Shown: one piece after another, positions 1 to 64,000 of the stretch
How positions within the stretch are numbered: the first letter of the stretch is position 1
How the letters are laid out: the number at the start of each line of letters is the position of its first letter
Origin: Escherichia coli
GTDB taxonomy: Bacteria > Pseudomonadota > Gammaproteobacteria > Enterobacterales > Enterobacteriaceae
Reading direction: 5' to 3' (one strand)
DNA: 64,000 bases
Assembly: GCF_003991155.1 (NCBI RefSeq)
Contig: NZ_CP031293.1
Translations under genes and position numbers: made by a program
Notes under the pieces: model-generated
What the model was told of the DNA's origin: nothing
What the model saw: only the letters and a program-made list of their open reading frames with translations
The model's database searches: none

Positions 1-1272
1 CTTGCCGAGTCCGGAGAACGAAAAACCGCAGTGGACAAATTATTAATGAAGCCCCTGTACCAGCAGGAGATGCAGTTATATTCCAGATACAAAAGTGAAC
101 TGGCTGTCTGGAAAAACAAGGAAGAGCTTTTAAAGGCTCAGAAAAAAGCATTGTTGTCAAAACTGAATAAAGAACTCCGCAAAGGCGCGGATGAGTCAGA
201 AACCCTCAGACAACTGGAAGTACTTCAGAAAAACAGTGCGGAAGAACCTGTGAGGTATAAATTCATTTTTAATGATGCCACGACTGCGGCAATTAAGAAT
301 CAGCTTTGTGGTAAATGGCGTTCAGTGGGTATTATGTCAGATGAAGCCGGTATTATATTTGATGGATATACCCTGTCTGAGTTGCCTTTTATTAACAAAA
401 TGTGGGATGGCTCTGTATTGTCTGTGGACAGAAAGAATGAACCCGAACAGATGATTGAAAATGCCAGAATGACGTTATCCCTCATGGTGCAACCCGGTCT
501 TTTTGACCGATATATGGAGCGAAAAGGTTCTGTTGCCAGGGACAGTGGTTTTCTTGCCCGTTGTCTTATCAGTAAACCTGCAACCACGCAGGGGAAACGC
601 TTTATTAACGGAGCTGTGATTCCGGGAGGATCATTAACGGCATTTCATGAACGATTAATGGAACTGGCCAGAGGCAGTATTGAAAAATCCAGTGAGGATG
701 AACGGTATTGTCTGCATTTTTCGCCTGAAGCGCAAAAAATATTTATTGAGCACTATAATGTTCTGGAGCAGGATTTATCCCCTTCCGGACCCTTAAGCCC
801 GTTTCGGGGACATGTTTCAAAAAAAACAGAAAACATTGCAAGAATTGCAGCGTTATTTCAGTATTTCAGCTATGGTGAAGGGAAAATCTCTGCCGATATC
901 ATGACGTCTGCTGTCGTAATAAGTTCGTGGTACACAGATGAATATAAAAAATTATTTGCGTTACCTGATGAATCTGAACTGCAGCAGAAGGACGCCGAGG
1001 AGCTGTTCGACTGGCTCATTGAGGAGTGCCGCGGAGAATGCCCGCCCCGTGTCAGGAAAAATTATATTCTCCAGTGTGGCCCGGGCCGGTTCAGAAACAG
1101 GAAAAAACTGAACGCATTGCTGAACATTCTTGAATCTCAGTTCAGGCTTTCTGTCGTGCCGGAAGGAAAAACCATGTATGTTCTGCTTCCCCAGATAGCC
1201 AGTTTAAAGTTGTCTGATGTCTCTGGTATTTTTACCTCGGGTTATCACTACAATAAGCTGAGAGCGAAGTAA
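1..1272 (+). CDS. YfjI/DUF3987-like protein of P4-type integrative elements; 5' end lies outside the window
   Basis: Frame 1 is open from base 1 with no stop before the first ATG at 31, so the gene is truncated by the window edge. Conserved blocks SDEAGIIFDG, MVQPGLFDRY and GFLARCL fit the YfjI/DUF3987 family as I recall it. Confidence 0.55.
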   Translation, partial: LAESGERKTAVDKLLMKPLYQQEMQLYSRYKSELAVWKNKEELLKAQKKALLSKLNKELRKGADESETLRQLEVLQKNSAEEPVRYKFIFNDATTAAIKNQLCGKWRSVGIMSDEAGIIFDGYTLSELPFINKMWDGSVLSVDRKNEPEQMIENARMTLSLMVQPGLFDRYMERKGSVARDSGFLARCLISKPATTQGKRFINGAVIPGGSLTAFHERLMELARGSIEKSSEDERYCLHFSPEAQKIFIEHYNVLEQDLSPSGPLSPFRGHVSKKTENIARIAALFQYFSYGEGKISADIMTSAVVISSWYTDEYKKLFALPDESELQQKDAEELFDWLIEECRGECPPRVRKNYILQCGPGRFRNRKKLNALLNILESQFRLSVVPEGKTMYVLLPQIASLKLSDVSGIFTSGYHYNKLRAK

Positions 1273-1331
1273 CCGGTGAGCAGTTTTTCTCCATTATGCT
1301 TCAGACTTAGATGATTGATTATTATTGGGAT

Positions 1332-1371
1332 TTCATCACCGATATTCAGATGTATGAATATCGGTGATGAA
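1332..1371. terminator. Perfect 17-bp inverted repeat (TTCATCACCGATATTCA / TGAATATCGGTGATGAA, 6-nt loop) between convergent genes; possible bidirectional terminator or protein-binding palindrome
   Basis: Read directly from the sequence; it sits between the stop of the + strand gene (1272) and the stop of the - strand gene (1594). The stem is AT-rich, so a terminator role is uncertain. Confidence 0.35.
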
Positions 1372-1593
1372 CTAAAGCTCAGGAGCTGCGTGGTGGTGAT
1401 GAATCAACAGGCATATAACTGATACCCGCCGGTCAGAAGTTCCAGCCTGCGACTTTCCTGTCTGCGTGCCCGCAGTCCGGCGTTCAGGTGCAGCGTGTGA
1501 CAGAACGCACGGAGAGCGAAACGGCAGGCAGACAGGCCGTTCAGTCAGCCCTGGCACCCTGCCCGGATACCAGCTTCCCTGAAACAACTGGCA

Positions 1594-2202
1594 TCAGGTG
1601 CGCTTATCGTCAACCGTTGTGCGGTATGCCAGGAGCACGTACTGATCCATCAGATCCGTCAGTGCTGCGCTCTGCTTCTGACGGTTGATGATCCATTCCT
1701 CCAGCTCTTTTTCTGATTTCCGTTTCAGATTCTCCGTCCAGTCGTCAAGGCAGTTTCCGGTCATTAAATCAAGCCAGCAAAGCCAGACCAGTTTGAGGCG
1801 CAACTCCGTGCCACCAAACTGACGGAAGAGGCTGATCAGTTTATTTGCCAGCGAACGCTGCCTCAGACGTTCACATTCAGACAGGAGAATGCCTTCCAGC
1901 ATCGGATGATGAACCAGCAGATGTTCACTGGTGCATAAATTCACTATCAGATCATCATCCAGGGGCGGCGTGGTCCGTTTGTCCGGACCATAAATCAGCC
2001 GGTGCAGACTCTGGGGTACGATGGCAATCTCCGGTTTTTCACCATTGAATGACACCCACCCGGGCGTCAGATTATGGAAGTAGTAGATATTCGGATGACA
2101 CACGCCCCAGGATACGGCGTGCCGGGTGAAGCCGGTCAGCCATTTCTGGTAGCTTTCGTGGAGCAGCTCGTAACGGGTCTGATACTGTGGTTTCATTTTC
2201 AT
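1594..2202 (-). CDS. Hypothetical protein (202 aa), co-oriented downstream of the alpA-like gene
   Basis: ORF track 1594..2343; I place the start at the internal ATG (MKMKPQYQ...) at 2202, which has a GAGGAA ribosome-binding site upstream. I recognise no family. Confidence 0.5.
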   Translation of the reverse strand: MKMKPQYQTRYELLHESYQKWLTGFTRHAVSWGVCHPNIYYFHNLTPGWVSFNGEKPEIAIVPQSLHRLIYGPDKRTTPPLDDDLIVNLCTSEHLLVHHPMLEGILLSECERLRQRSLANKLISLFRQFGGTELRLKLVWLCWLDLMTGNCLDDWTENLKRKSEKELEEWIINRQKQSAALTDLMDQYVLLAYRTTVDDKRT

Positions 2203-2282
2203 ATTCCTCACGGGGGATAACAGGCAGCAGAACGCCGCCGGCAGGCCGGAGACTGCGTCTGCTGCAGATGAACGGTTAAGAA

Positions 2283-2489
2283 TTACGGACGGGACTGTGC
2301 AATACGCGCCTGCAGCCAGGCTTCCACTTCGCTTTTCAGCCATCGGGAGCTGCGGCCCATTTTGATGGGCGCAGGAAAGTCACCATCCTTGATGAGTTTG
2401 TAAAACCACTTATCGGTCAGGCCGGTCAGTTGAGTGATAAATGCCATGTCGACCATCTGGTCACCCATCAGTGAAACTGGGGTGATCAT
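2283..2489 (-). CDS. alpA: AlpA-family phage regulatory protein (short helix-turn-helix regulator of P4-like elements)
   Basis: C-terminal 68 aa (MITPVSLMGDQMVDMAFITQLTGLTDKWFYKLIKDGDFPAPIKMGRSSRWLKSEVEAWL...) match the AlpA family pattern; ATG at 2489 follows a GGAGG ribosome-binding site. The longer upstream extension in the ORF track is probably not translated. Confidence 0.75.
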   Translation of the reverse strand: MITPVSLMGDQMVDMAFITQLTGLTDKWFYKLIKDGDFPAPIKMGRSSRWLKSEVEAWLQARIAQSRP

Positions 2490-3192
2490 GAGAATGTTCC
2501 TCCGGATGTTGTTAAACCAGCCGGTGTGGTCATGAAAACAACGCACCACCTTCACCGGCATAACAACCGGGGAGAAACGTAAAAAATAATCGGGAATGTG
2601 ACCGCCAGGAGATAAACGGGGAGGTTACGGTGGCTGAGCCGTACCGGTATGCCGGGTGGTTGTTACGAAACGATGCTTCCGCACGCGCGCGCGATAAAGA
2701 AGGGATGATTTTCGTGAGGAAGAGGGGAAAACTGGCGTTCTGATAATTGCAGAGTTATTTACGGGGCGGTTACGATGGGGCAGACCGTGTCCGGTGGGCA
2801 GGCGACAGGTATCACCGATGGGATAAGACTGTCTGATTGGTATTATAAATATATAAGAGAGAGCAAACACATGAGATCAAATACATGAGTTCATATATGT
2901 GAAATAAACACGGTGAGTGTGATCAGTGGGCATGATGAGAACGCAGTAGCAACAGACTGCGCTATCCCTGATAGCTGGCGTATAACCTGCGTATATAAAA
3001 CGTACCAGCAACGCACGTGAACAGAGTGCATTAAGCATCCGTCGTTGACACCGACCTGGTGAGTGACAGTCTGAGAGACCGGTTAAGTGGTGGTACGGGA
3101 GTAATGAGTTTGGGGAGGGTACCAGAATGTCAGTCTGGTACGGTATGCTGACAGTATCACGTTAATTGCAGCATAAAGTGATGAGAGGCTAA

Positions 3193-3390
3193 TGGAAGTT
3201 AAAACCAGAGCAGTTCCGTCGTTGTTCATCCCGGGAGACACTGGAAAAAGTGATTTCCCACACGCGTTATAAGCTTACTCCAGCGGAGATGGAAGCCTTC
3301 AACTCTGCGGTCGATCACCGACTGGCAGAACTGACAATGAACAAGCTTTACGATCGTGTTCCCGCTTCAGTCTGGAAATATGTCATCTGA
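3193..3390 (+). pseudogene. 5'-truncated gene remnant; open frame with no start codon
   Basis: Frame open immediately after a TAA at about 3190, reading ...KLTPAEMEAFNSAVDHRLAELTMNKLYDRVPASVWKYVI*, with no plausible start and no ribosome-binding site. Consistent with a decayed gene of the integrative-element remnant. Confidence 0.3.
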
Positions 3391-3734
3391 GCGTTCGGTA
3401 ATCACAACTGCATCGCGCCAGGTGTTATCCGCTTTGTGATTCTTATTGGCTCTTCTCAGGTTATTAAAAGCTGAATATGTTCCTGTTGTCGGGAACCAGG
3501 ATAATACCGGGAACGTTAAGCGGTATAGCGACAACAAAGAATTCGAAATCAAAAGGGAATGGTGTACGGAGGTGTAGGCGGTAATGGGCCGATTTTCGGG
3601 CATTACCGACCTCTGCTGAGGTTTTCTCGTATTTATCGGGGAGCTGGTGCGTTACTGTCACTGTCTGGCACAGCAAACGCAGAGGTGGCGGGGCGCTCTG
3701 CTCCGCTGACTCCGGCTAATCTCTCCCCTTTTAC

Positions 3735-3932
3735 CTACTGCAACAGTACAAATACACTGACGCCTGAAACGACAGCCAGAATCAGCACAGGCAGTAACGT
3801 CAGTAGACAAAGCAGACGATCGGTATTTCGGTAATAATCGAAGGGATCTGCTGACACGTAGCCCGGGCAACATTCCGTATTATGAGGGATGGCGTTATCA
3901 CAATCCCTGCACACCGTTTTGCGTATCACCAT
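3735..3932 (-). CDS. Small Cys-rich predicted membrane protein (65 aa), hypothetical
   Basis: ATG at 3932 preceded by a strong GAGGAGG ribosome-binding site. The N-terminus has CxxC...CC cysteines, followed by one hydrophobic segment (LLCLLTLLPVLILAVVSGVSVFVLL). Confidence 0.35.
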   Translation of the reverse strand: MVIRKTVCRDCDNAIPHNTECCPGYVSADPFDYYRNTDRLLCLLTLLPVLILAVVSGVSVFVLLQ

Positions 3933-4135
3933 CACGTCCTCCTCACAATCTTATCCGTAACCGGCTTTTTGCATTAAAAAAACAACGCTGAAAATTCAGC
4001 CGTCAGTCCGGAGACGACAGTCGGGTTATCTCAGAGTGCCTGAGATATTGCCTGGTTGGAGATCACTTCAGGGACTCTGCGCATTTTTTACGGCGTGGTT
4101 AATCCGTATGAACGAAACCATACGGAGATTTAACC

Positions 4136-4705
4136 ATGACCTACAAATACAACCCCTTCTGGCAGCAACGTATTCGTGAGACGGTGCGGCACGCACTGGA
4201 TGTTCATCCCCGTCTGACGGCATTGCGGGTTGATCTGCGTCTCCCGGATGTACCGGCAGCAACGGACGCGGCTGTGATATCCCGCTTCATCAATGCCCTG
4301 AAAGCCCGAATCGACGCTTACCAGAAACGTAAGCATCGGGAAGGTAAACGCGTGCATTCCTCGACCCTGCATTACGCCTGGGCCCGGGAGTTCGGGGAGC
4401 TTAAAGGCAAAAAACACTATCACCTGCTGCTGCTGGTCAACCGGGATACCTGGTGTCGTGCCGGCGATTACCGCGCTCCGGGGTCACTGGCCGGAATGAT
4501 TAAACAGGCGTGGTGCAGTGCCCTGGGAGTGGATGTCGGGTGCCATGCCACGCTGGTGCATTTTCCGGCCTGGCCGGCGGTGTGGCTGGAACGCGATGAT
4601 GATGCTGGTTTACGGGATATGCTGAAGCGTGCTGACTATCTCGCGAAAGAGTACACCAAAGTCAACGGTACCGGTGAGCGCAATTTTGGCTGTAGCCGGA
4701 GTTGA
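4136..4705 (+). CDS. YagK/YfjJ (inovirus Gp2-like) family protein
   Basis: GGAGA ribosome-binding site before ATG 4136. Blocks ISRFI, KRKHREGKRV, KHYHLLLLVNRDTWC, GDYR, SLAG, AWCSALG, LVHF, YLAKE and the C-terminal RNFGCSRS match my recollection of the YfjJ/YagK family found in CP4-type and P4-like islands. Confidence 0.55.
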   Translation: MTYKYNPFWQQRIRETVRHALDVHPRLTALRVDLRLPDVPAATDAAVISRFINALKARIDAYQKRKHREGKRVHSSTLHYAWAREFGELKGKKHYHLLLLVNRDTWCRAGDYRAPGSLAGMIKQAWCSALGVDVGCHATLVHFPAWPAVWLERDDDAGLRDMLKRADYLAKEYTKVNGTGERNFGCSRS

Positions 4706-4964
4706 GCACGACTGGCGCGCCAATATCCGGCAAACCAAAAGTATGGGTTGTTGTCTGGCGGCAACGATGTATCCACTCGCCCACTGACTGTTTTTTACGT
4801 CAGTGTTCCATTGTGTGACAACCACAGTGCTGTAACAGCAACCAGCCTGCTTTACCCAAACTCCAGTCCAGATTTTAACTGAACCGCCATTCACACCCTG
4901 ACCACGCTGCCCGTACCGGGACGGCTGTTGCCTGCGTGTCGTCTGACGGTAAGGAACATATACT

Positions 4965-5366
4965 ATGTACGCAAAATCCTTTCTCGCTCTTGATAGCAAC
5001 GGACGTCTGACGGGCGCCCGTACTGCACAGGCCGCACCTTATGCTCACTACACCTGCCACTTGTGTGGCAGTGCACTCAGATACCATCCGCAATACGACA
5101 CTGAACTTCCCTGGTTTGAACACACTGACGACAGGCTGACAGAGCACGGTCAACAGTGCCCTTATGTCAGGCCGGAGCGCAGAGAAATACAGTTGATTAA
5201 ACGTCTGCAGCAATTCGTACCGGATGCCTTACCCGTGGTGCGTAAAGCCAGCTGGCACTGCAGACAATGTCACCACGATTATTATGGGGAGCAGTACTGC
5301 ACAAACTGCCAGACCGGAGGATTCAGTATTCCCCGGACAACTCAGGAGGAAATATGCGAATTCTGA
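4965..5366 (+). CDS. Zinc-ribbon protein with a CoiA-like N-terminal CxxC...PWFEH motif (paralog 1)
   Basis: AAGGAA ribosome-binding site before ATG 4965. Motifs CHLCGSAL...PWFEH and C-terminal CRQCHH...CTNCQTGG indicate two Cys4-type metal sites. Confidence 0.5.
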   Translation: MYAKSFLALDSNGRLTGARTAQAAPYAHYTCHLCGSALRYHPQYDTELPWFEHTDDRLTEHGQQCPYVRPERREIQLIKRLQQFVPDALPVVRKASWHCRQCHHDYYGEQYCTNCQTGGFSIPRTTQEEICEF

Positions 5367-5788
5367 ACTGTTATATGGCGAATGACAGCAAAGGCCATTT
5401 TGTTACGGCGAAAGAAGCTGCGAAGCACAACCGACAGGACGTTTTGTGCTGTGTGTCCTGTGGATGCCCGTTAACACTTCAGCGGGGCAATGACGGACAA
5501 CCACCGTGGTTTGAACATGACCAGATGACTGTCGCTGAAAAAATCCTGCTGCGATGTACCTGGCTTGACCCGGCAGAGAAAGAGGCCCGTCGTTTGCATC
5601 TGCAGGGCATGACGGTTCCGGATTATACGGTGAAGGTGAGAAAGTGGTTTTGTGTGATGTGTGACGAAGATTATGAGGGGGAAAAGTGCTGCCCACGCTG
5701 CGGTACCGGGGTATACAGCAGGGCGTGGGGGCGGCAGGAGGTGCCGTCGGAAGATGCCAGGGCTGATAATCCGTTACAGAGGCTGTAA
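5354..5788 (+). CDS. Zinc-ribbon protein with a CoiA-like N-terminal CxxC...PWFEH motif (paralog 2)
   Basis: I chose the internal ATG at 5354 because of the AGGAGG ribosome-binding site. Same architecture as the upstream gene (CVSCGCPL...PWFEH ... CVMCDEDY...CPRCGTG); overlaps the upstream gene by 13 bp, suggesting translational coupling. Confidence 0.5.
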   Translation: MRILNCYMANDSKGHFVTAKEAAKHNRQDVLCCVSCGCPLTLQRGNDGQPPWFEHDQMTVAEKILLRCTWLDPAEKEARRLHLQGMTVPDYTVKVRKWFCVMCDEDYEGEKCCPRCGTGVYSRAWGRQEVPSEDARADNPLQRL

Positions 5789-6790
5789 TGGTTGCCTCCG
5801 GAGCAGTTTGCGGTAATGCCGTTCCCGGGAATGGATTGCCAGTGCGGGGACTGTGGAGCTTAATTCCGGTGTTGGTGGCCTTTCCGTTGATTTTGAGCCA
5901 ACAGCCCTCCTGTGACTGACAGGCTGCCTCGTCATTCCATTCGTATCTCCAGTAACAGGGGGTTGTATTGTATTTTAATGTGCCGGTTCAGGCGTGCGTT
6001 TCCCGGCGCGTCTGCACCGGCTTAACCAAATTCAACAGGGATAAAATAGTGTAAATAACCGAAGTATTACTTGAAGAATCGGGGGAAGCATCCGGGGTTT
6101 TATTCAACAGGCATGGGAGGCTCCGGCTCTGACAGACATTGTACTGTGGAATGTTGTTACAGGTTGGGGCGGCAACCGTGCCAGGAGACCATGAGCCGTT
6201 CACGGCATTAAAGGCCACACTTCAGTCGTTTACATTCCCTGTGGTGGCAGGCATCTTCCGTTAAGGCGTCAGAGCGTTACCAACGTTATGTTGTCATGGC
6301 TCACCTTTCATAGTCGATGCTTATCTGGTGACTGAAACTAGCCGCAGATAAAGAGTGTGAAGTTGATACCATGGAGTGGAGTGACGTGCAGGCAGGAGAT
6401 TCGCTCTATGCAGGGTTGTGAGATGAATTCAAACCGGCTGTCAGCGCCAGTAATATTTGAAGATTCGTCCGGTTGTTATCCAGTGTGCATTAAAAACCCA
6501 GACATTATGGACAATACAACGGCTTCCATAACAGGGAGGAGCCTGTTTATTATCCGGGCGTAATGACTAACCTTTGTGGGCTTTTTCCCGTCGTGCTTTT
6601 AACGTTGAAGGCATTTTCTGCCTGCCGATTCAGGACAGCGACAAAAGCCATATCAGACTATTGGTCAATGATGACCAGCGTCTGGAGTAGATGATAAGCC
6701 AAATTGATAAACTGGAATATGTGATGAAAGTGCAACGTAATCAGTCCAATCCGACGATGTTTAACAAGAGTACGGTGTTTTTTCAGTAAG

Positions 6791-7573
6791 TCATTCGTCT
6801 TCTGAATCAGGTGTAATGATCTTTACAGAAGCATTCCGGCAGTGCGTAACATAATCTGCCGGTAACGGACGCTCGCTAATCAGAACATCAAATGCAGAGA
6901 GCGGTGCGAGGCTGGCAGAGGCTACTTCATCGAACAAGGCGTGGCGGGCGAGCAAAATTTTCCTTAGTCCACGGGCCATCGCTTTACGCTTAGTGGCAAG
7001 ATCTTCGGGATTAAACCAGCTGACGCCAAAGTGATCATGTACACCGCTGGCGGAAATAAATATTTTTCGCGGATTGAGAGAGTCTAATGGCGAAGAGTTA
7101 CTGGCATCGTAAAAAGCATCACTTCTGGCACGATACGTACCACCACAAAGTATTGCTGTCACATTAGGTTTTTCATTCAACGCAACAAAGACACGATGTG
7201 AGTAACAGATGCCAGTGAAGGTGATTGCATCCGGGATCATGCTTATAACGAGCGGTATCTCCTGGCCATTATCAAAGAAGATCAGATCATTTTCATTAAC
7301 CATTCCGGCGGCCAGAATTGCAATAGGTAAGTCATCACGATGATTTCTCGGAACGTCCTGGATTACTGGCATGGATGGTGCGGGTTTATGCACCATTACA
7401 ATATAGCCACCCAGTAGGGTCAGTGGCAGAGGTTCATCTTCCTGATGGAGATCGCGACGAATAGTCATTACAGAAACTTCCAGCATTCGTGCCGCGTCTT
7501 TCAAATGGATTCTGTCGGTTTTCTTAAGTATTTCAATCAAACGTCGGATACGCTCTTTTTGCTTCGTTTCCAT
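6791..7573 (-). CDS. deoQ: DeoR-family transcriptional repressor of the deoxyribose operon
   Basis: N-terminal helix-turn-helix (ERIRRLIEILKK...LKDAARMLEVSVMTIRRDL) plus DeoR-type sugar-binding domain, divergent from a deoK-deoP-deoX operon. ATG at 7573 has a GGAGAG ribosome-binding site; the ORF-track start at 7576 is a TTG. Confidence 0.8.
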   Translation of the reverse strand: METKQKERIRRLIEILKKTDRIHLKDAARMLEVSVMTIRRDLHQEDEPLPLTLLGGYIVMVHKPAPSMPVIQDVPRNHRDDLPIAILAAGMVNENDLIFFDNGQEIPLVISMIPDAITFTGICYSHRVFVALNEKPNVTAILCGGTYRARSDAFYDASNSSPLDSLNPRKIFISASGVHDHFGVSWFNPEDLATKRKAMARGLRKILLARHALFDEVASASLAPLSAFDVLISERPLPADYVTHCRNASVKIITPDSEDE

Positions 7574-7588
7574 CAACTCTCTCCGTAA

Positions 7589-7608
7589 AATGTTATAAAA
7601 ATAACATT
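7589..7608. promoter_or_regulatory. Inverted repeat AATGTTAT-AAAA-ATAACATT in the deoQ/deoK divergent control region; candidate operator
   Basis: 8-bp arms with a 4-bp spacer read directly from the sequence; TGTTAT-like motifs recur closer to deoK (about 7810-7850). Assigning it to DeoQ is inference. Confidence 0.3.
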
Positions 7609-7875
7609 ATGGCATTAGTAAACATTGTTTTAGTTACCATACTATACGACCGACCCTTTGAAATGAAAAGGGTATAGACTGCTGAATTTTCGGTATTAAT
7701 CCTGTTAGGTTGCTTATGATTAGATAGTGTTAGCCTGAGTGATAAGACTGGAAGTCTATTAAATAAACATCGGGTTGATGTGCTAATCGCGATCTCAGTC
7801 ACAAATGATGCAAAAGTAACATGCTAATGTTATTTAAATACCATTGTTATGCGAAAGTTTATAAGAGGTAGTGAA

Positions 7876-8796
7876 ATGGACATTGCAGTTATTGGTTCCA
7901 ATATGGTGGATCTCATTACTTACACTAATCAGATGCCTAAAGAAGGAGAAACTCTGGAAGCACCTGCCTTCAAAATCGGATGTGGTGGGAAAGGTGCTAA
8001 TCAAGCGGTGGCGGCGGCTAAATTGAATTCAAAAGTCCTGATGCTGACTAAAGTAGGTGATGATATTTTTGCGGATAATACTATTCGTAATCTCGAATCA
8101 TGGGGAATTAATACCACTTATGTTGAGAAAGTCCCCTGTACCAGCAGTGGTGTTGCACCGATCTTTGTTAATGCCAACTCGAGCAATAGTATATTAATAA
8201 TTAAGGGAGCGAATAAATTTCTTTCCCCGGAAGATATCGATCGAGCTGCAGAAGATCTGAAAAAATGCAAATTGATCGTTTTACAACTGGAAGTTCAACT
8301 GGAAACAGTTTACCACGCGATTGAGTTTGGTAAGAAAAATGGTATTGAAGTGTTATTAAATCCGGCTCCGGCATTGCGTGAGTTAGATATGTCTTATGCC
8401 TGCAAATGTGATTTCTTTATCCCGAATGAAACAGAACTGGAAATATTAACCGGTATGTCGGTTGATACTTATGATCATATTCGTTTGGCCGCACGTTCGT
8501 TAGTTGATAAAGGGCTGAACAATATTATTGTTACCATGAGCGAAAAAGGCGCATTATGGATGACCCGCGATCAGGAAGTCCATGTTCCTGCATTCAAAGT
8601 AAATGCTGTTGATACTAGTGGCGCTGGTGACGCATTTATTGGTTGCTTTTCCCATTATTATGTTCAAAGCGGTGATGTTGAAGCCGCTTTGAAAAAAGCC
8701 GCTCTCTTTGCCGCTTTCAGCGTCACAGGGAAAGGTACGCAATCATCTTATCCGAGTATTGAACAATTTAATGAATTTTTAACCTTAAACGAATAA
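7876..8796 (+). CDS. deoK: Deoxyribokinase (ribokinase/PfkB family)
   Basis: PfkB-family motifs (GGKGANQAVAAA; DTSGAGDAF). ATG at 7876 after an AGAGGTAG ribosome-binding site gives the 306-aa length I recall for DeoK; gene order deoQ / deoK-deoP-deoX. Confidence 0.85.
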   Translation: MDIAVIGSNMVDLITYTNQMPKEGETLEAPAFKIGCGGKGANQAVAAAKLNSKVLMLTKVGDDIFADNTIRNLESWGINTTYVEKVPCTSSGVAPIFVNANSSNSILIIKGANKFLSPEDIDRAAEDLKKCKLIVLQLEVQLETVYHAIEFGKKNGIEVLLNPAPALRELDMSYACKCDFFIPNETELEILTGMSVDTYDHIRLAARSLVDKGLNNIIVTMSEKGALWMTRDQEVHVPAFKVNAVDTSGAGDAFIGCFSHYYVQSGDVEAALKKAALFAAFSVTGKGTQSSYPSIEQFNEFLTLNE

Positions 8797-8823
8797 TCAT
8801 CCTGCACAGTTAAAGGTAGCACT

Positions 8824-10140
8824 ATGAACGATAAAAACATCATTCAGATGCCTGATGGGTATCTGAATAAGACTCCCTTGTTCCAGTTTATTTTGTTATC
8901 GTGTTTATTCCCGCTATGGGGATGCGCAGCTGCATTAAATGACATATTAATCACTCAATTCAAAAGTGTATTTTCGCTAAGTAACTTTGCTTCAGCATTG
9001 GTGCAGAGCGCATTTTATGGAGGTTATTTTTTAATTGCAATACCAGCATCCCTTGTGATTAAAAAGACCAGTTATAAGGTGGCAATTTTAATTGGCCTGA
9101 CGCTGTATATTGGTGGTTGTACACTTTTTTTCCCTGCCTCGCATATGGCAACCTACACTATGTTCCTTGCAGCTATTTTTGCGATTGCGATTGGCCTGAG
9201 TTTCCTTGAAACTGCAGCGAACACATACAGTTCAATGATCGGTCCAAAAGCCTATGCCACATTGCGGCTCAATATCAGCCAGACCTTTTATCCGATTGGT
9301 GCTGCGTCTGGTATTTTATTGGGCAAATATCTGGTTTTCTCCGAGGGGGAAAGCCTTGAAAAGCAGATGTCAGGAATGAACGCCGAGCAAATTCACAACT
9401 TTAAGGTGCTGATGTTAGAGAACACCCTTGAACCGTATAAGTATATGATTATGATTCTGGTTGTGGTCATGGTGTTGTTCCTTTTAACCCGCTTCCCAAC
9501 CTGTAAAGTGGCACAGACAAGTCACCATAAACGCCCGTCAGCAATGGATACGCTGCGCTATCTAGCTAGAAATCCGCGCTTTCGTCGCGGTATTGTGGCG
9601 CAGTTCCTTTATGTGGGTATGCAGGTCGCAGTATGGTCATTTACCATCCGTCTGGCGCTGGAGTTGGGCGATATCAACGAACGTGATGCTTCAAACTTCA
9701 TGGTCTATAGCTTTGCCTGCTTCTTTATTGGCAAGTTTATAGCCAATATCCTTATGACGCGTTTTAATCCGGAAAAAGTATTGATTCTCTATTCCGTTAT
9801 AGGGGCGCTGTTCCTGGCATATGTTGCACTGGCTCCAAGTTTCAGCGCGGTCTATGTCGCCGTCCTGGTAAGTGTTTTGTTTGGCCCTTGCTGGGCGACG
9901 ATCTATGCAGGAACACTGGATACAGTTGATAACGAACATACAGAAATGGCAGGAGCAGTCATTGTTATGGCTATTGTCGGTGCCGCGGTGGTTCCGGCAA
10001 TTCAGGGATATATTGCAGATATGTTCCACTCACTACAGCTTTCATTCCTGGTTTCTATGCTCTGCTTTGTCTATGTCGGAGTCTACTTCTGGCGTGAAAG
10101 CAAAGTACGTACCGCACTGGCTGAAGTCACAGCGTCCTGA
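8824..10140 (+). CDS. deoP: Deoxyribose permease (FucP-like MFS transporter)
   Basis: 438-aa polytopic membrane protein with fucose-permease-like features, immediately downstream of deoK. Confidence 0.85.
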   Translation: MNDKNIIQMPDGYLNKTPLFQFILLSCLFPLWGCAAALNDILITQFKSVFSLSNFASALVQSAFYGGYFLIAIPASLVIKKTSYKVAILIGLTLYIGGCTLFFPASHMATYTMFLAAIFAIAIGLSFLETAANTYSSMIGPKAYATLRLNISQTFYPIGAASGILLGKYLVFSEGESLEKQMSGMNAEQIHNFKVLMLENTLEPYKYMIMILVVVMVLFLLTRFPTCKVAQTSHHKRPSAMDTLRYLARNPRFRRGIVAQFLYVGMQVAVWSFTIRLALELGDINERDASNFMVYSFACFFIGKFIANILMTRFNPEKVLILYSVIGALFLAYVALAPSFSAVYVAVLVSVLFGPCWATIYAGTLDTVDNEHTEMAGAVIVMAIVGAAVVPAIQGYIADMFHSLQLSFLVSMLCFVYVGVYFWRESKVRTALAEVTAS

Positions 10141-10151
10141 GGAGAACCGTT

Positions 10152-11165
10152 ATGAGTACGCGTATTAATTTGTGGCGGGCGCTTTTTGGCGAGAAACCTC
10201 GTATCTTGCTGGAAAATAGTGATTTTACTGTCACGTCTTTTCGATATGACAGCGGTGTCGAGGGGCTTAAAATTGCAAACAGTCGTGGACATTTGATTAT
10301 TCTTCCCTGGATGGGGCAGATGATTTGGGATGCGCAATTTGATGGACACGGCCTCACCATGTGCAATATGTTTCGCCAGCCTAAACCGGCGACAGAGGTG
10401 ATAGAGACCTATGGCTGTTTTGCTTTTCATTCAGGTTTGCTGGCTAATGGCTGCCCATCTGCGGAAGATACTCATCTGCTACACGGTGAAATGGCCTGTG
10501 CCGCGATGGATGAAGCATGGCTGGAATTAGACGGAGATATGTTACGCCTTAACGGGCGTTACGAGTATGTAATGGGTTTCGGTCATCATTATCTGGCTCA
10601 GCCAACAGTGGTCCTTCACAAATCCTCTACACTGTTCGATATTAAGATGGCCGTAACCAATCTGGCTTCTGTAGATATGCCACTACAATATATGTGCCAC
10701 ATGAATTATGCATATATACCAAATGCTACATTCAGCCAGAATATCCCGGACGAAATATTAAGATTGCGTGAATCAGTGCCTTCGCATGTTAATCCCACCG
10801 CTCAGTGGCTGGCGTTTAATCAACGGATTATGCAGGGAGAAGCCTCTCTGTCGACGCTGAGTCAACCGGAATTTTATGATCCAGAAATTGTCTTCTTTGC
10901 AGACAAACTGGACGCTTATACAGATCAGCCAGAGTTTCGCATGATCTCTCCCGATGGCACCACGTTTGTTACTCGTTTCTACAGTGCTGAACTAAATTAT
11001 GTGACACGCTGGATCCTTTATAACGGAGAGCAACAGGTAGCCGCCTTTGCATTACCTGCAACCTGTCGGCCTGAGGGGTATCTTGCCGCGCAACGTAATG
11101 GCACGCTGATTCAGGTTGCACCGCAGCAAACGCGCACTTTTACAGTCACCACAGGAATTGAATAA
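10152..11165 (+). CDS. deoX: Aldose-1-epimerase-like protein of the deoxyribose operon
   Basis: 337 aa, GAGGAGAA ribosome-binding site, last gene of the deoK operon. Function inferred from operon context and my recollection of the described deoK operon. Confidence 0.7.
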   Translation: MSTRINLWRALFGEKPRILLENSDFTVTSFRYDSGVEGLKIANSRGHLIILPWMGQMIWDAQFDGHGLTMCNMFRQPKPATEVIETYGCFAFHSGLLANGCPSAEDTHLLHGEMACAAMDEAWLELDGDMLRLNGRYEYVMGFGHHYLAQPTVVLHKSSTLFDIKMAVTNLASVDMPLQYMCHMNYAYIPNATFSQNIPDEILRLRESVPSHVNPTAQWLAFNQRIMQGEASLSTLSQPEFYDPEIVFFADKLDAYTDQPEFRMISPDGTTFVTRFYSAELNYVTRWILYNGEQQVAAFALPATCRPEGYLAAQRNGTLIQVAPQQTRTFTVTTGIE

Positions 11166-11204
11166 CCACTCAAGGCCTGAACAGCGGCGCGCTTATCGTT
11201 AAGG

Positions 11205-11383
11205 TAAGCGCGTTTTTTACCCGCCAGGACAAGACTATGATAGCGTTGCCCTTATAGACGATCACATTATCGTCCACTCCAAATTTGCGCAACTACTGTA
11301 GAGTGGTGTACTCCACAGCTTCTTTGAGGAGCTTAACCTCCATTGTTTTCTTACCGAGCAAGCACTGCAACTCTTTTATTTAT
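11205..11383. repeat. About 180-bp segment, copy A of a direct repeat (second copy at 37163..37348, roughly 90% identity by eye); IS-associated
   Basis: Shared strings include GACAAGACTATGATAGCGTTGCCCTTATAGACGATCACATTATCGTCCACTCC and AACTACTGTAGAGTGGTGTACTCC. Copy B encodes, on the minus strand, the 3' end of an IS3/IS66-type OrfA-like gene. Confidence 0.6.
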
Positions 11384-11585
11384 TTGTAGTGGTCAACAAA
11401 AACTGGTCACAATTTCAGTTTTTTTCCAGTATCTATTTTCCGATTCGTTCGGCGGTAATCCACCGTTATATTCATGAGGCCGGAGTGCACTATAAAAGTG
11501 TATGCGTAAACCGACTGCTGTATGTAGCCATTAAGCCAGTATTGGTAACATAGGTACCCACCTTTTCAACTAGTGGACACCTGTT

Positions 11586-11870
11586 ATGGAACAAAAAACA
11601 TTATCAGCTGAACCCCGCAGGTTATTTTCAAATGAGTTTAAACTTCAAATGGTTAAACTGGCTTTACAACCAAGGGGTTCTGTTGCCCGTATTGCCCGGG
11701 AGCATGATATCAATGATAATCTTCTGTTCAAATGGCTCAGGCTCTCGCTGATCAAAGGGCGTATATCACGGCGTCTTCCGGTAACGAACTCTTCTGGCAT
11801 TGGCGTTGAATTATTACCTGTGGAGATGACGCTGGATGAGCGGCCTTACCCCGTTTTTTACGCGAGGTAA
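11586..11870 (+). mobile_element. IS66-family orf1 (TnpA-like accessory protein) fragment; downstream tnpB and tnpC absent
   Basis: EFKLQMVKLALQPRGSVARIAREHDINDNLLFKW parallels the intact IS66 orf1 later in the window (EFKIALVEQSLQPGACVAQIARENGINDNLLFNW). No tnpB/tnpC follow, so this is a remnant. Confidence 0.55.
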
Positions 11871-12085
11871 TTATGAAGATCAATGACTAGCCGTCGAACC
11901 GCGTGCATGAACTGCTGCACTGAAACTTCTCAGCTGTAAAATAATCCTTACGCTACGTACTTCTCGGAGCGCTTACGATTAATCGGATGCAGTCCTGACT
12001 GGAAGAAAGAAAAATGGAGAAAATAAGAGGAATTAATATCCTCCACGTTCCTGAAATCCTGGAGGATATTAATGTCATCAAAATA

Positions 12086-13342
12086 TTAGCGAACGATAAT
12101 CCCTAACAAAATACCCAGTGCGCCAAAGTCAGCATCACTGAAGGTGGTGTTAGCAAAACCAATATCACCCAGCACCGGCAATAAGAATACTGGCAGGAAG
12201 GTAATAAGCAAGCCCTGAGCGAAGGCACCCAAAATCGCACCACGACGTCCACCCGTTGCATTACCGAATACCCCTGCAGCTGCACCTACGAAGAAGTGCG
12301 GCACCACACCAGGAATAATCACGATCATGTTCAGCAGATACAACGTGAACATACCGATTAAACCTGCAGCAAAGCTACTCAGGAAACCAACCAGTACAGC
12401 GTTAGGTGCGTAAGGGAAGACGACCGGGCAATCGAGAGCAGGTCTGGCATTCGGAACCAGCTTGTCTGAAATACCTTTGAATGCCGGGACAATCTCCGCA
12501 ATCACCATGCGCACACCCTGCAGAATGATGTACACGCCAGCTGCGAAGGTAATGGATTGCATGATAGAGAACATGAACCAGTTTTTACCACCGCTAAGCT
12601 CTTTCACCGCATCTGCACCCGCAAACAGGCACGTCACCAGGAAAATTATGCTCATGGTAAAAGAGATAGCAACCGGCGTGTCGCGCAAGAACAGCAGACT
12701 TTTCGGCACATTCATGTCTTCAGTCGAGTGCTCTTTATTACCAAACTTGCTGCCGATGAAACCGGCCAATACATAAGATAATGTTGAGAAGTGGCCGATG
12801 GCAACGTCATCAGAACCGGTCACTTTCTTCATGTACGGATGCGCAATAGCCGGGAAAAAGACCATTGCCACGCCAACAACCAAAGAGCCAACGGCTATAA
12901 GCGTAACGCCGGTCATGCCTGCTGTTGCCAGAATTACCGCTACCATCATCGACATAAACAACGTGTGATGACCGGTCAGGAAGATAAATTTCCACGGTGT
13001 GAAACGGGCAATCATAATGTTGATAACCATCGCAAAGAACATAATCATCGCCATTTCTTTCCCGAAGCTTTTCTGCGCTACGGAAACAATGGCTTCATTG
13101 TTCGGCACGACACCCTGAATACCAAAGGCATGCTGGAAAATGTTTGCGAAGTCACCCAGTGACGACACAACTAAACCCGCCCCTGCGCCTAAAATCACAA
13201 ACCCCATAATGGTCTTGACGGTACCTTTAATGCATTCGGTTACCGGTTTTTTCTGTGCAATCAGGCCAATCAGGGCGATTAAACCGACCAGCACCGCGGG
13301 TTCGGAAAGTACATCGCTCATCAAAAAACGAAAGAAATCCAT
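12086..13342 (-). CDS. PTS ascorbate-family (SgaT/UlaA-type) transporter subunit IIC
   Basis: 418-aa polytopic membrane protein with SgaT/UlaA-type sequence character; co-oriented with IIB and IIA genes. Confidence 0.85.
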   Translation of the reverse strand: MDFFRFLMSDVLSEPAVLVGLIALIGLIAQKKPVTECIKGTVKTIMGFVILGAGAGLVVSSLGDFANIFQHAFGIQGVVPNNEAIVSVAQKSFGKEMAMIMFFAMVINIMIARFTPWKFIFLTGHHTLFMSMMVAVILATAGMTGVTLIAVGSLVVGVAMVFFPAIAHPYMKKVTGSDDVAIGHFSTLSYVLAGFIGSKFGNKEHSTEDMNVPKSLLFLRDTPVAISFTMSIIFLVTCLFAGADAVKELSGGKNWFMFSIMQSITFAAGVYIILQGVRMVIAEIVPAFKGISDKLVPNARPALDCPVVFPYAPNAVLVGFLSSFAAGLIGMFTLYLLNMIVIIPGVVPHFFVGAAAGVFGNATGGRRGAILGAFAQGLLITFLPVFLLPVLGDIGFANTTFSDADFGALGILLGIIVR

Positions 13343-13354
13343 ATCGCCCCCAGC

Positions 13355-13642
13355 TTACAGTGCGCCTAATTCGGTTAATGCCACGGACAAACGTTCTCTC
13401 ATGGCTTTCTTATCAATCATATTTTCCAGGGCGACGATTTTGCCTGCGACAGACTGCGCGACTAACTGCTCGGCAATATCTTTGGTGCCGACATAGATAT
13501 CACTCGGCGTCCCTTTCGCGGAGCCCAGGTCGACATGATCAACATCAGCGCTGATGGACAAATCCTTCAAAATGCTTTTAATGCTCATTTCCATCATCAG
13601 GCTGGTGCCTAAGCCGTTACCGCAAACCACTGTAATTTTCAT
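13355..13642 (-). CDS. PTS ascorbate-family subunit IIB
   Basis: 95 aa with N-terminal MKITVVCGNGLGTS (catalytic Cys motif of L-ascorbate-family IIB); GAGGAA ribosome-binding site. Confidence 0.8.
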   Translation of the reverse strand: MKITVVCGNGLGTSLMMEMSIKSILKDLSISADVDHVDLGSAKGTPSDIYVGTKDIAEQLVAQSVAGKIVALENMIDKKAMRERLSVALTELGAL

Positions 13643-13657
13643 AAATGTTCCTCAGAA

Positions 13658-14101
13658 TTAATAGCGCGCAATAACAGACAAAATGTCCTGCGTCGTTTTG
13701 GCCGTCAAAATAGCCTGTATGTCTTTTTCGTTATCGAATAACTTGGCGAGTTGAGAAATCGCTTCAATGTGGCTGGTACTGTCGGTTGCAGCCAGCACAA
13801 TCAGTAATTTCACTGGATCGTTTTCATCGGCATCAAAATTCACACCTGAAGGGATCAGGGTCAGTGCTAATGACAGCTTGTTAGCCCCCTCTTCCGGGCG
13901 CGCATGAGGCATCGCAATACCAGGGCCAACCACATAGTACGGACCGATAGTGTCGTGCGAGTGATAGATCGCATCAACATAACGCGGTTCGATAGAACCG
14001 TTTTCAATCAACGGTCGGCATGAAATCGCCACGGCTTCCCGCCAGTCTTTGACCTGTTCCACGACCTGAACGACCTCTGTATTTAATAGATTTTTTAACA
14101 T
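13658..14101 (-). CDS. PTS subunit IIA (mannitol/fructose-type IIA fold, as in UlaC/SgaA)
   Basis: 147 aa with the conserved histidine region (GIAMPHAR); GGGAG ribosome-binding site; first gene of the IIA-IIB-IIC operon. Confidence 0.8.
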   Translation of the reverse strand: MLKNLLNTEVVQVVEQVKDWREAVAISCRPLIENGSIEPRYVDAIYHSHDTIGPYYVVGPGIAMPHARPEEGANKLSLALTLIPSGVNFDADENDPVKLLIVLAATDSTSHIEAISQLAKLFDNEKDIQAILTAKTTQDILSVIARY

Positions 14102-14371
14102 ACGACTGATAACTCCCGATGATAATTAACAGGAGAGTAGATATTTTACGCATTAATTAATGTGATGATTGTCGCATTTGATAGCGCTATCTGATAACGC
14201 TACCAATCTTTGTGATAGCGCTATCATTTCTCTGCCGCCATGCTTTGGCTATATTCGGTTCCTGCATATACAATGCAACAGGATATTTGCTACCGTGGGC
14301 AAAAACTGGAAAGAGTAATGGTGAAATAAAAGTAATGAAAACAGCTGGTTGTAATTATCCATGGAGTCGAA

Positions 14372-15403
14372 ATGGAAAAAACACGTAAGCGCCGTGGTAC
14401 CGGACGGGTGACGCTGCAGGAGGTCGCTAACTTTGCAGGTGTCGGAACCATGACCGTTTCCCGCGCGCTGAGAACACCGGAACAGGTTTCTGACAAGCTG
14501 AGGGAAAAGATAGAACAGGCCGTAGAAGAGTTGGGTTATATTCCCAACAGAACTGCTGGCGCCCTTGCATCTGGTCACAGTCATACAGTCGCCGTACTGG
14601 TTCCTTCCCTGACAGATAAAGCCAGCTCCCGCTTTATGCAGTCATTACAGCAGGTGCTTAATAAAAATGAATTCCAGCTACTGCTTGGGTGTCATGAGTA
14701 TAATCAGCTCAAAGAAGCTGAAATTCTGATGACGCTTCTTCAAGGCAACCCGGCGGCGTTAGTTATTTTTGGTTCTCAGTTGGCTGATAAAACTCACCAG
14801 ATACTCGAGAAAACAAATATACCTACCATTAACGTTATCGGTTCCCCTTTCAGTCCGGCTCAAATTACCATCGAAACAGCATTTTTTGAAGCATCACATA
14901 AACTGACCGAACATCTGCTGGAGCAGGGTTATAAGAATATCGGATTTATCGGTGCGCATATGGACAACCGCCTGCAACGTCAGCAACTGAACGGCTGGCA
15001 TAAAGCAATGCTGAGCCATTACCAGAACACTGATCTTGTTATCACCATGCCGGATGCCGCAAGTCTGCAATTGGGGCGTTACGCATTAAACGAGATATTA
15101 CTGCGACAACCAGAGCTGGATGCTGTGATTTGCAGCCACGAAGAGATTGCGCTGGGTATAATGTTTGAGTGCCAGCGGCGTTTGTTAAAAATCCCTGGAA
15201 ATATCGCTGTAGCTTGTCTTGACGGTTCAGACAATTGCGATCAAACACACCCAACTTTGACATCCATCCGTATTGACTACAAAAAAATGGGGATAGAGAC
15301 AGGTAAGTTACTGATTGGACTATTGAATAATAATCATGATGAATCAGAAGAGTCGCGTATCGTGCAATTCAACTACCAGATAGAATTACGTCAGAGTACA
15401 TGA
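14372..15403 (+). CDS. LacI-family transcriptional regulator, divergent from the PTS operon
   Basis: N-terminal helix-turn-helix (VTLQEVANFAGVGTMTVSRALR) plus periplasmic-binding-protein-like sugar-binding domain. The true start may be the GTG at about 14410. Confidence 0.8.
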   Translation: MEKTRKRRGTGRVTLQEVANFAGVGTMTVSRALRTPEQVSDKLREKIEQAVEELGYIPNRTAGALASGHSHTVAVLVPSLTDKASSRFMQSLQQVLNKNEFQLLLGCHEYNQLKEAEILMTLLQGNPAALVIFGSQLADKTHQILEKTNIPTINVIGSPFSPAQITIETAFFEASHKLTEHLLEQGYKNIGFIGAHMDNRLQRQQLNGWHKAMLSHYQNTDLVITMPDAASLQLGRYALNEILLRQPELDAVICSHEEIALGIMFECQRRLLKIPGNIAVACLDGSDNCDQTHPTLTSIRIDYKKMGIETGKLLIGLLNNNHDESEESRIVQFNYQIELRQST

Positions 15404-16145
15404 GCCTAAAAGAGCGCTATTACAAAGTTAGCTATTGTGGTAGGGATAGCCGTTTCCGGCTATTCCCCGCGCAGTTCCGGATGTATGCTGCTAACGCATC
15501 CATTCCTACTTCAGGTATTTGGCGTAGAAGCGGATGCTAAAAACTTGTCGCAAAACCGCAATATCAGCCTGCAGTATCGCTCTCCAGATTATCCATTCCT
15601 ATATTGATGACAACGACAGGTAAGACTGTGACTCACCAAACTTGGATGTTTTTCTGAGCTTAAAGCTCGTTGCGTGAATAAGGCGAGAGTCAGCGAATCT
15701 CATTGAGGCCCGCAGCACCGGCTGCAATAAGGATATAGAGCAGCAATCTACCGTCAACGTCAAAAACACGGAAGCCTTGCAAACGGGATGCGTTCATATA
15801 AACAACATGGAGCAGCAACAGTACGATGCCTGTTGTTGCTCAGTCAGGACCTTTTCTGCCATGCGCGAGCCAGCGTCACGATTGATAAATAATGTTCGCA
15901 ACTGATTACTTTACTGCAACAGACGTGGCTGGTAATAAGCGCTGGCGGACAATGCAGGGTGAAAGGCTGTTTTCGGGTTGTCCGGCCTGATACATCAGAG
16001 CAATACGTTGCGTTAAAAACGGCTGTTCAGTCTCTGATGCCACGGGGTATTGCAACAATCATCCGGTGATGGACGGGAGAAATATCGACTCTTCCGTTAG
16101 TTTTTACAGACTGATAAAGTTTTGCCAGCTGAATCTTTATACGGA

Positions 16146-16781
16146 ATGCTCTTCAGTATGCATATACGAATTGACTATCTGGCGGATAAAAACTGCTTTA
16201 CAGAACTGAATGAATCTCCACGCCTTCGCCGGCAGTGGCAGGATGTTCTGGAGGAGTGCCGGCAGACAGAGGCCGGGCCAGAAGAACGGCTGCGTATTGC
16301 TCTGCTGAATGTGGATTACGTCACCAGTTTTGAACTGCCTTTTCGCTTGTTGCTTACTCGTACACCACAACTGATTGCCGCGCTGCGTGAAGAATGGGAC
16401 ATCAGCCAGAAAAATGTGGTGTTCAACGATAAACGCTTTGGCTGCGTGTACAACCTGAAGGCCAGCCTTTCGGGTGGGCCGGATACATTCCGGTATCATC
16501 TGTCTCACCGTATTCGGCGGGTGGTTGCGAATGAAAACACATCATCGCCATACCAACTGATTGCCCGGGAAGTGAAAGCGCCCCGTCAACGGCTGAAGTA
16601 TGCGCTGGAGACAGGATTGCAGGTGAGCGCACTGGACGGCCTGTTCTGGTTCGGCAGCCAGCGCATTGCGGCAGATATCCTGAGGCTGAGAAAGTACGGG
16701 ATGCGGATTGCGACGGCTTCTGTGGACGTGTATGACAACATAACCGGAACAACTCGTCATATCCCTGTATATTACTCCTGA
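16146..16781 (+). CDS. Hypothetical protein upstream of cdiB, possible C-terminal DNA-binding region
   Basis: The ORF-track start at 16122 is a TTG; the first ATG is at 16146, with weak ribosome-binding-site support. I recognise no family; a possible helix-turn-helix-like stretch is at the C-terminus (GSQRIAADILRLRKYGMRIAT). Confidence 0.4.
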   Translation: MLFSMHIRIDYLADKNCFTELNESPRLRRQWQDVLEECRQTEAGPEERLRIALLNVDYVTSFELPFRLLLTRTPQLIAALREEWDISQKNVVFNDKRFGCVYNLKASLSGGPDTFRYHLSHRIRRVVANENTSSPYQLIAREVKAPRQRLKYALETGLQVSALDGLFWFGSQRIAADILRLRKYGMRIATASVDVYDNITGTTRHIPVYYS

Positions 16782-17002
16782 CGCAAAATAGTCTGTGGGG
16801 GCCGGAGCATGACCGGTAACCGGAACAGGGTTTTGCCCTCGTCACAGCCAAAAATACGTCCTTTATCACATTTCTTCGATTTTTCCTGATATTTTACCGG
16901 GTTACTGTTCAAAAATGCTTCTCTTCTGATGTAAATTTCTTTACTGACACTTTTTGACATGAATTTACACTGGCATCACACAGGCCAGAATACGGGGAGA
17001 AC

Positions 17003-18775
17003 ATGCAGCACCGGCAGAAAAACATTCTGACGAAAACGTCCCTTTTATCCCGTGCGTTGTCTGTCCCCTGTTGTGATATGTTCCGGCGCGGCTCTCCGTG
17101 GATATGCTATCTCTCCCTCTCCGTTTTTTCTGGTTGTTTCATCCCCGCATTTTCGTCTCCGGCAGCCATGCTGTCTCCGGGTGACCGCAGTGCAATTCAG
17201 CAGCAACAGCAGCAGTTGCTGGATGAAAACCAGCGTCAGCGTGATGCGCTGGAGCGCAGTGCGCCGCTGACCATCACGCCGTCTCCGGAAACGTCTGCCG
17301 GTACTGAAGGTCCCTGCTTTACGGTGTCAAGCATTGTTGTCAGTGGGGCCACCCGACTGACGTCTGCAGAAACCGACAGACTGGTGGCACCGTGGGTGAA
17401 TCAGTGTCTGAATATCACGGGGCTGACCGCGGTCACGGATGCCGTGACGGACGGCTATATACGCCGGGGATATATCACCAGCCGGGCCTTTCTGACAGAG
17501 CAGGACCTTTCAGGGGGCGTACTGCACATAACGGTCATGGAAGGCAGGCTGCAGCAAATCCGGGCGGAAGGCGCTGACCTTCCTGCCCGCACCCTGAAGA
17601 TGGTTTTCCCGGGAATGGAGGGGAAGGTTCTGAACCTGCGGGATATTGAGCAGGGGATGGAGCAGATTAATCGTCTGCGTACGGAGCCGGTACAGATTGA
17701 AATATCGCCCGGTGACCGTGAGGGATGGTCGGTGGTGACACTGACGGCATTGCCGGAATGGCCTGTCACAGGGAGCGTGGGCATCGACAACAGCGGGCAG
17801 AAGAATACCGGTACGGGGCAGTTAAATGGTGTCCTTTCCTTTAATAATCCTCTGGGGCTGGCTGACAACTGGTTTGTCAGCGGGGGACGGAGCAGTGACT
17901 TTTCGGTGTCACATGATGCGAGGAATTTTGCCGCCGGTGTCAGTCTGCCGTATGGCTATACCCTGGTGGATTACACGTATTCATGGAGTGACTACCTCAG
18001 CACCATTGATAACCGGGGCTGGCGGTGGCGTTCCACGGGAGACCTGCAGACTCACCGGCTGGGACTGTCGCATGTCCTGTTCCGTAACGGGGACATGAAG
18101 ACAGCACTGACCGGAGGTCTGCAGCACCGCATTATTCACAATTATCTGGATGATGTTCTGCTTCAGGGCAGCAGCCGTAAACTCACTTCATTTTCTGTCG
18201 GGCTGAATCACACACACAAGTTTCTGGGTGGTGTCGGAACACTGAATCCGGTATTCACACGGGGGATGCCCTGGTTCGGCGCAGAAAGCGACCACGGGAA
18301 AAGGGGAGACCTGCCCGTAAATCAGTTCCGGAAATGGTCGGTGAGTGCCAGTTTTCAGCGCCCCGTCACGGACAGGGTGTGGTGGCTGACCAGCGCTTAT
18401 GCCCAGTGGTCACCGGACCGTCTTCATGGTGTGGAACAACTGAGCCTCGGGGGTGAGAGTTCAGTGCGTGGCTTTAAGGAGCAGTATATCTCCGGTAATA
18501 ACGGCGGTTATCTGCGGAATGAGCTGTCCTGGTCTCTGTTCTCCCTGCCATATGTGGGGACAGTCCGTGCAGTGACTGCACTGGACGGCGGCTGGCTGCA
18601 CTCTGACAGAGATGACCCGTACTCGTCCGGCACGCTGTGGGGTGCTGCTGCCGGGCTCAGCACCACCAGTGGTCATGTTTCCGGTTCGTTCACTGCCGGA
18701 CTGCCTCTGGTTTACCCGGACTGGCTTGCCCCTGACCATCTCACGGTTTACTGGCGCGTTGCCGTCGCGTTTTAA
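17003..18775 (+). CDS. cdiB: Two-partner secretion outer-membrane transporter (TpsB; ShlB/FhaC/HecB family)
   Basis: 590 aa with POTRA-containing TpsB character, GGGGAG ribosome-binding site, immediately upstream of a 3288-aa TpsA-type exoprotein with a VENN motif. Confidence 0.9.
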   Translation: MQHRQKNILTKTSLLSRALSVPCCDMFRRGSPWICYLSLSVFSGCFIPAFSSPAAMLSPGDRSAIQQQQQQLLDENQRQRDALERSAPLTITPSPETSAGTEGPCFTVSSIVVSGATRLTSAETDRLVAPWVNQCLNITGLTAVTDAVTDGYIRRGYITSRAFLTEQDLSGGVLHITVMEGRLQQIRAEGADLPARTLKMVFPGMEGKVLNLRDIEQGMEQINRLRTEPVQIEISPGDREGWSVVTLTALPEWPVTGSVGIDNSGQKNTGTGQLNGVLSFNNPLGLADNWFVSGGRSSDFSVSHDARNFAAGVSLPYGYTLVDYTYSWSDYLSTIDNRGWRWRSTGDLQTHRLGLSHVLFRNGDMKTALTGGLQHRIIHNYLDDVLLQGSSRKLTSFSVGLNHTHKFLGGVGTLNPVFTRGMPWFGAESDHGKRGDLPVNQFRKWSVSASFQRPVTDRVWWLTSAYAQWSPDRLHGVEQLSLGGESSVRGFKEQYISGNNGGYLRNELSWSLFSLPYVGTVRAVTALDGGWLHSDRDDPYSSGTLWGAAAGLSTTSGHVSGSFTAGLPLVYPDWLAPDHLTVYWRVAVAF

Positions 18776-18787
18776 GGGATTATTACC

Positions 18788-21700
18788 ATGCATCAGCCTC
18801 CCGTTCGCTTCACTTACCGCCTGCTGAGTTACCTTATCAGTACGATTATCGCCGGGCAGCCGTTGTTACCGGCTGTGGGGGCCGTCATCACCCCACAAAA
18901 CGGGGCTGGAATGGATAAAGCGGCAAATGGTGTGCCGGTCGTGAACATTGCCACGCCGAACGGGGCCGGGATTTCGCATAACCGGTTTACGGATTACAAC
19001 GTCGGGAAGGAAGGGCTGATTCTCAATAATGCCACCGGTAAGCTTAATCCGACGCAGCTTGGTGGACTGATACAGAATAACCCGAACCTGAAAGCGGGCG
19101 GGGAAGCGAAGGGTATCATCAACGAAGTGACCGGCGGTAAGCGCTCACTGCTGCAGGGCTATACGGAAGTGGCCGGCAAAGCGGCGAATGTGATGGTTGC
19201 CAACCCGTATGGTATCACCTGTGACGGCTGTGGTTTTATCAACACGCCGCACGCGACGCTCACCACAGGCAAACCTGTGATGAATGCCGACGGCAGCCTG
19301 CAGGCGCTGGAGGTGACTGAAGGCAGTATCACCATCAATGGCGCGGGCCTGGACGGCACCCGGAGCGATGCCGTATCCATTATTGCCCGTGCAACGGAAG
19401 TGAATGCCGCGCTTCATGCGAAGGATTTAACTGTCACTGCAGGCGCTAACCGGATAACTGCAGATGGTCGCGTCAGTGCCCTGAAGGGCGAAGGTGATGT
19501 GCCGAAAGTTGCCGTTGATACCGGCGCGCTCGGTGGAATGTACGCCAGGCGTATTCATCTGACCTCCACTGAAAGTGGTGTCGGGGTTAATCTGGGTAAC
19601 CTTTATGCCCGCGAGGGCGATATCACCCTGGATGCCAGCGGCAGACTGACTGTCAACAACAGTCTCGCCACGGGGGCCGTCACTGCAAAAGGTCAGGGCG
19701 TCACCTTAACCGGCGACCATAAAGCGGGAGGTAACCTGAGCGTCAGCAGCCGGAGCGATATCGTTCTCAGCAATGGAACGCTTAACAGCGACAAGGACCT
19801 CAGCCTGACCGCCGGCGGCAGAATCACTCAACAGAATGAAAAACTGACTGCCGGCCGGGATGTAACGCTTGCCGCGAAAAACATCACACAGGATACCGCC
19901 AGCCAGATTAACGCGGCCCGCGATATCGTGACTGTCGCCAGTGACACGCTGACAACACAGGGACAGATAACCGCCGGGCAGAATCTCACGGCCAGCGCCA
20001 CCACGCTGACACAGGACGGAATATTGCTGGCGAAAGGTCATGCGGGACTCGATGCCGGCACGCTGAATAACAGTGGTGCTGTTCAGGGGGCTTCCCTGAC
20101 GCTCGGCAGTACAACGCTCAGCAACAGTGGCTCCCTGCTCAGTGGCGGTCCCCTGACCGTGAATACCCGCGACTTTACCCAGAGCGGCCGCACTGGCGCG
20201 AAGGGCAAAGTGGATATCACGGCCAGTGGGAAACTGACCAGTACAGGTTCGCTGGTGAGCGATGATGTACTGGTGCTGAAGGCGCAGGATGTGACACAGA
20301 ACGGTGTGCTGTCCGGCGGCAAAGGGCTGACGGTCAGTGCGCAGGCGCTGAGCTCCGGTAAAAAATCGGTCACCCACAGCGATGCTGCGATGACGCTGAA
20401 TGTGACAACAGTGGCGCTGGACGGGGAAAACAGTGCCGGTGACACCCTCCGGGTTCAGGCAGACAAACTGAGTACCGCAGCGGGCGCACAGCTTCAGAGC
20501 GGTAAAAATCTCAGCATCAACGCCAGAGATGCACGTCTTGCAGGTACGCAGGCAGCACAACAGACCATGGCGGTGAACGCCAGTGAAAAGCTCACCCACA
20601 GCGGGAAAAGCAGCGCCCCGTCGCTCAGCCTCAGTGCGCCGGAACTGACCAGCAGCGGTGTGCTTGTTGGTTCCGCCCTGAATACACAGTCACAGACCCT
20701 GACCAACAGTGGTCTGTTGCAGGGGGAGGCCTCACTCACCGTTAACACACAGAGGCTTGATAATCAGCAGAACGGCACGCTGTACAGTGCTGCAGACCTG
20801 ACGCTGGATATACCGGACATCCGCAACAGCGGGCTTATCACCGGTGATAATGGTTTAACGTTAAACACTGCCTCCCTCAGCAATCCGGGAAAAATCATCG
20901 CTGACACGCTGAACGTCAGGGCGACCACGCTGGATGGTGATGGTCTGTTGCAGGGCGCCGGTGCACTGGCGCTTGCAGGCGACACCCTCTCACAGGGCCG
21001 TAACGGACGCTGGCTGACGGCGGGCGACCTCTCCCTCCGGGGTAAAACACTGCATACCGCAGGGACCACGCAGGGACAGAATCTCACCGTGCAGGCGGAC
21101 AGATGGGCGAACAGTGGTTCCGTGCTGGCAACCGGTAACCTTACTGCTTCGGCAACCGGTCAGTTGACCAGTACCGGCGATATCATGAGCCAGGGTGACA
21201 CCACGCTGAAAGCAGCCACCATGGACAACCGGGGCAGTCTGCTTTCGGCCGGCACGCTCTCCCTTGATGGAAACTCACTGGATAACAGCGGCACTGTCCA
21301 GGGTAACCATGTCACGATTCGCCAGAACAGTGTCACCAACAGTGGCACGCTCACCGGGATAGCCGCGCTGACGCTTGCCGCCCGTATGGCATCCCCTCAA
21401 CCTGCGCTGATGAATAACGGAGGTTCATTGCTGACCAGCGGCGATCTGACAATCACCGCAGGCAGTATTACCAGTTCCGGACACTGGCAGGGCAAACGGG
21501 TGCTGATCACCGCAGACAGTCTGGCAAACAGCGGGGCGATCCAGGCGGCTGACAGCCTGACTGCACGTCTGACGGGTGAGCTCGTCAGCACAGCGGGCAG
21601 CAAAGTCACCTCGAACGGTGAAATGGCGCTCAGTGCACTGAATTTAAGCAACAGCGGACAATGGATTGCAAAAAATCTGACCCTGAAGGCGAACTCACTG

Positions 21701-24700
21701 ACCAGTGCGGGTGACATCACCGGTGTGGATACTCTCACGCTCACGGTGAATCAGACGCTGAACAATCAGGCGAACGGAAAACTGCTCAGTGCAGGTGTGC
21801 TGACGCTGAAGGCAGACAGTGTCACAAACGACGGGCAATTACAGGGAAATGCCACCACCATCACGGCAGGACAACTCACAAACGGCGGGCATCTGCAGGG
21901 CGAAACGCTGACGCTGGCCGCCTCCGGTGGCGTGAACAACCGTTCCGGTGGTGTTCTGATGAGCCGGAATGCACTGAATGTCAGTACTGCGACCCTGAGT
22001 AACCAGGGCACGATACAGGGTGGTGGCGGGGTTTCCCTGAACGCCACAGACCGTCTGCAGAACGACGGCAAAATCCTTTCCGGCAGTAACCTCACGCTGA
22101 CGGCGCAGTTGCTGGCGAACACCGGCAGCGGACTGGTACAGGCTGCCACCCTGCTGCTGGATGTGGTGAATACTGTCAACGGCGGACGCGTACTTGCCAC
22201 CGGCAGTGCCGACGTTAAAGGAACCACGCTGAATAATACCGGTACGCTTCAGGGGGCGGACCTGCTGGTGAATTACCACACATTCAGCAACAGCGGTACC
22301 CTGCTGGGAACCTCCGGGCTTGGCGTCAAGGGCAGTTCACTGCTGCAAAATGGTACAGGGCGGCTGTACAGTGCAGGCAACCTGCTGCTTGACGCTCAGG
22401 ACTTCAGTGGTCAGGGGCAGGTGGTGGCCACCGGTGATGTCACACTGAAACTGATTGCTGCCCTCACGAATCATGGTACCCTGGCCGCAGGGAAAACCCT
22501 TTCCGTCACGTCGCAAAATGCCATCACCAACGGCGGTGTGATGCAGGGTGATGCCATGGTGCTCGGTGCCGGAGAGGCATTCACCAACAATGGAATGCTG
22601 ACTGCCGGTAAAGGCAACAGTGTTTTCAGCGCACAGCGTCTTTTCCTTAACGCACCGGGTTCACTTCAGGCCGGTGGCGATGTGAGTCTGAACAGCCGGA
22701 GTGATATCACCATCAGTGGTTTTACCGGCACGGCAGGCCGTCTGACAATGAATGTGGCCGGTACCCTGCTGAACAGTGCGCTGATTTATGCGGGGAATAA
22801 CCTGAAGCTGTTTACAGACCGTCTGCATAACCAGCATGGTGATATCCTGGCCGGCAACAGTCTGTGGGTACAGAAGGATGCTTCCGGCGGTGCAAACACA
22901 GAGATTATCAATACCTCCGGGAATATTGAGACGCATCAGGGCGATATTGTTGTAAGGACCGGGCATCTTCTGAACCAGCGGGAGGGATTTTCTGCCACAA
23001 CAACAACCCGGACTAACCCCTCATCCATTCAGGGAATGGGAAATGCTCTGGTTGATATTCCCCTTTCCCTTCTTCCTGACGGCAGCTATGGCTATTTCAC
23101 CCGTGAAGTTGAAAATCAGCACGGTACGCCCTGCAACGGGCACGGGGCATGCAATATCACAATGGATACGCTTTATTATTACGCTCCGTTTGCTGACAGT
23201 GCCACACAGCGCTTTCTCAGCAGCCAGAACATCACAACAGTAACCGGTGCTGATAATCCGGCAGGCCGCATTGCGTCAGGGCGTAATCTTTCTGCTGAGG
23301 CTGAACGACTGGAAAACCGGGCGTCATTTATCCTGGCGAATGGGGATATCGCACTTTCGGGCAGAGAGTTAAGCAATCAGAGCTGGCAGACGGGGACAGA
23401 GAATGAATATCTGGTATACCGCTACGACCCGAAAACGTTTTACGGTAGCTATGCCACAGGCTCTCTGGATAAACTGCCCCTGCTGTCACCGGAATTTGAA
23501 AACAATACCATCAGATTTTCACTGGATGGCCGGGAAAAAGATTACACGCCCGGTAAGACGTATTATTCCGTTATTCAGGCGGGCGGGGATGTTAAGACCC
23601 GTTTTACCAGCAGTATCAATAACGGAACAACCACTGCACATGCAGGTAGTGTCAGTCCGGTGGTCTCTGCACCGGTACTGAATACGTTAAGTCAGCAGAC
23701 CGGCGGAGACAGTCTGACACAGACAGCGCTGCAGCAGTATGAGCCGGTGGTGGTTGGCTCTCCGCAATGGCACGATGAACTGGCAGGTGCCCTGAAAAAT
23801 ATTGCCGGAGGTTCGCCACTGACCGGTCAGACCGGTATCAGTGATGACTGGCCACTGCCTTCCGGCAACAATGGATACCTGGTTCCGTCCACGGACCCGG
23901 ACAGTCCGTATCTGATTACGGTGAACCCGAAACTGGATGGTCTCGGACAGGTGGACAGCCATTTGTTTGCCGGACTGTATGAGCTTCTTGGAGCGAAACC
24001 GGGTCAGGCGCCACGTGAAACGGCTCCGTCGTATACCGATGAAAAACAGTTTCTGGGCTCATCGTATTTTCTTGACCGCCTCGGGCTGAAACCGGAAAAA
24101 GATTATCGTTTCCTGGGGGATGCGGTCTTTGATACCCGGTATGTCAGTAACGCGGTGCTGAGCCGGACGGGTTCACGTTATCTCAACGGACTGGGTTCAG
24201 ACACGGAACAGATGCGGTATCTGATGGATAACGCGGCCAGACAACAGAAAGGACTGGGATTAGAGTTTGGTGTGGCGCTGACAGCTGAACAGATTGCTCA
24301 GCTTGACGGCAGCATACTGTGGTGGGAGTCAGCCACCATCAACGGACAGACAGTCATGGTCCCGAAACTGTATCTGTCGCCGGAAGATATCACCCTGCAT
24401 AACGGCAGCGTTATCAGCGGGAACAACGTGCAACTTGCGGGCGGCAATATCACCAACAGCGGCGGCAGCATCAACGCACAGAACGACCTCTCGCTCGACA
24501 GTTCCGGCTATATCGACAACCTGAATGCGGGGCTGATAAGCGCGGGCGGTAGCCTGGACCTGAGCGCCATCGGGGATATCAGCAATATCAGCTCAGTCAT
24601 CAGCGGTAAAACCGTACAACTGGAAAGCGTGAGTGGCAACATCAGCAATATCACCCGGCGTCAGCAATGGAATGCGGGCAGTGACAGCCAATATGGTGGT

Positions 24701-27700
24701 GTGCATCTCAGCGGTACGGACACCGGTCCGGTTGCGACCATTAAAGGCACTGATTCACTTTCGCTGGATGCAGGGAAAAACATTGATATTACCGGGGCAA
24801 CGGTCTCGTCCGGTGGAGACCTTGGAATGTCTGCGGGTAATGATATCAACATTGCCGCAAACCTGATAAGTGGGAGCAAAAGTCAGTCCGGTTTCTGGCA
24901 CACTGATGACAACAGTTCATCATCCACCACCTCACAGGGCAGCAGCATCAGCGCCGGCGGTAACCTGGCGATGGCTGCAGGCCATAATCTGGATGTCACG
25001 GCATCCTCTGTTTCTGCCGGGCACAGCGCCCTGCTTTCTGCAGGTAACGACCTGAGTCTGAATGCAGTCAGGGAAAGCAAAAACAGTCGCAACGGCAGGT
25101 CAGAAAGTCATGAAAGCCACGCAGCTGTGTCCACGGTGACAGCGGGCGATAACTTCCTCCTTGTTGCCGGTCGTGATATTGCCAGTCAGGCTGCCGGTAT
25201 GGCTGCGGAAAATAACGTGGTCATCCGGGGCGGACGTGATGTGAACCTGGTGGCAGAGTCTGCCGGCGCAGGCGACAGCTATACGTCGAAGAAAAAGAAA
25301 GAGATTAACGAGACAGTCCGTCAGCAGGGAACGGAAATCGCCAGCGGTGGTGACACCACCGTCAACGCAGGACGGGATATCACCGCTGTTGCGTCATCCG
25401 TTACCGCAACCGGCAATATCAGCGTGAATGCCGGTCGTGATGTTGCCCTGACCACGGCGACAGAAAGTGACTATCACTATCTGGAAACGAAGAAAAAAAG
25501 CGGAGGTTTTCTCAGTAAGAAAACCACCCGCACCATCAGTGAGGACAGTGCCACCCGTGAAGCAGGCTCCCTGCTGTCGGGGAACCGCGTGACCGTTAAC
25601 GCCGGTGATAACCTGACGGTAGAGGGTTCGGATGTGGTGGCTGACCGGGATGTGTCACTGGCGGCGGGTAACCATGTTGATGTTCTTGCTGCCACCAGTA
25701 CAGATACGTCCTGGCGCTTTAAGGAAACGAAGAAATCCGGTCTGATGGGTACCGGCGGTATTGGTTTCACCATTGGCAGCAGTAAGACAACGCACGACCG
25801 GCGCGAGGCCGGGACAACGCAGAGTCAGAGTGCCAGCACCATCGGCTCCACTGCCGGTAATGTCAGTATTACCGCGGGCAAACAGGCTCATATCAGCGGT
25901 TCGGATGTGATTGCGAACCGGGATATCAGCATTACCGGTGACAGTGTGGTGGTTGACCCGGGGCATGACCGTCGTACTGTGGACGAAAAATTTGAGCAGA
26001 AGAAAAGCGGGCTGACGGTTGCCCTTTCCGGCACGGTGGGCAGTGCCATCAATAATGCGGTTACCAGTGCACAGGAGACGAAGGAGAGCAGTGACAGCCG
26101 TCTGAAAGCCCTGCAGGCCACAAAGACAGCGCTGTCTGGTGTGCAGGCCGGACAGGCTGCGACAATGGCCTCCGCAACCGGTGACCCGAATGCGATGGGA
26201 GTCAGCCTGTCGCTCACCACCCAGAAATCGAAATCACAACAACATTCTGAAAGTAACACAGTATCCGGCAGTACGCTGAATGCCGGGAATAATCTGTCTG
26301 TTGTCGCAACCGGTAAAAACAGGGGCGATAACCGCGGAGATATTGTGATTGCCGGAAGCCAGCTTAAGGCCGGTGGTAACACAAGCCTGGATGCCGCGAA
26401 TGATATTCTGTTGAGTGGCGCCGCAAACACACAAAAAACAACGGGCAGGAACAGCAGCAGTGGCGGTGGCGTGGGTGTCAGTATCGGTGCCGGTGGTAAC
26501 GGTGCCGGTATCAGCGTCTTTGCCGGCGTTAATGCGGCAAAAGGCAGCGAGAAAGGTAACGGTACTGAGTGGACTGAAACCACAACAGACAGCGGTAAAA
26601 CCGTCACCATCAACAGTGGTCGGGATACGGTACTGAACGGTGCTCAGGTCAACGGCAACAGGATTATCGCCGATGTGGGCCACGACCTGCTGATAAGCAG
26701 CCAGCAGGACACCAGTAAGTACGACAGTAAACAGACCAGCGTGGCTGCCGGCGGCAGTTTTACCTTTGGCTCCATGACCGGCTCAGGTTACATCGCTGCC
26801 TCCCGGGATAAGATGAAGAGCCGCTTTGACTCCGTTGCTGAACAAACCGGAATGTTTGCCGGTGATGGTGGCTTCGACATTACAGTGGGCAGACATACCC
26901 AACTGGATGGTGCGGTGATTGCCTCCACTGCCACACCGGATAAAAACCACCTGGATACCGGAACGCTGGGGTTCAGTGACCTTCACAACGAAGCGGATTA
27001 TAAAGTCAGTCACAGTGGAATCAGTCTGAGCGGTGGTGGCAGCTTCGGGGATAAATTTCAGGGTAACATGCCGGGTGGCATGATATCCGCCGGAGGTCAC
27101 AGCGGACATGCGGAAGGAACGACTCAGGCCGCAGTGGCAGAAGGCACTATCACCATCCGGGACAGGGACAATCAGAAGCAGAATCTGGCGAACCTGAGCC
27201 GTGACCCTGCGCACGCTAATGACAGTATCAGCCCGATATTTGACAAGGAGAAAGAGCAGAGGCGTCTGCAGACAGTGGGGCTTATCAGTGACATAGGCAG
27301 TCAGGTGGCGGATATTGCGCGTACACAGGGAGAACTGAATGCGTTGAAGGCCGCGAAGGAAGCAACCGGCGAAACACTTCCTGCTAATGCAACAGAGAAA
27401 CAACGTCAGGAATATCTTGCGAAACTGCGTGACACGCAGGCTTACAGGAATGAAATGGCGAAGTATGGTACCGGCAGTGAAATTCAGCGGGGTATCCAGG
27501 CCGCGACAGCCGCGCTTCAGGGACTGGCGGGTGGTAATTTAGCGGGTGCTCTGGCCGGAGCTTCTGCACCGGAACTGGCGCATCTGCTGAAATCAACAGA
27601 AAAAGACCCGGCAGTAAACGCCATTGCTCACGCCATTCTGGGCGGTACAGTAGCGGCAATGCAGGGTAATAATGTTGCTGCTGGTGCAGCAGGCGCAGCA

Positions 27701-28654
27701 ACGGGAGAGCTGGCAGCCAGAGCGATTGCCGGAATGCTGTATCCGGGAGTGAAGCAGTCAGACCTCAGTGAAGAGCAGAAGCAGACGATAAGTACGCTGG
27801 CAACTGTGTCAGCAGGGCTGGCCGGCGGTCTAACCGGAAACAGCACCGCATCAGCAGCAGTGGGAGCACAGAGCGGGAAGAATGCTGTTGAGAATAACTA
27901 CCTGAGCGTGTCTGAAAAGACAGAACTTGAGATAGCAAAACAGACGCTTAAAAACAGTAAAGATCCGGCAGAGCGTGAAAAGGCACAGCAGAAATATGAT
28001 GCATTGCTTGAAAAAGATATTGCCAGTGATAAGGAGGTTATTGCTGCCTGTAGTAATGGTAATGCGAGTAGTTCAGCGTGTGCCAGCGCAAGACTGAAAG
28101 TTATTGCGTCGAAAGAAGGGTACGAAGATGGCCCTTATAACTCGAAATACAGCCAGCAATACGCTGATGCGTATGGTCAGATAGTCAATCTCCTCGATAT
28201 CACCAGTGTTGATGCACAGAATCAGCAGCAGGTGAAAAACGCCATGATTAACTATTTCATGGTCACCAAAGGGGTGGATCGTCAGACCGCAGAAAGCTAC
28301 ACCGAAACAACGCAGGGCTTGGAGATCATTGCGGCTTCGGTAACGCCTCTTATAGGGCAAGCTGCATCAAATAAATTAAGCTACCTTGGTATTGGGAAAA
28401 AGATATCCTTTGATGGTGATTTTTATACTGTAGATGGAATGAAATTCAGCAAAAGTTATTATGAGAAATTATGGGAGCAAGGCAGACCTGCGCCATTCGT
28501 GCAAGCAAGAGAAGTGTTGAATAGCAATCCAAAAATTGAGCCGGATCCTAGAGGCGCACCTGGCTACTTAAGATATGAAGGTGCAGGTCTTGAAATGATC
28601 TATAACCCGAAAACGGGACAAGTTGGTCATATTCAACCAGTCAAGGTTAAATAA
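18788..28654 (+). CDS. cdiA: Contact-dependent growth inhibition exoprotein CdiA (3288 aa)
   Basis: N-terminal two-partner-secretion transport domain ([27 protein letters not shown]), long filamentous-haemagglutinin-type repeat tract, glycine-rich pre-toxin region and the VENN motif ([15 protein letters not shown]) about 255 aa from the C-terminus. Confidence 0.9.
27887..28654 (+). other. CdiA-CT toxin region (VENN to stop); enzymatic class unassigned
   Basis: VENN codons at 27887..27898, in frame with cdiA. The final domain (...[33 protein letters not shown]...GHIQPVKVK) matches no toxin I can name and does not end in GYGI. Confidence 0.7.
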
Positions 28655-28667
28655 AAAGAGGAAGTAA

Positions 28668-28988
28668 ATGGATATTTGGCCTGAATTTCAACGAGATCTT
28701 GAGATGTATCGAGATGTTGTTTTATCAATAAAACGTAACCTTCGGTTGTATGAGGAGTGTATTGAATCGTTAGTTCATCAGATCGGAAGCACCAATTTTG
28801 ATAATGCGCAGCCTCTATTTGATGACCTCTTTCGTATGCAATCTGAACTTGCTACTATGTTATACAAATATGAATATAAGCCAGGAAAAAGGATACAAGA
28901 TTTAATATATCATCTGGACAGGGATGATTTTTACTCAAGAAAATATTGGCATAAAAAATTCAGTGATGGATTGGCATGGCCTGAATAA
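28668..28988 (+). CDS. cdiI: Putative CdiI immunity protein cognate to the CdiA-CT
   Basis: 106-aa ORF starting 13 bp after the cdiA stop with an AGAGGAAG ribosome-binding site; visibly more AT-rich than cdiA, as expected for an exchangeable toxin/immunity cassette. The assignment is positional. Confidence 0.7.
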   Translation: MDIWPEFQRDLEMYRDVVLSIKRNLRLYEECIESLVHQIGSTNFDNAQPLFDDLFRMQSELATMLYKYEYKPGKRIQDLIYHLDRDDFYSRKYWHKKFSDGLAWPE

Positions 28989-29081
28989 TAGAAGTAGAAA
29001 TCCCGCCCTCAGTTAGCGCTGAGGAATCCCTAGTAATGGGCGGGTAAAAAAGACAGGCATAGAGTTTTGTGATCTACTGAT

Positions 29082-29642
29082 TTGTGCAACCAATTCAATG
29101 AGATCGCTTCTATGCCTGCTCGACAAGTATGTCAGAATTTTTTCCACGATGCGTTAGCACCGTTTCACAAATACCGACAAAATGCTTTGCTGGATGCCAC
29201 CATCGCTCTCATCAATGGCGCATCACTGACGTTGACCAGCATCGGGCGTTATTTACCCGGCTTGGCTCGGGTCAAAAATAAAATCAAACGCGTTGACCGA
29301 CTGCTCGGTAATGAATCTCTTCACCGCGATATCCCACTGATTTTCAATAATATTATTGCCATGCTGACTAGCCAGCTATCTCTTTGTGTCATCGCCGTTG
29401 ACTGGAGTGGATATTCATCTCAGGAGCATCATGTGCTCCGCGCCAGCCTGCTCTGCGATGGATGCTCGCTTCCCCTGTTAAGCTGGGTAGTCCCGTCAGA
29501 AAAACAGCAGAACTCGCAGATACAAAAAAACTTCCCAGATGCCCTTGCCGAGGCTGTAAACCCTGTGGCCAGAGTCATAATAGTTACCGATGCGGGTGTT
29601 CTTACCCCCTTATTTCCAGACAGGGGCTGTATCTTAAGTTAA
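29082..29642 (+). pseudogene. IS4-family (IS10-like) transposase, N-terminal fragment only
   Basis: RVKNKIKRVDRLLGNESLH ... VIAVDWSG ... VLRASLLCDG ... IIVTDAGV parallels the IS10 transposase N-terminus (KHNIKRIDRLLGN ... IVLVDWSD ... LRASVALHGR ... IVSDAGF). The frame ends after 186 aa where an IS3-family fragment begins. Confidence 0.6.
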
Positions 29643-29760
29643 CATTACCCGCTGACGTCGATATTCTCGCGGAGAGCGATAACCCAACGCACTATGCGGA
29701 TGGTTTTCATTGTAATGCTCGATCGCCACTGCAAGGTTTATATTGCCTGTTCATCGATCA
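29637..29760 (-). mobile_element. IS3-family transposase (OrfB) C-terminal fragment
   Basis: The minus strand encodes ...[35 protein letters not shown], the conserved C-terminal signature of IS3-family integrase-core transposases. Upstream frames are broken by stops. Confidence 0.55.
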
Positions 29761-30219
29761 TCAATCTCGTGAACTGTGAGACGAAACAGCGTACACTGTT
29801 TGAACGTATCTACTTTTCCCAATACTGGGCGAAGGGAGATGTTATTGCGAAGCGCGCTCCAATTAGTCAGTGGGAACCTTATTCGGAAGAGTCACTGCTT
29901 GTCATCATCGTCACCAGCGTCTGTCGTATTAAAGTCGCGATGCTAAAACCTGAACCTCCCAGAGATCCCCATATCCCGCTAATGGGGGATTTTAACTAAA
30001 ACTTAGCGCTATCGCTGCATATTGTAACTATCCCGCATCACGTATGCATAAATTATGACGCCATACGGGGAACAAATACACAGAGGAAGAAAAAGATTAG
30101 ATTGGTTTTAAGGGATTTTTTATCATAAATGGCGCTGCTAAAATTATGAGATTATCGAAGATAAAATTCTTGATCATACATAAAAGGCCTCCTGAATTAA
30201 ATCAAGAGGCGTATAGTTT

Positions 30220-31338
30220 TTATATTACTGATGTATGTTTAATGATCTCACTGATTTTCACTTTCCTGTCCTGCGATCTTGAAAGAGTGGCAGCATCAGC
30301 AGTAGCAATCGCCGACATGGCCGCCTCACCATTGAGAAGGTCAATATAATCTTCTTCAGGTTTTGCACCACTGAGGATATTATGGAGGAATAACGTCTCC
30401 TTTCTTATTAAACTGGCAAGCCATAATGGTGTTTTTTTTCCAGGATGACCATATGCTATAGCGCCATCCATTTCTGAGGTCATATTGCCTTTCCGACGAT
30501 CATCATCTTCTTCTTGTGTTTCATGGACCAAAAAATGCTTTGTCTGACCGCCAATCCTAAGTGACCCTGCTGTTTCTTGCATATCAATTTTAATAGAGCC
30601 TTTAGTTCCATTGATGATGACATAATGTTCTGGCCAGTTAAATGCACTCCCCCACTCTAAGGTTGCTAGTTTTCCTGACGGGAATTCCAAGGTCATAAAT
30701 AACATATCATCTTCATTGCCAAACCCTAGACCAGAATGAGCTAAATTTCCACCAATCATAGTAACCGTCTCTGGTATTTCTCCAAGTAAATGCTGAACAC
30801 AATCTAACTCATGTATATGATGATATAGATGTCCACCAGATTGTTCTTTCATCTTTTTCCAGGAAAGTCTCTCCTGTTTGTTTTCCCAGCCATTTCTCTT
30901 GGTATGACATGATAATATTTCGCCGATAACACCTTCTTTAATTAACTTCCGTGCATATTGAACTCCATTGAAAAAATTCATAATATGCCCAGCCATAAAG
31001 GTCACACCAGCTTCTTTACACGCTTTGACCATATCCACACAATCTTCATAACTTAATGCAATTGGTTTTTCACAAAAAACATGCTTCTTATTCTTTGCTG
31101 CTTTAATTACTGGATCTTTATGCAGATAATTTGGGGTGGCTACGATCACACAATCGACTAATTTACTTGAAACTAAAGCATCCAAGCTTGACATATTGAT
31201 ACATTGCAATTCACGGGCAATAGTTTCTCCATTTTCAGGATCGTATACACATGTAATTTTTGCATTATCATGCATATTCATAAAACGAGCTAATTCAGCG
31301 CCAAAGTATCCAACACCAACAACGCCATAATTAATCAT
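30220..31338 (-). CDS. yjhC: Gfo/Idh/MocA-family NAD(P)-dependent oxidoreductase, YjhC (NanY)-like
   Basis: 372 aa with N-terminal Rossmann motif (GVVGVGYFG); GGAGG ribosome-binding site; immediately downstream of a 405-aa NanT-like MFS gene. Both lengths match my recollection of YjhB/YjhC. Confidence 0.7.
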   Translation of the reverse strand: MINYGVVGVGYFGAELARFMNMHDNAKITCVYDPENGETIARELQCINMSSLDALVSSKLVDCVIVATPNYLHKDPVIKAAKNKKHVFCEKPIALSYEDCVDMVKACKEAGVTFMAGHIMNFFNGVQYARKLIKEGVIGEILSCHTKRNGWENKQERLSWKKMKEQSGGHLYHHIHELDCVQHLLGEIPETVTMIGGNLAHSGLGFGNEDDMLFMTLEFPSGKLATLEWGSAFNWPEHYVIINGTKGSIKIDMQETAGSLRIGGQTKHFLVHETQEEDDDRRKGNMTSEMDGAIAYGHPGKKTPLWLASLIRKETLFLHNILSGAKPEEDYIDLLNGEAAMSAIATADAATLSRSQDRKVKISEIIKHTSVI

Positions 31339-31349
31339 AAAGCCTCCAA

Positions 31350-32567
31350 TTATTTAGCCACGGATAGTTTATAAATTTTACCTGGAATATCAAAACCAAC
31401 TAACAAAATTAATAAGGCAGAGAATGCAACCGTAACAATGAATAATGAAACACCTAAGCCATAATATCTAGAAATGTATGTAGCTAATACAGGTGCGGCC
31501 ATTCCTCCAGTTGCCCCTAAGTTATAAATAAGACCGGTCCCTAATCCTCTTAATTTTGTTGGAAAGTAATCATATATAAATTTTGGAACCAACCCTGCAA
31601 TACCTAAATTTGTAAACATTAATCCAAAGAGACATAATCCTATAAGAAAAGAGTTTTTCACAGAAATAAAAAAAAGAGGACAAAGGAAAATAAATGAAGT
31701 TATTAGACCAACTACAAATGTTTTTTTTACACCAATCTTATCACCAACAAAACCAAAAAATATTGTACCTGTCAGTGTACCTAAACCTGCTATTGTCATC
31801 AGAGTTGAAATAACCACTGTATTAACTCCATTATCTGCTAGGTAGGAAGGAAGTAGTCCGTTTATCGGCCAGTTTGCACCAAATAGACAAAAACAGACGA
31901 GGAAAACGATCATAGAGATTGAAAGATGTGGTTTTCTGAAGACAGACAAAAATGTTGATTTATCCTTATATTTATCTTCAATCCACTCCTGACTTTCTGG
32001 AGCACTTTTTCTGATCCAAAGAACTAGTAAAACTGGTAACAGGCCTATAAAAAAAGAGTTTCTCCATCCATATACTTCAGCAAACTGAGGGATTATTTGT
32101 GCCGCAATAATATTTCCAACAGAAAAACCACTTACCAAAAAAGCACTAGCTTTAGATTGAAGATTTTTAGGCCAACTTTCTACTGCATAAGTTGAAGCAC
32201 ATGCATATTCACCAGACATCCCTAAGCCAACAATAAAACGGCAAACTGCGAGCATATATAAGTTTGTAGCAATACCGCTAAGGCCTGTTCCGACTGAGTA
32301 AATGATAATTGCCCACATCATCATTGGCTTACGCCCATATTTATCAGCCATGGCACCAAAAAAACCGCCCCCAATAGGTCTGGCTATGAAGGCCACTGTC
32401 CCTATTAAAGTGGCCTGAATATCCGTAATGCCAAGATCTGCTTTTATAATATGAAGAATGTAAAATATCATCATAAAATCAAAGCCATCAAATACATATC
32501 CAAGCCATGCAGAAAAAAGAGCTTTCCGTTGTGGTGGATTAACTTGTTTATACCATACTGTTGCCAT
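31350..32567 (-). CDS. yjhB: MFS transporter of the sialic acid (NanT) family, YjhB (NanX)-like
   Basis: Start placed at ATG 32567 (MATVWYKQ...) with an AGGAAA ribosome-binding site, giving 405 aa. Major-facilitator-superfamily signature; a NanR-type operator lies upstream. Confidence 0.7.
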   Translation of the reverse strand: MATVWYKQVNPPQRKALFSAWLGYVFDGFDFMMIFYILHIIKADLGITDIQATLIGTVAFIARPIGGGFFGAMADKYGRKPMMMWAIIIYSVGTGLSGIATNLYMLAVCRFIVGLGMSGEYACASTYAVESWPKNLQSKASAFLVSGFSVGNIIAAQIIPQFAEVYGWRNSFFIGLLPVLLVLWIRKSAPESQEWIEDKYKDKSTFLSVFRKPHLSISMIVFLVCFCLFGANWPINGLLPSYLADNGVNTVVISTLMTIAGLGTLTGTIFFGFVGDKIGVKKTFVVGLITSFIFLCPLFFISVKNSFLIGLCLFGLMFTNLGIAGLVPKFIYDYFPTKLRGLGTGLIYNLGATGGMAAPVLATYISRYYGLGVSLFIVTVAFSALLILLVGFDIPGKIYKLSVAK

Positions 32568-32976
32568 ATTTGTTTCCTGTGTTATTCTAATACAGCCCTT
32601 AAAGTAAATATTAGGGAGCCTCAACAATATCCAGCAATAATTATATTGTCTTCAAATACGCCAGTACTATTAATTGTTATCAATACCTAATCAGTACAAT
32701 CTTTTTCTCCATTTCTTCTTAACATATTTCACGCTATGAAAGATAAAACTGATACCCACCTTCAGTTTTGGGTCACCATCAAAAAAAATGTTCGCCAGAT
32801 ATTCCACCACTGGCACAGTTCAACCCTGCTTCAAAAATTGACTTATTCATTGTGCTCATTTTCGTAGTCCGTTCAGGTTGAATAAAACTCCCTTAGTCAA
32901 ATGAGGAAAGACTGAGAGGTTATTACTTTAGCTTACGTTATAGCTGTTTTCCTTTGCAGTATTTCTTTGCTTTTCT

Positions 32977-33000
32977 GTATACCTTTATACCTGTTATACC
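32977..33000. promoter_or_regulatory. NanR-type operator: three GGTATA hexamers (minus strand reads GGTATAACAGGTATAAAGGTATAC)
   Basis: Read directly from the sequence, about 410 bp upstream of the yjhB-like start. The tri-repeat GGTATA arrangement is the known NanR binding architecture. Confidence 0.5.
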
Positions 33001-33597
33001 AGATCAAAAAACAAGCAATCCACATAACAAAACGCGTTTTGTTACTGATGTCACAAATTGAGCATATTTTTGTATCTGATAGTTTGTTACAAACACCACA
33101 ACCAAGATGCCTATTTCGTTTCAGCATCAACTGTTAAATTATCTGGTTGCCAACGAGAATACTGAGCTTTTTTGTCCCTAAGACTGACCGTCAACGCAAC
33201 AATCTTTGACTGTTTGACATTGTCATGCCCGCAGGCCAGCGGATCTAAAGACATCAGACTGCTTGCATCAGCCAGTTGCGTATCTGGCTATGTCCCTTAA
33301 TTGGTAAGGGTTCGAGGAACTCAACATTAACGCATTTTTCAGCGCATCACCGACAGTGTATATGAACGATTGCACTCTGACGATGGTTGATTTATTTGGT
33401 TGCATAGGGGCTAGCTAGTCTGGTACCGGAGGCTGGATCTGAAGTACTGACCCTAGGAATAACGCCGGGCTGACTCATATTCTGACCCATTGTCAGCCCG
33501 CGTGTTTACTGCTCTAGCTCATTTCCTGTTGTCAGGCATTCAATTCCCAACTGCAGGTTATGGCCCGGTGAGCGAACACCTGACGGCAGGTATCACT

Positions 33598-33775
33598 CAC
33601 CCGGAGAAGGTAAATCCCTCAAGGGGCAGCAACTCTGCCAGTCGCTCCTCCGGCCACTCCGGCAGACGTGTCAGGACGTCTGTCAGCCAGGCATGTGGCT
33701 CCAGACCGTTGCGTTTCGCGGTTTCCAGCAAGCTCATTATTTGCGCAGCGCGTTCTCCCGCCATACGACAGCCGT
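33598..33775 (-). mobile_element. IS66-family transposase (TnpC) C-terminal fragment
   Basis: The minus strand encodes ...GERAAQIMSLLETAKRNGLEPHAWLTDVLTRLPEWPEERLAELLPLEGFTFSG*, paralleling the C-terminus of the intact IS66 TnpC in this window (...[40 protein letters not shown]...). Confidence 0.5.
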
Positions 33776-33797
33776 CAGAGCAGTGCGTCAGCGGGCG

Positions 33798-35642
33798 GCA
33801 GTTTTACCTGGGGTGCTGGCAGAGGTGGTTATGGCAGCGCCAGCCGCGATAATATCCACAGCAACTATGATTCCGTTAATGAGCAGAGCGGTATTTTCGC
33901 AGGCCGGGGTTATTTTGATATCACTGTGGGGAATCACACTCAGCTCGATGGTGCGGTGATTGCTTCGACAGCACCTGCCGACAGGAACTCGCTGGACACC
34001 GGTACTCTGGGCTGGTCGGATATCCATAACCAGGCAGACTATAAAGCCAGCTATACCGGAATCAGTTTATCGGGTGGCTCAGGGATGTCAGCCAGCCAGA
34101 TGGTGGCCTCAAATGCAATAGCCGGTGCGGCGAACGCACTTACCGGTATGTCCGGCAGCAGTGGACATGCTGAAGGTACCACGTCATCCGCCATCAGCGG
34201 CGGAAATCTCATTATCCGTGATAAGGAGAGTCAGAAGCAGGATATTGCCGGGCTCAGCCGGGACCCGGAAAACGCCAACGGCAGCATTGCACCGATATTT
34301 GACAAGGAGAAAGAACAGAAGCGTCTGCAGGAAGCGCAGGTTATCAGCCAGATTAGCGGTCAGATGAGTAATATCGTAATGACGTATGGCGAAACTGAAG
34401 CGATGAAAGCAGCCTGGAAAGAGCATCCTGGCATGAGCGATGCACAGTTGCGGGAGACTCCGGAATACAGAGAGGTCATGAAAGGCTACGGTACGGGCAG
34501 TTCGCCGCAGATGGTGGTACAGGCCATCACGGGCGTGCTGGGCGGACTGAATGCAGGGAACCCGGGGCAGGTATTGGCGGGCGGTCTGAATCCGGCAGTG
34601 GCACAGCTTATAAAACAGTCCACCGGCGATAACCGGGAAGCAAACCTGATGGCTCACGCAGTCTGGGGTGCACTTGCCGCACAACTGGGCGGAAACAATG
34701 CGGCTTCCGGTGCTGCTGGGGCATTCAGTGGTGAACTTGCAGCCTGGTATATCATTGATAACTACTACGGTGGTCGTACCGATAACCTGAGTGAACAGGA
34801 ACGTCAGCAAATCAGCATGCTGGCCACCATTGCCTCTGGTATTGCGGGGGGACTTGCAGGCAACAGTACGGCGTCTGCCGGTACGGGTGCACAGGCAGGA
34901 ACTCGGCTGAAAACAATATGCTGAACGTGATAGCCACTGAAACAGCAGCTAATACGGCAGCAGCAATAGCTGGTGCTACAGGTAATGCCAGTAAGGATAC
35001 CGGGAATGATAATAGCTGGGATACCGGTGGTGTTACGCTGGCTACGGGAACAGTGTGCTGTACGTGATCCGAGTCGCGATGGCACCCGAGGACCGGGGCA
35101 TGTGCTGAATGGCGACAATACAGACGGAAACAAACAGCCGAATCTGGGCAAAGACGTAGCGAGCGCAACGGATAAGGATAAAGCTGAGCTTGGTGGTGCA
35201 GGTGCTGGAATACCGGGGGGGATGGGGACCGGATAATGAAGAAAAAGCCCGTCATCAGGAGGTTCAGCAACAACGATTTGATGAACTGAGTAAAATATAT
35301 GATAAAAGTCACCCGGCCGGAGAGTTAACGGTGGATGGGCAGACTATCAGGCAGAGTTCGGTAAGTAACCGTTATGGTACGACGAAAGTGTTTGAAAGCC
35401 AGACTTTGACGGATAAACAGATCCACAATTACGCACAGCAACTGGCAGGCGATACACCGCTGAAAGAGGTAAAATCGGGAATCTACACGTCTAAACTATC
35501 AGATGGTTCGGTAATAACACTTAGAAACATATCTACATCAGAAGGTCAGACAGGCGCTCGTTGGACTATAGATATTCGTAATAACCAAAAGCTTACTGAA
35601 CTGGGGAATAAATATTCACGTGTGGAGATTAAGTTCAAATGA
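33798..35642 (+). pseudogene. Orphan cdiA-CT module 1: displaced 3' fragment of a cdiA gene with frameshifts
   Basis: DNA and protein homology to the pre-toxin region of the main cdiA begins at about 33798 ([51 protein letters not shown]). The VENN-equivalent (AENN, 34906..34917) lies in a different frame from the upstream ORF, and the toxin part is split over at least three frames. Confidence 0.6.
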
Positions 35643-35995
35643 TTACTGAGTTAAGTGAAAGAGAATACAAGGAGTTGACAGACGCTGCAGAGGGACAGAC
35701 TCTTGATGCTATTTTGTGTTATTCAGTTCCTGATATTCACCCTGCAGAGTTTAGTTTTGCAGATAGAAGAGAAATCTTTTTTTGGGCATTAACCCGTCTT
35801 CTGAAAGAAGGGCGTATCAAACTCGCCAAGCACGGTAAGTTTTTGGAAGGAAGTGTTGACGAGCAGGTTGAGCGTTTTCGACAGGCATTTCCGAAAACAG
35901 AAGAAGAGATGGAAGACGGTATCTGGTTTTTTGATGAGAGTTGTCCGGGGGGGGCTGTTTGGGTGCTTGAAGATGGCTCTCTCGAATGGACCTGA
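35639..35995 (+). CDS. Putative orphan CdiI immunity protein (module 1)
   Basis: Intact 118-aa ORF whose ATG overlaps the stop of the orphan toxin frame (ATGA overlap), the arrangement typical of toxin/immunity pairs. Acidic small protein; no family recognised. Confidence 0.55.
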
Positions 35996-37112
35996 TAACC
36001 CCTTCACAGCGCAGGATGCGGCGCAGCGAGCGTATAACAACGATATGGCGGCCTCAGTTTTTGGTACCGGAGGGAACGATACAGGCTACAACGGCAGCGG
36101 TACAGGGACTGGCCGGCGGTAATCTGAGTGCAGCCCTGGCAGGTGGTGCAGCACCGTATCTGGCCGAAGTGGTGAAAACCATGACCACAGACCCGGTTAC
36201 CGGTGAGGTGAATAAGGCTGCAAATGTGGCTGCTCATGCCGTGGTGAATGCCGCACTGGCTGTGGCACAGGGAAATAACGCTCTTGCCGGTGCTGTAGGT
36301 GCAGCCACCGGCGAGGTGGTGGGAATGATAGCCACACAGATGTACGGTAAGCCGGTGAGTGAACTGAGCGAGACAGAGAAGCAGACGGTCTCGACACTGG
36401 CAACGGTTGCTGCTGGCCTGGCCGGTGGTCTGGTGGGCGACTCGGGGCTTCAGCGGTAGCCGGCGCACAGTCAGGTAAGACGACTGTTGAGAATAATTTA
36501 CTTGGCGGTAGTGAAGATGCTCAGGCTGCGTGGATACGCCAGCATGGTATCGACATGGCAACATGTGCAGAAAACCCTTCTGGTGCCGCCTGCCAGAAAG
36601 CAATGAATGAGAGGGATGCTGTAGGGCTGGCTCTGGCAACAGGTACAGTGGCACTACTCCCCGGTAGTGCTCAGGCTGTGTGGGGACTGGGAGCAAGTGC
36701 GAATGCTGGTATCAGTTATCTGGCTGATGGTACTGTAGATCCGACAAACGCAGCCATTGCAGGCTGGGTGAATGTGTTCAGCATGGGTAATGGCCTGGCG
36801 GGGACTGTGGGCTGGAATGCGGCAGGTGGTGCGCTGGGTAACTGGATTGACAACAAAGATCCTCTGTCTGGTGCAATTTCAAATGGTATCGGTTCTGCTG
36901 CCGGGTATGGTATCGGTAAAGGTATTACTTGGGGGACAGATAATATTACGAATGCTGTAGGAAAATGGGTGACAAATGGCTGGGATCCTAAGTACGATCC
37001 AACATGGATAAAATATGCTGAAGTAAATCGTAACGATATCATTCGAGAAGGCATGAAACCGAGCAATGTTCTTGGAACTGCTGGAGATATTGGCGGTTCT
37101 ATAGGATCCTAG
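35996..37112 (+). pseudogene. Orphan cdiA-CT module 2: cdiA 3' fragment with a frameshift; glycine-rich predicted membrane-active C-terminal domain; no immunity gene follows
   Basis: Homology to the main cdiA pre-toxin region ([28 protein letters not shown] ... [20 protein letters not shown]) runs up to a VENN motif (TTVENNLLGG) reached only after a frameshift near 36455. The C-terminal roughly 185 aa are Gly/Ala-rich with GxxxG-like spacing. Confidence 0.5.
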
Positions 37113-37162
37113 CTAGGTGGAAAAGTAACTTAGTCTGCAAGGATCAGGAGTTACAGACGGCA

Positions 37163-37348
37163 TTGGCTTTACGCTTACCGTTTTTTTACGCGCCAGAACA
37201 AGACTATGATAGCGTTGCCCTTATAGACGATCACATTATCGTCCACTCCGACTTTGCGCAACTACTGTAGAGTGGTGTACTCCGCGGCTTCTTTGAGGAT
37301 CTCAACTTCCATGTTTTTTTACCCAGCAAGGGCTGTAACTCTTTTATT
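37163..37348. repeat. About 180-bp segment, copy B of the direct repeat (copy A at 11205..11383)
   Basis: See copy A. Here it overlaps the 3' end of the minus-strand OrfA-like gene 37231..37644. Confidence 0.6.
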
Positions 37349-37644
37349 TTTATAGCGGCAGCCAGTTCTGAGGCAGGAACAACATCCTCTCCGGTAGTAA
37401 CAGCAGCGAGACTTCCTTCCAGGTATTGTTTTTTCCACTTAAACAACAGACTGGGCTGAATACCATGCAAATGCGCCACATGGGACACCCTCATGCCAGG
37501 CTCCGTTGTCTGCTGAATAATGGCAATTTTTTCCTGAGGAGTTTTACGTTTACGAAGCTCCTGCCCCAGCAAAGTTCCAGTTATCTCAAAATTAGAACTA
37601 GTGTTAGACATATATCCAAGCCTATCTCTTATTTTAAGATACAT
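37231..37644 (-). mobile_element. IS3/IS66-type helix-turn-helix transposase accessory gene (OrfA-like), probably remnant
   Basis: HTH_Tnp-type region ([44 protein letters not shown]). A run of seven A (GGTAAAAAAACATGG) near the 3' end resembles a -1 frameshift slippery site, but the -1 frame ([16 protein letters not shown]) stops after 16 codons, so no transposase catalytic ORF follows. Confidence 0.5.
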
Positions 37645-37671
37645 CCACTGTCTGGCGTTTCAAGGGGCGCT

Positions 37672-38037
37672 TCAAGTTTTTTCAGACAGTTGAACTAGTA
37701 TACCAATACATTCTTGTTCAGCATCAATGATACATGCTTGGTATGTCGGGAAAAAAACAGAGGTTTCTTTTACAATATATCCACAATCATAACATTGATA
37801 CCATTTCCAGCCTTTTTCCTGAATATAGGAAATATGTAGAAAAAGTGGCAAGACCGATTCGTCTGAGTATCCCTGTTTTTTAGCATTTTCAATGCATAAC
37901 AATTGCGAATTATATGCGTTATCTGATTGAGACAAAAGATATCCATTTTTCTCATGACAATACCATCTCCATTTATTGTCATCAGTCTTATAAAATTTCC
38001 ATATTAATCTCTGATTTCCAGATATCTTATAAATCAT
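37672..38037 (-). CDS. YegP/DUF1508-like small protein (tandem repeat fold), hypothetical function
   Basis: ATG at 38037; the ORF-track start at 38049 is a GTG. Two repeats of the pattern W(K/R)W...NG...(S/A)...Y (RLIWKFYKTDDNKWRWYCHEKNGYLLSQSDNAY and KGWKWYQCYDCGYIVKETSVFFPTY). AT-rich gene. Confidence 0.45.
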   Translation of the reverse strand: MIYKISGNQRLIWKFYKTDDNKWRWYCHEKNGYLLSQSDNAYNSQLLCIENAKKQGYSDESVLPLFLHISYIQEKGWKWYQCYDCGYIVKETSVFFPTYQACIIDAEQECIGILVQLSEKT

Positions 38038-38079
38038 AATATACTCCACTCCCCAAGGAGACGGCCCTGGGGAAGGTAA

Positions 38080-39444
38080 TCAGTGTTCTTTTATATATGC
38101 GGCTCTGTGACGTTCAAGTTCAATTGCACCACGATGTGATAACCAGCAGAAAATGATGCAACAAATAATACCGCAGCCAAGAAGATAAAATCCGCCATGC
38201 CAGCCAATATGATCGACCATAATACCAAACAGGCTGGTGCCCAGAGACGCACCGAAGATATAGCTCATAAAACCGCGTAAGCCTACTGCAGAACCAACAG
38301 CAAAGCTGGGAACGATCTCCATAGTCTGAACGGAAGCCAGAAATTGTGGAACGTAAATCAGGCAACCAACAATGGCAGCAAAAATTGTCACCATAAACAG
38401 CGATTCACTTTTCCAGTAGCCAATCAGGCAAATGAAAATCAGCGCCATACAAATCATCGCCAATGGCATACGACGCCCTTTAAACAGTTTGTCTGACAAC
38501 CAACCGGCAAGTAGCGTGGAAGGGATTGCGGCCCATTCAAAAAATAAAAACGCGACGCTCATTTGTTCTTTAGAAAAATGTTTCACCGTCAGCAGATAAA
38601 TAGGCAACCAGCTAATCATCCCGAAGCGTACCATGTATACAAATACGTCAACCAGTGAGACATACCAGGCATTTTTATTGCGTAATACATAAGTGCAGAA
38701 AATCTGAAAGGCACTCATGTTTTCTGGTGCTTTTACCGTCTGTCGGGTATTCAGGACGACTTTTTCTTCCGGCATCATCTCTTCCAGAGAGGGTAGACCT
38801 TCCTGACGTGGGGAACCTTTACCGAGAATCAGCACAATTACCGCAAAAACGATGGCCACGCAGGCCGGAACGATATAGCTCGCACTTTGCCAGTGCTCGC
38901 TGCCGAGTAGGGCAAAAGCGGCACCAACAATGGGTGCAACAATACCACCACCGACGTTATGAGAGATATTCCAGAAAGCACCAACCCGACCACGCTCCCG
39001 GCGAGGGAACCAGTTAGCAATAGTGATGAAAGAAGGACCAACGCCCATTCCCTGGAAAAGACCATTCAGAATAACCAATACCGCAAAAATCCAGAATGCG
39101 GTGCTGAATCCCAGGCCAACGTTAACGATGGCACATAACACCAGCCCACACGCCATAAAGACTTTCGGACTGGCTTTATCGGCAAGGCTACTCATCACTC
39201 CTTTGCTGATACCATAGGCGATAAGCATACAGCTACTCAGTACGCCAATTTGTGTGGCGCTGAGATCTAATTGCTCTTTAAGATAAGGCGTCGATAAGGT
39301 GAAATTATTACGCACGATATAGTATGCAAGATACCCCAGAAATACACTAAGTAACGCCTGCATACGATAGCGACGATATGTCACCTGAATTTTCTCCGCC
39401 GGAACACTATCCGCCGCTTGCCCCGTTTTAAATATTGATAACAT
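38080..39444 (-). CDS. pgtP: Phosphoglycerate transporter (organophosphate:phosphate antiporter, UhpT/GlpT family)
   Basis: 454-aa MFS of the UhpT/GlpT type, divergent from a pgtC-pgtB-pgtA-like three-gene regulatory operon; AGGTGA ribosome-binding site. Confidence 0.85.
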   Translation of the reverse strand: MLSIFKTGQAADSVPAEKIQVTYRRYRMQALLSVFLGYLAYYIVRNNFTLSTPYLKEQLDLSATQIGVLSSCMLIAYGISKGVMSSLADKASPKVFMACGLVLCAIVNVGLGFSTAFWIFAVLVILNGLFQGMGVGPSFITIANWFPRRERGRVGAFWNISHNVGGGIVAPIVGAAFALLGSEHWQSASYIVPACVAIVFAVIVLILGKGSPRQEGLPSLEEMMPEEKVVLNTRQTVKAPENMSAFQIFCTYVLRNKNAWYVSLVDVFVYMVRFGMISWLPIYLLTVKHFSKEQMSVAFLFFEWAAIPSTLLAGWLSDKLFKGRRMPLAMICMALIFICLIGYWKSESLFMVTIFAAIVGCLIYVPQFLASVQTMEIVPSFAVGSAVGLRGFMSYIFGASLGTSLFGIMVDHIGWHGGFYLLGCGIICCIIFCWLSHRGAIELERHRAAYIKEH

Positions 39445-39788
39445 GTCTTCACCTGTATTTTATATTGATATGAACACTTGGAGTATTCTGACAATGAGAG
39501 TTATATAATTGAGATGAAACATCAAACTGAAAAAATGTGTCACAATTGACACAAATTAATAAAATCAAAGCCTGTTTTTGACCCATTTTATTGATGCATA
39601 GACAGGGTAGATTTATGCTTTATCTGTTTTATTGTTAGCATGTGCGGATATTAACAAATCTCATGCTGATTATCGGGTAATCACTGATTAATATATTAAC
39701 GCTCTCTTTGAGCAGATGTGTTATCAGACGAAGTGTCTGAAACGGGTAATTTTTGTCTCAATGCGATTTTTGCGGTGTATTAATATTT

Positions 39789-41060
39789 ATGACCTGGATC
39801 ACAAACCGATTTTTTAGCTGGTGCGAAATCGGCATCAAAACCATGATTCTTTTACTGTTGTTGATGGATACCGGGGCCGTCAGGGCTCAACGAAATGAAC
39901 TGGTGATGGCCACCACATTCTCACCCGGAGCTACCGCGTGGATAATACAGCGCTGGCAAACAGAGCCTGAGTCGGTAATGATCCGTACGCTTAACCGCAC
40001 CAGTGCCTCACTGGAACAGTTGCTTGATACGGCCAACGTAGAAAACGTCGATCTGATCCTGACTTCATCACCAATGCTGCTCCAGCACCTTCAGGAGCAC
40101 CAGAAACTTGCCCCGTTTGATGATGCACCCGCAGAAAGCCAAAATCTGGTGCCGGAGTCGATCCGTGCAACCTCCGTTGCAGTAGCAATATCAGGTTTTG
40201 GTCTGCTCATTAATCGTCCGGCGCTTTCTGTAAAACACCTTCCTGCCCCTGCTGACTGGGACGATCTTGCTTTGCCGATCTATCAGGACGCTTTATTGAT
40301 GAGTAGTCCGTCGCGTTCAGATACTAACCATTTAATGGTTGAGTCATTACTACAGCAAAAAGGCTGGGTGAAAGGATGGGAAACGTTGCTGACAAGTGCA
40401 GGAAACCTGGTGACAATCTCCTCCCGCAGTTTTGGCGTAGCCGATAAAATAAAAAGCGGACTCGGCGTTGCCGGCCCCGTTATCGATAACTATGCTAATT
40501 TACTGTTAAATGACCCCCATCTCTCTTTTACCTATTTCCCCCGGTCTGCGGTATCTCCCACCTACGTTGCAATTCTCAAGAAAAGCCCACACGCCGATGC
40601 AGCCCGTCGCTTTATTCACTACCTGTTAAGTCCGAAAGGACAGCGTATTCTGGCCGATGCCAATACAGGAAAATATCCGGTGACACCACTTGCCGCAGAC
40701 AACCCGCGGGCAACGCAACAACAGCTCCTGATGAATCAACCCCCGCTGAATTATCACCTTATCCTGAAACGTCAGCGTCTGGTGCAGCGCTTGTTTGATA
40801 CGGCAATTAGCTTTCGGTTAGCACAGCTAAAAGATGCCTGGCGAGCGCTGCACAGTACCGAGGCACGCCTGAAGAAACCATTACCAGAAATACGTGCACT
40901 GTTAACACAAGTGCCCGTTGCAGCGGCCAGCAGTGAAGATCCCTTCTGGCTGGCACAGTTCGATAACAAAAGCTTTGCCGAGCAGCAAATGATGGAATGG
41001 CAACTCTGGTTTCTGAATAACCAGCGCCTGGCGATAAAAAAACTGGAAGAGCTGAAATGA
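39789..41060 (+). CDS. pgtC: PgtC-like periplasmic modulator of the phosphoglycerate transport regulatory system
   Basis: Position and size (first of three co-oriented genes; stop overlaps the pgtB start) match pgtC. Start is uncertain: the ORF-track start at 39753 is a TTG; ATG 39789 gives a plausible signal peptide, and ATG 39843 is the alternative. Confidence 0.65.
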   Translation: MTWITNRFFSWCEIGIKTMILLLLLMDTGAVRAQRNELVMATTFSPGATAWIIQRWQTEPESVMIRTLNRTSASLEQLLDTANVENVDLILTSSPMLLQHLQEHQKLAPFDDAPAESQNLVPESIRATSVAVAISGFGLLINRPALSVKHLPAPADWDDLALPIYQDALLMSSPSRSDTNHLMVESLLQQKGWVKGWETLLTSAGNLVTISSRSFGVADKIKSGLGVAGPVIDNYANLLLNDPHLSFTYFPRSAVSPTYVAILKKSPHADAARRFIHYLLSPKGQRILADANTGKYPVTPLAADNPRATQQQLLMNQPPLNYHLILKRQRLVQRLFDTAISFRLAQLKDAWRALHSTEARLKKPLPEIRALLTQVPVAAASSEDPFWLAQFDNKSFAEQQMMEWQLWFLNNQRLAIKKLEELK

Positions 41061-43066
41061 AAAACATAACGCTGTGGCAGCGTTTAAGACAGGTCAGTAT
41101 CAGTACCAGCTTACGTTGCGCATTTCTGATGGGGGCACTACTGACCCTGATTGTCAGTAGTGTCAGTCTGTATTCATGGCATGAACAAAGCTCACAAATT
41201 CGTTACTCGCTGGATGAGTATTTTCCCCGTATTCACTCTGCTTTCCTTATTGAAGGGAACCTGAATCTGGTGGTAGACCAGCTAAATGAATTTTTGCAGG
41301 CTCCCAACACCACGGTGCGATTGCAACTTCGTACCCAGATTATTCAGCATCTCGACACCATAGAACGGCTTAGTCGGGGGCTGTCATCCCGGGAACGCCA
41401 ACAACTGACGGTCATTTTGCAGGACAGTCGATCACTGTTATCCGAGTTGGATCGTGCGCTTTACAACATGTTTTTACTACGGGAAAAGGTGAGTGAGCTA
41501 TCAGCGAGGATTGACTGGTTACACGATGATTTTACTACCGAGCTTAATTCTTTAGTGCAGGATTTCACCTGGCAGCAGGGAACGCTGCTGGATCAAATCG
41601 CCTCCCGACAGGGCGATACGGCGCAATACCTGAAGCGATCTCGTGAAGTGCAAAATGAACAGCAGCAGGTTTATACCCTGGCACGCATTGAAAATCAGAT
41701 TGTTGACGATCTGCGTGACAGACTCAATGAACTCAAATCAGGACGTGATGACGACACACAGGTGGAAACTCATCTCCGTTATTTTGAAAATCTGAAAAAA
41801 ACGGCAGATGAAAATATACGTATGCTGGATGACTGGCCTGGCACCATTACCCTGAGGCAGACTATCGATGAATTGCTGGATATGGGAATCGTAAAAAACA
41901 AAATGCCGGATACGATGCGTGAATATGTCGCCGCCCAAAAAGCCTTAGAGGATGCCAGTCGCACCAGGGAAGCGACACTGGGTCTCTTCAGAACGTTACT
42001 GGAAGCGCAGCTTGGCAGTACTCATCAACAAATGCAGATGTTTAATCAACGAATGGAACAAATTGTTCGCGTTAGCGGTGGGCTGATCCTAGTGGCGACA
42101 GCACTGGCGTTACTGCTGGCATGGGTATTCAACCATTATTTTATCCGCTCACGGTTGGTGAAACGCTTTACCCTACTGAATCAGGCCGTTGTGCAAATTG
42201 GTCTGGGAGGCACGGAAACGACTATTCCTGTTTATGGGAATGATGAACTGGGGAGAATTGCAGGATTATTACGCCATACTCTCGGGCAGCTCAATGTGCA
42301 AAAACAGCAACTTGAACAAGAAATTACCGATCGAAAGGTGATAGAAGCCGATCTGCGTGCCGCCCAGGACGAACTGATTCAGACAGCGAAGTTGGCGGTA
42401 GTCGGGCAAACGATGACCACGCTGGCCCACGAGATCAATCAGCCGCTAAATGCGCTGTCGATGTATCTGTTTACAGCCCGCAGGGCCATTGAACAGACCC
42501 AGATAGAACAGGCCTGCATGATGCTTGGTAAAGCCGAAGGGGTGATTAGTCGCATTGACGCCATTATCCGTTCACTACGGCAGTTTACCCGGCGCGCCGA
42601 ACTGGAAATATCACTCCATGCCATTGATTTAGCAAAGATGTTCAGTGCGGCCTGGGAACTTCTGGCCATGCGTCATCGCCCTTTGCAAGCTACGCTTGTT
42701 CTGCCACAAGGTACAGCCACAGTTTCAGGCGATGAGGTCAGAACCCAGCAGGTACTGGTTAACGTACTGGCGAATGCGCTTGATGTTTGTGGGCAAGGCG
42801 CTGTCATTACCGTTAACTGGCAAATGCAGGGTAAAACGCTGAACGTATTCATTGGCGATAATGGCCCGGGCTGGCCTGAGGCATTGTTGCCTTCGTTATT
42901 GAAGCCGTTTACCACCAGTAAAGAAATAGGACTGGGTATTGGTCTTTCAATTTGTGTGTCGTTAATGGAGCAAATGAAAGGGGAATTACGGCTGGCATCA
43001 ACGATGACCAGGAATGCCTGTGTGGTACTGCAATTCAGACTAACGGATGTGGAAGATGCTAAGTAG
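41057..43066 (+). CDS. pgtB: Sensor histidine kinase of the phosphoglycerate transport system
   Basis: 669 aa with N-terminal membrane/periplasmic sensor region, H-box (TMTTLAHEINQPLNAL) and C-terminal ATPase domain; 4-bp start overlap with pgtC. Confidence 0.85.
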   Translation: MKNITLWQRLRQVSISTSLRCAFLMGALLTLIVSSVSLYSWHEQSSQIRYSLDEYFPRIHSAFLIEGNLNLVVDQLNEFLQAPNTTVRLQLRTQIIQHLDTIERLSRGLSSRERQQLTVILQDSRSLLSELDRALYNMFLLREKVSELSARIDWLHDDFTTELNSLVQDFTWQQGTLLDQIASRQGDTAQYLKRSREVQNEQQQVYTLARIENQIVDDLRDRLNELKSGRDDDTQVETHLRYFENLKKTADENIRMLDDWPGTITLRQTIDELLDMGIVKNKMPDTMREYVAAQKALEDASRTREATLGLFRTLLEAQLGSTHQQMQMFNQRMEQIVRVSGGLILVATALALLLAWVFNHYFIRSRLVKRFTLLNQAVVQIGLGGTETTIPVYGNDELGRIAGLLRHTLGQLNVQKQQLEQEITDRKVIEADLRAAQDELIQTAKLAVVGQTMTTLAHEINQPLNALSMYLFTARRAIEQTQIEQACMMLGKAEGVISRIDAIIRSLRQFTRRAELEISLHAIDLAKMFSAAWELLAMRHRPLQATLVLPQGTATVSGDEVRTQQVLVNVLANALDVCGQGAVITVNWQMQGKTLNVFIGDNGPGWPEALLPSLLKPFTTSKEIGLGIGLSICVSLMEQMKGELRLASTMTRNACVVLQFRLTDVEDAK

Positions 43067-44303
43067 TGAATATTCGATTCTGCTGATTGATGATGATGCA
43101 GATGTGCTGGACGCCTACACACAGTTACTTGAACAGTCAGGCTATCGGGTTTTTGCCTGTAACAATCCTTTTGAGGCGCAGGCGTGGATACAACCAGACT
43201 GGCCAGGCATTGTGCTAAGTGATGTGTGTATGCCTGGCTGCTCTGGTATCGATTTGATGATGTTATTCCACCAGGATGATCAACAGATCCCCATTCTGCT
43301 TATCACCGGGCACGGCGACGTGCCAATGGCAGTTGATGCGGTAAAAAAAGGCGCGTGGGATTTTTTGCAAAAACCGGTTGATCCCGGCAAATTGCTTTCT
43401 CTGGTTGAAGAGGCGCTACGCCAGCGTCAATCAATCATTGCGCGTCGTCAGTATTGCCAACAGACATTGCAGGTGGAGTTGATAGGGAGAAGTGAATGGA
43501 TAAATCAGTATCGGCGACGTTTACAGCAGTTGTCTGAGACAGATATTGCCGTCTGGCTCTACGGTGCCCCTGGCACAGGACGGATGACCGGTGCACGTTA
43601 TCTGCACCAATTTGGACGTAATGCACAAGGCGAATTTGTCTACCGCGAGCTGACACCAGACAATGCACCACAGCTTAATGATTTCATTGCGCTGGCTCAG
43701 GGGGGAACATTAGTGCTCAGCCATCCTGAACACCTGACGCGTGAACAGCAGTACCATCTGGTTCAGTTACAAAGCCAGGAACACAGACCTTTTCGCCTGA
43801 TTGGTATTGGAGACACCTCGCTGGTCGAGCTGGCCGCCAGCAACCATATCATCGCGGAGCTCTATTACTGCTTTGCAATGACACAAATCGCTTGCCTGCC
43901 ATTAACTCAACGCCCCGACGATATTGAACCACTGTTTCGCCACTACCTTTGTAAGGCATGTCAACGGCTTAACCATCCTGTTCCGGAAGTGGGAAAAGAG
44001 ATGCTCAAAGAGATGATGCGCCGCATGTGGCCAAATAATGTGCGAGAGCTGGCCAATGCAGCAGAACTGTTTACTGTAGGAATATTACCGCTGGCAGAAA
44101 CAGCAAACCCGTTGATGCACGTCGGAACCCCGGCACCGCTTGACAGGCGAGTGGAGGACGCTGAGCGACAGATAATCACAGAGGCGCTTAATATCCATCA
44201 GGGGCGTATCAATGAGGTTGCTGAATATTTACAAATCCCACGGAAAAAACTCTATCTCAGAATGAAAAAATACGGTCTTAGTAAGGAGCATTATAAAATT
44301 TAA
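43056..44303 (+). CDS. pgtA: NtrC-family (sigma-54-dependent) response regulator of the phosphoglycerate transport system
   Basis: Receiver domain (ILLIDDDADVLDAY ... VLSDVCMPGCSGIDL), AAA+ sigma-54 activator core (GAPGTGR) and C-terminal helix-turn-helix. ATG 43056 gives 415 aa, matching my recollection of Salmonella PgtA; the ORF-track start 43047 is also an ATG. Confidence 0.85.
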   Translation: MLSSEYSILLIDDDADVLDAYTQLLEQSGYRVFACNNPFEAQAWIQPDWPGIVLSDVCMPGCSGIDLMMLFHQDDQQIPILLITGHGDVPMAVDAVKKGAWDFLQKPVDPGKLLSLVEEALRQRQSIIARRQYCQQTLQVELIGRSEWINQYRRRLQQLSETDIAVWLYGAPGTGRMTGARYLHQFGRNAQGEFVYRELTPDNAPQLNDFIALAQGGTLVLSHPEHLTREQQYHLVQLQSQEHRPFRLIGIGDTSLVELAASNHIIAELYYCFAMTQIACLPLTQRPDDIEPLFRHYLCKACQRLNHPVPEVGKEMLKEMMRRMWPNNVRELANAAELFTVGILPLAETANPLMHVGTPAPLDRRVEDAERQIITEALNIHQGRINEVAEYLQIPRKKLYLRMKKYGLSKEHYKI

Positions 44304-44324
44304 CCATCAGACTTGTGAGCTTGT

Positions 44325-44552
44325 TCATAATGTTATGTCATTTGTGTGATTCATAGACATCGTTTCAATTTTCTCAGCAAGTTCAAAGTAGTGTTCCATC
44401 GGAGTTTTACCGTTGTGAGCGCTATGAGGACGTTCCCAGTTATAGTAATGCTGCCATTCTGCCAGCAGTTCCTTCAGGTCATCAGCAGAAAGATCTACGG
44501 TAGCGTAAAACTCAGCTTTGTTCACGATCACCAACATCGTAAATGGCTCCAC
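44325..44552 (-). mobile_element. IS3-family transposase C-terminal fragment
   Basis: ...LAEWQHYYNWERPHSAHNGKTPMEHY... is the conserved integrase-core C-terminal signature (YN-x-ERPHS) of IS3-family transposases; only about 75 codons remain. Confidence 0.6.
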
Positions 44553-44854
44553 CTCGATACCTGCCAGTTCATGAGATTAGTCGAATCCGATGTTCCCCGC
44601 GTTATGTGCCCGAAGCGTTGTTGCCAGCCCCTGCCTGTAGCATGGACTGGTCCGGCAGCCGGTACTCGCTGCTGTTCGAATTGTTCGTGCTCTCATGGCT
44701 AAAAATCAGCACCGTTGATGCCGTCAGGAAACAACTTAAAATTAGCTGGAATGCCGTTGACGGCATTATGACTCGTGTGGTTAAGCGCGGTCTGTCCCGG
44801 ATGAAAAAGCCTTTATTAGCACGTCATATGAATGTAGACGAAGTCGCCTTTAAA
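44543..44854 (+). pseudogene. ISL3-like transposase N-terminal remnant, interrupted by the IS66 insertion
   Basis: ...LKISWNAVDGIMTRVVKRGLSR...ARHMNVDEVAFK, continuing after the IS66 element (47554 onward) as ...YRYITVISDRNGRTLELTDD in another frame. This resembles the ISL3-family pattern (GIDEFAFRKGH-Y-TVV-D) as I recall it. Confidence 0.4.
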
Positions 44855-44907
44855 GTAAGCGCCTCATCTGAACCGTCTGGTCTGTTTCCTCCGGCTCCAC
44901 AAAAATA

Positions 44908-45585
44908 ATGTCCATCATTTTTAATGGACACTATCGTATGGAATACCGGACCTGGATCACCGAAGCTTTACGTCTTCACTTTGAAGAACATTTACCACGG
45001 ATTGTGGCCGGACGTCGCCTGGGCGTACCAAAATCAACAGTTTGTGGTATGTTCGTGCGCTTCCGCAAAGCTGGCCTTTCATGGCCTCTGCCCGCAGGTA
45101 TGTCGGAGCGGGAACTTGATGCCCGTCTTTACGGGAGTGCCTCCACAGTACCTGTCGTACTTACTGAAAACACCGTTATGTCCGAAGTCCCGGTGGTAAA
45201 AAAACGTCCCCGGCGGCCTAATTTTCCTTATGAGTTTAAAATCGCCTTAGTGGAGCAGTCACTGCAGCCCGGAGCCTGTGTGGCGCAGATCGCCCGTGAA
45301 AACGGAATCAACGATAACCTGCTCTTCAACTGGCGCCATCAATACCGGAAAGGTGGCCTGCTGCCTTCCGGAAAAAATATGCCTGCACTGCTTCCCGTGA
45401 CGTTAACGCCGGAGCCGGATAATAAAATCCCGGCTCCGGCACAGGAACCAGAGCAGATAAATACACCGTCCGACAGTCTGTGCTGTGAGCTGGTTCTGCC
45501 GGCCGGAACTCTCAGGCTGAAAGGTGAACTGACACCGGCGTTATTACAGACACTTATCCGCGAAATGAAAGGGAGCAGCCACTGA
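44908..45585 (+). CDS. IS66-family orf1 (TnpA-like accessory protein)
   Basis: First ORF of the IS66 element; helix-turn-helix region ...FKIALVEQSLQPGACVAQIARENGINDNLLFNWRHQYRKGG. Confidence 0.8.
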   Translation: MSIIFNGHYRMEYRTWITEALRLHFEEHLPRIVAGRRLGVPKSTVCGMFVRFRKAGLSWPLPAGMSERELDARLYGSASTVPVVLTENTVMSEVPVVKKRPRRPNFPYEFKIALVEQSLQPGACVAQIARENGINDNLLFNWRHQYRKGGLLPSGKNMPALLPVTLTPEPDNKIPAPAQEPEQINTPSDSLCCELVLPAGTLRLKGELTPALLQTLIREMKGSSH

Positions 45586-45932
45586 TGATATCTCTCCCTG
45601 CAGGTTCGCGTATCTGGCTGGTTGCCGGTATCACCGACATGCGAAATGGCTTTAACGGCCTGGCCTCAAAAGTTCAGAACGTCCTGAAGGATGACCCGTT
45701 CTCCGGACACCTGTTCATCTTCCGCGGACGCCGGGGTGACCAGATAAAAGTGTTGTGGGCTGACAGCGACGGACTGTGCCTCTTCACCAAACGCCTGGAG
45801 CGGGGCCGCTTCGTCTGGCCGGTCACCCGTGACGGCAAGGTGCACCTTACTCCGGCCCAGTTATCCATGCTTCTTGAGGGCATCGACTGGAAACATCCAA
45901 AACGAACGGAACGCACTGGCATCCGCATATAA
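45585..45932 (+). CDS. IS66-family TnpB (orf2)
   Basis: 115 aa; MISLPAGSRIWLVAGITDMRNGFNGLA...HLFIFRGRRGDQIKVLWADSDGLCLFTKRLERGRFVWP matches the conserved IS66 orf2 as I recall it; ATGA start overlap with orf1. Confidence 0.85.
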   Translation: MISLPAGSRIWLVAGITDMRNGFNGLASKVQNVLKDDPFSGHLFIFRGRRGDQIKVLWADSDGLCLFTKRLERGRFVWPVTRDGKVHLTPAQLSMLLEGIDWKHPKRTERTGIRI

Positions 45933-45951
45933 CCCGTTGTAAAGTGAGGAT

Positions 45952-47523
45952 ATGGACACCTCACTTGCTCATGAGAACGCCCGCCTGCGGGCACTGTTGC
46001 AGGCGCAACAGGACACCATCCGCCAGATGGCCGAATACAATTGCCTGCTCTCACAGCGGGTGGCGGCTTATGCTTCTGAAATCAACCGGCTGAAGGCGCT
46101 GGTTGCAAAACTGCAGCGCATGCAGTTCGGTAAAAGCTCAGAAAAACTTCGCGCAAAAACCGAACGACAGATACAGGAAGCACAGGAGCGAATCAGCGCA
46201 CTTCAGGAAGAAATGGCGGAAACACTGGGTGAGCAATATGACCCGGCACTGCCATCTTCCCTGCGCCAGTCTTCAGCCCGTAAACCGTTACCGGCTGCAC
46301 TTCCCCGTGAATCCCGGGTTATCCGGCCGGAAGAGGAATGCTGCCCGGCTTGTGGTGGCGAACTCAGTTCTCTGGGATGTGATGTGTCAGAGCAACTGGA
46401 GCTTATCAGCAGCGCCTTTAAGGTTATCGAAACACAACGTCCGAAACTGGCCTGTTGCCGGTGCGACCATATCGTGCAGGCACCAGTACCTTCAAAACCC
46501 ATTGCACGCAGTTATGCCGGAGCGGGGCTTCTGGCTCATATCGTCACCGGGAAGTATGCAGACCATCTGCCGTTATACCGCCAGTCAGAAATATACCGTC
46601 GTCAGGGCGTGGAACTGAGCCGCGCCACGCTGGGGCGCTGGACCAGTGCCGTTGCTGAACTGCTGGAGCCGCTGTATGACGTGCTGCGCCAGTATGTGCT
46701 GATGCCCGGTAAAGTCCATGCGGATGATATCCCCGTTCCGGTCCAGGAGCCGGGCAGTGGTAAAACAAGAACTGCCCGGCTGTGGGTTTACGTCCGTGAT
46801 GACCGTAACGCCGGTTCACAGATGCCCCCGGCGGTCTGGTTCGCGTACAGCCCGGACCGGAAAGGTATCCATCCACAGAATCACCTGGCCGGTTACAGCG
46901 GTGTGCTTCAGGCCGATGCTTACGGTGGTTACCGGGCGTTATACGAATCCGGCAGAATAACGGAAGCCGCGTGTATGGCCCATGCCCGGAGAAAAATCCA
47001 CGATGTGCATGCAAGAGCGCCTACCGATATCACCACGGAAGCCCTGCAGCGTATCGGTGAACTGTATGCAATCGAGGCAGAGGTCCGGGGATGTTCAGCA
47101 GAACAGCGTCTGGCGGCAAGAAAAGCCAGAGCTGCGCCACTGATGCAGTCGTTGTACGACTGGATACAGACTCAGATGAAAACACTGTCGCGTCACTCGG
47201 ATACGGCAAAAGCGTTCGCATACCTGCTGAAACAGTGGGGTGGCCTGAACGTGTACTGCAGTAATGGCTGGGTGGAAATCGACAACAACATCGCAGAGAA
47301 CGCCTTACGGGGAGTAGCCGTAGGCCGGAAAAACTGGCTGTTCGCAGGTTCCGACAGCGGTGGTGAACATGCGGCGGTGTTGTACTCGCTGATCGGCACA
47401 TGTCGTCTGAACAATGTGGAGCTAGAAAAGTGGCTGCGCTACGTCATTGAGCATATCCAGGACTGGCCGGCAAACCGGGTACGCGATCTGTTGCCCTGGA
47501 AAGTTGATCTGAGCTCTCAGTAA
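45952..47523 (+). CDS. IS66-family transposase TnpC
   Basis: 523 aa with N-terminal coiled-coil/leucine-zipper region, CxxC...CxxC zinc motif (CPACGG...CCRCDH) and DDE core; conserved C-terminal ...[23 protein letters not shown]... Confidence 0.85.
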
Positions 47524-48101
47524 ATATCAATACGGTTCTGACGAGCCGCTTACCCTTTAAAAAGGTATAGGTATATAACAGTAATATCTGATCGTAACGG
47601 ACGGACGCTGGAATTAACCGATGACCGCAGCACAGAGAGTAGGGGATGCGGACGGTCAAAGATCGCGGCGTTGGATTTTATAAATCTGTCTCCAGTAGTA
47701 GATGAACTGAATACAAAGTTGCCAGAGAGTGGTCTGTCAGGCAGGGAATCAGAAACTGGATATTATTGACTGGTACATTGTGTCGGGCTGTGTACGTTCT
47801 CCCCGGACAGACAGTCTCAGTTCGTAGAATCTATAAATTACTGCTACTGATGCTGCCGGGGAAAGGCGTAACGAAAAAACAGCCTCCGTTACCGGACAGC
47901 AAGGAGGCTGAATGGAGTTTACAGGATTTGCTTTTTTATAATGTCTGGCCATGCAGTAAAACCGGACAGGTTTTATTATCATGTGAGGTATTCTGACATA
48001 AAATGCTGGATTTTTATTTTGTGACGAATGCTGCAAAATTGAATCTGCACTCTGATGTAACTTTTATCTGTTTCAGTGAAGCATGCCCACAAATTGAGTT
48101 A

Positions 48102-48335
48102 TTAAGTTGTGGAAGAACAGTTTTGTCCCGCCTGCATCTCTCCTTTCAAAAACCAGTATGTTGCCATGCCTCGCCTTAATGGAGAGCGCTGAACCACACC
48201 TTCTTTTTCCAGTAATAACAGGTAATAGCGTGCCTGATAATCCGTTACCGCCAGCGCCTCCGCAATTTCTGCGGTTTTCCCTCCATTATGCCTGTTCAGA
48301 AATTCCAGTATTTCATTCTTCATATATTCACTCAT
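48102..48335 (-). CDS. papI: P-fimbrial phase-variation regulator PapI
   Basis: 77-aa protein [66 protein letters not shown]... matches PapI as I recall it; divergent from papB across the regulatory region. Confidence 0.9.
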
Positions 48336-48528
48336 CTCACTGTAACAAAGTTTCTTCGAATAATAAAAATCATGCTCTCTGTTATCAACGGAAAGGTATT
48401 TTTATTCTCTATGTTTGCTTTATTTGTGAAATTTAGTGAATTTGCTTTTTGTTGGCTTTATTTGATGTGTATCACATTTTGTGTGTTATTTTTCTGTGAA
48501 AAGAAAGTCCGTAAAAATGCATTTAGAC

Positions 48529-48634
48529 GATCTTTTATGCTGTAAATTCAATTCACCATGATGTTTTTATCTGAGTGTATTCTTGTTGTTGGTGTTTTAT
48601 TCTGGTTTGATTTTGTTTTGTGGGTTAAAAGATC
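48529..48634. promoter_or_regulatory. pap phase-variation control region: two Dam GATC sites 102 bp apart (Lrp/PapI switch)
   Basis: GATC at 48529..48532 (ACGATCTTTTA) and 48631..48634 (AAGATCGTTTAAA), centre-to-centre 102 bp, in the 404-bp papI-papB intergenic region. A CRP-like TGTG...CACA element at about 48461..48485 is only tentative. Confidence 0.7.
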
Positions 48635-48739
48635 GTTTAAATCAATATTTACAACATAAAAAACTAAATTTAACTTATTGCGTGAAGAGTATTTCAGGGC
48701 CGGAAGCATATATCCAGGGGCCCGACAGAAGGGGGAAAC

Positions 48740-49054
48740 ATGGCGCATCATGAAGTCATCAGTCGGTCAGGAAATGCGTTTTTGCTGAATATACGCGAGA
48801 GCGTACTGTTGCCCGGCTCTATGTCTGAAATGCATTTTTTTTTACTGATAGGTATTTCTTCTATTCACAGTGACAGGGTCATTCTGGCTATGAAGGACTA
48901 TCTGGTAGGTGGGCACTCCCGTAAGGAGGTCTGCGAGAAATACCAGATGAATAATGGGTATTTCAGTACAACACTGGGGAGACTTATACGGCTGAATGCT
49001 CTTGCAGCAAGGCTTGCACCTTATTATACAGATGAGTCGTCGGCATTTGACTAA
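48740..49054 (+). CDS. papB: P-fimbrial transcriptional regulator PapB
   Basis: 104-aa protein MAHHEVISRSGNAFLLNIRESVLLPGSMSEMHFFLLIGISSIHSDRVILAMKDYLVGGHSRKEVCEKYQMNNGYF... matches PapB-family regulators as I recall them. Confidence 0.9.
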   Translation: MAHHEVISRSGNAFLLNIRESVLLPGSMSEMHFFLLIGISSIHSDRVILAMKDYLVGGHSRKEVCEKYQMNNGYFSTTLGRLIRLNALAARLAPYYTDESSAFD

Positions 49055-49261
49055 ATTATGGCATTCCGGAGTTTCTGGAAGATAAAAAAAGAAGTCCTTA
49101 TCAGAAAGCAGACAGGTTATATCAGTATTCTGTCGATAAATAACCTGCCCTGAAAATACGAGAATATTATTTGTATTGATCTGGTTATTAAAGGTAATCG
49201 GGTCATTTTAAATTGCCAGATATCTCTGGTGTGTTCAGTAATGAAAAAGAGGTTGTTATTT

Positions 49262-49810
49262 ATGATTAAGTCGGTTATTGCCGGTGCGGTAGCTATGGCA
49301 GTGGTGTCTTTTGGTGTAAATGCTGCTCCAACTACTCCACAGGGGCAGGGTAGAGTAACCTTTAACGGAACTGTTGTTGATGCTCCATGCAGCATTTCTC
49401 AGAAATCAGCTGATCAGTCTATTGATTTTGGACAGCTTTCAAAAAGCTTCCTTGAGGCAGGAGGTACATCCAAGCCAATGGATTTAGATATTGAGTTAGT
49501 AAATTGCGATATTACAGCTTTTAAACAAGGTCAACCAGCTAAAAACGGTAAGGTTCAATTATCTTTTACTGGGCCACAAGTAACGGGGCAGACTGAAGAA
49601 TTAGCAACTAACGGCGGTACGGGCACAGCTATTGTAGTTCAGGCTGCAGGCAAAAACGTTTCTTTCGATGGGACTGCAGGTGACGCTTATCCCCTGAAAG
49701 ATGGTGATAATGTTCTTCATTATACAGCTCTTGTGAAAAAAGCGAATGGCGGTACTGTTTCTGAAGGTGCTTTTTCTGCAGTTGCAACCTTTAATTTAAG
49801 TTACCAGTAA
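49262..49810 (+). CDS. papA: P-fimbrial major pilin PapA
   Basis: Start placed at ATG 49262 (MIKSVIAGAVAMAVVSFGVNA signal peptide) after an AAGAGG ribosome-binding site; pilin with conserved Cys pair and C-terminal ...ATFNLSYQ beta-strand motif. Confidence 0.85.
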   Translation: MIKSVIAGAVAMAVVSFGVNAAPTTPQGQGRVTFNGTVVDAPCSISQKSADQSIDFGQLSKSFLEAGGTSKPMDLDIELVNCDITAFKQGQPAKNGKVQLSFTGPQVTGQTEELATNGGTGTAIVVQAAGKNVSFDGTAGDAYPLKDGDNVLHYTALVKKANGGTVSEGAFSAVATFNLSYQ

Positions 49811-49872
49811 TTCATCTGATTTTTACAGGGTGAGGCAAGACCCACCCTGTGTCTGACAACGACATTTAAGGT

Positions 49873-50460
49873 ATGAAGAATTTTTGTGTTCTGTTTGTGA
49901 TGTATTTCTGGAGTACATTACTTCATGCTGTATCTTCAGAGCCATTTCCTCCGCCCGGCATGTCCCTTCCTGAATACTGGGGAGAAGAACACGTATGGTG
50001 GGATGGCAGGGCTACTTTTCATGGTGAGGTTGTCAGACCTGCCTGTACTCTGGCGATGGAAGACGCCTGGCAGATTATTGATATGGGGGAAACCCCGGTA
50101 CGGGATTTACAGAATGGTTTCTCCGGACCTGAAAGAAAATTCAGCCTCCGGCTCAGGAATTGTGAATTTAACAGTCAGGGTGGGAACCTTTTCTCTGATT
50201 CCCGGATAAGGGTGACTTTCGATGGCGTCCGGGGTGAAACGCCGGATAAGTTTAATTTATCCGGTCAGGCAAAAGGAATTAATCTGCAGATAGCTGATGC
50301 CAGGGGAAATATTGCCCGGGCAGGGAAAGTAATGCCTGCAATACCATTGACGGGTAATGAAGAAGCGCTGGATTACACCCTCAGAATTGTGAGAAACGGA
50401 AAAAAACTTGAAGCCGGAAATTATTTTGCTGTGCTGGGATTCCGGGTCGATTATGAGTGA
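49873..50460 (+). CDS. papH: P-fimbrial minor subunit PapH (pilus terminator/anchor)
   Basis: 195 aa, position after papA and before the usher gene; pilin-like C-terminus (...LGFRVDYE). Confidence 0.85.
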   Translation: MKNFCVLFVMYFWSTLLHAVSSEPFPPPGMSLPEYWGEEHVWWDGRATFHGEVVRPACTLAMEDAWQIIDMGETPVRDLQNGFSGPERKFSLRLRNCEFNSQGGNLFSDSRIRVTFDGVRGETPDKFNLSGQAKGINLQIADARGNIARAGKVMPAIPLTGNEEALDYTLRIVRNGKKLEAGNYFAVLGFRVDYE

Positions 50461-50518
50461 GTCACTCCGGTGAGATGTCCGGTTATTTATCTTTTTTGTG
50501 AATCTGGTGATGCGTGGA

Positions 50519-64000: not shown

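Follow-up and report, generated by a model that had tools for sequence, protein, structure and literature searches.

We report that a small gene on a 64,000-nt stretch of Escherichia coli DNA (the window) is most plausibly the fifth and most distal gene of a mobile E. coli pgt module, in which pgtA-pgtB-pgtC diverge from pgtP and the small gene. As judged from sequence and modelled structure, its product belongs to the YegP/DUF1508 (UPF0339) superfamily, as a tandem member that has diverged strongly and is rich in Trp/Tyr and Cys. What is new is a divergent member of a known, function-less family in a new conserved genomic context. We consider the explanation as a whole likely, namely a real divergent YegP/DUF1508 protein encoded by a fifth pgt gene and putatively co-transcribed with pgtP.

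The coding sequence (ORF and RefSeq annotation) occupies positions 37672..38037 on the minus strand, stop codon included, and its product carries the RefSeq label WP_000639469.1, "hypothetical protein". Counted from the ATG the protein has 121 aa, as a first-pass annotation of this DNA had stated, and counted from an upstream GTG at 38049 it has 125 aa. The ATG is preferred because a Shine-Dalgarno GGAG, read from the sequence at 38044..38047 (minus strand), sits 6 nt upstream of it. The copy of the pgt module on this stretch (the window lineage) was compared with two further lineages for which DNA was at hand, L002 and L007; the Shine-Dalgarno is kept in L007, and in L002 a GGGAG is found further upstream instead. 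By arithmetic from composition, the chance of a 125-codon stop-free run at ~32% GC is ~5e-5 per start position. In the comparisons among window, L002 and L007, dN/dS of the small gene is 0.21, 0.29 and 0.13, and values of 0.13–0.29 indicate purifying selection. The small ORF is a genuine gene. Close homologs of its product are few; they fall into ~16 clusters with identity as low as 60%, and every cluster comes from E. coli or from metagenomes.

The AT-rich composition remarked on in the first-pass annotation is real, with a GC content of 0.317 (GC3 0.25) in the small gene vs 0.462 (GC3 0.46) in pgtP. GC3 of the small gene is 0.23–0.30 in all three lineages, at dS of up to ~1, and that of the adjoining pgtP is 0.41–0.46. 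Selection for AT-richness, H-NS binding and codon-limited expression are possibilities for this lasting bias of the E. coli gene.

Immediately upstream lies pgtP (38080..39444, minus strand), encoding the phosphoglycerate/PEP:phosphate antiporter and identified by the NCBIfam PgtP equivalog at 885.8 bits (cutoff 750). The regulatory genes pgtC (39843-41060), pgtB (41057-43066) and pgtA (43056-44303), all on the plus strand, are transcribed divergently from pgtP and together span 39843..44303. They were placed from the RefSeq annotation of an identical locus, supplemented by the ORFs and by Pfam SBP domains for pgtC. The longest pgtC ORF runs from a TTG at 39753 and would encode 435 aa, and the RefSeq product of 405 aa starts 90 nt downstream (39843); the extra N-terminal 30 codons look like an ORF-extension artefact.

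The small gene had been described as standing alone between IS debris and pgtP. The location is correct, with an IS3/IS2-type OrfA remnant (37231-37644, minus strand) beyond its stop codon and pgtP on the other side. However, the gene does not stand alone; it follows pgtP on the same strand after a 42-nt spacer and is invariably linked to it. Among 5,426 complete E. coli genomes, pgtP was found in 445 and the small gene or its proximal part in 445, such that every pgtP-positive genome (445/445) has at least domain 1 of the small gene. A query spanning the pgtP/small gene junction was covered over at least 80% of its length in 438 of the 445; E. coli ATCC 11775 / DSM 30083 is one strain with the intact gene. 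Two divergent homologs, P0008 (60% identity) and P0005 (74% identity), are also encoded directly after pgtP, and the far flank, which is IS debris in the window, consists of DUF465/AraC/PerC genes in one of these loci and a SPATE autotransporter in the other. Neighbourhoods of homologs are thus pgtP-adjacent across lineages with different far flanks, which argues against an orphan gene. Synonymous divergence of the small gene vs pgtP is 1.05 vs 1.05 between window and L002, and 0.47 vs 0.26 between window and L007, indicating that the two genes diverged together, and non-synonymous divergence is 4–11 times faster in the small gene. Nucleotide similarity among the three lineages ends at the small gene's stop codon, which therefore marks the module edge. 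The island matches the GI-pheV type carrying "pgtABCP" (PMC11537424), and the E. coli locus has been written "pgtP-pgtCBA" (bioRxiv 10.1101/2024.09.04.611154); neither of these two papers mentions a fifth gene of the locus.

Beyond the module edge, a scan detected a terminator-like hairpin with a T-run (GGCGTTTCAAGGGGCGCT then TCAAGTTTTT; 37654..37671, plus strand) that abuts the small gene's stop codon. In the alignment it is not conserved in L002 or L007, and it would stop antisense transcription reaching the small gene from the IS side. Orphan CDI toxin/immunity debris is present at 35190-37112 and comprises a 150-aa ORF, a DUF596 immunity-type protein (35639-35995) and a VENN-motif pre-toxin fragment with a 185-aa ORF (36555-37112). 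In the matching RefSeq genome, a complete cdiBAI locus and an IS100 insertion lie upstream of this debris.

Judged by the usual marks of an operon, pgtP and the small gene share a strand, a short spacer, conserved co-occurrence and co-divergence, with neither an intrinsic terminator nor a promoter between them, and the small gene is probably co-transcribed with pgtP. A simple consensus scan found no promoter-like site between pgtP and the ATG of the small gene. Straight after the pgtP stop codon lies a GC-rich intercistronic hairpin with no T-tract (38049..38076, minus strand; MFE -18.9 kcal/mol, z -2.1). Its stem is kept in L002 and L007 through compensatory changes (stems CCCCAGG/CCTTGGGG, CCCCGGAT/ATCCGGGG and CCCCAG/CTGGGG across the lineages), and the simplest reading of it is a putative intercistronic stabiliser or partial attenuator. 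In the window lineage the extended stem reaches into the Shine-Dalgarno and pairs its first two G. In L002, however, the Shine-Dalgarno lies outside the stem, and we therefore do not put forward occlusion of translation as a property that the hairpin has kept across lineages. An Rfam search of the whole window returned nothing at or near the small gene; the sole match at gathering level was AS-pc02 (RF02876, antisense RNA to pHK01_099) at 47773-47949 on the minus strand (53 bits, E 4e-10).

The divergent intergenic region between pgtP and pgtC contains a perfect 18-bp palindrome, TGTGTCAATTGTGACACA, followed by a T-run (39536-39553), which the scan scored as terminator-like on the minus strand. 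Its location upstream of pgtP suggests instead a candidate site for a regulator of the PgtA or CRP type. By eye, no sigma-54 type -24/-12 element was seen upstream of pgtP. We envisage that PgtB, PgtC and PgtA would sense external 2-/3-phosphoglycerate or PEP and bring about pgtP transcription, that read-through of the intercistronic hairpin would allow the small gene to be transcribed with pgtP, and that the hairpin might lower the ratio of distal to proximal expression.

Assignment of the protein to the YegP/DUF1508 family had to be made indirectly because no member of the small-gene family directly reaches the PF07411 (DUF1508, UPF0339, YegP-like) gathering threshold of 22 bits. The DUF1508 profile search that the first-pass annotation had named as a check came back empty: the window protein, six E. 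coli homologs and three Edwardsiella proteins were searched at E up to 10, and none of them matched PF07411. The NCBIfam model NF041908 (HVO_2922) gave a sub-threshold match to residues 15-45 (16.3 bits vs a cutoff of 90, E 0.0077), and neither the protein alone nor the family profile found a significant match among PDB sequences. Searches of PHROGs and PADLOC with the protein likewise returned no match.

Nonetheless, the tandem YegP-like fold guessed at the outset is upheld, and the fold assignment rests on the agreement of structure matches, transitive homology and hhalign. The best structural matches of the AlphaFold model are solved UPF0339/DUF1508 proteins, and the model shows the beta-beta-beta-alpha fold of 2K8E, 2K49, 6Q2Z and 3BID. 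The tandem architecture of YegP is found as well, with two modelled units and both repeats aligning to tandem DUF1508 proteins. An exhaustive phmmer search against 1.8 billion representatives returned 67 proteins at E <= 1e-3. Five of ten matches tested (P0022, P0036, P0037, P0031 and P0029; phmmer E 5e-8 to 2e-5) exceed the PF07411 gathering score of 22 bits, with scores of up to 52 bits. The motif W-x-F-Y...W-R-W...NG...Y...C..NA...GY is common to these proteins and to repeat 1 of the small gene product. In hhalign, the family alignment matched eight tandem DUF1508 proteins, a target set drawn from the query's own phmmer matches, at 97.8% probability (E 7.6e-13), and the 100 aligned columns take in both repeats. 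Present family models overlook this branch of YegP/DUF1508.

The strongest match outside E. coli (E 1e-19) is P0017 (L093 1681-2589, MAG GCA_028281405.1), a protein of 302 aa with four W-x-F/I-Y...W-R-C...D-C-L-E-N-A repeats. Its PF07411 score of 19.7 bits falls slightly below 22, which indicates that a Cys-containing branch of DUF1508 is poorly covered by PF07411.

The small gene product is soluble, without a signal peptide, and its AlphaFold (AF2) model (pLDDT 81) contains two beta-beta-beta-alpha units. Domain 1 spans residues 12-57 (37867..38004, minus strand; strands 12-17, 23-28 and 34-37 and helix 45-54 in the model), and domain 2, the more divergent, spans residues 66-111 (37705..37842, minus strand; strands 65-72, 76-83 and 88-91 and helix 99-110). 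The two halves match each other in BLASTP (E 6e-5) and are 22% identical across 36 residues. Two copies of a W-x-W...NG...Y repeat had been noted from the sequence, and this description holds in part. Repeat 1 reads W23-R-W25...N31-G32-Y33...Y42...C48 and repeat 2 reads W77-K-W79...C85-G86-Y87...C102; W-x-W and G-Y recur, but NG is confined to repeat 1. The G-Y pair, located at the beta-2/beta-3 turn, occurs in 7 of 170 aligned domains, including those of the E. coli small gene product. Domain 2 also bears the motif GYIV..S.FF....C..DA in common with the Edwardsiella protein described below. The protein contains 5 W, 11 Y and 4 F, its pI is near neutral, and four Cys (C27, C48, C85 and C102) are invariant in the small-gene family. 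Weak Pfam matches to zinc-ribbon/rubredoxin-like families (DUF7128, DUF7837, RUBY_RBDX, IBR) arise from C82-x-x-C85 in repeat 2. A zinc-knuckle reading of this pair was rejected, given that C82 is not invariant, P0001 having Y and P0007 having S at this position.

A large minority of carriers retain only half of this protein. In ~155 of the 445 pgt-positive complete genomes (~35%), only the proximal 165 nt of the small gene remain, domain 2 having been lost to IS66. In E. coli MS 85-1 (L011 4998-5177; window equivalent 37873-38037), for example, IS66 abuts the small gene and the remaining ORF encodes 55 aa, with an in-frame stop codon provided at the IS junction. This ORF stops one residue past helix 1 and thus corresponds exactly to domain 1. 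This single-domain allele of 55 aa goes without annotation in PGAP. Strains that carry the truncated allele either manage with one domain or can dispense with the small gene.

Outside E. coli, we scanned 80 pgtP loci with profiles of the small-gene family and of DUF1508 proteins. The only matches were in Edwardsiella anguillarum and E. piscicida, where a 63-aa single-domain ORF with its own GGGAGG lies 40 nt after pgtP; E. tarda has the same single-domain gene 37 nt after pgtP. The Edwardsiella gene has a host-like GC3 of 0.66 and a dN/dS of ~0.1, and its product carries the rare G-Y signature and matches the two E. coli repeats at E 2e-8 and 7e-8 (BLASTP; 42% identity over 31 residues with repeat 2). 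No DUF1508-like ORF was found near pgtP in the other 78 of the 80 loci, i.e., in all those outside Edwardsiella, which include Salmonella (S. enterica diarizonae), Citrobacter, Klebsiella, Serratia, Yersinia, Providencia and Morganella. The 3' ends of pgtP in 19 of these gene-less loci were inspected and show a hairpin, followed in several by a T-run. PgtP of Salmonella, Citrobacter and Klebsiella is 89–92% identical to that of E. coli, and such near-identity in genera without the small gene implies that PgtP does not need its product. Because most pgtP-bearing genera, of the Salmonella type, do without the gene and one domain is seemingly enough, we conclude that the small gene is accessory, not essential, to the pgt system. 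The contexts of its best non-E. coli relatives (P0019, P0017 and P0021) revealed no transporter link, those of P0017 and P0021 being limited to short MAG contigs. P0019, which is among the closest relatives outside E. coli and also bears the G-Y signature, is not beside pgtP; its neighbours are invasin, reverse-transcriptase and TacA/T genes, and complete E. coli genomes lack this locus.

YegP is described as stress-induced (bioRxiv 10.1101/2024.11.21.623966) and was still called uncharacterised in 2026 (PMC13373217), and the DUF1508 family is without established biochemical activity (PMC13373217; bioRxiv 10.1101/2024.11.21.623966). The best-supported role for the small gene product, from its sequence features and gene context, is that of an accessory, non-enzymatic binding protein putatively expressed with PgtP. 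Speculatively, such a binding module might target PgtP or deal with what follows from organophosphate influx. That it acts directly on PgtP, or on how imported organophosphates are handled, is a tentative proposal that we hold to be rather unlikely. By analogy with GlnK-AmtB, the protein could be a dedicated PgtP partner, a plug or adaptor that is co-induced, binds the transporter or a Pgt regulator and tunes uptake of 3-PG, 2-PG and PEP; we think this unlikely, and were it true it would be the first function for the widespread YegP/UPF0339 family.

The main rival to the transport-linked reading is that of a real YegP-like gene of stress type, with regulation of its own, which has kept historical company with pgtP without any tie to transport. 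We rate this as rather doubtful. An AT-rich composition and codon usage persistently unlike those of pgtP are odd if the two genes have long travelled together, yet they have stayed adjacent through dS ~1 in three lineages and, independently, throughout Edwardsiella. That the small gene is missing from most genera's pgt loci, the experimentally studied Salmonella type among them, and that the related P0019 sits in an unrelated context would fit a gene that merely travels along, as would the stress induction described for E. coli YegP (bioRxiv 10.1101/2024.11.21.623966). Separate regulation is harder to reconcile with the lack of a promoter-like site before the small gene and with a pgtP that here lacks a terminator T-tract, unlike in genera without the small gene. 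Loss of the distal half in ~35% of carriers, with pgtP retained, also favours a passive companion, but even the IS-truncated allele still amounts to one intact domain with an in-frame stop codon.

Two other readings were considered. It is highly improbable that the gene stands alone between IS debris and pgtP as the remains of a different cargo module, as had been suggested in the first-pass annotation. A GC content below that of the neighbours and an IS remnant just past the stop codon invite this reading, but it is contradicted by the 445/445 co-occurrence with pgtP and the junction conserved in 438, by a dS equal to that of pgtP, by the position of the gene after pgtP also where the far flank is DUF465/AraC/PerC or a SPATE autotransporter, and by the Edwardsiella counterpart. 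A module that binds ssDNA or ssRNA or acts as a sensor (PC4/Whirly-like, cf. the tandem DUF1508 of Menshen NsnA), perhaps in defence or stress and with an incidental location, is also quite improbable. A Whirly-like ssDNA-binding topology forming an intrinsic dimer has been proposed for tandem DUF1508 sensor domains (PMC12065111), yegP homologs occur downstream of capK/capS regulators of immune operons (PMC13373217), and the protein is very aromatic, all of which would suit such a role. We see no support for it in this protein, which has no PADLOC or PHROGs matches, no basic charge and no PC4/Whirly proteins among the top structural matches of its model.

With the small gene read as a fifth pgt gene, the description of this ExPEC/AIEC island locus as "pgtABCP" needs correcting to a module of five genes. 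Members of the DUF1508/YegP family are widespread among bacteria, archaea and phages, and they remain function-less with several structures solved. A branch fixed right after the gene for a well-understood inducible transporter, in two distant Enterobacterales lineages, offers a rare testable context. If the small gene is unrelated to transport, it is just another hypothetical YegP-like gene.

Among known systems, the tandem DUF1508/UPF0339 proteins E. coli K-12 YegP (PDB 2K8E) and Shewanella SO3888 (PDB 2K49) are only 9–13% identical to the small gene product in structural alignments. Unlike them, it falls below the PF07411 threshold, is far richer in Trp and Tyr and has four invariant Cys, and its gene is AT-rich, accessory, island-borne and fixed downstream of a transporter gene. 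To our knowledge, the YegP sequence contains no Cys. Solved tandem UPF0339 members form an intramolecular pseudo-dimer. Each modelled domain also superposes on the single-domain proteins Haloferax HVO_2922 (PDB 6Q2Z) and Neisseria NMB1088 (PDB 3BID) at 1.0–1.1 A over 45–49 residues. The window protein differs from these in being a fused tandem with clearly different halves (22% identity), whereas the 63-aa Edwardsiella protein and the 55-aa truncated E. coli allele share their single-domain format, a form reported to homodimerise (bioRxiv 10.1101/2024.11.21.623966).

The E. coli module shares with the Salmonella-type pgtABCP locus the complete set of PgtP, PgtC, PgtB and PgtA and its divergent layout, and the island PgtP is 91% identical to that of Salmonella diarizonae. 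Unlike in the E. coli island, pgtP of Salmonella, Citrobacter, Klebsiella and further genera is closed by a terminator, and no DUF1508 gene follows it. GlnK-AmtB provides a functional analogy, in which a small soluble protein shares an operon with the transporter it regulates and the linkage is near-universal. The small gene product has no sequence or fold relationship to that system, and its linkage to pgtP is confined to E. coli islands and Edwardsiella. The likeness lies in a soluble protein of ~110–120 aa whose gene is co-oriented beside that of a membrane transporter across taxa.

Follow-up and report, generated by a model that had tools for sequence, protein, structure and literature searches.

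The window analysed here is a stretch of 64,000 nucleotides of Escherichia coli DNA, and within it lie pgtP, on the minus strand, and the divergent genes pgtC, pgtB and pgtA, whose stop and start codons overlap (Table 1). RefSeq gives the four genes these names, and NCBIfam equivalog profiles score above their cut-offs for PgtP (NF047787, 885.8 bits against 750, profile positions 1-448 of 451), PgtB (NF047794, 1068.5 against 1000, positions 2-655 of 656) and PgtA (NF047793, 726.2 against 650, positions 1-414 of 414). The sequence-only reading had proposed an intact phosphoglycerate transport locus with the overlapping starts of a tight operon, and that description held: the open reading frames lie exactly where it had placed them, all four genes are full length, no internal stops were found in any of them, and they align over their full length with orthologues in tblastn. 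The overlaps are an ATGA shared between the pgtC stop and the pgtB start (4 nt) and 11 nt between pgtB and pgtA. Inactivating lesions were considered, and none was found in the profile matches, the full-length tblastn alignments or a comparison of E. coli alleles, which differ mainly at synonymous sites. With pN/pS values of 0.05-0.31 and no stops between E. coli alleles (0.045 for pgtP against a second allele), all four genes are, by this measure, under strong purifying selection within the species. Positions 38080-44303 are an intact copy of a known uptake system for phosphoglycerates and phosphoenolpyruvate (PEP), pgtP together with the pgtCBA sensor genes.

Table 1. Features of the pgt locus and its borders, in window coordinates
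Feature	Coordinates	Strand	Description
IS3-family orfA remnant	37231..37644	-	Bounds the pgt module on the left; match to NCBIfam IS2 repressor TnpA (E 1e-34); frameshifted partial transposase in RefSeq
orf121	37672..38037	-	Short ORF restricted to E. coli; 43 nt downstream of pgtP; 31.7% GC; predicted tandem DUF1508/YegP-like fold
pgtP	38080..39444	-	454 aa; organophosphate:phosphate antiporter (MFS, GlpT/UhpT family) for 2-/3-phosphoglycerate and PEP
pgtP/pgtC control region	39445..39842		Divergent; 33.7% GC; five conserved blocks
18-bp inverted repeat TGTGTCA-CAAT-TGACACA	39536..39553		Putative PgtA operator; lies 92-109 nt before the pgtP start codon (ATG)
GAGTCAAAAATAACC-like conserved block	39569..39584		Half-site; conserved in the alignment; about 32 nt further upstream than the palindrome
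TGTGATCCAGGTCATA (pgtP sense)	39788..39803		Highly conserved box, CRP-like candidate; overlaps the alternative pgtC start codon
pgtC	39789..41060	+	Periplasmic solute-binding-fold modulator; ORF limits 39753/39843-41060
pgtB	41057..43066	+	669 aa; membrane sensor histidine kinase
pgtA	43056..44303	+	Response regulator; ORF start 43047/43056
Transposase/integrase-core remnants	44325..44855		Right border of the module; RefSeq pseudogene fragments
IS66-family element, tnpA/tnpB/tnpC	44908..47523	+	Complete; lineage-specific insertion

PgtP matches the GlpT structure 1pw4 (E 1.4e-91) and retains the GlpT-type Arg/His residues in the segments YYIVR..., NISHNVGGG and VFVYMVRFG, which we take, from established knowledge of GlpT, to be substrate-site residues here as well; its gene is preceded by the Shine-Dalgarno sequence AGGTG. 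PgtB has two predicted transmembrane segments, a large periplasmic domain and the Pfam domains HAMP, HisKA and HATPase_c, with the H-box (LAHEINQPL), the N-box and the G-boxes all found. For PgtC, no dedicated HMM match was found in the NCBIfam library searched; the protein has the periplasmic solute-binding fold of Pfam SBP_bac_6 (E 4e-29), weak PDB matches to periplasmic ferric and pyridoxal-phosphate binding proteins, a signal-peptide-like N-terminus, and 79-87% amino acid identity with the orthologues of the closest genera. Its start codon is ambiguous. RefSeq begins the gene at 39843 (405 aa), but an ATG at 39789 (423 aa) is conserved, and in 25 of 54 loci a start there gives the protein a signal peptide, so that the upstream codon appears the more likely start.

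The pgtP-pgtCBA system of Salmonella enterica was worked out in the Hong laboratory from the 1980s to 1995. The same four genes occur there in the same divergent order, with overlapping pgtC, pgtB and pgtA and the same domain architectures. PgtP is an antiporter of the same family as GlpT and UhpT, and the Uhp system, like Pgt, is induced externally through a dedicated two-component system and a third sensing protein; the accessory sensor UhpC is a paralogue of its transporter, whereas PgtC has a periplasmic binding-protein fold, and the regulator is NarL-like in Uhp but NtrC-like in Pgt. In E. coli the copy differs from that of Salmonella, where pgt is part of the core chromosome, in lying in a tRNA-Phe island between IS remnants and in having an additional DUF1508-like ORF (orf121) downstream of pgtP. 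This small neighbour, absent beside pgtP in every other genus, had been called YegP-like, and the label stands weakly by predicted fold and fails by sequence. It has no Pfam match even at E<=10, DUF1508 included, and its homologues have no Pfam domain; BLASTP against a YegP sequence showed no similarity, which we treat as a lead only. Its AlphaFold (AF2) model (pLDDT 79) shows the beta-beta-beta-alpha topology twice in tandem, and among its best PDB matches in Foldseek are all four DUF1508/UPF0339 structures, 2k8e (YegP), 2k49, 3bid and 6q2z, at probabilities of 0.92-1.0 but E values of 0.05-0.17. Its pN/pS is 0.09.

The surroundings bear out the earlier proposal that the locus was acquired horizontally, beside adhesin and toxin cargo and between IS debris. 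The chromosome of E. coli FDAARGOS_1284 matches the window at 100% identity. In it pgt sits in a tRNA-Phe (pheV) island, with cdiBAI/orphan toxin modules on one side and a pap (papG-III) operon on the other; the integrase at the right end of the window is followed there by tRNA-Phe, yqgA and speC. With its integrase beside tRNA-Phe, the yqgA-speC junction and a mosaic virulence cargo (cdiBAI, pap, agn43), this is a pheV genomic island of the PAI-V type. Remnants of an IS3-family orfA on the left and of transposases on the right flank the module, and matches to other E. coli strains end at about position 44854. The same locus on the same kind of island is known as pgtABCP of PAI-V536/GI-pheV (intP4.3 type) and PAI I5155, and pgtABCP has been described on pheV islands together with pap or pix fimbriae (PMC11537424, PMC10438821, PMC4232414, PMC7387560, bioRxiv 2024.09.04.611154); pgtP has been reported in more than 30% of B2 strains (PMC5996543). 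Compared with PAI-V536/GI-pheV, the copy described here has the IS66-family element just to the right of pgtA and otherwise differs in nothing essential, and its neighbours are cdiBAI and papG-III rather than pix and kps. Since the genes are annotated in RefSeq and several papers describe pgtABCP of PAI-V536/GI-pheV, the presence of pgt on the pheV island of many extraintestinal E. coli is already known.

Across complete E. coli genomes the locus was found in 464 of 5426 (8%), always at least 95% identical; the copies lie on several islands of differing arrangement and on 10 plasmids. Beyond E. coli, about 50 species of Enterobacterales keep the divergent pgtP/pgtCBA order and the overlapping genes, and their tblastn alignments are full length. 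The nearest orthologues, those of Citrobacter, Klebsiella and Salmonella, are about equally distant (80-92% amino acid and 74-77% nucleotide identity), and the Salmonella (diarizonae) locus, at 80-91% and 74.5%, is no closer than the other two. A recent Salmonella origin was considered and rejected: nucleotide identity to species representatives reaches at most 77%, and the highest value does not belong to Salmonella, so no Salmonella donor is indicated. The term “Salmonella-type” used in the sequence-only reading applies only insofar as the locus is homologous to the system that was first investigated in Salmonella.

Revision is needed for PgtA, which had been labelled a sigma-54 activator. 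The protein does have the expected architecture, a receiver, an AAA+ domain and a Fis-type helix-turn-helix (Pfam Response_reg, Sigma54_activ_2, AAA_lid_14 and HTH_8), and both NCBIfam and the PDB yield alignments to NtrC-family regulators. This architecture shows homology only, and the motifs by which sigma-54 enhancer-binding proteins (EBPs) work are gone. The GAFTGA loop that contacts sigma-54 is absent, 13 residues replacing the 32 of NtrC4; Walker A reads GAPGTGR against the consensus GxxGxGK, with Arg for Lys; and Walker B reads LVLSHPE against hhhhDE, with Ser-His for Asp-Glu. Among 52 PgtA orthologues compared, the loop and the Walker B Asp-Glu are missing from all, and Walker A has Arg in 51, the Lys being kept only by an Orbaceae protein. 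Residues 140-284 are 100% identical to the PDB entry 3n70, deposited as “Transport activator”, and the best full-length PDB relative is NtrX, itself a recognised atypical EBP (PMC6158489). On these motifs, PgtA is a member of the NtrC family by descent only and no true sigma-54 activator, and from the lost motifs we propose that its AAA+ domain has degenerated and does not hydrolyse ATP.

The control region between pgtP and pgtC points in the same direction. Phylogenetic footprinting across 14 genera or species gave five conserved blocks, and the region contains an 18-bp inverted repeat of the form TGnGTCA-N4-TGACnCA. When at most 2 mismatches are allowed, 52 of the 53 orthologous loci have this pattern ahead of pgtP, where about 0.001 chance matches per region would be expected; it stands 106-131 nt from the pgtP ATG in 42 loci and 153-339 nt from it in the others. 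The Yersinia, Budvicia and Xenophilus loci also have a second site, 32-33 nt further upstream than the palindrome. We infer that the repeat at 39536-39553 is the binding site of PgtA. A targeted scan for -24/-12 elements, on the other hand, found no conserved one in the pgtP-pgtC intergenic region of any orthologue; the best candidate in the pgtP sense matches 5 of 11 positions, is not conserved and reads GAGTCAAAAATAACC in relatives, and most orthologous regions lack any GG-N10-GC in that sense, with none conserved. Two generic scans stayed near background. The pattern TGGCAC-N5-TTGCW with 3 mismatches gave 323 matches across the window against 336 expected and is uninformative, and the sigma-70 and terminator scan gave 13 against 11.4 and 10 against 7.0, with no promoter called. 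Moreover, two Salmonella sigma-54 regulon studies, which recovered nearly all known sigma-54 operons, make no mention of pgt. The rpoN dependence of pgtP that had been put forward earlier is therefore unlikely, because pgtP has no -24/-12 promoter upstream and has the conserved 18-bp inverted repeat instead.

The substrates of Pgt and the logic leading from PgtC through PgtB to PgtA come from the Salmonella literature. Applied to the E. coli copy, they suggest that periplasmic PgtC, with its solute-binding-protein fold, would detect external 2-phosphoglycerate (2-PG), 3-phosphoglycerate (3-PG) or PEP and modulate the membrane histidine kinase PgtB, which would phosphorylate the receiver Asp56 of PgtA. 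PgtA would then bind TGnGTCA-N4-TGACnCA and the half-site about 32 bp further upstream, about 100 bp before pgtP, and would activate ordinary sigma-70 polymerase rather than sigma-54, because its AAA+ domain appears degenerate, non-hydrolysing and without the sigma-54 contact loop; the use of sigma-70 at pgtP is thus deduced from the missing motifs together with the missing promoter element. PgtP would bring in phosphoglycerate or PEP from outside in exchange for internal phosphate, and the imported compound would enter lower glycolysis directly. In Salmonella, PgtP is an importer of 2-PG, 3-PG and PEP, and pgtP mutants do not grow on these compounds (PMC7873081).

The regulation may not be identical in the two hosts. 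In Salmonella, the Salmonella-specific co-activator VrpA (STM2748) binds the pgtP promoter, activates it directly and is required if pgtP is to be fully expressed; VrpA is described as being among the regulators absent from E. coli (PMC7873081), so that the strength of pgtP induction in E. coli may differ. Taken further, this would allow the locus, though intact, to be in effect cryptic in E. coli or wired differently there, contributing little natural carbon uptake or acting mainly as a sensor. We regard this as improbable, given the strong purifying selection estimated for all four genes, the retention of the locus in 8% of complete genomes with its varied islands and plasmids, and the fact that the E. 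coli copy has kept both the operator-like repeat and the blocks near the promoter. The notion that PgtA is a conventional sigma-54 enhancer-binding protein serving an rpoN-dependent pgtP promoter fares worst and deserves hardly any credence, since, of the Pfam and NtrC-family matches on which it draws, that to Sigma54_activat covers the first 55 positions of the profile and breaks off at position 55 of 168, and all of them are set against the loss of the loop and of both Walker signatures, the poor and unconserved -24/-12 candidate and the silence of the Salmonella sigma-54 regulon studies. We are quite confident that the pheV island of this extraintestinal-type E. coli carries a functional, externally induced phosphoglycerate/PEP uptake module whose regulator PgtA is independent of sigma-54.

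A broader and somewhat less secure reading, which we nevertheless think probable, is that PgtA, together with all its orthologues, represents a widely conserved and so far unrecognised class of atypical response regulators of the NtrC family, with a fixed pseudo-ATPase AAA+ domain and sigma-70 activation from the TGnGTCA-N4-TGACnCA operator. The atypical regulators NtrX, VpsR, HupR, TyrR, PhhR and HsfA likewise combine an NtrC-like architecture with the absence of GAFTGA and non-consensus Walker motifs. PgtA does not appear in the published list of characterised atypical EBPs, which comprises these same six proteins (PMC6158489), and no literature connecting PgtA with GAFTGA or enhancer binding was found. 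It differs from NtrX in a shorter L1-loop region, and from the atypical EBPs in general in that its use of sigma-70 is read from sequence.

For the biology of E. coli, the locus would give island-carrying strains direct access to host-derived 2-PG, 3-PG and PEP. A role in ExPEC/AIEC fitness is plausible because PgtP-mediated 3-PG uptake is needed for macrophage replication and systemic virulence in Salmonella (PMC7873081). Finding pgt here adds little in itself, because the presence of the genes is already catalogued. The case of the regulator is another matter: PgtA is routinely labelled sigma-54-type, and both sequence and comparative evidence speak against its acting through sigma-54. As a mechanistic by-product, the conserved candidate operator upstream of pgtP is available for testing. 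If the proposed class is real, PgtA would join the published atypical EBPs, with a crystal structure of its AAA+ domain already deposited, and a 40-year-old textbook “NtrC homologue” would become a tractable model for the conversion of an enhancer-binding protein into an ordinary activator.

Every coordinate and structural detail proposed for pgtP/pgtCBA by the sequence-only reading proved correct, with exact matches in the six-frame ORF list. PgtP, PgtB and PgtA are full-length matches to NCBIfam equivalog profiles and score above the curated cut-offs; PgtC matches SBP_bac_6 (E 4e-29), a periplasmic solute-binding fold. The three pgtCBA ORFs are consecutive on the plus strand, with ATGA common to the end of pgtC and the start of pgtB and an 11-nt pgtB/pgtA overlap, given the RefSeq pgtA start; the locus has a GC content of 47.7%. 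The claim that it is intact also stands. In a tblastn comparison with 80 fetched loci, one genome per species, the four proteins align end to end with their orthologous loci, and the divergent order is kept in about 50 Enterobacterales (genera including Citrobacter, Salmonella, Serratia, Providencia, Morganella, Yersinia, Edwardsiella, Pectobacterium and the Klebsiella oxytoca-group). Compared with GlpT, PgtP retains the residues that established GlpT work places along the substrate site: Arg in YYxVR, His in HNVGGG and Arg in VYxxR. PgtB has two hydrophobic segments flanking a long periplasmic region; HAMP follows, and after it come the H-box LAHEINQPL, an N box and G boxes. In the PgtA receiver the acidic pocket is present, and Asp56 aligns with the residue phosphorylated in NtrX and DctD. 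The allele of a second E. coli strain, SF-166, has 98.4% nucleotide identity to this one; the changes are mostly synonymous, with low pN/pS and zero stops. No inactivating lesion was seen in any of the four genes in the orthologue alignments, the motifs or the SF-166 comparison.

Features of the pgt locus and its surroundings in the window (pN/pS is against the SF-166 allele)
Feature	Position	Strand	Description	NCBIfam equivalog bits (cut-off)	pN/pS
cdi locus	17003-28654		cdiB, 3288-aa cdiA (annotated contact-dependent inhibition tRNA nuclease), immunity gene		
Orphan cdi modules	33668-37112		Row of VENN-motif cdiA-CT/immunity-like modules; nanXY and IS fragments between cdi parts		
orf121	37672-38037	-	43 nt downstream of pgtP, same strand, own GGAG ribosome-binding site		
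pgtP	38080-39444	-	454-aa ORF	885.8 (750)	0.045
Inverted repeat	39536-39553		TGTGTCA-CAAT-TGACACA		
pgtC	39843 (RefSeq start ATG)-41060	+	ORF list; RefSeq name PgtC		0.31
pgtB	end 43066	+	ORF list	1068.5 (1000)	0.20
pgtA	43056 (RefSeq start)-44303	+	ORF list	726.2 (650)	0.067
IS66-family element	44856-47600		Complete; tnpA/B/C 44908-47523		
pap operon	48100-57990		Complete, papG-III allele and papX		
Tyrosine recombinase	62925-64000		The island's recombinase, at the right-hand window edge		

What did not hold is the description of PgtA as a sigma-54 activator. Judged by its motifs, PgtA is not a working one. Pfam Sigma54_activat covers it at model positions 1-55 of 168 only. In alignment with NtrX and NtrC4, its Walker A reads GAPGTGR, with Lys replaced by Arg; its Walker B is LVLSHPE versus LFLDEIG in NtrC4; and the 32-residue segment that bears GAFTGA in NtrC4 has a counterpart of just 13 residues. 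The GAFTGA loop and the Walker B acid pair are absent from all 52 pgtP-linked PgtA orthologues in the alignment, and the Walker A Arg is found in 51 (the exception is an Orbaceae protein). PDB 3n70 is identical to PgtA over residues 140-284, and therefore a structure of the degenerate domain already exists. The closest full-length PDB relative of PgtA is NtrX, itself a recognised atypical EBP; characterised members of that class, in a 2018 paper, are TyrR, HupR, HsfA, PhhR, NtrX and VpsR, with PgtA not listed (PMC6158489). The 398-bp pgtP-pgtC intergenic region holds a single GG-N10-GC in the pgtP sense, scoring 5 of 11; the same site reads GAGTCAAAAATAACC in relatives, and most orthologous intergenic regions have none in that sense. 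Moreover, pgt goes unmentioned in two Salmonella sigma-54 regulon studies, although almost every known sigma-54 operon was recovered in one of them. Since the PgtA motifs are lost, no GG-N10-GC is conserved and pgt is missing from those studies, the suggested test of rpoN dependence of pgtP would most likely be negative.

Phylogenetic footprinting of the control region gives five conserved blocks, the clearest being the inverted repeat. Of 53 orthologous loci, 52 carry the pattern TGnGTCA-N4-TGACnCA, with up to 2 mismatches, upstream of pgtP, against a chance expectation that we estimate at about 0.001 matches per region. Its distance to the pgtP ATG is 106-131 nt in 42 loci and 153-339 nt in the remainder (Yersinia, Pragia, Budvicia, the divergent Escherichia/Citrobacter R56 loci and Xenophilus). 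Three helical turns upstream of the repeat, at a distance of about 32 nt, there is a related half-site. The 7-N4-7 layout is similar to that of NtrC-type sites, and we infer that the repeat is a candidate PgtA binding site. In the same region, an in-frame ATG at 39789, upstream of the RefSeq pgtC start, is kept as M-(N/R/T)-(G/W)-I-T-N in 25 of the 54 loci compared and would give PgtC a proper signal-peptide n-region. Positions 39788-39803 over this codon (TGTGATCCAGGTCATA on the pgtP-sense strand) are conserved far above their flanks and match a CRP-like TGTGA-N6-TCAtA pattern; the cause of this conservation could be constraint on the coding sequence, CRP binding, or the two together.

The reading to which we commit is the classical Pgt model, altered at a single step. 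PgtC together with PgtB would sense external phosphoglycerate or PEP, PgtB would phosphorylate PgtA, PgtA would bind the conserved repeat and activate a sigma-70 promoter, and PgtP would import the substrate in exchange for phosphate. The substrates and the order PgtC, PgtB, PgtA are taken from Salmonella work (including PMC7873081); the sigma-70 step is proposed because of the PgtA and promoter sequences. In Salmonella, pgtP is also activated by VrpA, which E. coli reportedly lacks (PMC7873081), so pgtP expression in E. coli may be weaker or differently conditioned.

The label “Salmonella-type” is apt as to homology with the Salmonella paradigm, but a donor is not identifiable, the nucleotide identity being about 77% at most (C. 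koseri 77.2%, Salmonella 74.5%, species representatives). Amino acid identities to the closest species representatives, in the order PgtP/PgtC/PgtB/PgtA, are 91/86/83/85% for Citrobacter amalonaticus, 92/87/83/82% for Klebsiella michiganensis, 91/86/84/83% for Klebsiella grimontii and 91/85/82/80% for Salmonella diarizonae. A second, divergent pgt locus occurs in E. coli SCPM-O-B-8794, Escherichia whittamii, Escherichia sp. E1V33 and Citrobacter sp. R56 (identity to the island copy 75-76% for PgtP and about 50% for PgtA); its pgtP-pgtC intergenic region is much longer, about 870 bp, and contains the palindrome TGAGTCAGTTTTGACTCA. Firmicutes homologues of PgtP (Bacillus, Paenibacillus, Veillonella, Megasphaera and others; 60-71% identity) have no pgtCBA neighbours; the transporter has spread independently of the regulatory unit.

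For the small neighbour orf121 (GC 31.7%), the name “YegP-like” is plausible at the level of predicted fold and has no backing from sequence, with no Pfam match at E≤10. Its homologues are found in E. coli only, none with a domain, and in the compared loci of other genera it is absent beside pgtP. The AlphaFold model (10 homologues, pLDDT 79) has a beta-beta-beta-alpha topology twice, and Foldseek returned, besides HIV reverse transcriptase noise, exactly the four DUF1508/UPF0339 structures: YegP 2k8e, 2k49, 3bid and 6q2z (TM 0.72 on target). Probabilities were 0.92-1.0, at E values of 0.05-0.17; a tandem DUF1508/YegP-like fold is plausible from the model. The gene accompanies pgtP in differently arranged islands, with a pN/pS of 0.09 (purifying selection).

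Horizontal carriage on an island is supported, as are the IS debris and the adhesin and toxin neighbours. Window positions 37000-45000 match the E. coli FDAARGOS_1284 chromosome at 100% identity. There the module has to its left cdiB/cdiA (tRNA-nuclease toxin) with an immunity gene, nanXY, orphan cdiA-CT modules and IS fragments; to its right lie an IS66-family element, the pap operon, complete and of papG-III type, and then a tyrosine recombinase. Directly past the window end come tRNA-Phe, yqgA and speC, the pheV site. The conserved E. coli module (IS3 remnant, small ORF, pgtP, pgtCBA, IS remnants) begins at about 37180 and ends at about 44854, the point where matches to other strains stop. 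Because only the FDAARGOS_1284 record matches across the IS66 junction, that insertion is recent and lineage-specific. The locus, annotated pgtP/pgtC/pgtB/pgtA by RefSeq, occurs in 464 of 5426 complete E. coli genomes, always at an identity of at least 95% and in 430 of them at a query coverage of at least 80%. It is plasmid-borne in 10 places (including the 136-kb plasmid NZ_CP182143.1), and hence mobile beyond the pheV island; one plasmid copy lacks a complete pgtP.

The locus is thus real, intact and ordinary, an accessory metabolic locus already catalogued: pgtABCP belongs to PAI-V536/GI-pheV and to the pap-carrying pheV islands of the intP4.3 type (PMC11537424), is among the PAI-V536 markers (PMC10438821), lies in APEC PAI I5155 (PMC4232414), and has been reported in AIEC islands and in the 536 pheV-PAI, and a metabolic-model study, describing pgtP as “originally found in Salmonella”, puts the gene in over 30% of B2 strains (PMC5996543). 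Beyond the literature searched, the sole point added here is that PgtA would be an atypical, sigma-54-independent regulator of the NtrC family with a conserved candidate operator.

Follow-up and report, generated by a model that had tools for sequence, protein, structure and literature searches.

Concerning the insertion sequences (IS) of the IS66 family, ISCro1 was originally named in Citrobacter rodentium ICC168, a strain with 24 copies of it (PMC3072379), while IS679 and IS66 belong to the functionally studied members (Han et al. 2001, J Bacteriol 183:4296; Machida et al. 1984; both as cited in PMC6778807). An 8-bp target duplication is the rule for the family (PMC6778807). In ST131 Escherichia coli, an ISCro1 copy inserted into the regulatory sequences of the afa/dr fimbriae reduces the transcription of afaA (PMC8764528).

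The element described here was found in an E. coli window—the whole stretch of DNA that was analysed, 64,000 nucleotides in length—between the convergent genes pgtA, ending at 44303, and papI, ending on the minus strand at 48102. Their 3' ends leave a gap of ~3.8 kb, inside which the IS sits, and the setting is a pathogenicity-island-like region, an island of the uropathogenic E. coli type (FDAARGOS_1284). The structure almost certainly arose by simple transposition of an ISCro1-type IS66-family IS into a dead ISL3-family fragment (Table 1). It is an ordinary event of a known kind, involving no new mechanism or gene family, and public annotation already recognises the element.

Table 1 Features of the pgtA–papI gap, with positions given in the window
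Feature	Coordinates	Strand	Remarks
IS481-family transposase remnant (ISEc18-like)	44336..44521	-	codons ~237-287 of 323; Pfam rve_3
Dead ISL3-family (ISEc53-like) transposase fragment, left part	44519..44854	+	codons ~54-166; 1-bp deletion near 44652
Left target-site duplication CCTTTAAA	44847..44854	.	sequence read
ISCro1-type IS66-family IS, complete	44855..47553	+	2699 bp; BLAST matches to other copies begin and end at exactly these bases
Terminal inverted repeats IRL / IRR	44855-44876 / 47532-47553		22 nt, 19/22 matching; tips GTAAGCG
tnpA	44908..45585	+	225 aa, helix-turn-helix accessory protein; Pfam HTH_Tnp_1 (PF01527), E = 6.8e-15
tnpB	45585..45932	+	115 aa; Pfam TnpB_IS66 (PF05717), E = 2.7e-40
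tnpC	45952..47523	+	523 aa, DDE transposase; starts 19 bp downstream of tnpB
Right target-site duplication CCTTTAAA	47554..47561	.	sequence read
Dead ISL3-family fragment, right part	47562..47640	+	codons ~167-192; 2-bp deletion in the A-run adjoining the target site

Anatomy of the IS66-family element

All three genes of the element are full length and annotated as intact in the RefSeq record NZ_CP070170.1, which holds two IS66-related places. The order is that of the family, with tnpA (helix-turn-helix) and tnpB (IS66 Orf2-like) lying 5' of tnpC, the start codon of tnpB overlapping the stop codon of tnpA (TGATG, one base in common at 45585) and a short gap separating tnpB from tnpC. RefSeq names the tnpA product IS66-like element accessory protein TnpA, and the PGAP name for TnpC is just the generic "IS66 family transposase". 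TnpC is a DDE transposase of the IS66 type, matching DDE_Tnp_IS66 (PF03050) with E = 1.5e-103 over profile positions 1-283 of 284 and, additionally, the Pfam domains LZ_Tnp_IS66, zf-IS66 and DDE_Tnp_IS66_C.

The terminal inverted repeats, positioned at the exact ends, represent the longest inverted pair of the region found by a repeat search (86% complementary); 16 other copies share these tips. A degenerate pattern of these repeats occurs exactly twice in the window, at the two ends of the element, and in none of 100 dinucleotide-preserving shuffles of the window. In the IS66 family, the terminal repeat is about 20-30 bp long, with a consensus beginning GTAAGCG; a literature search on that consensus found nothing useful. 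The first-pass annotation, made from the letters alone, had described an intact IS66-family element of 2.7 kb with matching GTAAGCG terminal repeats, and both the description and the size agree with the full-length reading frames, Pfam matches, inverted repeats and measured length.

Target-site duplication and the empty site

At the left boundary, CCTTTAAA runs to 44854 and is followed by the element start GTAAGCGCCTCATCTGAACCGT; at the right one, the element end ACGGTTCTGACGAGCCGCTTAC at 47553 is followed by CCTTTAAA again. The duplication—already recognised in the first pass as identical 8-bp flanks—is perfect and found as a single copy in empty sites, the chance of the same 8-mer abutting both tips being, by an arithmetic estimate, ~4^-8 = 1.5e-5. 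It should be noted that these repeats do not belong to the IS itself, since other copies with the same end bases have different 8-mer flanks. The interval previously proposed for excision, 44855..47561, comprises the IS plus one duplicate and is exactly right. The overall span of 44543-47760 needs adjustment: a chimeric reading frame has its ATG at 44543, the ISL3 homology starting from ~44519, and 47760 lies too far, the homology ending at ~47640.

The in silico removal of 44855-47561 left 1094 bp used as the empty-site query. In 24 complete E. coli genomes, an uninterrupted site matches this restored sequence with 100% identity, and 46 genomes cover 80% or more of its length. The restored sequence is collinear with ISEc53 of the ISL3 family (88% nucleotide identity over 418 bp), unbroken across the excision junction. 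No rearrangement has followed the insertion, as shown by the intact state of the two duplicates and by the collinearity of the flanks with the empty sites. Alternatively, two IS66 copies might have undergone homologous recombination and left a hybrid, or the element might be a relic that is inert, its CCTTTAAA flanks being coincidental or part of the IS. Recombinants do exist, as illustrated by the mismatched flanks GAAGACAG / TTTCCTTC in CU42ET-1; here, however, the flanks are identical and collinear with the 24 natural empty sites at 100%, other copies share the end bases within unrelated flanks, and the three reading frames are full length in 2699 bp byte-identical to duplication-flanked copies elsewhere. 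The collinearity and those identical copies already refute such an origin, leaving it with a vanishingly small probability.

Disrupted ISL3-family fragment and the neighbouring IS481 remnant

The frame-corrected ISL3 fragment matches Pfam HTH_Tnp_ISL3 (E = 1.5e-10), and its match to Zn_ribbon_ISL3 is weak, below the Pfam cut-off. As in ISEc53, one can recognise the zinc-ribbon tail, the helix-turn-helix and the beginning of the DDE domain (~33 residues); in contrast to ISEc53, only codons ~54-192 of 406 are present, with no IS ends and with two frameshifts. The fragment is homologous to ISL3 elements without being one itself; codons 1-53 are missing, and the DDE domain is lost almost entirely. 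Both frameshifts, i.e. the 1-bp and 2-bp deletions, occur in the empty sites, too, and thus pre-date the insertion. The target is a remnant of an ISL3 element that was dead before the insertion. Of the former proposal of a disrupted "ISL3-like transposase gene", the ISL3 homology stands, but the target is a dead internal fragment and not a gene.

Concerning the left-hand neighbour, taken originally for an IS3-family fragment, its closest intact relatives are single-ORF transposases of 323 residues from the IS481 family (ISEc18), with 92-99% nucleotide identity, and an intact copy labelled by PGAP as IS481 family shares 99.3% identity with the segment 44370-44521. The rve_3 domain is common to both the IS3 and IS481 families; the two ORFs with programmed frameshift that go with the IS3-family label are not what these relatives have, so that the fragment is an ISEc18-like IS481-family remnant. 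It includes a piece of the terminal inverted repeat (~44340-44367), matching both ends of an intact IS481-family copy, and has an internal deletion of ~92 bp that is not present in CU42ET-1.

The course of events was almost certainly as follows. TnpC, made together with the accessory TnpA and TnpB, joined both IS ends to the target DNA, the target being cut with an 8-bp stagger, as suggested by the duplication and the known behaviour of the family; repair of the gaps then duplicated CCTTTAAA. The target was non-functional DNA, i.e. an already truncated and frameshifted ISEc53-like fragment abutting the IS481-family remnant. No live gene was interrupted, and the insertion is thus most likely selectively neutral.

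Distribution, mobility and age

The occupied site was found in only one of 5426 complete genomes (FDAARGOS_1284), its gene neighbourhood recurring in at least 14 draft-assembly contigs. It is identical over 7572 bp in the two draft assemblies compared (GCA_013078245.1 and GCA_014327205.1), and the remaining 12 of the at least 14 contigs were matched by gene neighbourhood. With regard to the checks proposed with the first-pass annotation—excision in silico and variation of position in related genomes—the restored sequence aligns across the junction with the ISL3-family ISEc53 and equals natural empty sites, the site is empty in the 24 complete genomes and occupied in the one, and the IS is present at other sites as well. 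The insertion marks one sublineage. As a clean lineage-specific marker, it could serve for typing a clone carrying pap/papG-III.

The element occurs elsewhere in closely similar form: an identical TnpC is encoded at seven other distinct sites, and at five other sites the copies with identical TnpC, differing by 0-2 nucleotides, have perfect 8-bp duplications (ATTTTTTC, TTATGAGT, CCACATTA, GCAGAATC and TTATTAAG). Together with more distant ISCro1 copies, flanked by CTTTCGCC and ACACAATC, this gives seven other insertion sites with different perfect duplications. Byte-identical 2699-bp copies flanked by target-site duplications are among those at other sites. Because such identical or nearly identical copies occur elsewhere, each site having a different 8-bp duplication, the element is apparently still mobile, now or recently, and we infer the activity of the window copy from them; this would make it an ISCro1 variant currently mobile in E. 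coli chromosomes. Some other copies have no matching duplications, e.g. the one in CU42ET-1 mentioned above, suggesting that those sites were rearranged afterwards; rearrangement is indeed promoted by the IS66 family, but the pgt-pap site has been spared. A 27-mer from the left end of the IS, searched for in the whole genome-contig collection, matched no C. rodentium contig; the matches were 25 contigs (mostly contig ends) of Escherichia sp. MOD1-EC7003, indicating an expansion of the IS there, and three gut MAG contigs. An association of ISCro1 with ISEc53 on plasmids was considered and rejected as a coincidence of independent neighbours; in the plasmid case, ISCro1 lies inside a clbS-like gene and is flanked by a duplication of its own, ACACAATC, an intact ISEc53 being located alongside.

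With regard to age, the insertion may reasonably be called recent, as it was in the first pass, in view of the perfect duplication and the byte-identical copies elsewhere, but it is not private to one isolate, since the neighbourhood occurs in the at least 14 draft contigs. The age is only loosely bounded because, along the neighbouring 12.4 kb of the pap region, even the closest empty-site complete genome reaches just 99.2% identity. That same divergence would fit a different history, in which horizontal transfer or homologous recombination brought in the segment from pgt through the IS debris and the IS66 element to pap with the IS already in place, instead of the IS being received in the strain's own ancestry. 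The region has the character of an island and is mosaic, since in K56-43 other left-hand genes adjoin the IS481/ISL3 debris and papI, and the occupied allele is spread over those draft contigs. On the other hand, 100% identity over 7.6 kb in two assemblies fits a single clone equally well, and an import would leave the nature of the structure unchanged, with transposition still at its origin. Such an import is considered rather unlikely, and simple transposition is retained as the explanation of the structure in either case.

Genomic setting and possible effect on papI

The IS genes are oriented toward papI, whose 3' end is 548 bp distant, with an Rfam AS-pc02-like element in between. Taken together with the ST131 afa case (PMC8764528), this arrangement might suggest that the regulation of P fimbriae is altered by antisense transcription from tnpC toward papI, or by displacement of the sequence that follows papI, and that the insertion has been selected for. 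The IS is, however, positioned downstream of papI, outside the papI-papB regulatory region, and a scan of 44250-48400 for promoter and terminator consensus sites revealed no excess over shuffles, so that the scan lends no support to a regulatory effect. A non-neutral insertion is accordingly held to be very improbable, the neutral one being preferred.

In other pap-bearing genomes, several distinct breakpoints or IS ends lie within ~200 bp, and in ~830 other genomes the end of an IS3-family element is located at a distance of 17-20 bp. The "recombination hotspot" suggested earlier draws some support from these breakpoints, but the comparative support is only modest. It is highly doubtful that the IS-debris scar downstream of papI could be a preferred IS landing pad, the occupant of which might modulate papI/P-fimbrial expression via read-through antisense transcription; if it were, the site would be comparable to that of ISCro1 at the ST131 afa locus. 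The significance of the insertion beyond bookkeeping is small; it is another example of how IS elements accumulate in the dead DNA that adjoins the fimbrial operons of pathogenicity islands, where they supply homology for later rearrangements.

Comparison with known systems

The window element equals ISCro1 in length (2699 bp), three-gene layout, protein sizes (225/115/523 residues), tips of the inverted repeats and 8-bp duplications. With same-length copies labelled by PGAP as "IS66-like element ISCro1 family", it has 95.1-96.7% nucleotide identity (95.1% with the common plasmid type), and with the proteins of one such copy it has 209/225 (TnpA), 113/115 (TnpB) and 509/523 (TnpC) identical residues. 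By the ISfinder convention, isoforms have at least 95% nucleotide identity. The window variant, its ISCro1-type label being based on the PGAP-labelled copies, is close to this limit. The element forms a distinct sequence variant, matches of 99% or more being limited to 23 E. coli records and 26 plasmids.

IS679 and IS66 reportedly have the order tnpA-tnpB-tnpC, with tnpB overlapping the tnpA stop codon, tnpC ~20 bp downstream and inverted repeats of the GTAAGCG type. The window element is like these elements, as described, in gene order, overlap, tnpC spacing, type of inverted repeats and 8-bp duplication. As for ISCro1 at the ST131 afa locus, the same IS type adjoins a fimbrial operon of the chaperone-usher class there, likewise on a genomic island, and other strains carry other IS at that place; it lies, however, between divergent promoters and lowers transcription, whereas the IS of the window is located downstream of papI, in the debris of dead IS.

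Structure of the element and its target site

The first-pass annotation described an intact IS66-family element between pgt and pap, a reading borne out, at the coordinates it gave, by its inverted repeats, three ORFs and their Pfam domains (see the table). As read over 44300-48100, the left edge consists of CCTTTAAA at 44847-44854 followed directly by GTAAGCGCCTCATCTGAACCGT, and the right edge of ACGGTTCTGACGAGCCGCTTAC, ending at 47553, and a second CCTTTAAA at 47554-47561. The terminal repeats, 22 nt long and 86% complementary, are the longest inverted pair that the repeat search found in the region; their degenerate form occurs in only two places of the 64-kb window, i.e. both IS ends, and was not found in 100 shuffles. 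The three ORFs enclosed by them all lie on one strand, the DDE_Tnp_IS66 profile being matched over its whole length in the 523-aa ORF (E = 1.5e-103). The 2699-bp element is complete and presents all structural hallmarks of the IS66 family; tnpA, tnpB and tnpC are annotated as intact IS66-family genes also in the RefSeq record NZ_CP070170.1.

Features of the pgtA-papI region and its surroundings (window positions)
Feature	Position	Strand	Remarks
cdiB/cdiA contact-dependent inhibition locus and toxin modules downstream	17003-37112		cdiA 9.9 kb
IS481-family (ISEc18-like) remnant	44336-44521	-	rve_3 domain; keeps a piece of terminal inverted repeat
Left inverted repeat	44855-44876		
tnpA ORF	44908-45585	+	225 aa; HTH_Tnp_1
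tnpB ORF	45585-45932	+	115 aa; TnpB_IS66 (E = 2.7e-40); one base shared with preceding stop codon
tnpC ORF	45952-47523	+	523 aa; LZ_Tnp_IS66, zf-IS66, DDE_Tnp_IS66, DDE_Tnp_IS66_C
Right inverted repeat	47532-47553		
AS-pc02 (RF02876)	47773-47949	-	full-length Rfam match; 53.2 bits vs gathering score 40
papG-III	56169-57176		

In silico excision of 44855-47561 gave a 1094-bp product, which served as a search query. Between pgtA and papI, it is present at full length and 100% identity in 24 complete genomes of E. coli, and coverage reaches 80% or more in 46 genomes. In the junction alignment, a single CCTTTAAA is present in three genomes with the empty site (the same locus lacking the IS66 element) as well as in intact ISEc53, an ISL3-family relative of the interrupted sequence. 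Window matches to other IS copies begin and end at the IS ends, give or take a few bases. Flanks were inspected for 17 other copies, representing 13 distinct sites once duplicates had been merged; the tips are alike in all of them, except for a slightly diverged left repeat in one more distant ISCro1 copy, and the flanks are unrelated. Seven sites exhibit perfect 8-bp duplications, each different (ATTTTTTC, TTATGAGT, CCACATTA, GCAGAATC, TTATTAAG, CTTTCGCC and ACACAATC), one has a duplication of 9 bp, and four have mismatched flanks, as expected from IS-mediated rearrangement. With one CCTTTAAA in empty sites, and the same tips within unrelated flanks elsewhere, the repeats around the element are a target-site duplication, as had been proposed.

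Several near-identical copies in other assemblies (loci L007/L017/L019, of CU42ET-1 and GCA_040565995.1, and L008, L009 and L011) have non-matching flanks, e.g. GAAGACAG / TTTCCTTC, L008 and L009 having the right flank in common and different left ones; such flanks indicate IS-mediated deletions or inter-copy recombination at those loci.

Remnants around the insertion

The excised sequence aligns to ISEc53 without a break across the junction (88% identity over 418 bp). That it stems from an older ISL3-like transposase is correct; calling it a gene, or an N-terminus, was slightly generous, the aligned part (44519-44854 plus 47562-47640) covering codons ~54-192 of the 406-aa transposase. Its frame-corrected translation contains HTH_Tnp_ISL3 (E = 1.5e-10) and a Zn_ribbon_ISL3 match below Pfam's cut-off, whereas DDE_Tnp_ISL3, present in full-length ISEc53, is essentially absent. 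Compared with ISEc53, the frame is shifted twice: 1 bp is missing near 44652, and 2 bp are missing from an A-run at 47562-47566, adjoining the target CCTTTAAA. Both deletions are found in empty sites too, and the latter was therefore not caused by the IS66 insertion; since the truncations and frameshifts already exist there, the ISL3 sequence had long been dead and doubly truncated when the IS66 element inserted.

The left neighbour, previously taken for an IS3-family fragment, belongs elsewhere: the closest intact relatives of its rve_3 fragment encode a 323-aa transposase in a single ORF and carry the label IS481 family / ISEc18. One such copy is 99.3% identical to 44370-44521 (codons 237-287) and matches 44340-44367 with its terminal inverted repeat. 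Between these pieces lies an internal deletion of ~92 bp, which is lacking in strain CU42ET-1. The order is the IS481 remnant, then the ISL3 remnant with the IS66 element nested in it.

The nesting implied by the earlier term "IS graveyard" is real, and a recombination hotspot between pgt and pap receives modest support from comparative data. The segment 47579-48101 is conserved next to papI in about 830 pap-carrying complete genomes. In the genomes inspected, the end of an IS3-family element carrying an AL1L pseudoknot lies at ~47579, at a distance of 17-20 bp from the target of the IS66 element; in locus L025 it directly abuts the conserved segment. In other genomes the break falls at ~47748 or ~47765. 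The three positions have equivalents in L025 and L026, and the junctions, several and independent, lie within 200 bp. K56-43 has the same IS481/ISL3 debris with different left-hand genes, and the pap region of other papG-III islands contains two ISCro1 (strain 16843), ISEc23 (IS66 family; TUM13754) and ISEc12 (IS21 family; BH100).

The AS-pc02 match ('antisense to pHK01_099') sits between the ISL3 remnant and the papI 3' end. Because of this match, and of the ~70% identity of 47840-48040 to a non-coding region 3' of finO and an ANR-family gene in about 3700 F-type conjugative plasmids, a plasmid-type non-coding element adjoins the pap operon.

Distribution, age and activity

Some match to this IS exists in 3049 of 5426 complete genomes, and 1492 have a place covering at least 80% of it. 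Position and copy number vary, with a median of 2 and a maximum of 34 places per genome and an occupied pgtA-papI site in one complete genome only, E. coli FDAARGOS_1284, the chromosome of which (NZ_CP070170.1) is 100% identical to the window region (window position = NZ_CP070170.1 position - 724750). An exact-protein look-up revealed the same neighbourhood on draft assemblies, at loci L013 (with 12 similar places) and L021, both with the same junctions and 0 mismatches over 7572 bp. Hence more than a single isolate carries the insertion, which is fixed in a sublineage. Its perfect duplication and undiverged IS agree with the proposed recent origin, but the complete-genome collection bounds the age only loosely, the nearest empty-site genome being only 99.2% identical in the adjoining 12.4-kb pap region.

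Same-length copies labelled "ISCro1 family" by PGAP, sitting on E. coli chromosomes and about 1400 Enterobacterales plasmids, are 95.1-96.7% identical to the window IS. Since a match of at least 99% is confined to 23 records of E. coli and 26 plasmids, it is one of the rarer variants of an IS that is itself very common. Many public assemblies encode exactly the same TnpC protein. Byte-identical 2699-bp copies at two other loci (L014 and L020), each with its own duplication, and copies differing by 1-2 nt at five further places argue strongly, if indirectly, that the element in its present form is transposition-competent.

Elsewhere, two canine E. coli strains carry a group II intron (reverse transcriptase/maturase) within a 98.6-98.7% identical copy, and mouse strains M6-M19 an IS3-family element within ISCro1; IS66 elements serve as targets themselves. 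In the draft genome Escherichia sp. MOD1-EC7003, 25 contigs contain a 27-mer taken from the left end of the IS, mostly at their own ends, which indicates a large ISCro1-type expansion in a non-coli Escherichia; the presence of the 27-mer in three contigs from gut MAGs, placed in Segatella, Collinsella and Lachnospiraceae, is probably due to mis-binning.

Genomic setting and consequences

The surroundings are island-like, comprising cdiB/cdiA with orphan toxin modules, nanXY, pgtP/pgtCBA, several transposase remnants and papI-papB-papA...papG-III-papX. The orphan modules, 3' of cdiA, are of the VENN-motif type and lie with DUF596 immunity-like genes amid IS4 and other transposase remnants. PGAP names papG-III only generically, as 'PapG carbohydrate binding domain-containing protein', and uses 'P fimbria tip G-adhesin PapG-III' for most relatives, which suggests a divergent or altered allele in this strain.

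The IS is located in dead DNA between the convergent 3' ends of pgtA (+, ending at 44303) and papI (-, ending at 48102), at a distance of about 550 bp from either gene. The two flanking pseudogenes are labelled "integrase core domain-containing" and "helix-turn-helix domain-containing" in RefSeq. The insertion disrupts neither a live ORF nor any known regulatory region. Most likely, the insertion has no effect. Read-through antisense transcription from the IS might influence papI regulation, an idea that the effect reported for ISCro1 at afa in ST131 makes slightly more thinkable (PMC8764528); it is nevertheless very improbable, as no known regulatory region is hit and a consensus scan of 44250-48400 gave no sign of new promoter- or terminator-like signals around the IS. 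ISCro1 itself received its name in Citrobacter rodentium, whose genome has come to contain 24 copies of it (PMC3072379). Except for the IS3 label, which should be IS481, and the state of the ISL3 target, the first-pass annotation was correct. The present insertion is a textbook IS66-family event of a known and already annotated type, ordinary and well explained.

What the first reader, a model, noticed from the sequence alone, without database searches (positions are those of the whole stretch)
48336..48739. Intact pap phase-variation switch: two GATC sites exactly 102 bp apart between papI and papB
The spacing and flanking sequences (ACGATCTTTTA and AAGATCGTTTAAA) match the Dam/Lrp/PapI epigenetic switch architecture known for P fimbriae, so this operon is probably phase-variable. 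A candidate CRP site lies between the GATC sites and papI, at about 48461..48485.
Basis: partly seen in the sequence, partly recalled or inferred. Interest (0 to 1): 0.35.

Follow-up and report, generated by a model that had tools for sequence, protein, structure and literature searches.

The report
Textbook pap fimbrial phase-variation switch, intact
This is the well-known DNA-methylation on/off switch of the E. coli P-fimbria (pap) operon, present here in complete and unbroken form; it is real but ordinary, found in about a quarter of complete E. coli genomes.

Summary
The 404-bp papI/papB intergenic region (48336-48739) holds exactly two GATC sites, at 48529 and 48631, 102 bp apart. Each lies in the published 17-bp pap box TAAAAGATCGTYTAAAT, in inverted orientation: distal Y=C, proximal Y=T. 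A CRP-like site, TTTGA-N6-TCACA, lies at 48461-48476. Its centre is 215.5 bp from the predicted papBA start and 115.5 bp from the predicted papI start.

papI, papB, papA-papG (class III adhesin) and papX are all intact. The window matches E. coli FDAARGOS_1284 with 2 mismatches over the 61 kb compared. The switch region occurs in 1330 of 5426 complete E. coli genomes.

I sampled 12 pap alleles. Eleven keep the 102-bp spacing, and every length change falls outside the inter-GATC interval. sfa and an Edwardsiella hoshinae fimbrial locus keep the same spacing.

So this is the canonical Dam/Lrp/PapI/PapB/CRP switch: already known, low interest. Phase variation itself is inferred from sequence identity, not measured.

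One thing noticed in passing is less ordinary. The pap structural genes are almost free of GATC: 2 observed against about 16 expected from synonymous-codon shuffles. cdiBA shows the same depletion. sfa and the Edwardsiella operon do not.

The parts
48102..48335 (-). papI, 77 aa, FaeA/PapI-family co-regulator that redirects Lrp to the distal sites
   Evidence: Intact ORF. Pfam FaeA E 3.3e-31. Identical to RefSeq WP_000006211.1, annotated PapI in FDAARGOS_1284, F11 and CU42ET-1. It differs from the sample consensus at A45E, M47V, K67M and S72N; each variant residue occurs in another annotated PapI-family protein in the sample, SfaC of strain A33 or PapI of EC958.
48360..48388 (-). Predicted papI promoter: -35 TTGATA (48388..48383), 17-bp spacer, -10 TATTAT (48365..48360). 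Predicted start near 48353.
   Evidence: The only sigma-70-like hit in 48000-49300, 10 of 12 matches. The start is inferred. The CRP centre then lies at -115.5.
48393..48464 (.). T-rich repeat region between the papI promoter and the CRP site; inferred PapB binding site 1
   Evidence: 20-nt direct repeat at 48407-48426 / 48445-48464. Other pap alleles carry 2 or 3 extra copies of the 9-bp unit CTGTGTTTG here. [quoted passage not shown] Binding was not tested.
48461..48476 (.). cAMP-CRP (CAP) site core TTTGA-N6-TCACA, centre 48468.5
   Evidence: 15 of 16 specified core positions. TCACA is invariant in the 7-sequence alignment, which includes sfa. The site was found in all 12 sampled pap alleles and in sfa. 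It lies 215.5 bp from the predicted papBA start, matching 'CAP from -215' (Weyand 2001, cited).
48521..48537 (-). Distal GATC box (GATC-dist / GATC-I / GATC1028; Lrp site 5). GATC at 48529-48532.
   Evidence: Exact match to the published TAAAAGATCGTCTAAAT (PMC4417163).
48626..48642 (+). Proximal GATC box (GATC-prox / GATC-II / GATC1130; Lrp site 2). GATC at 48631-48634.
   Evidence: Exact match to the published TAAAAGATCGTTTAAAT (PMC4417163). It lies 102 bp from the distal GATC.
48648..48676 (+). Predicted papBA promoter: -35 TTTACA (48648-48653), 17-bp spacer, -10 TAACTT (48671-48676). Predicted start near 48684.
   Evidence: Read from the sequence. The hexamers are invariant across the pap alleles and differ at one base in sfa. 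The -10 is weak (3 of 6), so the consensus scan missed it; this fits an activator-dependent promoter. The start is inferred.
48740..49054 (+). papB, 104 aa, local regulator that activates papI and autoregulates
   Evidence: Intact ORF. Pfam PapB E 1e-36. Same RefSeq protein, WP_000930062.1, as in CFT073.
49262..57176 (+). Controlled structural operon papA, H, C, D, J, K, E, F, G (class III PapG adhesin)
   Evidence: Annotation of the near-identical FDAARGOS_1284 shows no pseudogene flags. Each gene has a single terminal stop in the window. PapG_N and PapG_C Pfam hits.
57439..57990 (+). papX, regulator gene at the operon end
   Evidence: Annotated HTH-type regulator PapX in FDAARGOS_1284; ORF present.

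Best explanation
This is the canonical pap (P-fimbria) epigenetic phase-variation switch, complete and undamaged.

Shown here: two GATC boxes in inverted orientation 102 bp apart, a CRP site, divergent intact papI and papB, and an intact papA-G operon.

Inferred from the established model (Blyn 1990; Nou 1995; Weyand 2001; Hernday 2003, as summarised in the reviews read):
- OFF state: Lrp occupies the three promoter-proximal sites around GATC 48631. It blocks RNA polymerase at the papBA promoter (about 48648-48676) and shields that GATC from Dam. The distal GATC 48529 is methylated, which disfavours Lrp/PapI binding there.
- Switching: after replication the distal site is hemimethylated, and PapI raises Lrp affinity for the distal sites. 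Lrp then protects GATC 48529, and Dam methylates GATC 48631, which prevents Lrp from returning.
- ON state: Lrp at the distal sites, with cAMP-CRP at 48461-48476 (-215.5), activates papBA. PapB then activates papI, which locks in the ON state.
- Result: a heritable, reversible ON/OFF mixture of fimbriated and bare cells, further gated by carbon source (CRP) and by H-NS on this 32% GC region.
For: - Exact GATC positions and spacing.
- Exact matches to both published 17-mers, with the correct Y base at each site and inverted orientation (PMC4417163).
- 27-nt inverted repeat.
- The CRP core is conserved and lies 215.5 and 115.5 bp from the predicted papBA and papI starts ('-215' in the Weyand 2001 title).
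- Pfam FaeA/PapI and PapB hits.
- The papI-papB region is 100% identical to FDAARGOS_1284, annotated papI / PapB-family. The 404-bp intergenic region is 95.0% identical to CFT073.
- 11 of 12 sampled pap alleles keep the 102-bp spacing, while 1-, 18- and 27-bp indels all fall outside the inter-GATC interval. sfa (135 to 237) and Edwardsiella hoshinae (12427 to 12529) also show 102 bp.
- The names GATC1028 and GATC1130 in the literature differ by 102 (PMC13076061).
- The operon is intact.
- The mechanism is as described in PMC11316696, PMC9820224, PMC10073500 and PMC13337833.
Against: - Nothing in the sequence argues against it.
- There are no methylation, Lrp-binding or expression data for this allele.
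- Transcription starts and Lrp/PapB site boundaries are inferred, not mapped.
- This PapI variant (E45, V47, M67, N72) and this spacer allele have not, to my knowledge, been individually tested, so switching rates may differ from the model alleles.
- dam, lrp and crp lie outside the window; they are assumed present as E. coli core genes.
Confidence: 0.9

Rival explanations
1. The switch sequence is intact, but this allele is effectively locked or strongly biased, mostly OFF. Possible causes are its PapI variant, its spacer polymorphisms, or cross-regulation by a second pap-like locus in the same genome. It would then not give meaningful ON/OFF heterogeneity.
For: PapI differs from the sample consensus at four positions. 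The inter-GATC spacer differs from CFT073 at many positions. The closest genome has a second pap-like place (places_in_record = 2). Natural pap loci do decay: EC931 has the proximal GATC changed to TATC plus an IS1 in papB, and EC958, TUM13770 and KY1497 have a frameshifted or truncated papB.
Against: None of those defects is present here. Both boxes, the CRP site and the promoter hexamers are identical to the other intact alleles. Each PapI substitution occurs in another annotated PapI-family protein in the sample. PapB is the same protein as in CFT073. The identical PapI occurs in the urinary isolate F11.
Confidence: 0.08
2. The two GATC sites are a chance pair in an AT-rich intergenic region and have no regulatory meaning.
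For: About one GATC is expected in 404 bp from composition alone, so two is not unusual.
Against: Both sit in exact 17-bp published boxes in inverted orientation, where 0.23 near-matches are expected in the whole window. The spacing is invariant across alleles that differ by indels elsewhere, and across sfa and another genus. In the species-wide pattern scan the 16 hits outside Enterobacterales had spans of 95-124 bp and none had the 110-bp span. The only enterobacterial hit had exactly that span and sits next to a PapB homologue.
Confidence: 0.01

Closest known systems
pap regulatory region of uropathogenic E. coli (model alleles from the Low and Uhlin laboratories; CFT073, F11, ABU 83972)
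   Same: Same gene order and same 404-bp intergenic length as CFT073. GATCs at identical offsets (194 and 296 from papI), identical 17-mer boxes, identical CRP core, identical PapB protein. The intergenic region is 95.0% identical to CFT073; the papI-papB region is 99.3% identical to F11 and 99.4% to ABU 83972.
   Different: Only allelic differences: point changes mainly in the spacer between the boxes and near the PapB site 1 region, four PapI substitutions relative to the sample consensus, and a class III PapG adhesin rather than the class II of CFT073. Reviews quote 416 bp for the intergenic region. The 12-bp difference equals the distance from the annotated papI ATG to its in-frame Met5, so it is probably a matter of start-codon choice (my inference).
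sfa/foc (S and F1C fimbriae) Dam/Lrp switch with SfaC/SfaB
   Same: Divergent PapI-like and PapB-like regulators, two ACGATC boxes in inverted orientation 102 bp apart, conserved TCACA CRP half-site, and near-identical promoter region.
   Different: Only the region around the proximal box and promoter aligns by BLAST (88% over 51 bp). sfa has an extra GATC 8 bp upstream of the proximal one, a longer SfaC, and different structural genes.
Edwardsiella hoshinae PapB-linked fimbrial locus (NZ_BAUC01000007.1)
   Same: ACGATCTTTT ... AAAAGATCGT boxes with exactly the same 102-bp GATC spacing, next to a PapB-family ORF and a chaperone-usher operon.
   Different: Different genus and unrelated spacer sequence. 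No PapI-like ORF of 50 aa or more was seen on the other side within the DNA held. Its structural genes are not depleted of GATC.

Membership tests
Pap-type Dam/Lrp/PapI fimbrial phase-variation switch | Divergently transcribed PapI-family and PapB-family regulator genes flanking an AT-rich intergenic region of about 400 bp | tested here: met
   papI 48102-48335 (-) with Pfam FaeA E 3e-31; papB 48740-49054 (+) with Pfam PapB E 1e-36; 404 bp between them at 31.7% GC.
Pap-type Dam/Lrp/PapI fimbrial phase-variation switch | Two GATC sites 102 bp apart (GATC1028 / GATC1130) | tested here: met
   48529 and 48631, the only GATCs in the region. Same spacing in 11 of 12 pap alleles, in sfa and in E. 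hoshinae. Site names from PMC13076061.
Pap-type Dam/Lrp/PapI fimbrial phase-variation switch | Each GATC lies in the conserved box TAAAAGATCGTYTAAAT (contains the ACGATC PapI/Lrp element), the two boxes inverted, distal Y=C and proximal Y=T | tested here: met
   Exact matches at 48521-48537 (-) and 48626-48642 (+). Published sequence in PMC4417163.
Pap-type Dam/Lrp/PapI fimbrial phase-variation switch | cAMP-CRP site between papI and the distal GATC, centred about -215.5 from the papBA start | tested here: met
   TTTGATGTGTATCACA at 48461-48476, conserved. It lies 215.5 bp from the start predicted from the TTTACA-17-TAACTT promoter. The start itself is predicted, not mapped.
Pap-type Dam/Lrp/PapI fimbrial phase-variation switch | Six Lrp binding sites, 1-3 overlapping the papBA promoter and 4-6 distal; PapI-dependent shift of Lrp | not testable with these tools
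   Only the two GATC-bearing sites (2 and 5) can be placed by sequence. Binding requires footprinting or EMSA.
Pap-type Dam/Lrp/PapI fimbrial phase-variation switch | Mutually exclusive methylation of the two GATCs in ON and OFF cells, with heritable ON/OFF expression | not testable with these tools
   Needs methylation-aware sequencing or MboI/DpnI assays, plus single-cell reporters.
Pap-type Dam/Lrp/PapI fimbrial phase-variation switch | Intact downstream chaperone-usher fimbrial operon under the switch | tested here: met
   papA, H, C, D, J, K, E, F, G each have a single terminal stop. They are annotated without pseudogene flags in the near-identical genome.
Pap-type Dam/Lrp/PapI fimbrial phase-variation switch | Host supplies Dam, Lrp, CRP and H-NS | not tested
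   These genes lie outside the 64-kb window. The window matches an E. coli chromosome with 2 mismatches over the 61 kb compared, and these are core E. coli genes (established knowledge).

The most novel reading that the evidence does not exclude
The near-total absence of GATC from the pap structural genes may be selected rather than inherited, and functionally tied to the switch. The window shows a 7.4-kb GATC-free stretch and 2 sites against about 16 expected from synonymous-codon shuffles; CFT073 shows the same. A GATC desert could isolate the two regulatory GATCs from Dam loading, SeqA binding or MutH nicking at neighbouring sites, and so tune switching rates. The evidence does not exclude this. 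It is weakened because sfa and the Edwardsiella operon, which carry the same type of switch, are not depleted, and because cdiBA, which has no such switch, is depleted as well.
Probability: 0.06. Interest if true: 0.5.

Novelty: already known. Interest (0 to 1): 0.08.

Why it matters
It confirms that this island carries a complete P-fimbrial operon (class III adhesin) that is expected to be phase-variable. That is useful for annotating the strain's virulence potential and for interpreting methylome data, because these two GATCs should appear as partly unmethylated sites. It adds nothing new to the understanding of the switch. The small survey does show that natural length polymorphism avoids the inter-GATC interval, and that some lineages carry visibly broken switches, so 'intact' is a meaningful call.

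Tried and rejected
- **Promoter scan:** the consensus scan found the papI promoter but not papBA, because its -10 (TAACTT) matches only 3 of 6. I placed papBA by eye and by conservation instead.
- **CRP motif:** its count alone is not significant in the window (6 against 2.3), so I relied on conservation and position.
- **Near-match at 14081-14097:** this 17-mer near-match, with a CRP-like site at 14161, lies between PTS and LacI-family genes and has no GATC. It is not a second switch.
- **Species-wide pattern scan** (ACGATCTTTT-N75-105-AAAAGATCGT): 17 hits. Sixteen were scattered across unrelated phyla with spans other than 110 bp and are taken as chance. Only Edwardsiella hoshinae is a real relative. 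The scan holds one genome per species, and no E. coli contig was among the hits.
- **Primary papers:** Nou 1995 and Hernday 2002 are not held in the library, so the exact Lrp site 1-6 coordinates could not be transferred.
- **Literature on GATC depletion in pap:** the search found nothing relevant.
- **Rfam and tRNA scans:** nothing in the switch region.
- **Spurious ORFs:** those inside the intergenic region (48288-48545 +, 48548-48751 -, 48583-48753 +) are AT-rich, unannotated in RefSeq and dismissed.
- **GATC desert as part of the switch:** I considered this and largely rejected it after the sfa and Edwardsiella controls.

Full report
**1. Observation**

The window holds a minus-strand 77-aa ORF at 48102-48335 and a plus-strand 104-aa ORF at 48740-49054. 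Pfam assigns them to the FaeA/PapI family (E 3.3e-31) and the PapB family (E 1e-36).

The 404 bp between them (48336-48739, 31.7% GC against 48.3% for the window) contains exactly two GATC sites, at 48529 and 48631, 102 bp apart.

Horton et al. 2015 (PMC4417163) give the pap boxes as TAAAAGATCGTYTAAAT. Sixteen of 17 bp are shared, with Y=C at the distal site and Y=T at the proximal site, in opposite orientations. Both are matched exactly: 48521-48537 on the minus strand with C, and 48626-48642 on the plus strand with T. Allowing 3 mismatches, only 0.23 matches are expected in the whole window. The boxes form the core of a 27-nt inverted repeat with 23 of 27 positions complementary.

The CRP candidate is TTTGATGTGTATCACA at 48461-48476, which matches 15 of the 16 specified core positions.

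**2. What it is**

The papI-papB stretch is 100% identical to E. coli FDAARGOS_1284. It is 99.3-99.4% identical to ABU 83972, F11 and others, where the genes are annotated papI and PapB-family regulator.

Compared without gaps, window positions 1-61054 differ from FDAARGOS_1284 at only two positions, both inside papG.

The annotation of that genome shows a complete operon with no pseudogene flags: papI, papB, papA, papH, papC, papD, papJ, papK, papE, papF, papG-III and papX. Every structural gene in the window has a single terminal stop codon.

Upstream lie an IS66 element, the pgt genes, a cdiBAI locus and other island genes. This is a typical pathogenicity-island context. The switch region is found in 1330 of 5426 complete E. 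coli genomes.

**3. Anatomy relative to the known switch**

The only consensus-like promoter in 48000-49300 is on the papI strand: TTGATA, 17 bp, TATTAT at 48388..48360. It predicts a start near 48353.

On the papB side, TTTACA (48648-48653), 17 bp, TAACTT (48671-48676) predicts a start near 48684. This -10 is weak, as expected for a promoter that depends on activators. Both hexamers are invariant among the pap alleles and differ at one base in sfa.

The CRP centre at 48468.5 then lies at -215.5 from papBA and -115.5 from papI. The first figure matches the title of Weyand et al. [quoted passage not shown] The -115.5 figure is from my own recollection of the older literature.

Reviews quote a 416-bp intergenic region (PMC9820224). 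Counting from the in-frame Met5 of papI gives exactly 416 bp. I therefore read the 12-bp difference as a start-codon convention (inference).

**4. Conservation of the spacing**

I fetched 11 further pap alleles taken across the identity range, which makes 12 with the window. Eleven have both GATCs at a spacing of exactly 102 bp. The intergenic lengths are 404, 405, 422 and 431 bp, and all length differences lie outside the inter-GATC interval.

The 18- and 27-bp insertions are 2 and 3 extra copies of the 9-bp unit CTGTGTTTG in the presumed PapB site 1 area.

One allele, EC931, has lost the proximal GATC (TATC) and also carries an IS1 in papB. EC958 has a frameshifted papB, and in TUM13770 and KY1497 only a shorter PapB-family ORF starting about 150 bp downstream is annotated. 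'Intact' is therefore a real distinction.

The sfa locus of strain A33 also has 102 bp between its boxes, plus an extra GATC 8 bp upstream of the proximal one.

A pattern scan of one genome per species (ACGATCTTTT-N75-105-AAAAGATCGT) gave 17 hits. Sixteen were scattered over unrelated phyla with spans from 95 to 124 bp, and none had the 110-bp span. I take these as chance. The only enterobacterial hit, Edwardsiella hoshinae, has the 110-bp span, with GATCs at 12427 and 12529. It lies next to a PapB homologue and a chaperone-usher operon.

**5. Mechanism**

The sequence shows all the cis elements and both local regulators. The mechanism itself is taken from the established model as summarised in PMC11316696, PMC9820224, PMC10073500, PMC13337833 and PMC13076061.

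- **OFF state.** Lrp on sites 1-3 covers the papBA promoter and shields the proximal GATC. The distal GATC is methylated.
- **Switching.** After replication, PapI helps Lrp move to sites 4-6. Lrp then shields the distal GATC, and Dam methylates the proximal one.
- **ON state.** Lrp at the distal sites, with cAMP-CRP, activates papBA. PapB activates papI, which closes a positive feedback loop.
- **Other inputs.** H-NS, CpxR, RimJ and the PapR sRNA modulate the switch.

None of these steps was or could be tested here.

This PapI allele (WP_000006211.1) differs from the consensus of the sample at A45E, M47V, K67M and S72N. Each variant residue is found in SfaC of strain A33 or in the EC958 PapI, and the same protein occurs in strain F11. 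I therefore see no reason to expect loss of function, although switching rates could differ between alleles.

**6. Comparison and novelty**

This is a member of the canonical pap family, not merely something like it. All sequence-level defining features are met. The biochemical and epigenetic ones cannot be tested with these tools. The finding is already known, and interest is low.

**7. Noticed in passing**

The pap structural genes are nearly devoid of GATC. There are no sites from 49416 to 56852 (7,437 bp). papA-papG holds 2 sites, against 23-30 expected from composition and 15.9 +/- 2.9 expected from synonymous-codon shuffles. None of 300 shuffles was as low.

CATG and GTAC are at expectation in the same genes. 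CFT073 pap shows the same depletion (4 against 17.5). cdiB and cdiA in the window are depleted as well (8 against 43.0). Eleven other genes of the window are normal (47 against 45.9).

The sfa genes (5 against 6.5) and the Edwardsiella operon (18 against 20.6) are not depleted. The desert is therefore not a general companion of this type of switch. It more likely reflects the history of the pap and cdi DNA. I found no paper on it.

Noticed in passing
window 49416-56852 (papA 3' part to papG); also L026 11426-19364 (CFT073 pap): Strong, GATC-specific avoidance in the pap structural genes. There is a 7,437-bp stretch with no GATC. papA-G holds 2 sites against 15.9 +/- 2.9 expected from synonymous-codon shuffles (0 of 300 shuffles as low). 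CATG and GTAC are normal. CFT073 pap shows the same (4 against 17.5). Control genes in the window are normal (47 against 45.9). sfa and an Edwardsiella operon with the same switch are not depleted. No literature was found.
   Followed up: partly
window 17003-28654 (cdiB, cdiA): The contact-dependent inhibition genes are also strongly depleted of GATC: 8 against 43.0 +/- 5.0 from synonymous shuffles, with GATC-free gaps at 15239-21443 and 21538-27962. Overall the window has 134 GATC against about 250 expected.
   Followed up: partly
L003 about 774-791 and L004 about 774-800, aligned to the junction at window 48408/48409: Copy-number polymorphism of the 9-bp unit CTGTGTTTG (+2 and +3 copies) in the presumed PapB site 1 region of some pap alleles. 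It lengthens the distance from the papI promoter to the CRP site by 18 or 27 bp and leaves the GATC spacing untouched. The effect on papI activation is unknown.
   Followed up: partly
L006 (EC931), L007 (EC958), L028 (TUM13770), L033 (KY1497): Naturally broken switches in other strains. EC931 has the proximal GATC mutated to TATC and an IS1 in papB. EC958 has a frameshifted papB. In TUM13770 and KY1497 only a shorter PapB-family ORF starting about 150 bp downstream of the usual papB start is annotated, although both GATC sites are kept.
   Followed up: no
L014 12029-12534 (Edwardsiella hoshinae NZ_BAUC01000007.1): A PapB-family gene and chaperone-usher operon preceded by two ACGATC boxes with exactly the 102-bp GATC spacing, in a different genus. 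No PapI-like ORF of 50 aa or more was seen in the DNA held beyond the boxes.
   Followed up: partly
window 47773-47949 (-): Rfam hit to AS-pc02 (RF02876, 'antisense to pHK01_099'; 53.2 bits against a gathering score of 40), between the end of the IS66 transposase gene and papI. It may be linked to the adjacent IS66 element; this was not examined.
   Followed up: no
window 49177-49205 (+): A 13-pair hairpin followed by a T-run in the papB-papA intercistronic region, containing the GATC at 49178. It lies in the stretch where the papBA transcript is known to be processed by RNase E (mentioned in PMC4546395).
   Followed up: no
window 56485 and 56652 (papG): The only two differences between the window and E. 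coli FDAARGOS_1284 over the 61 kb compared both fall inside the class III papG adhesin gene.
   Followed up: no
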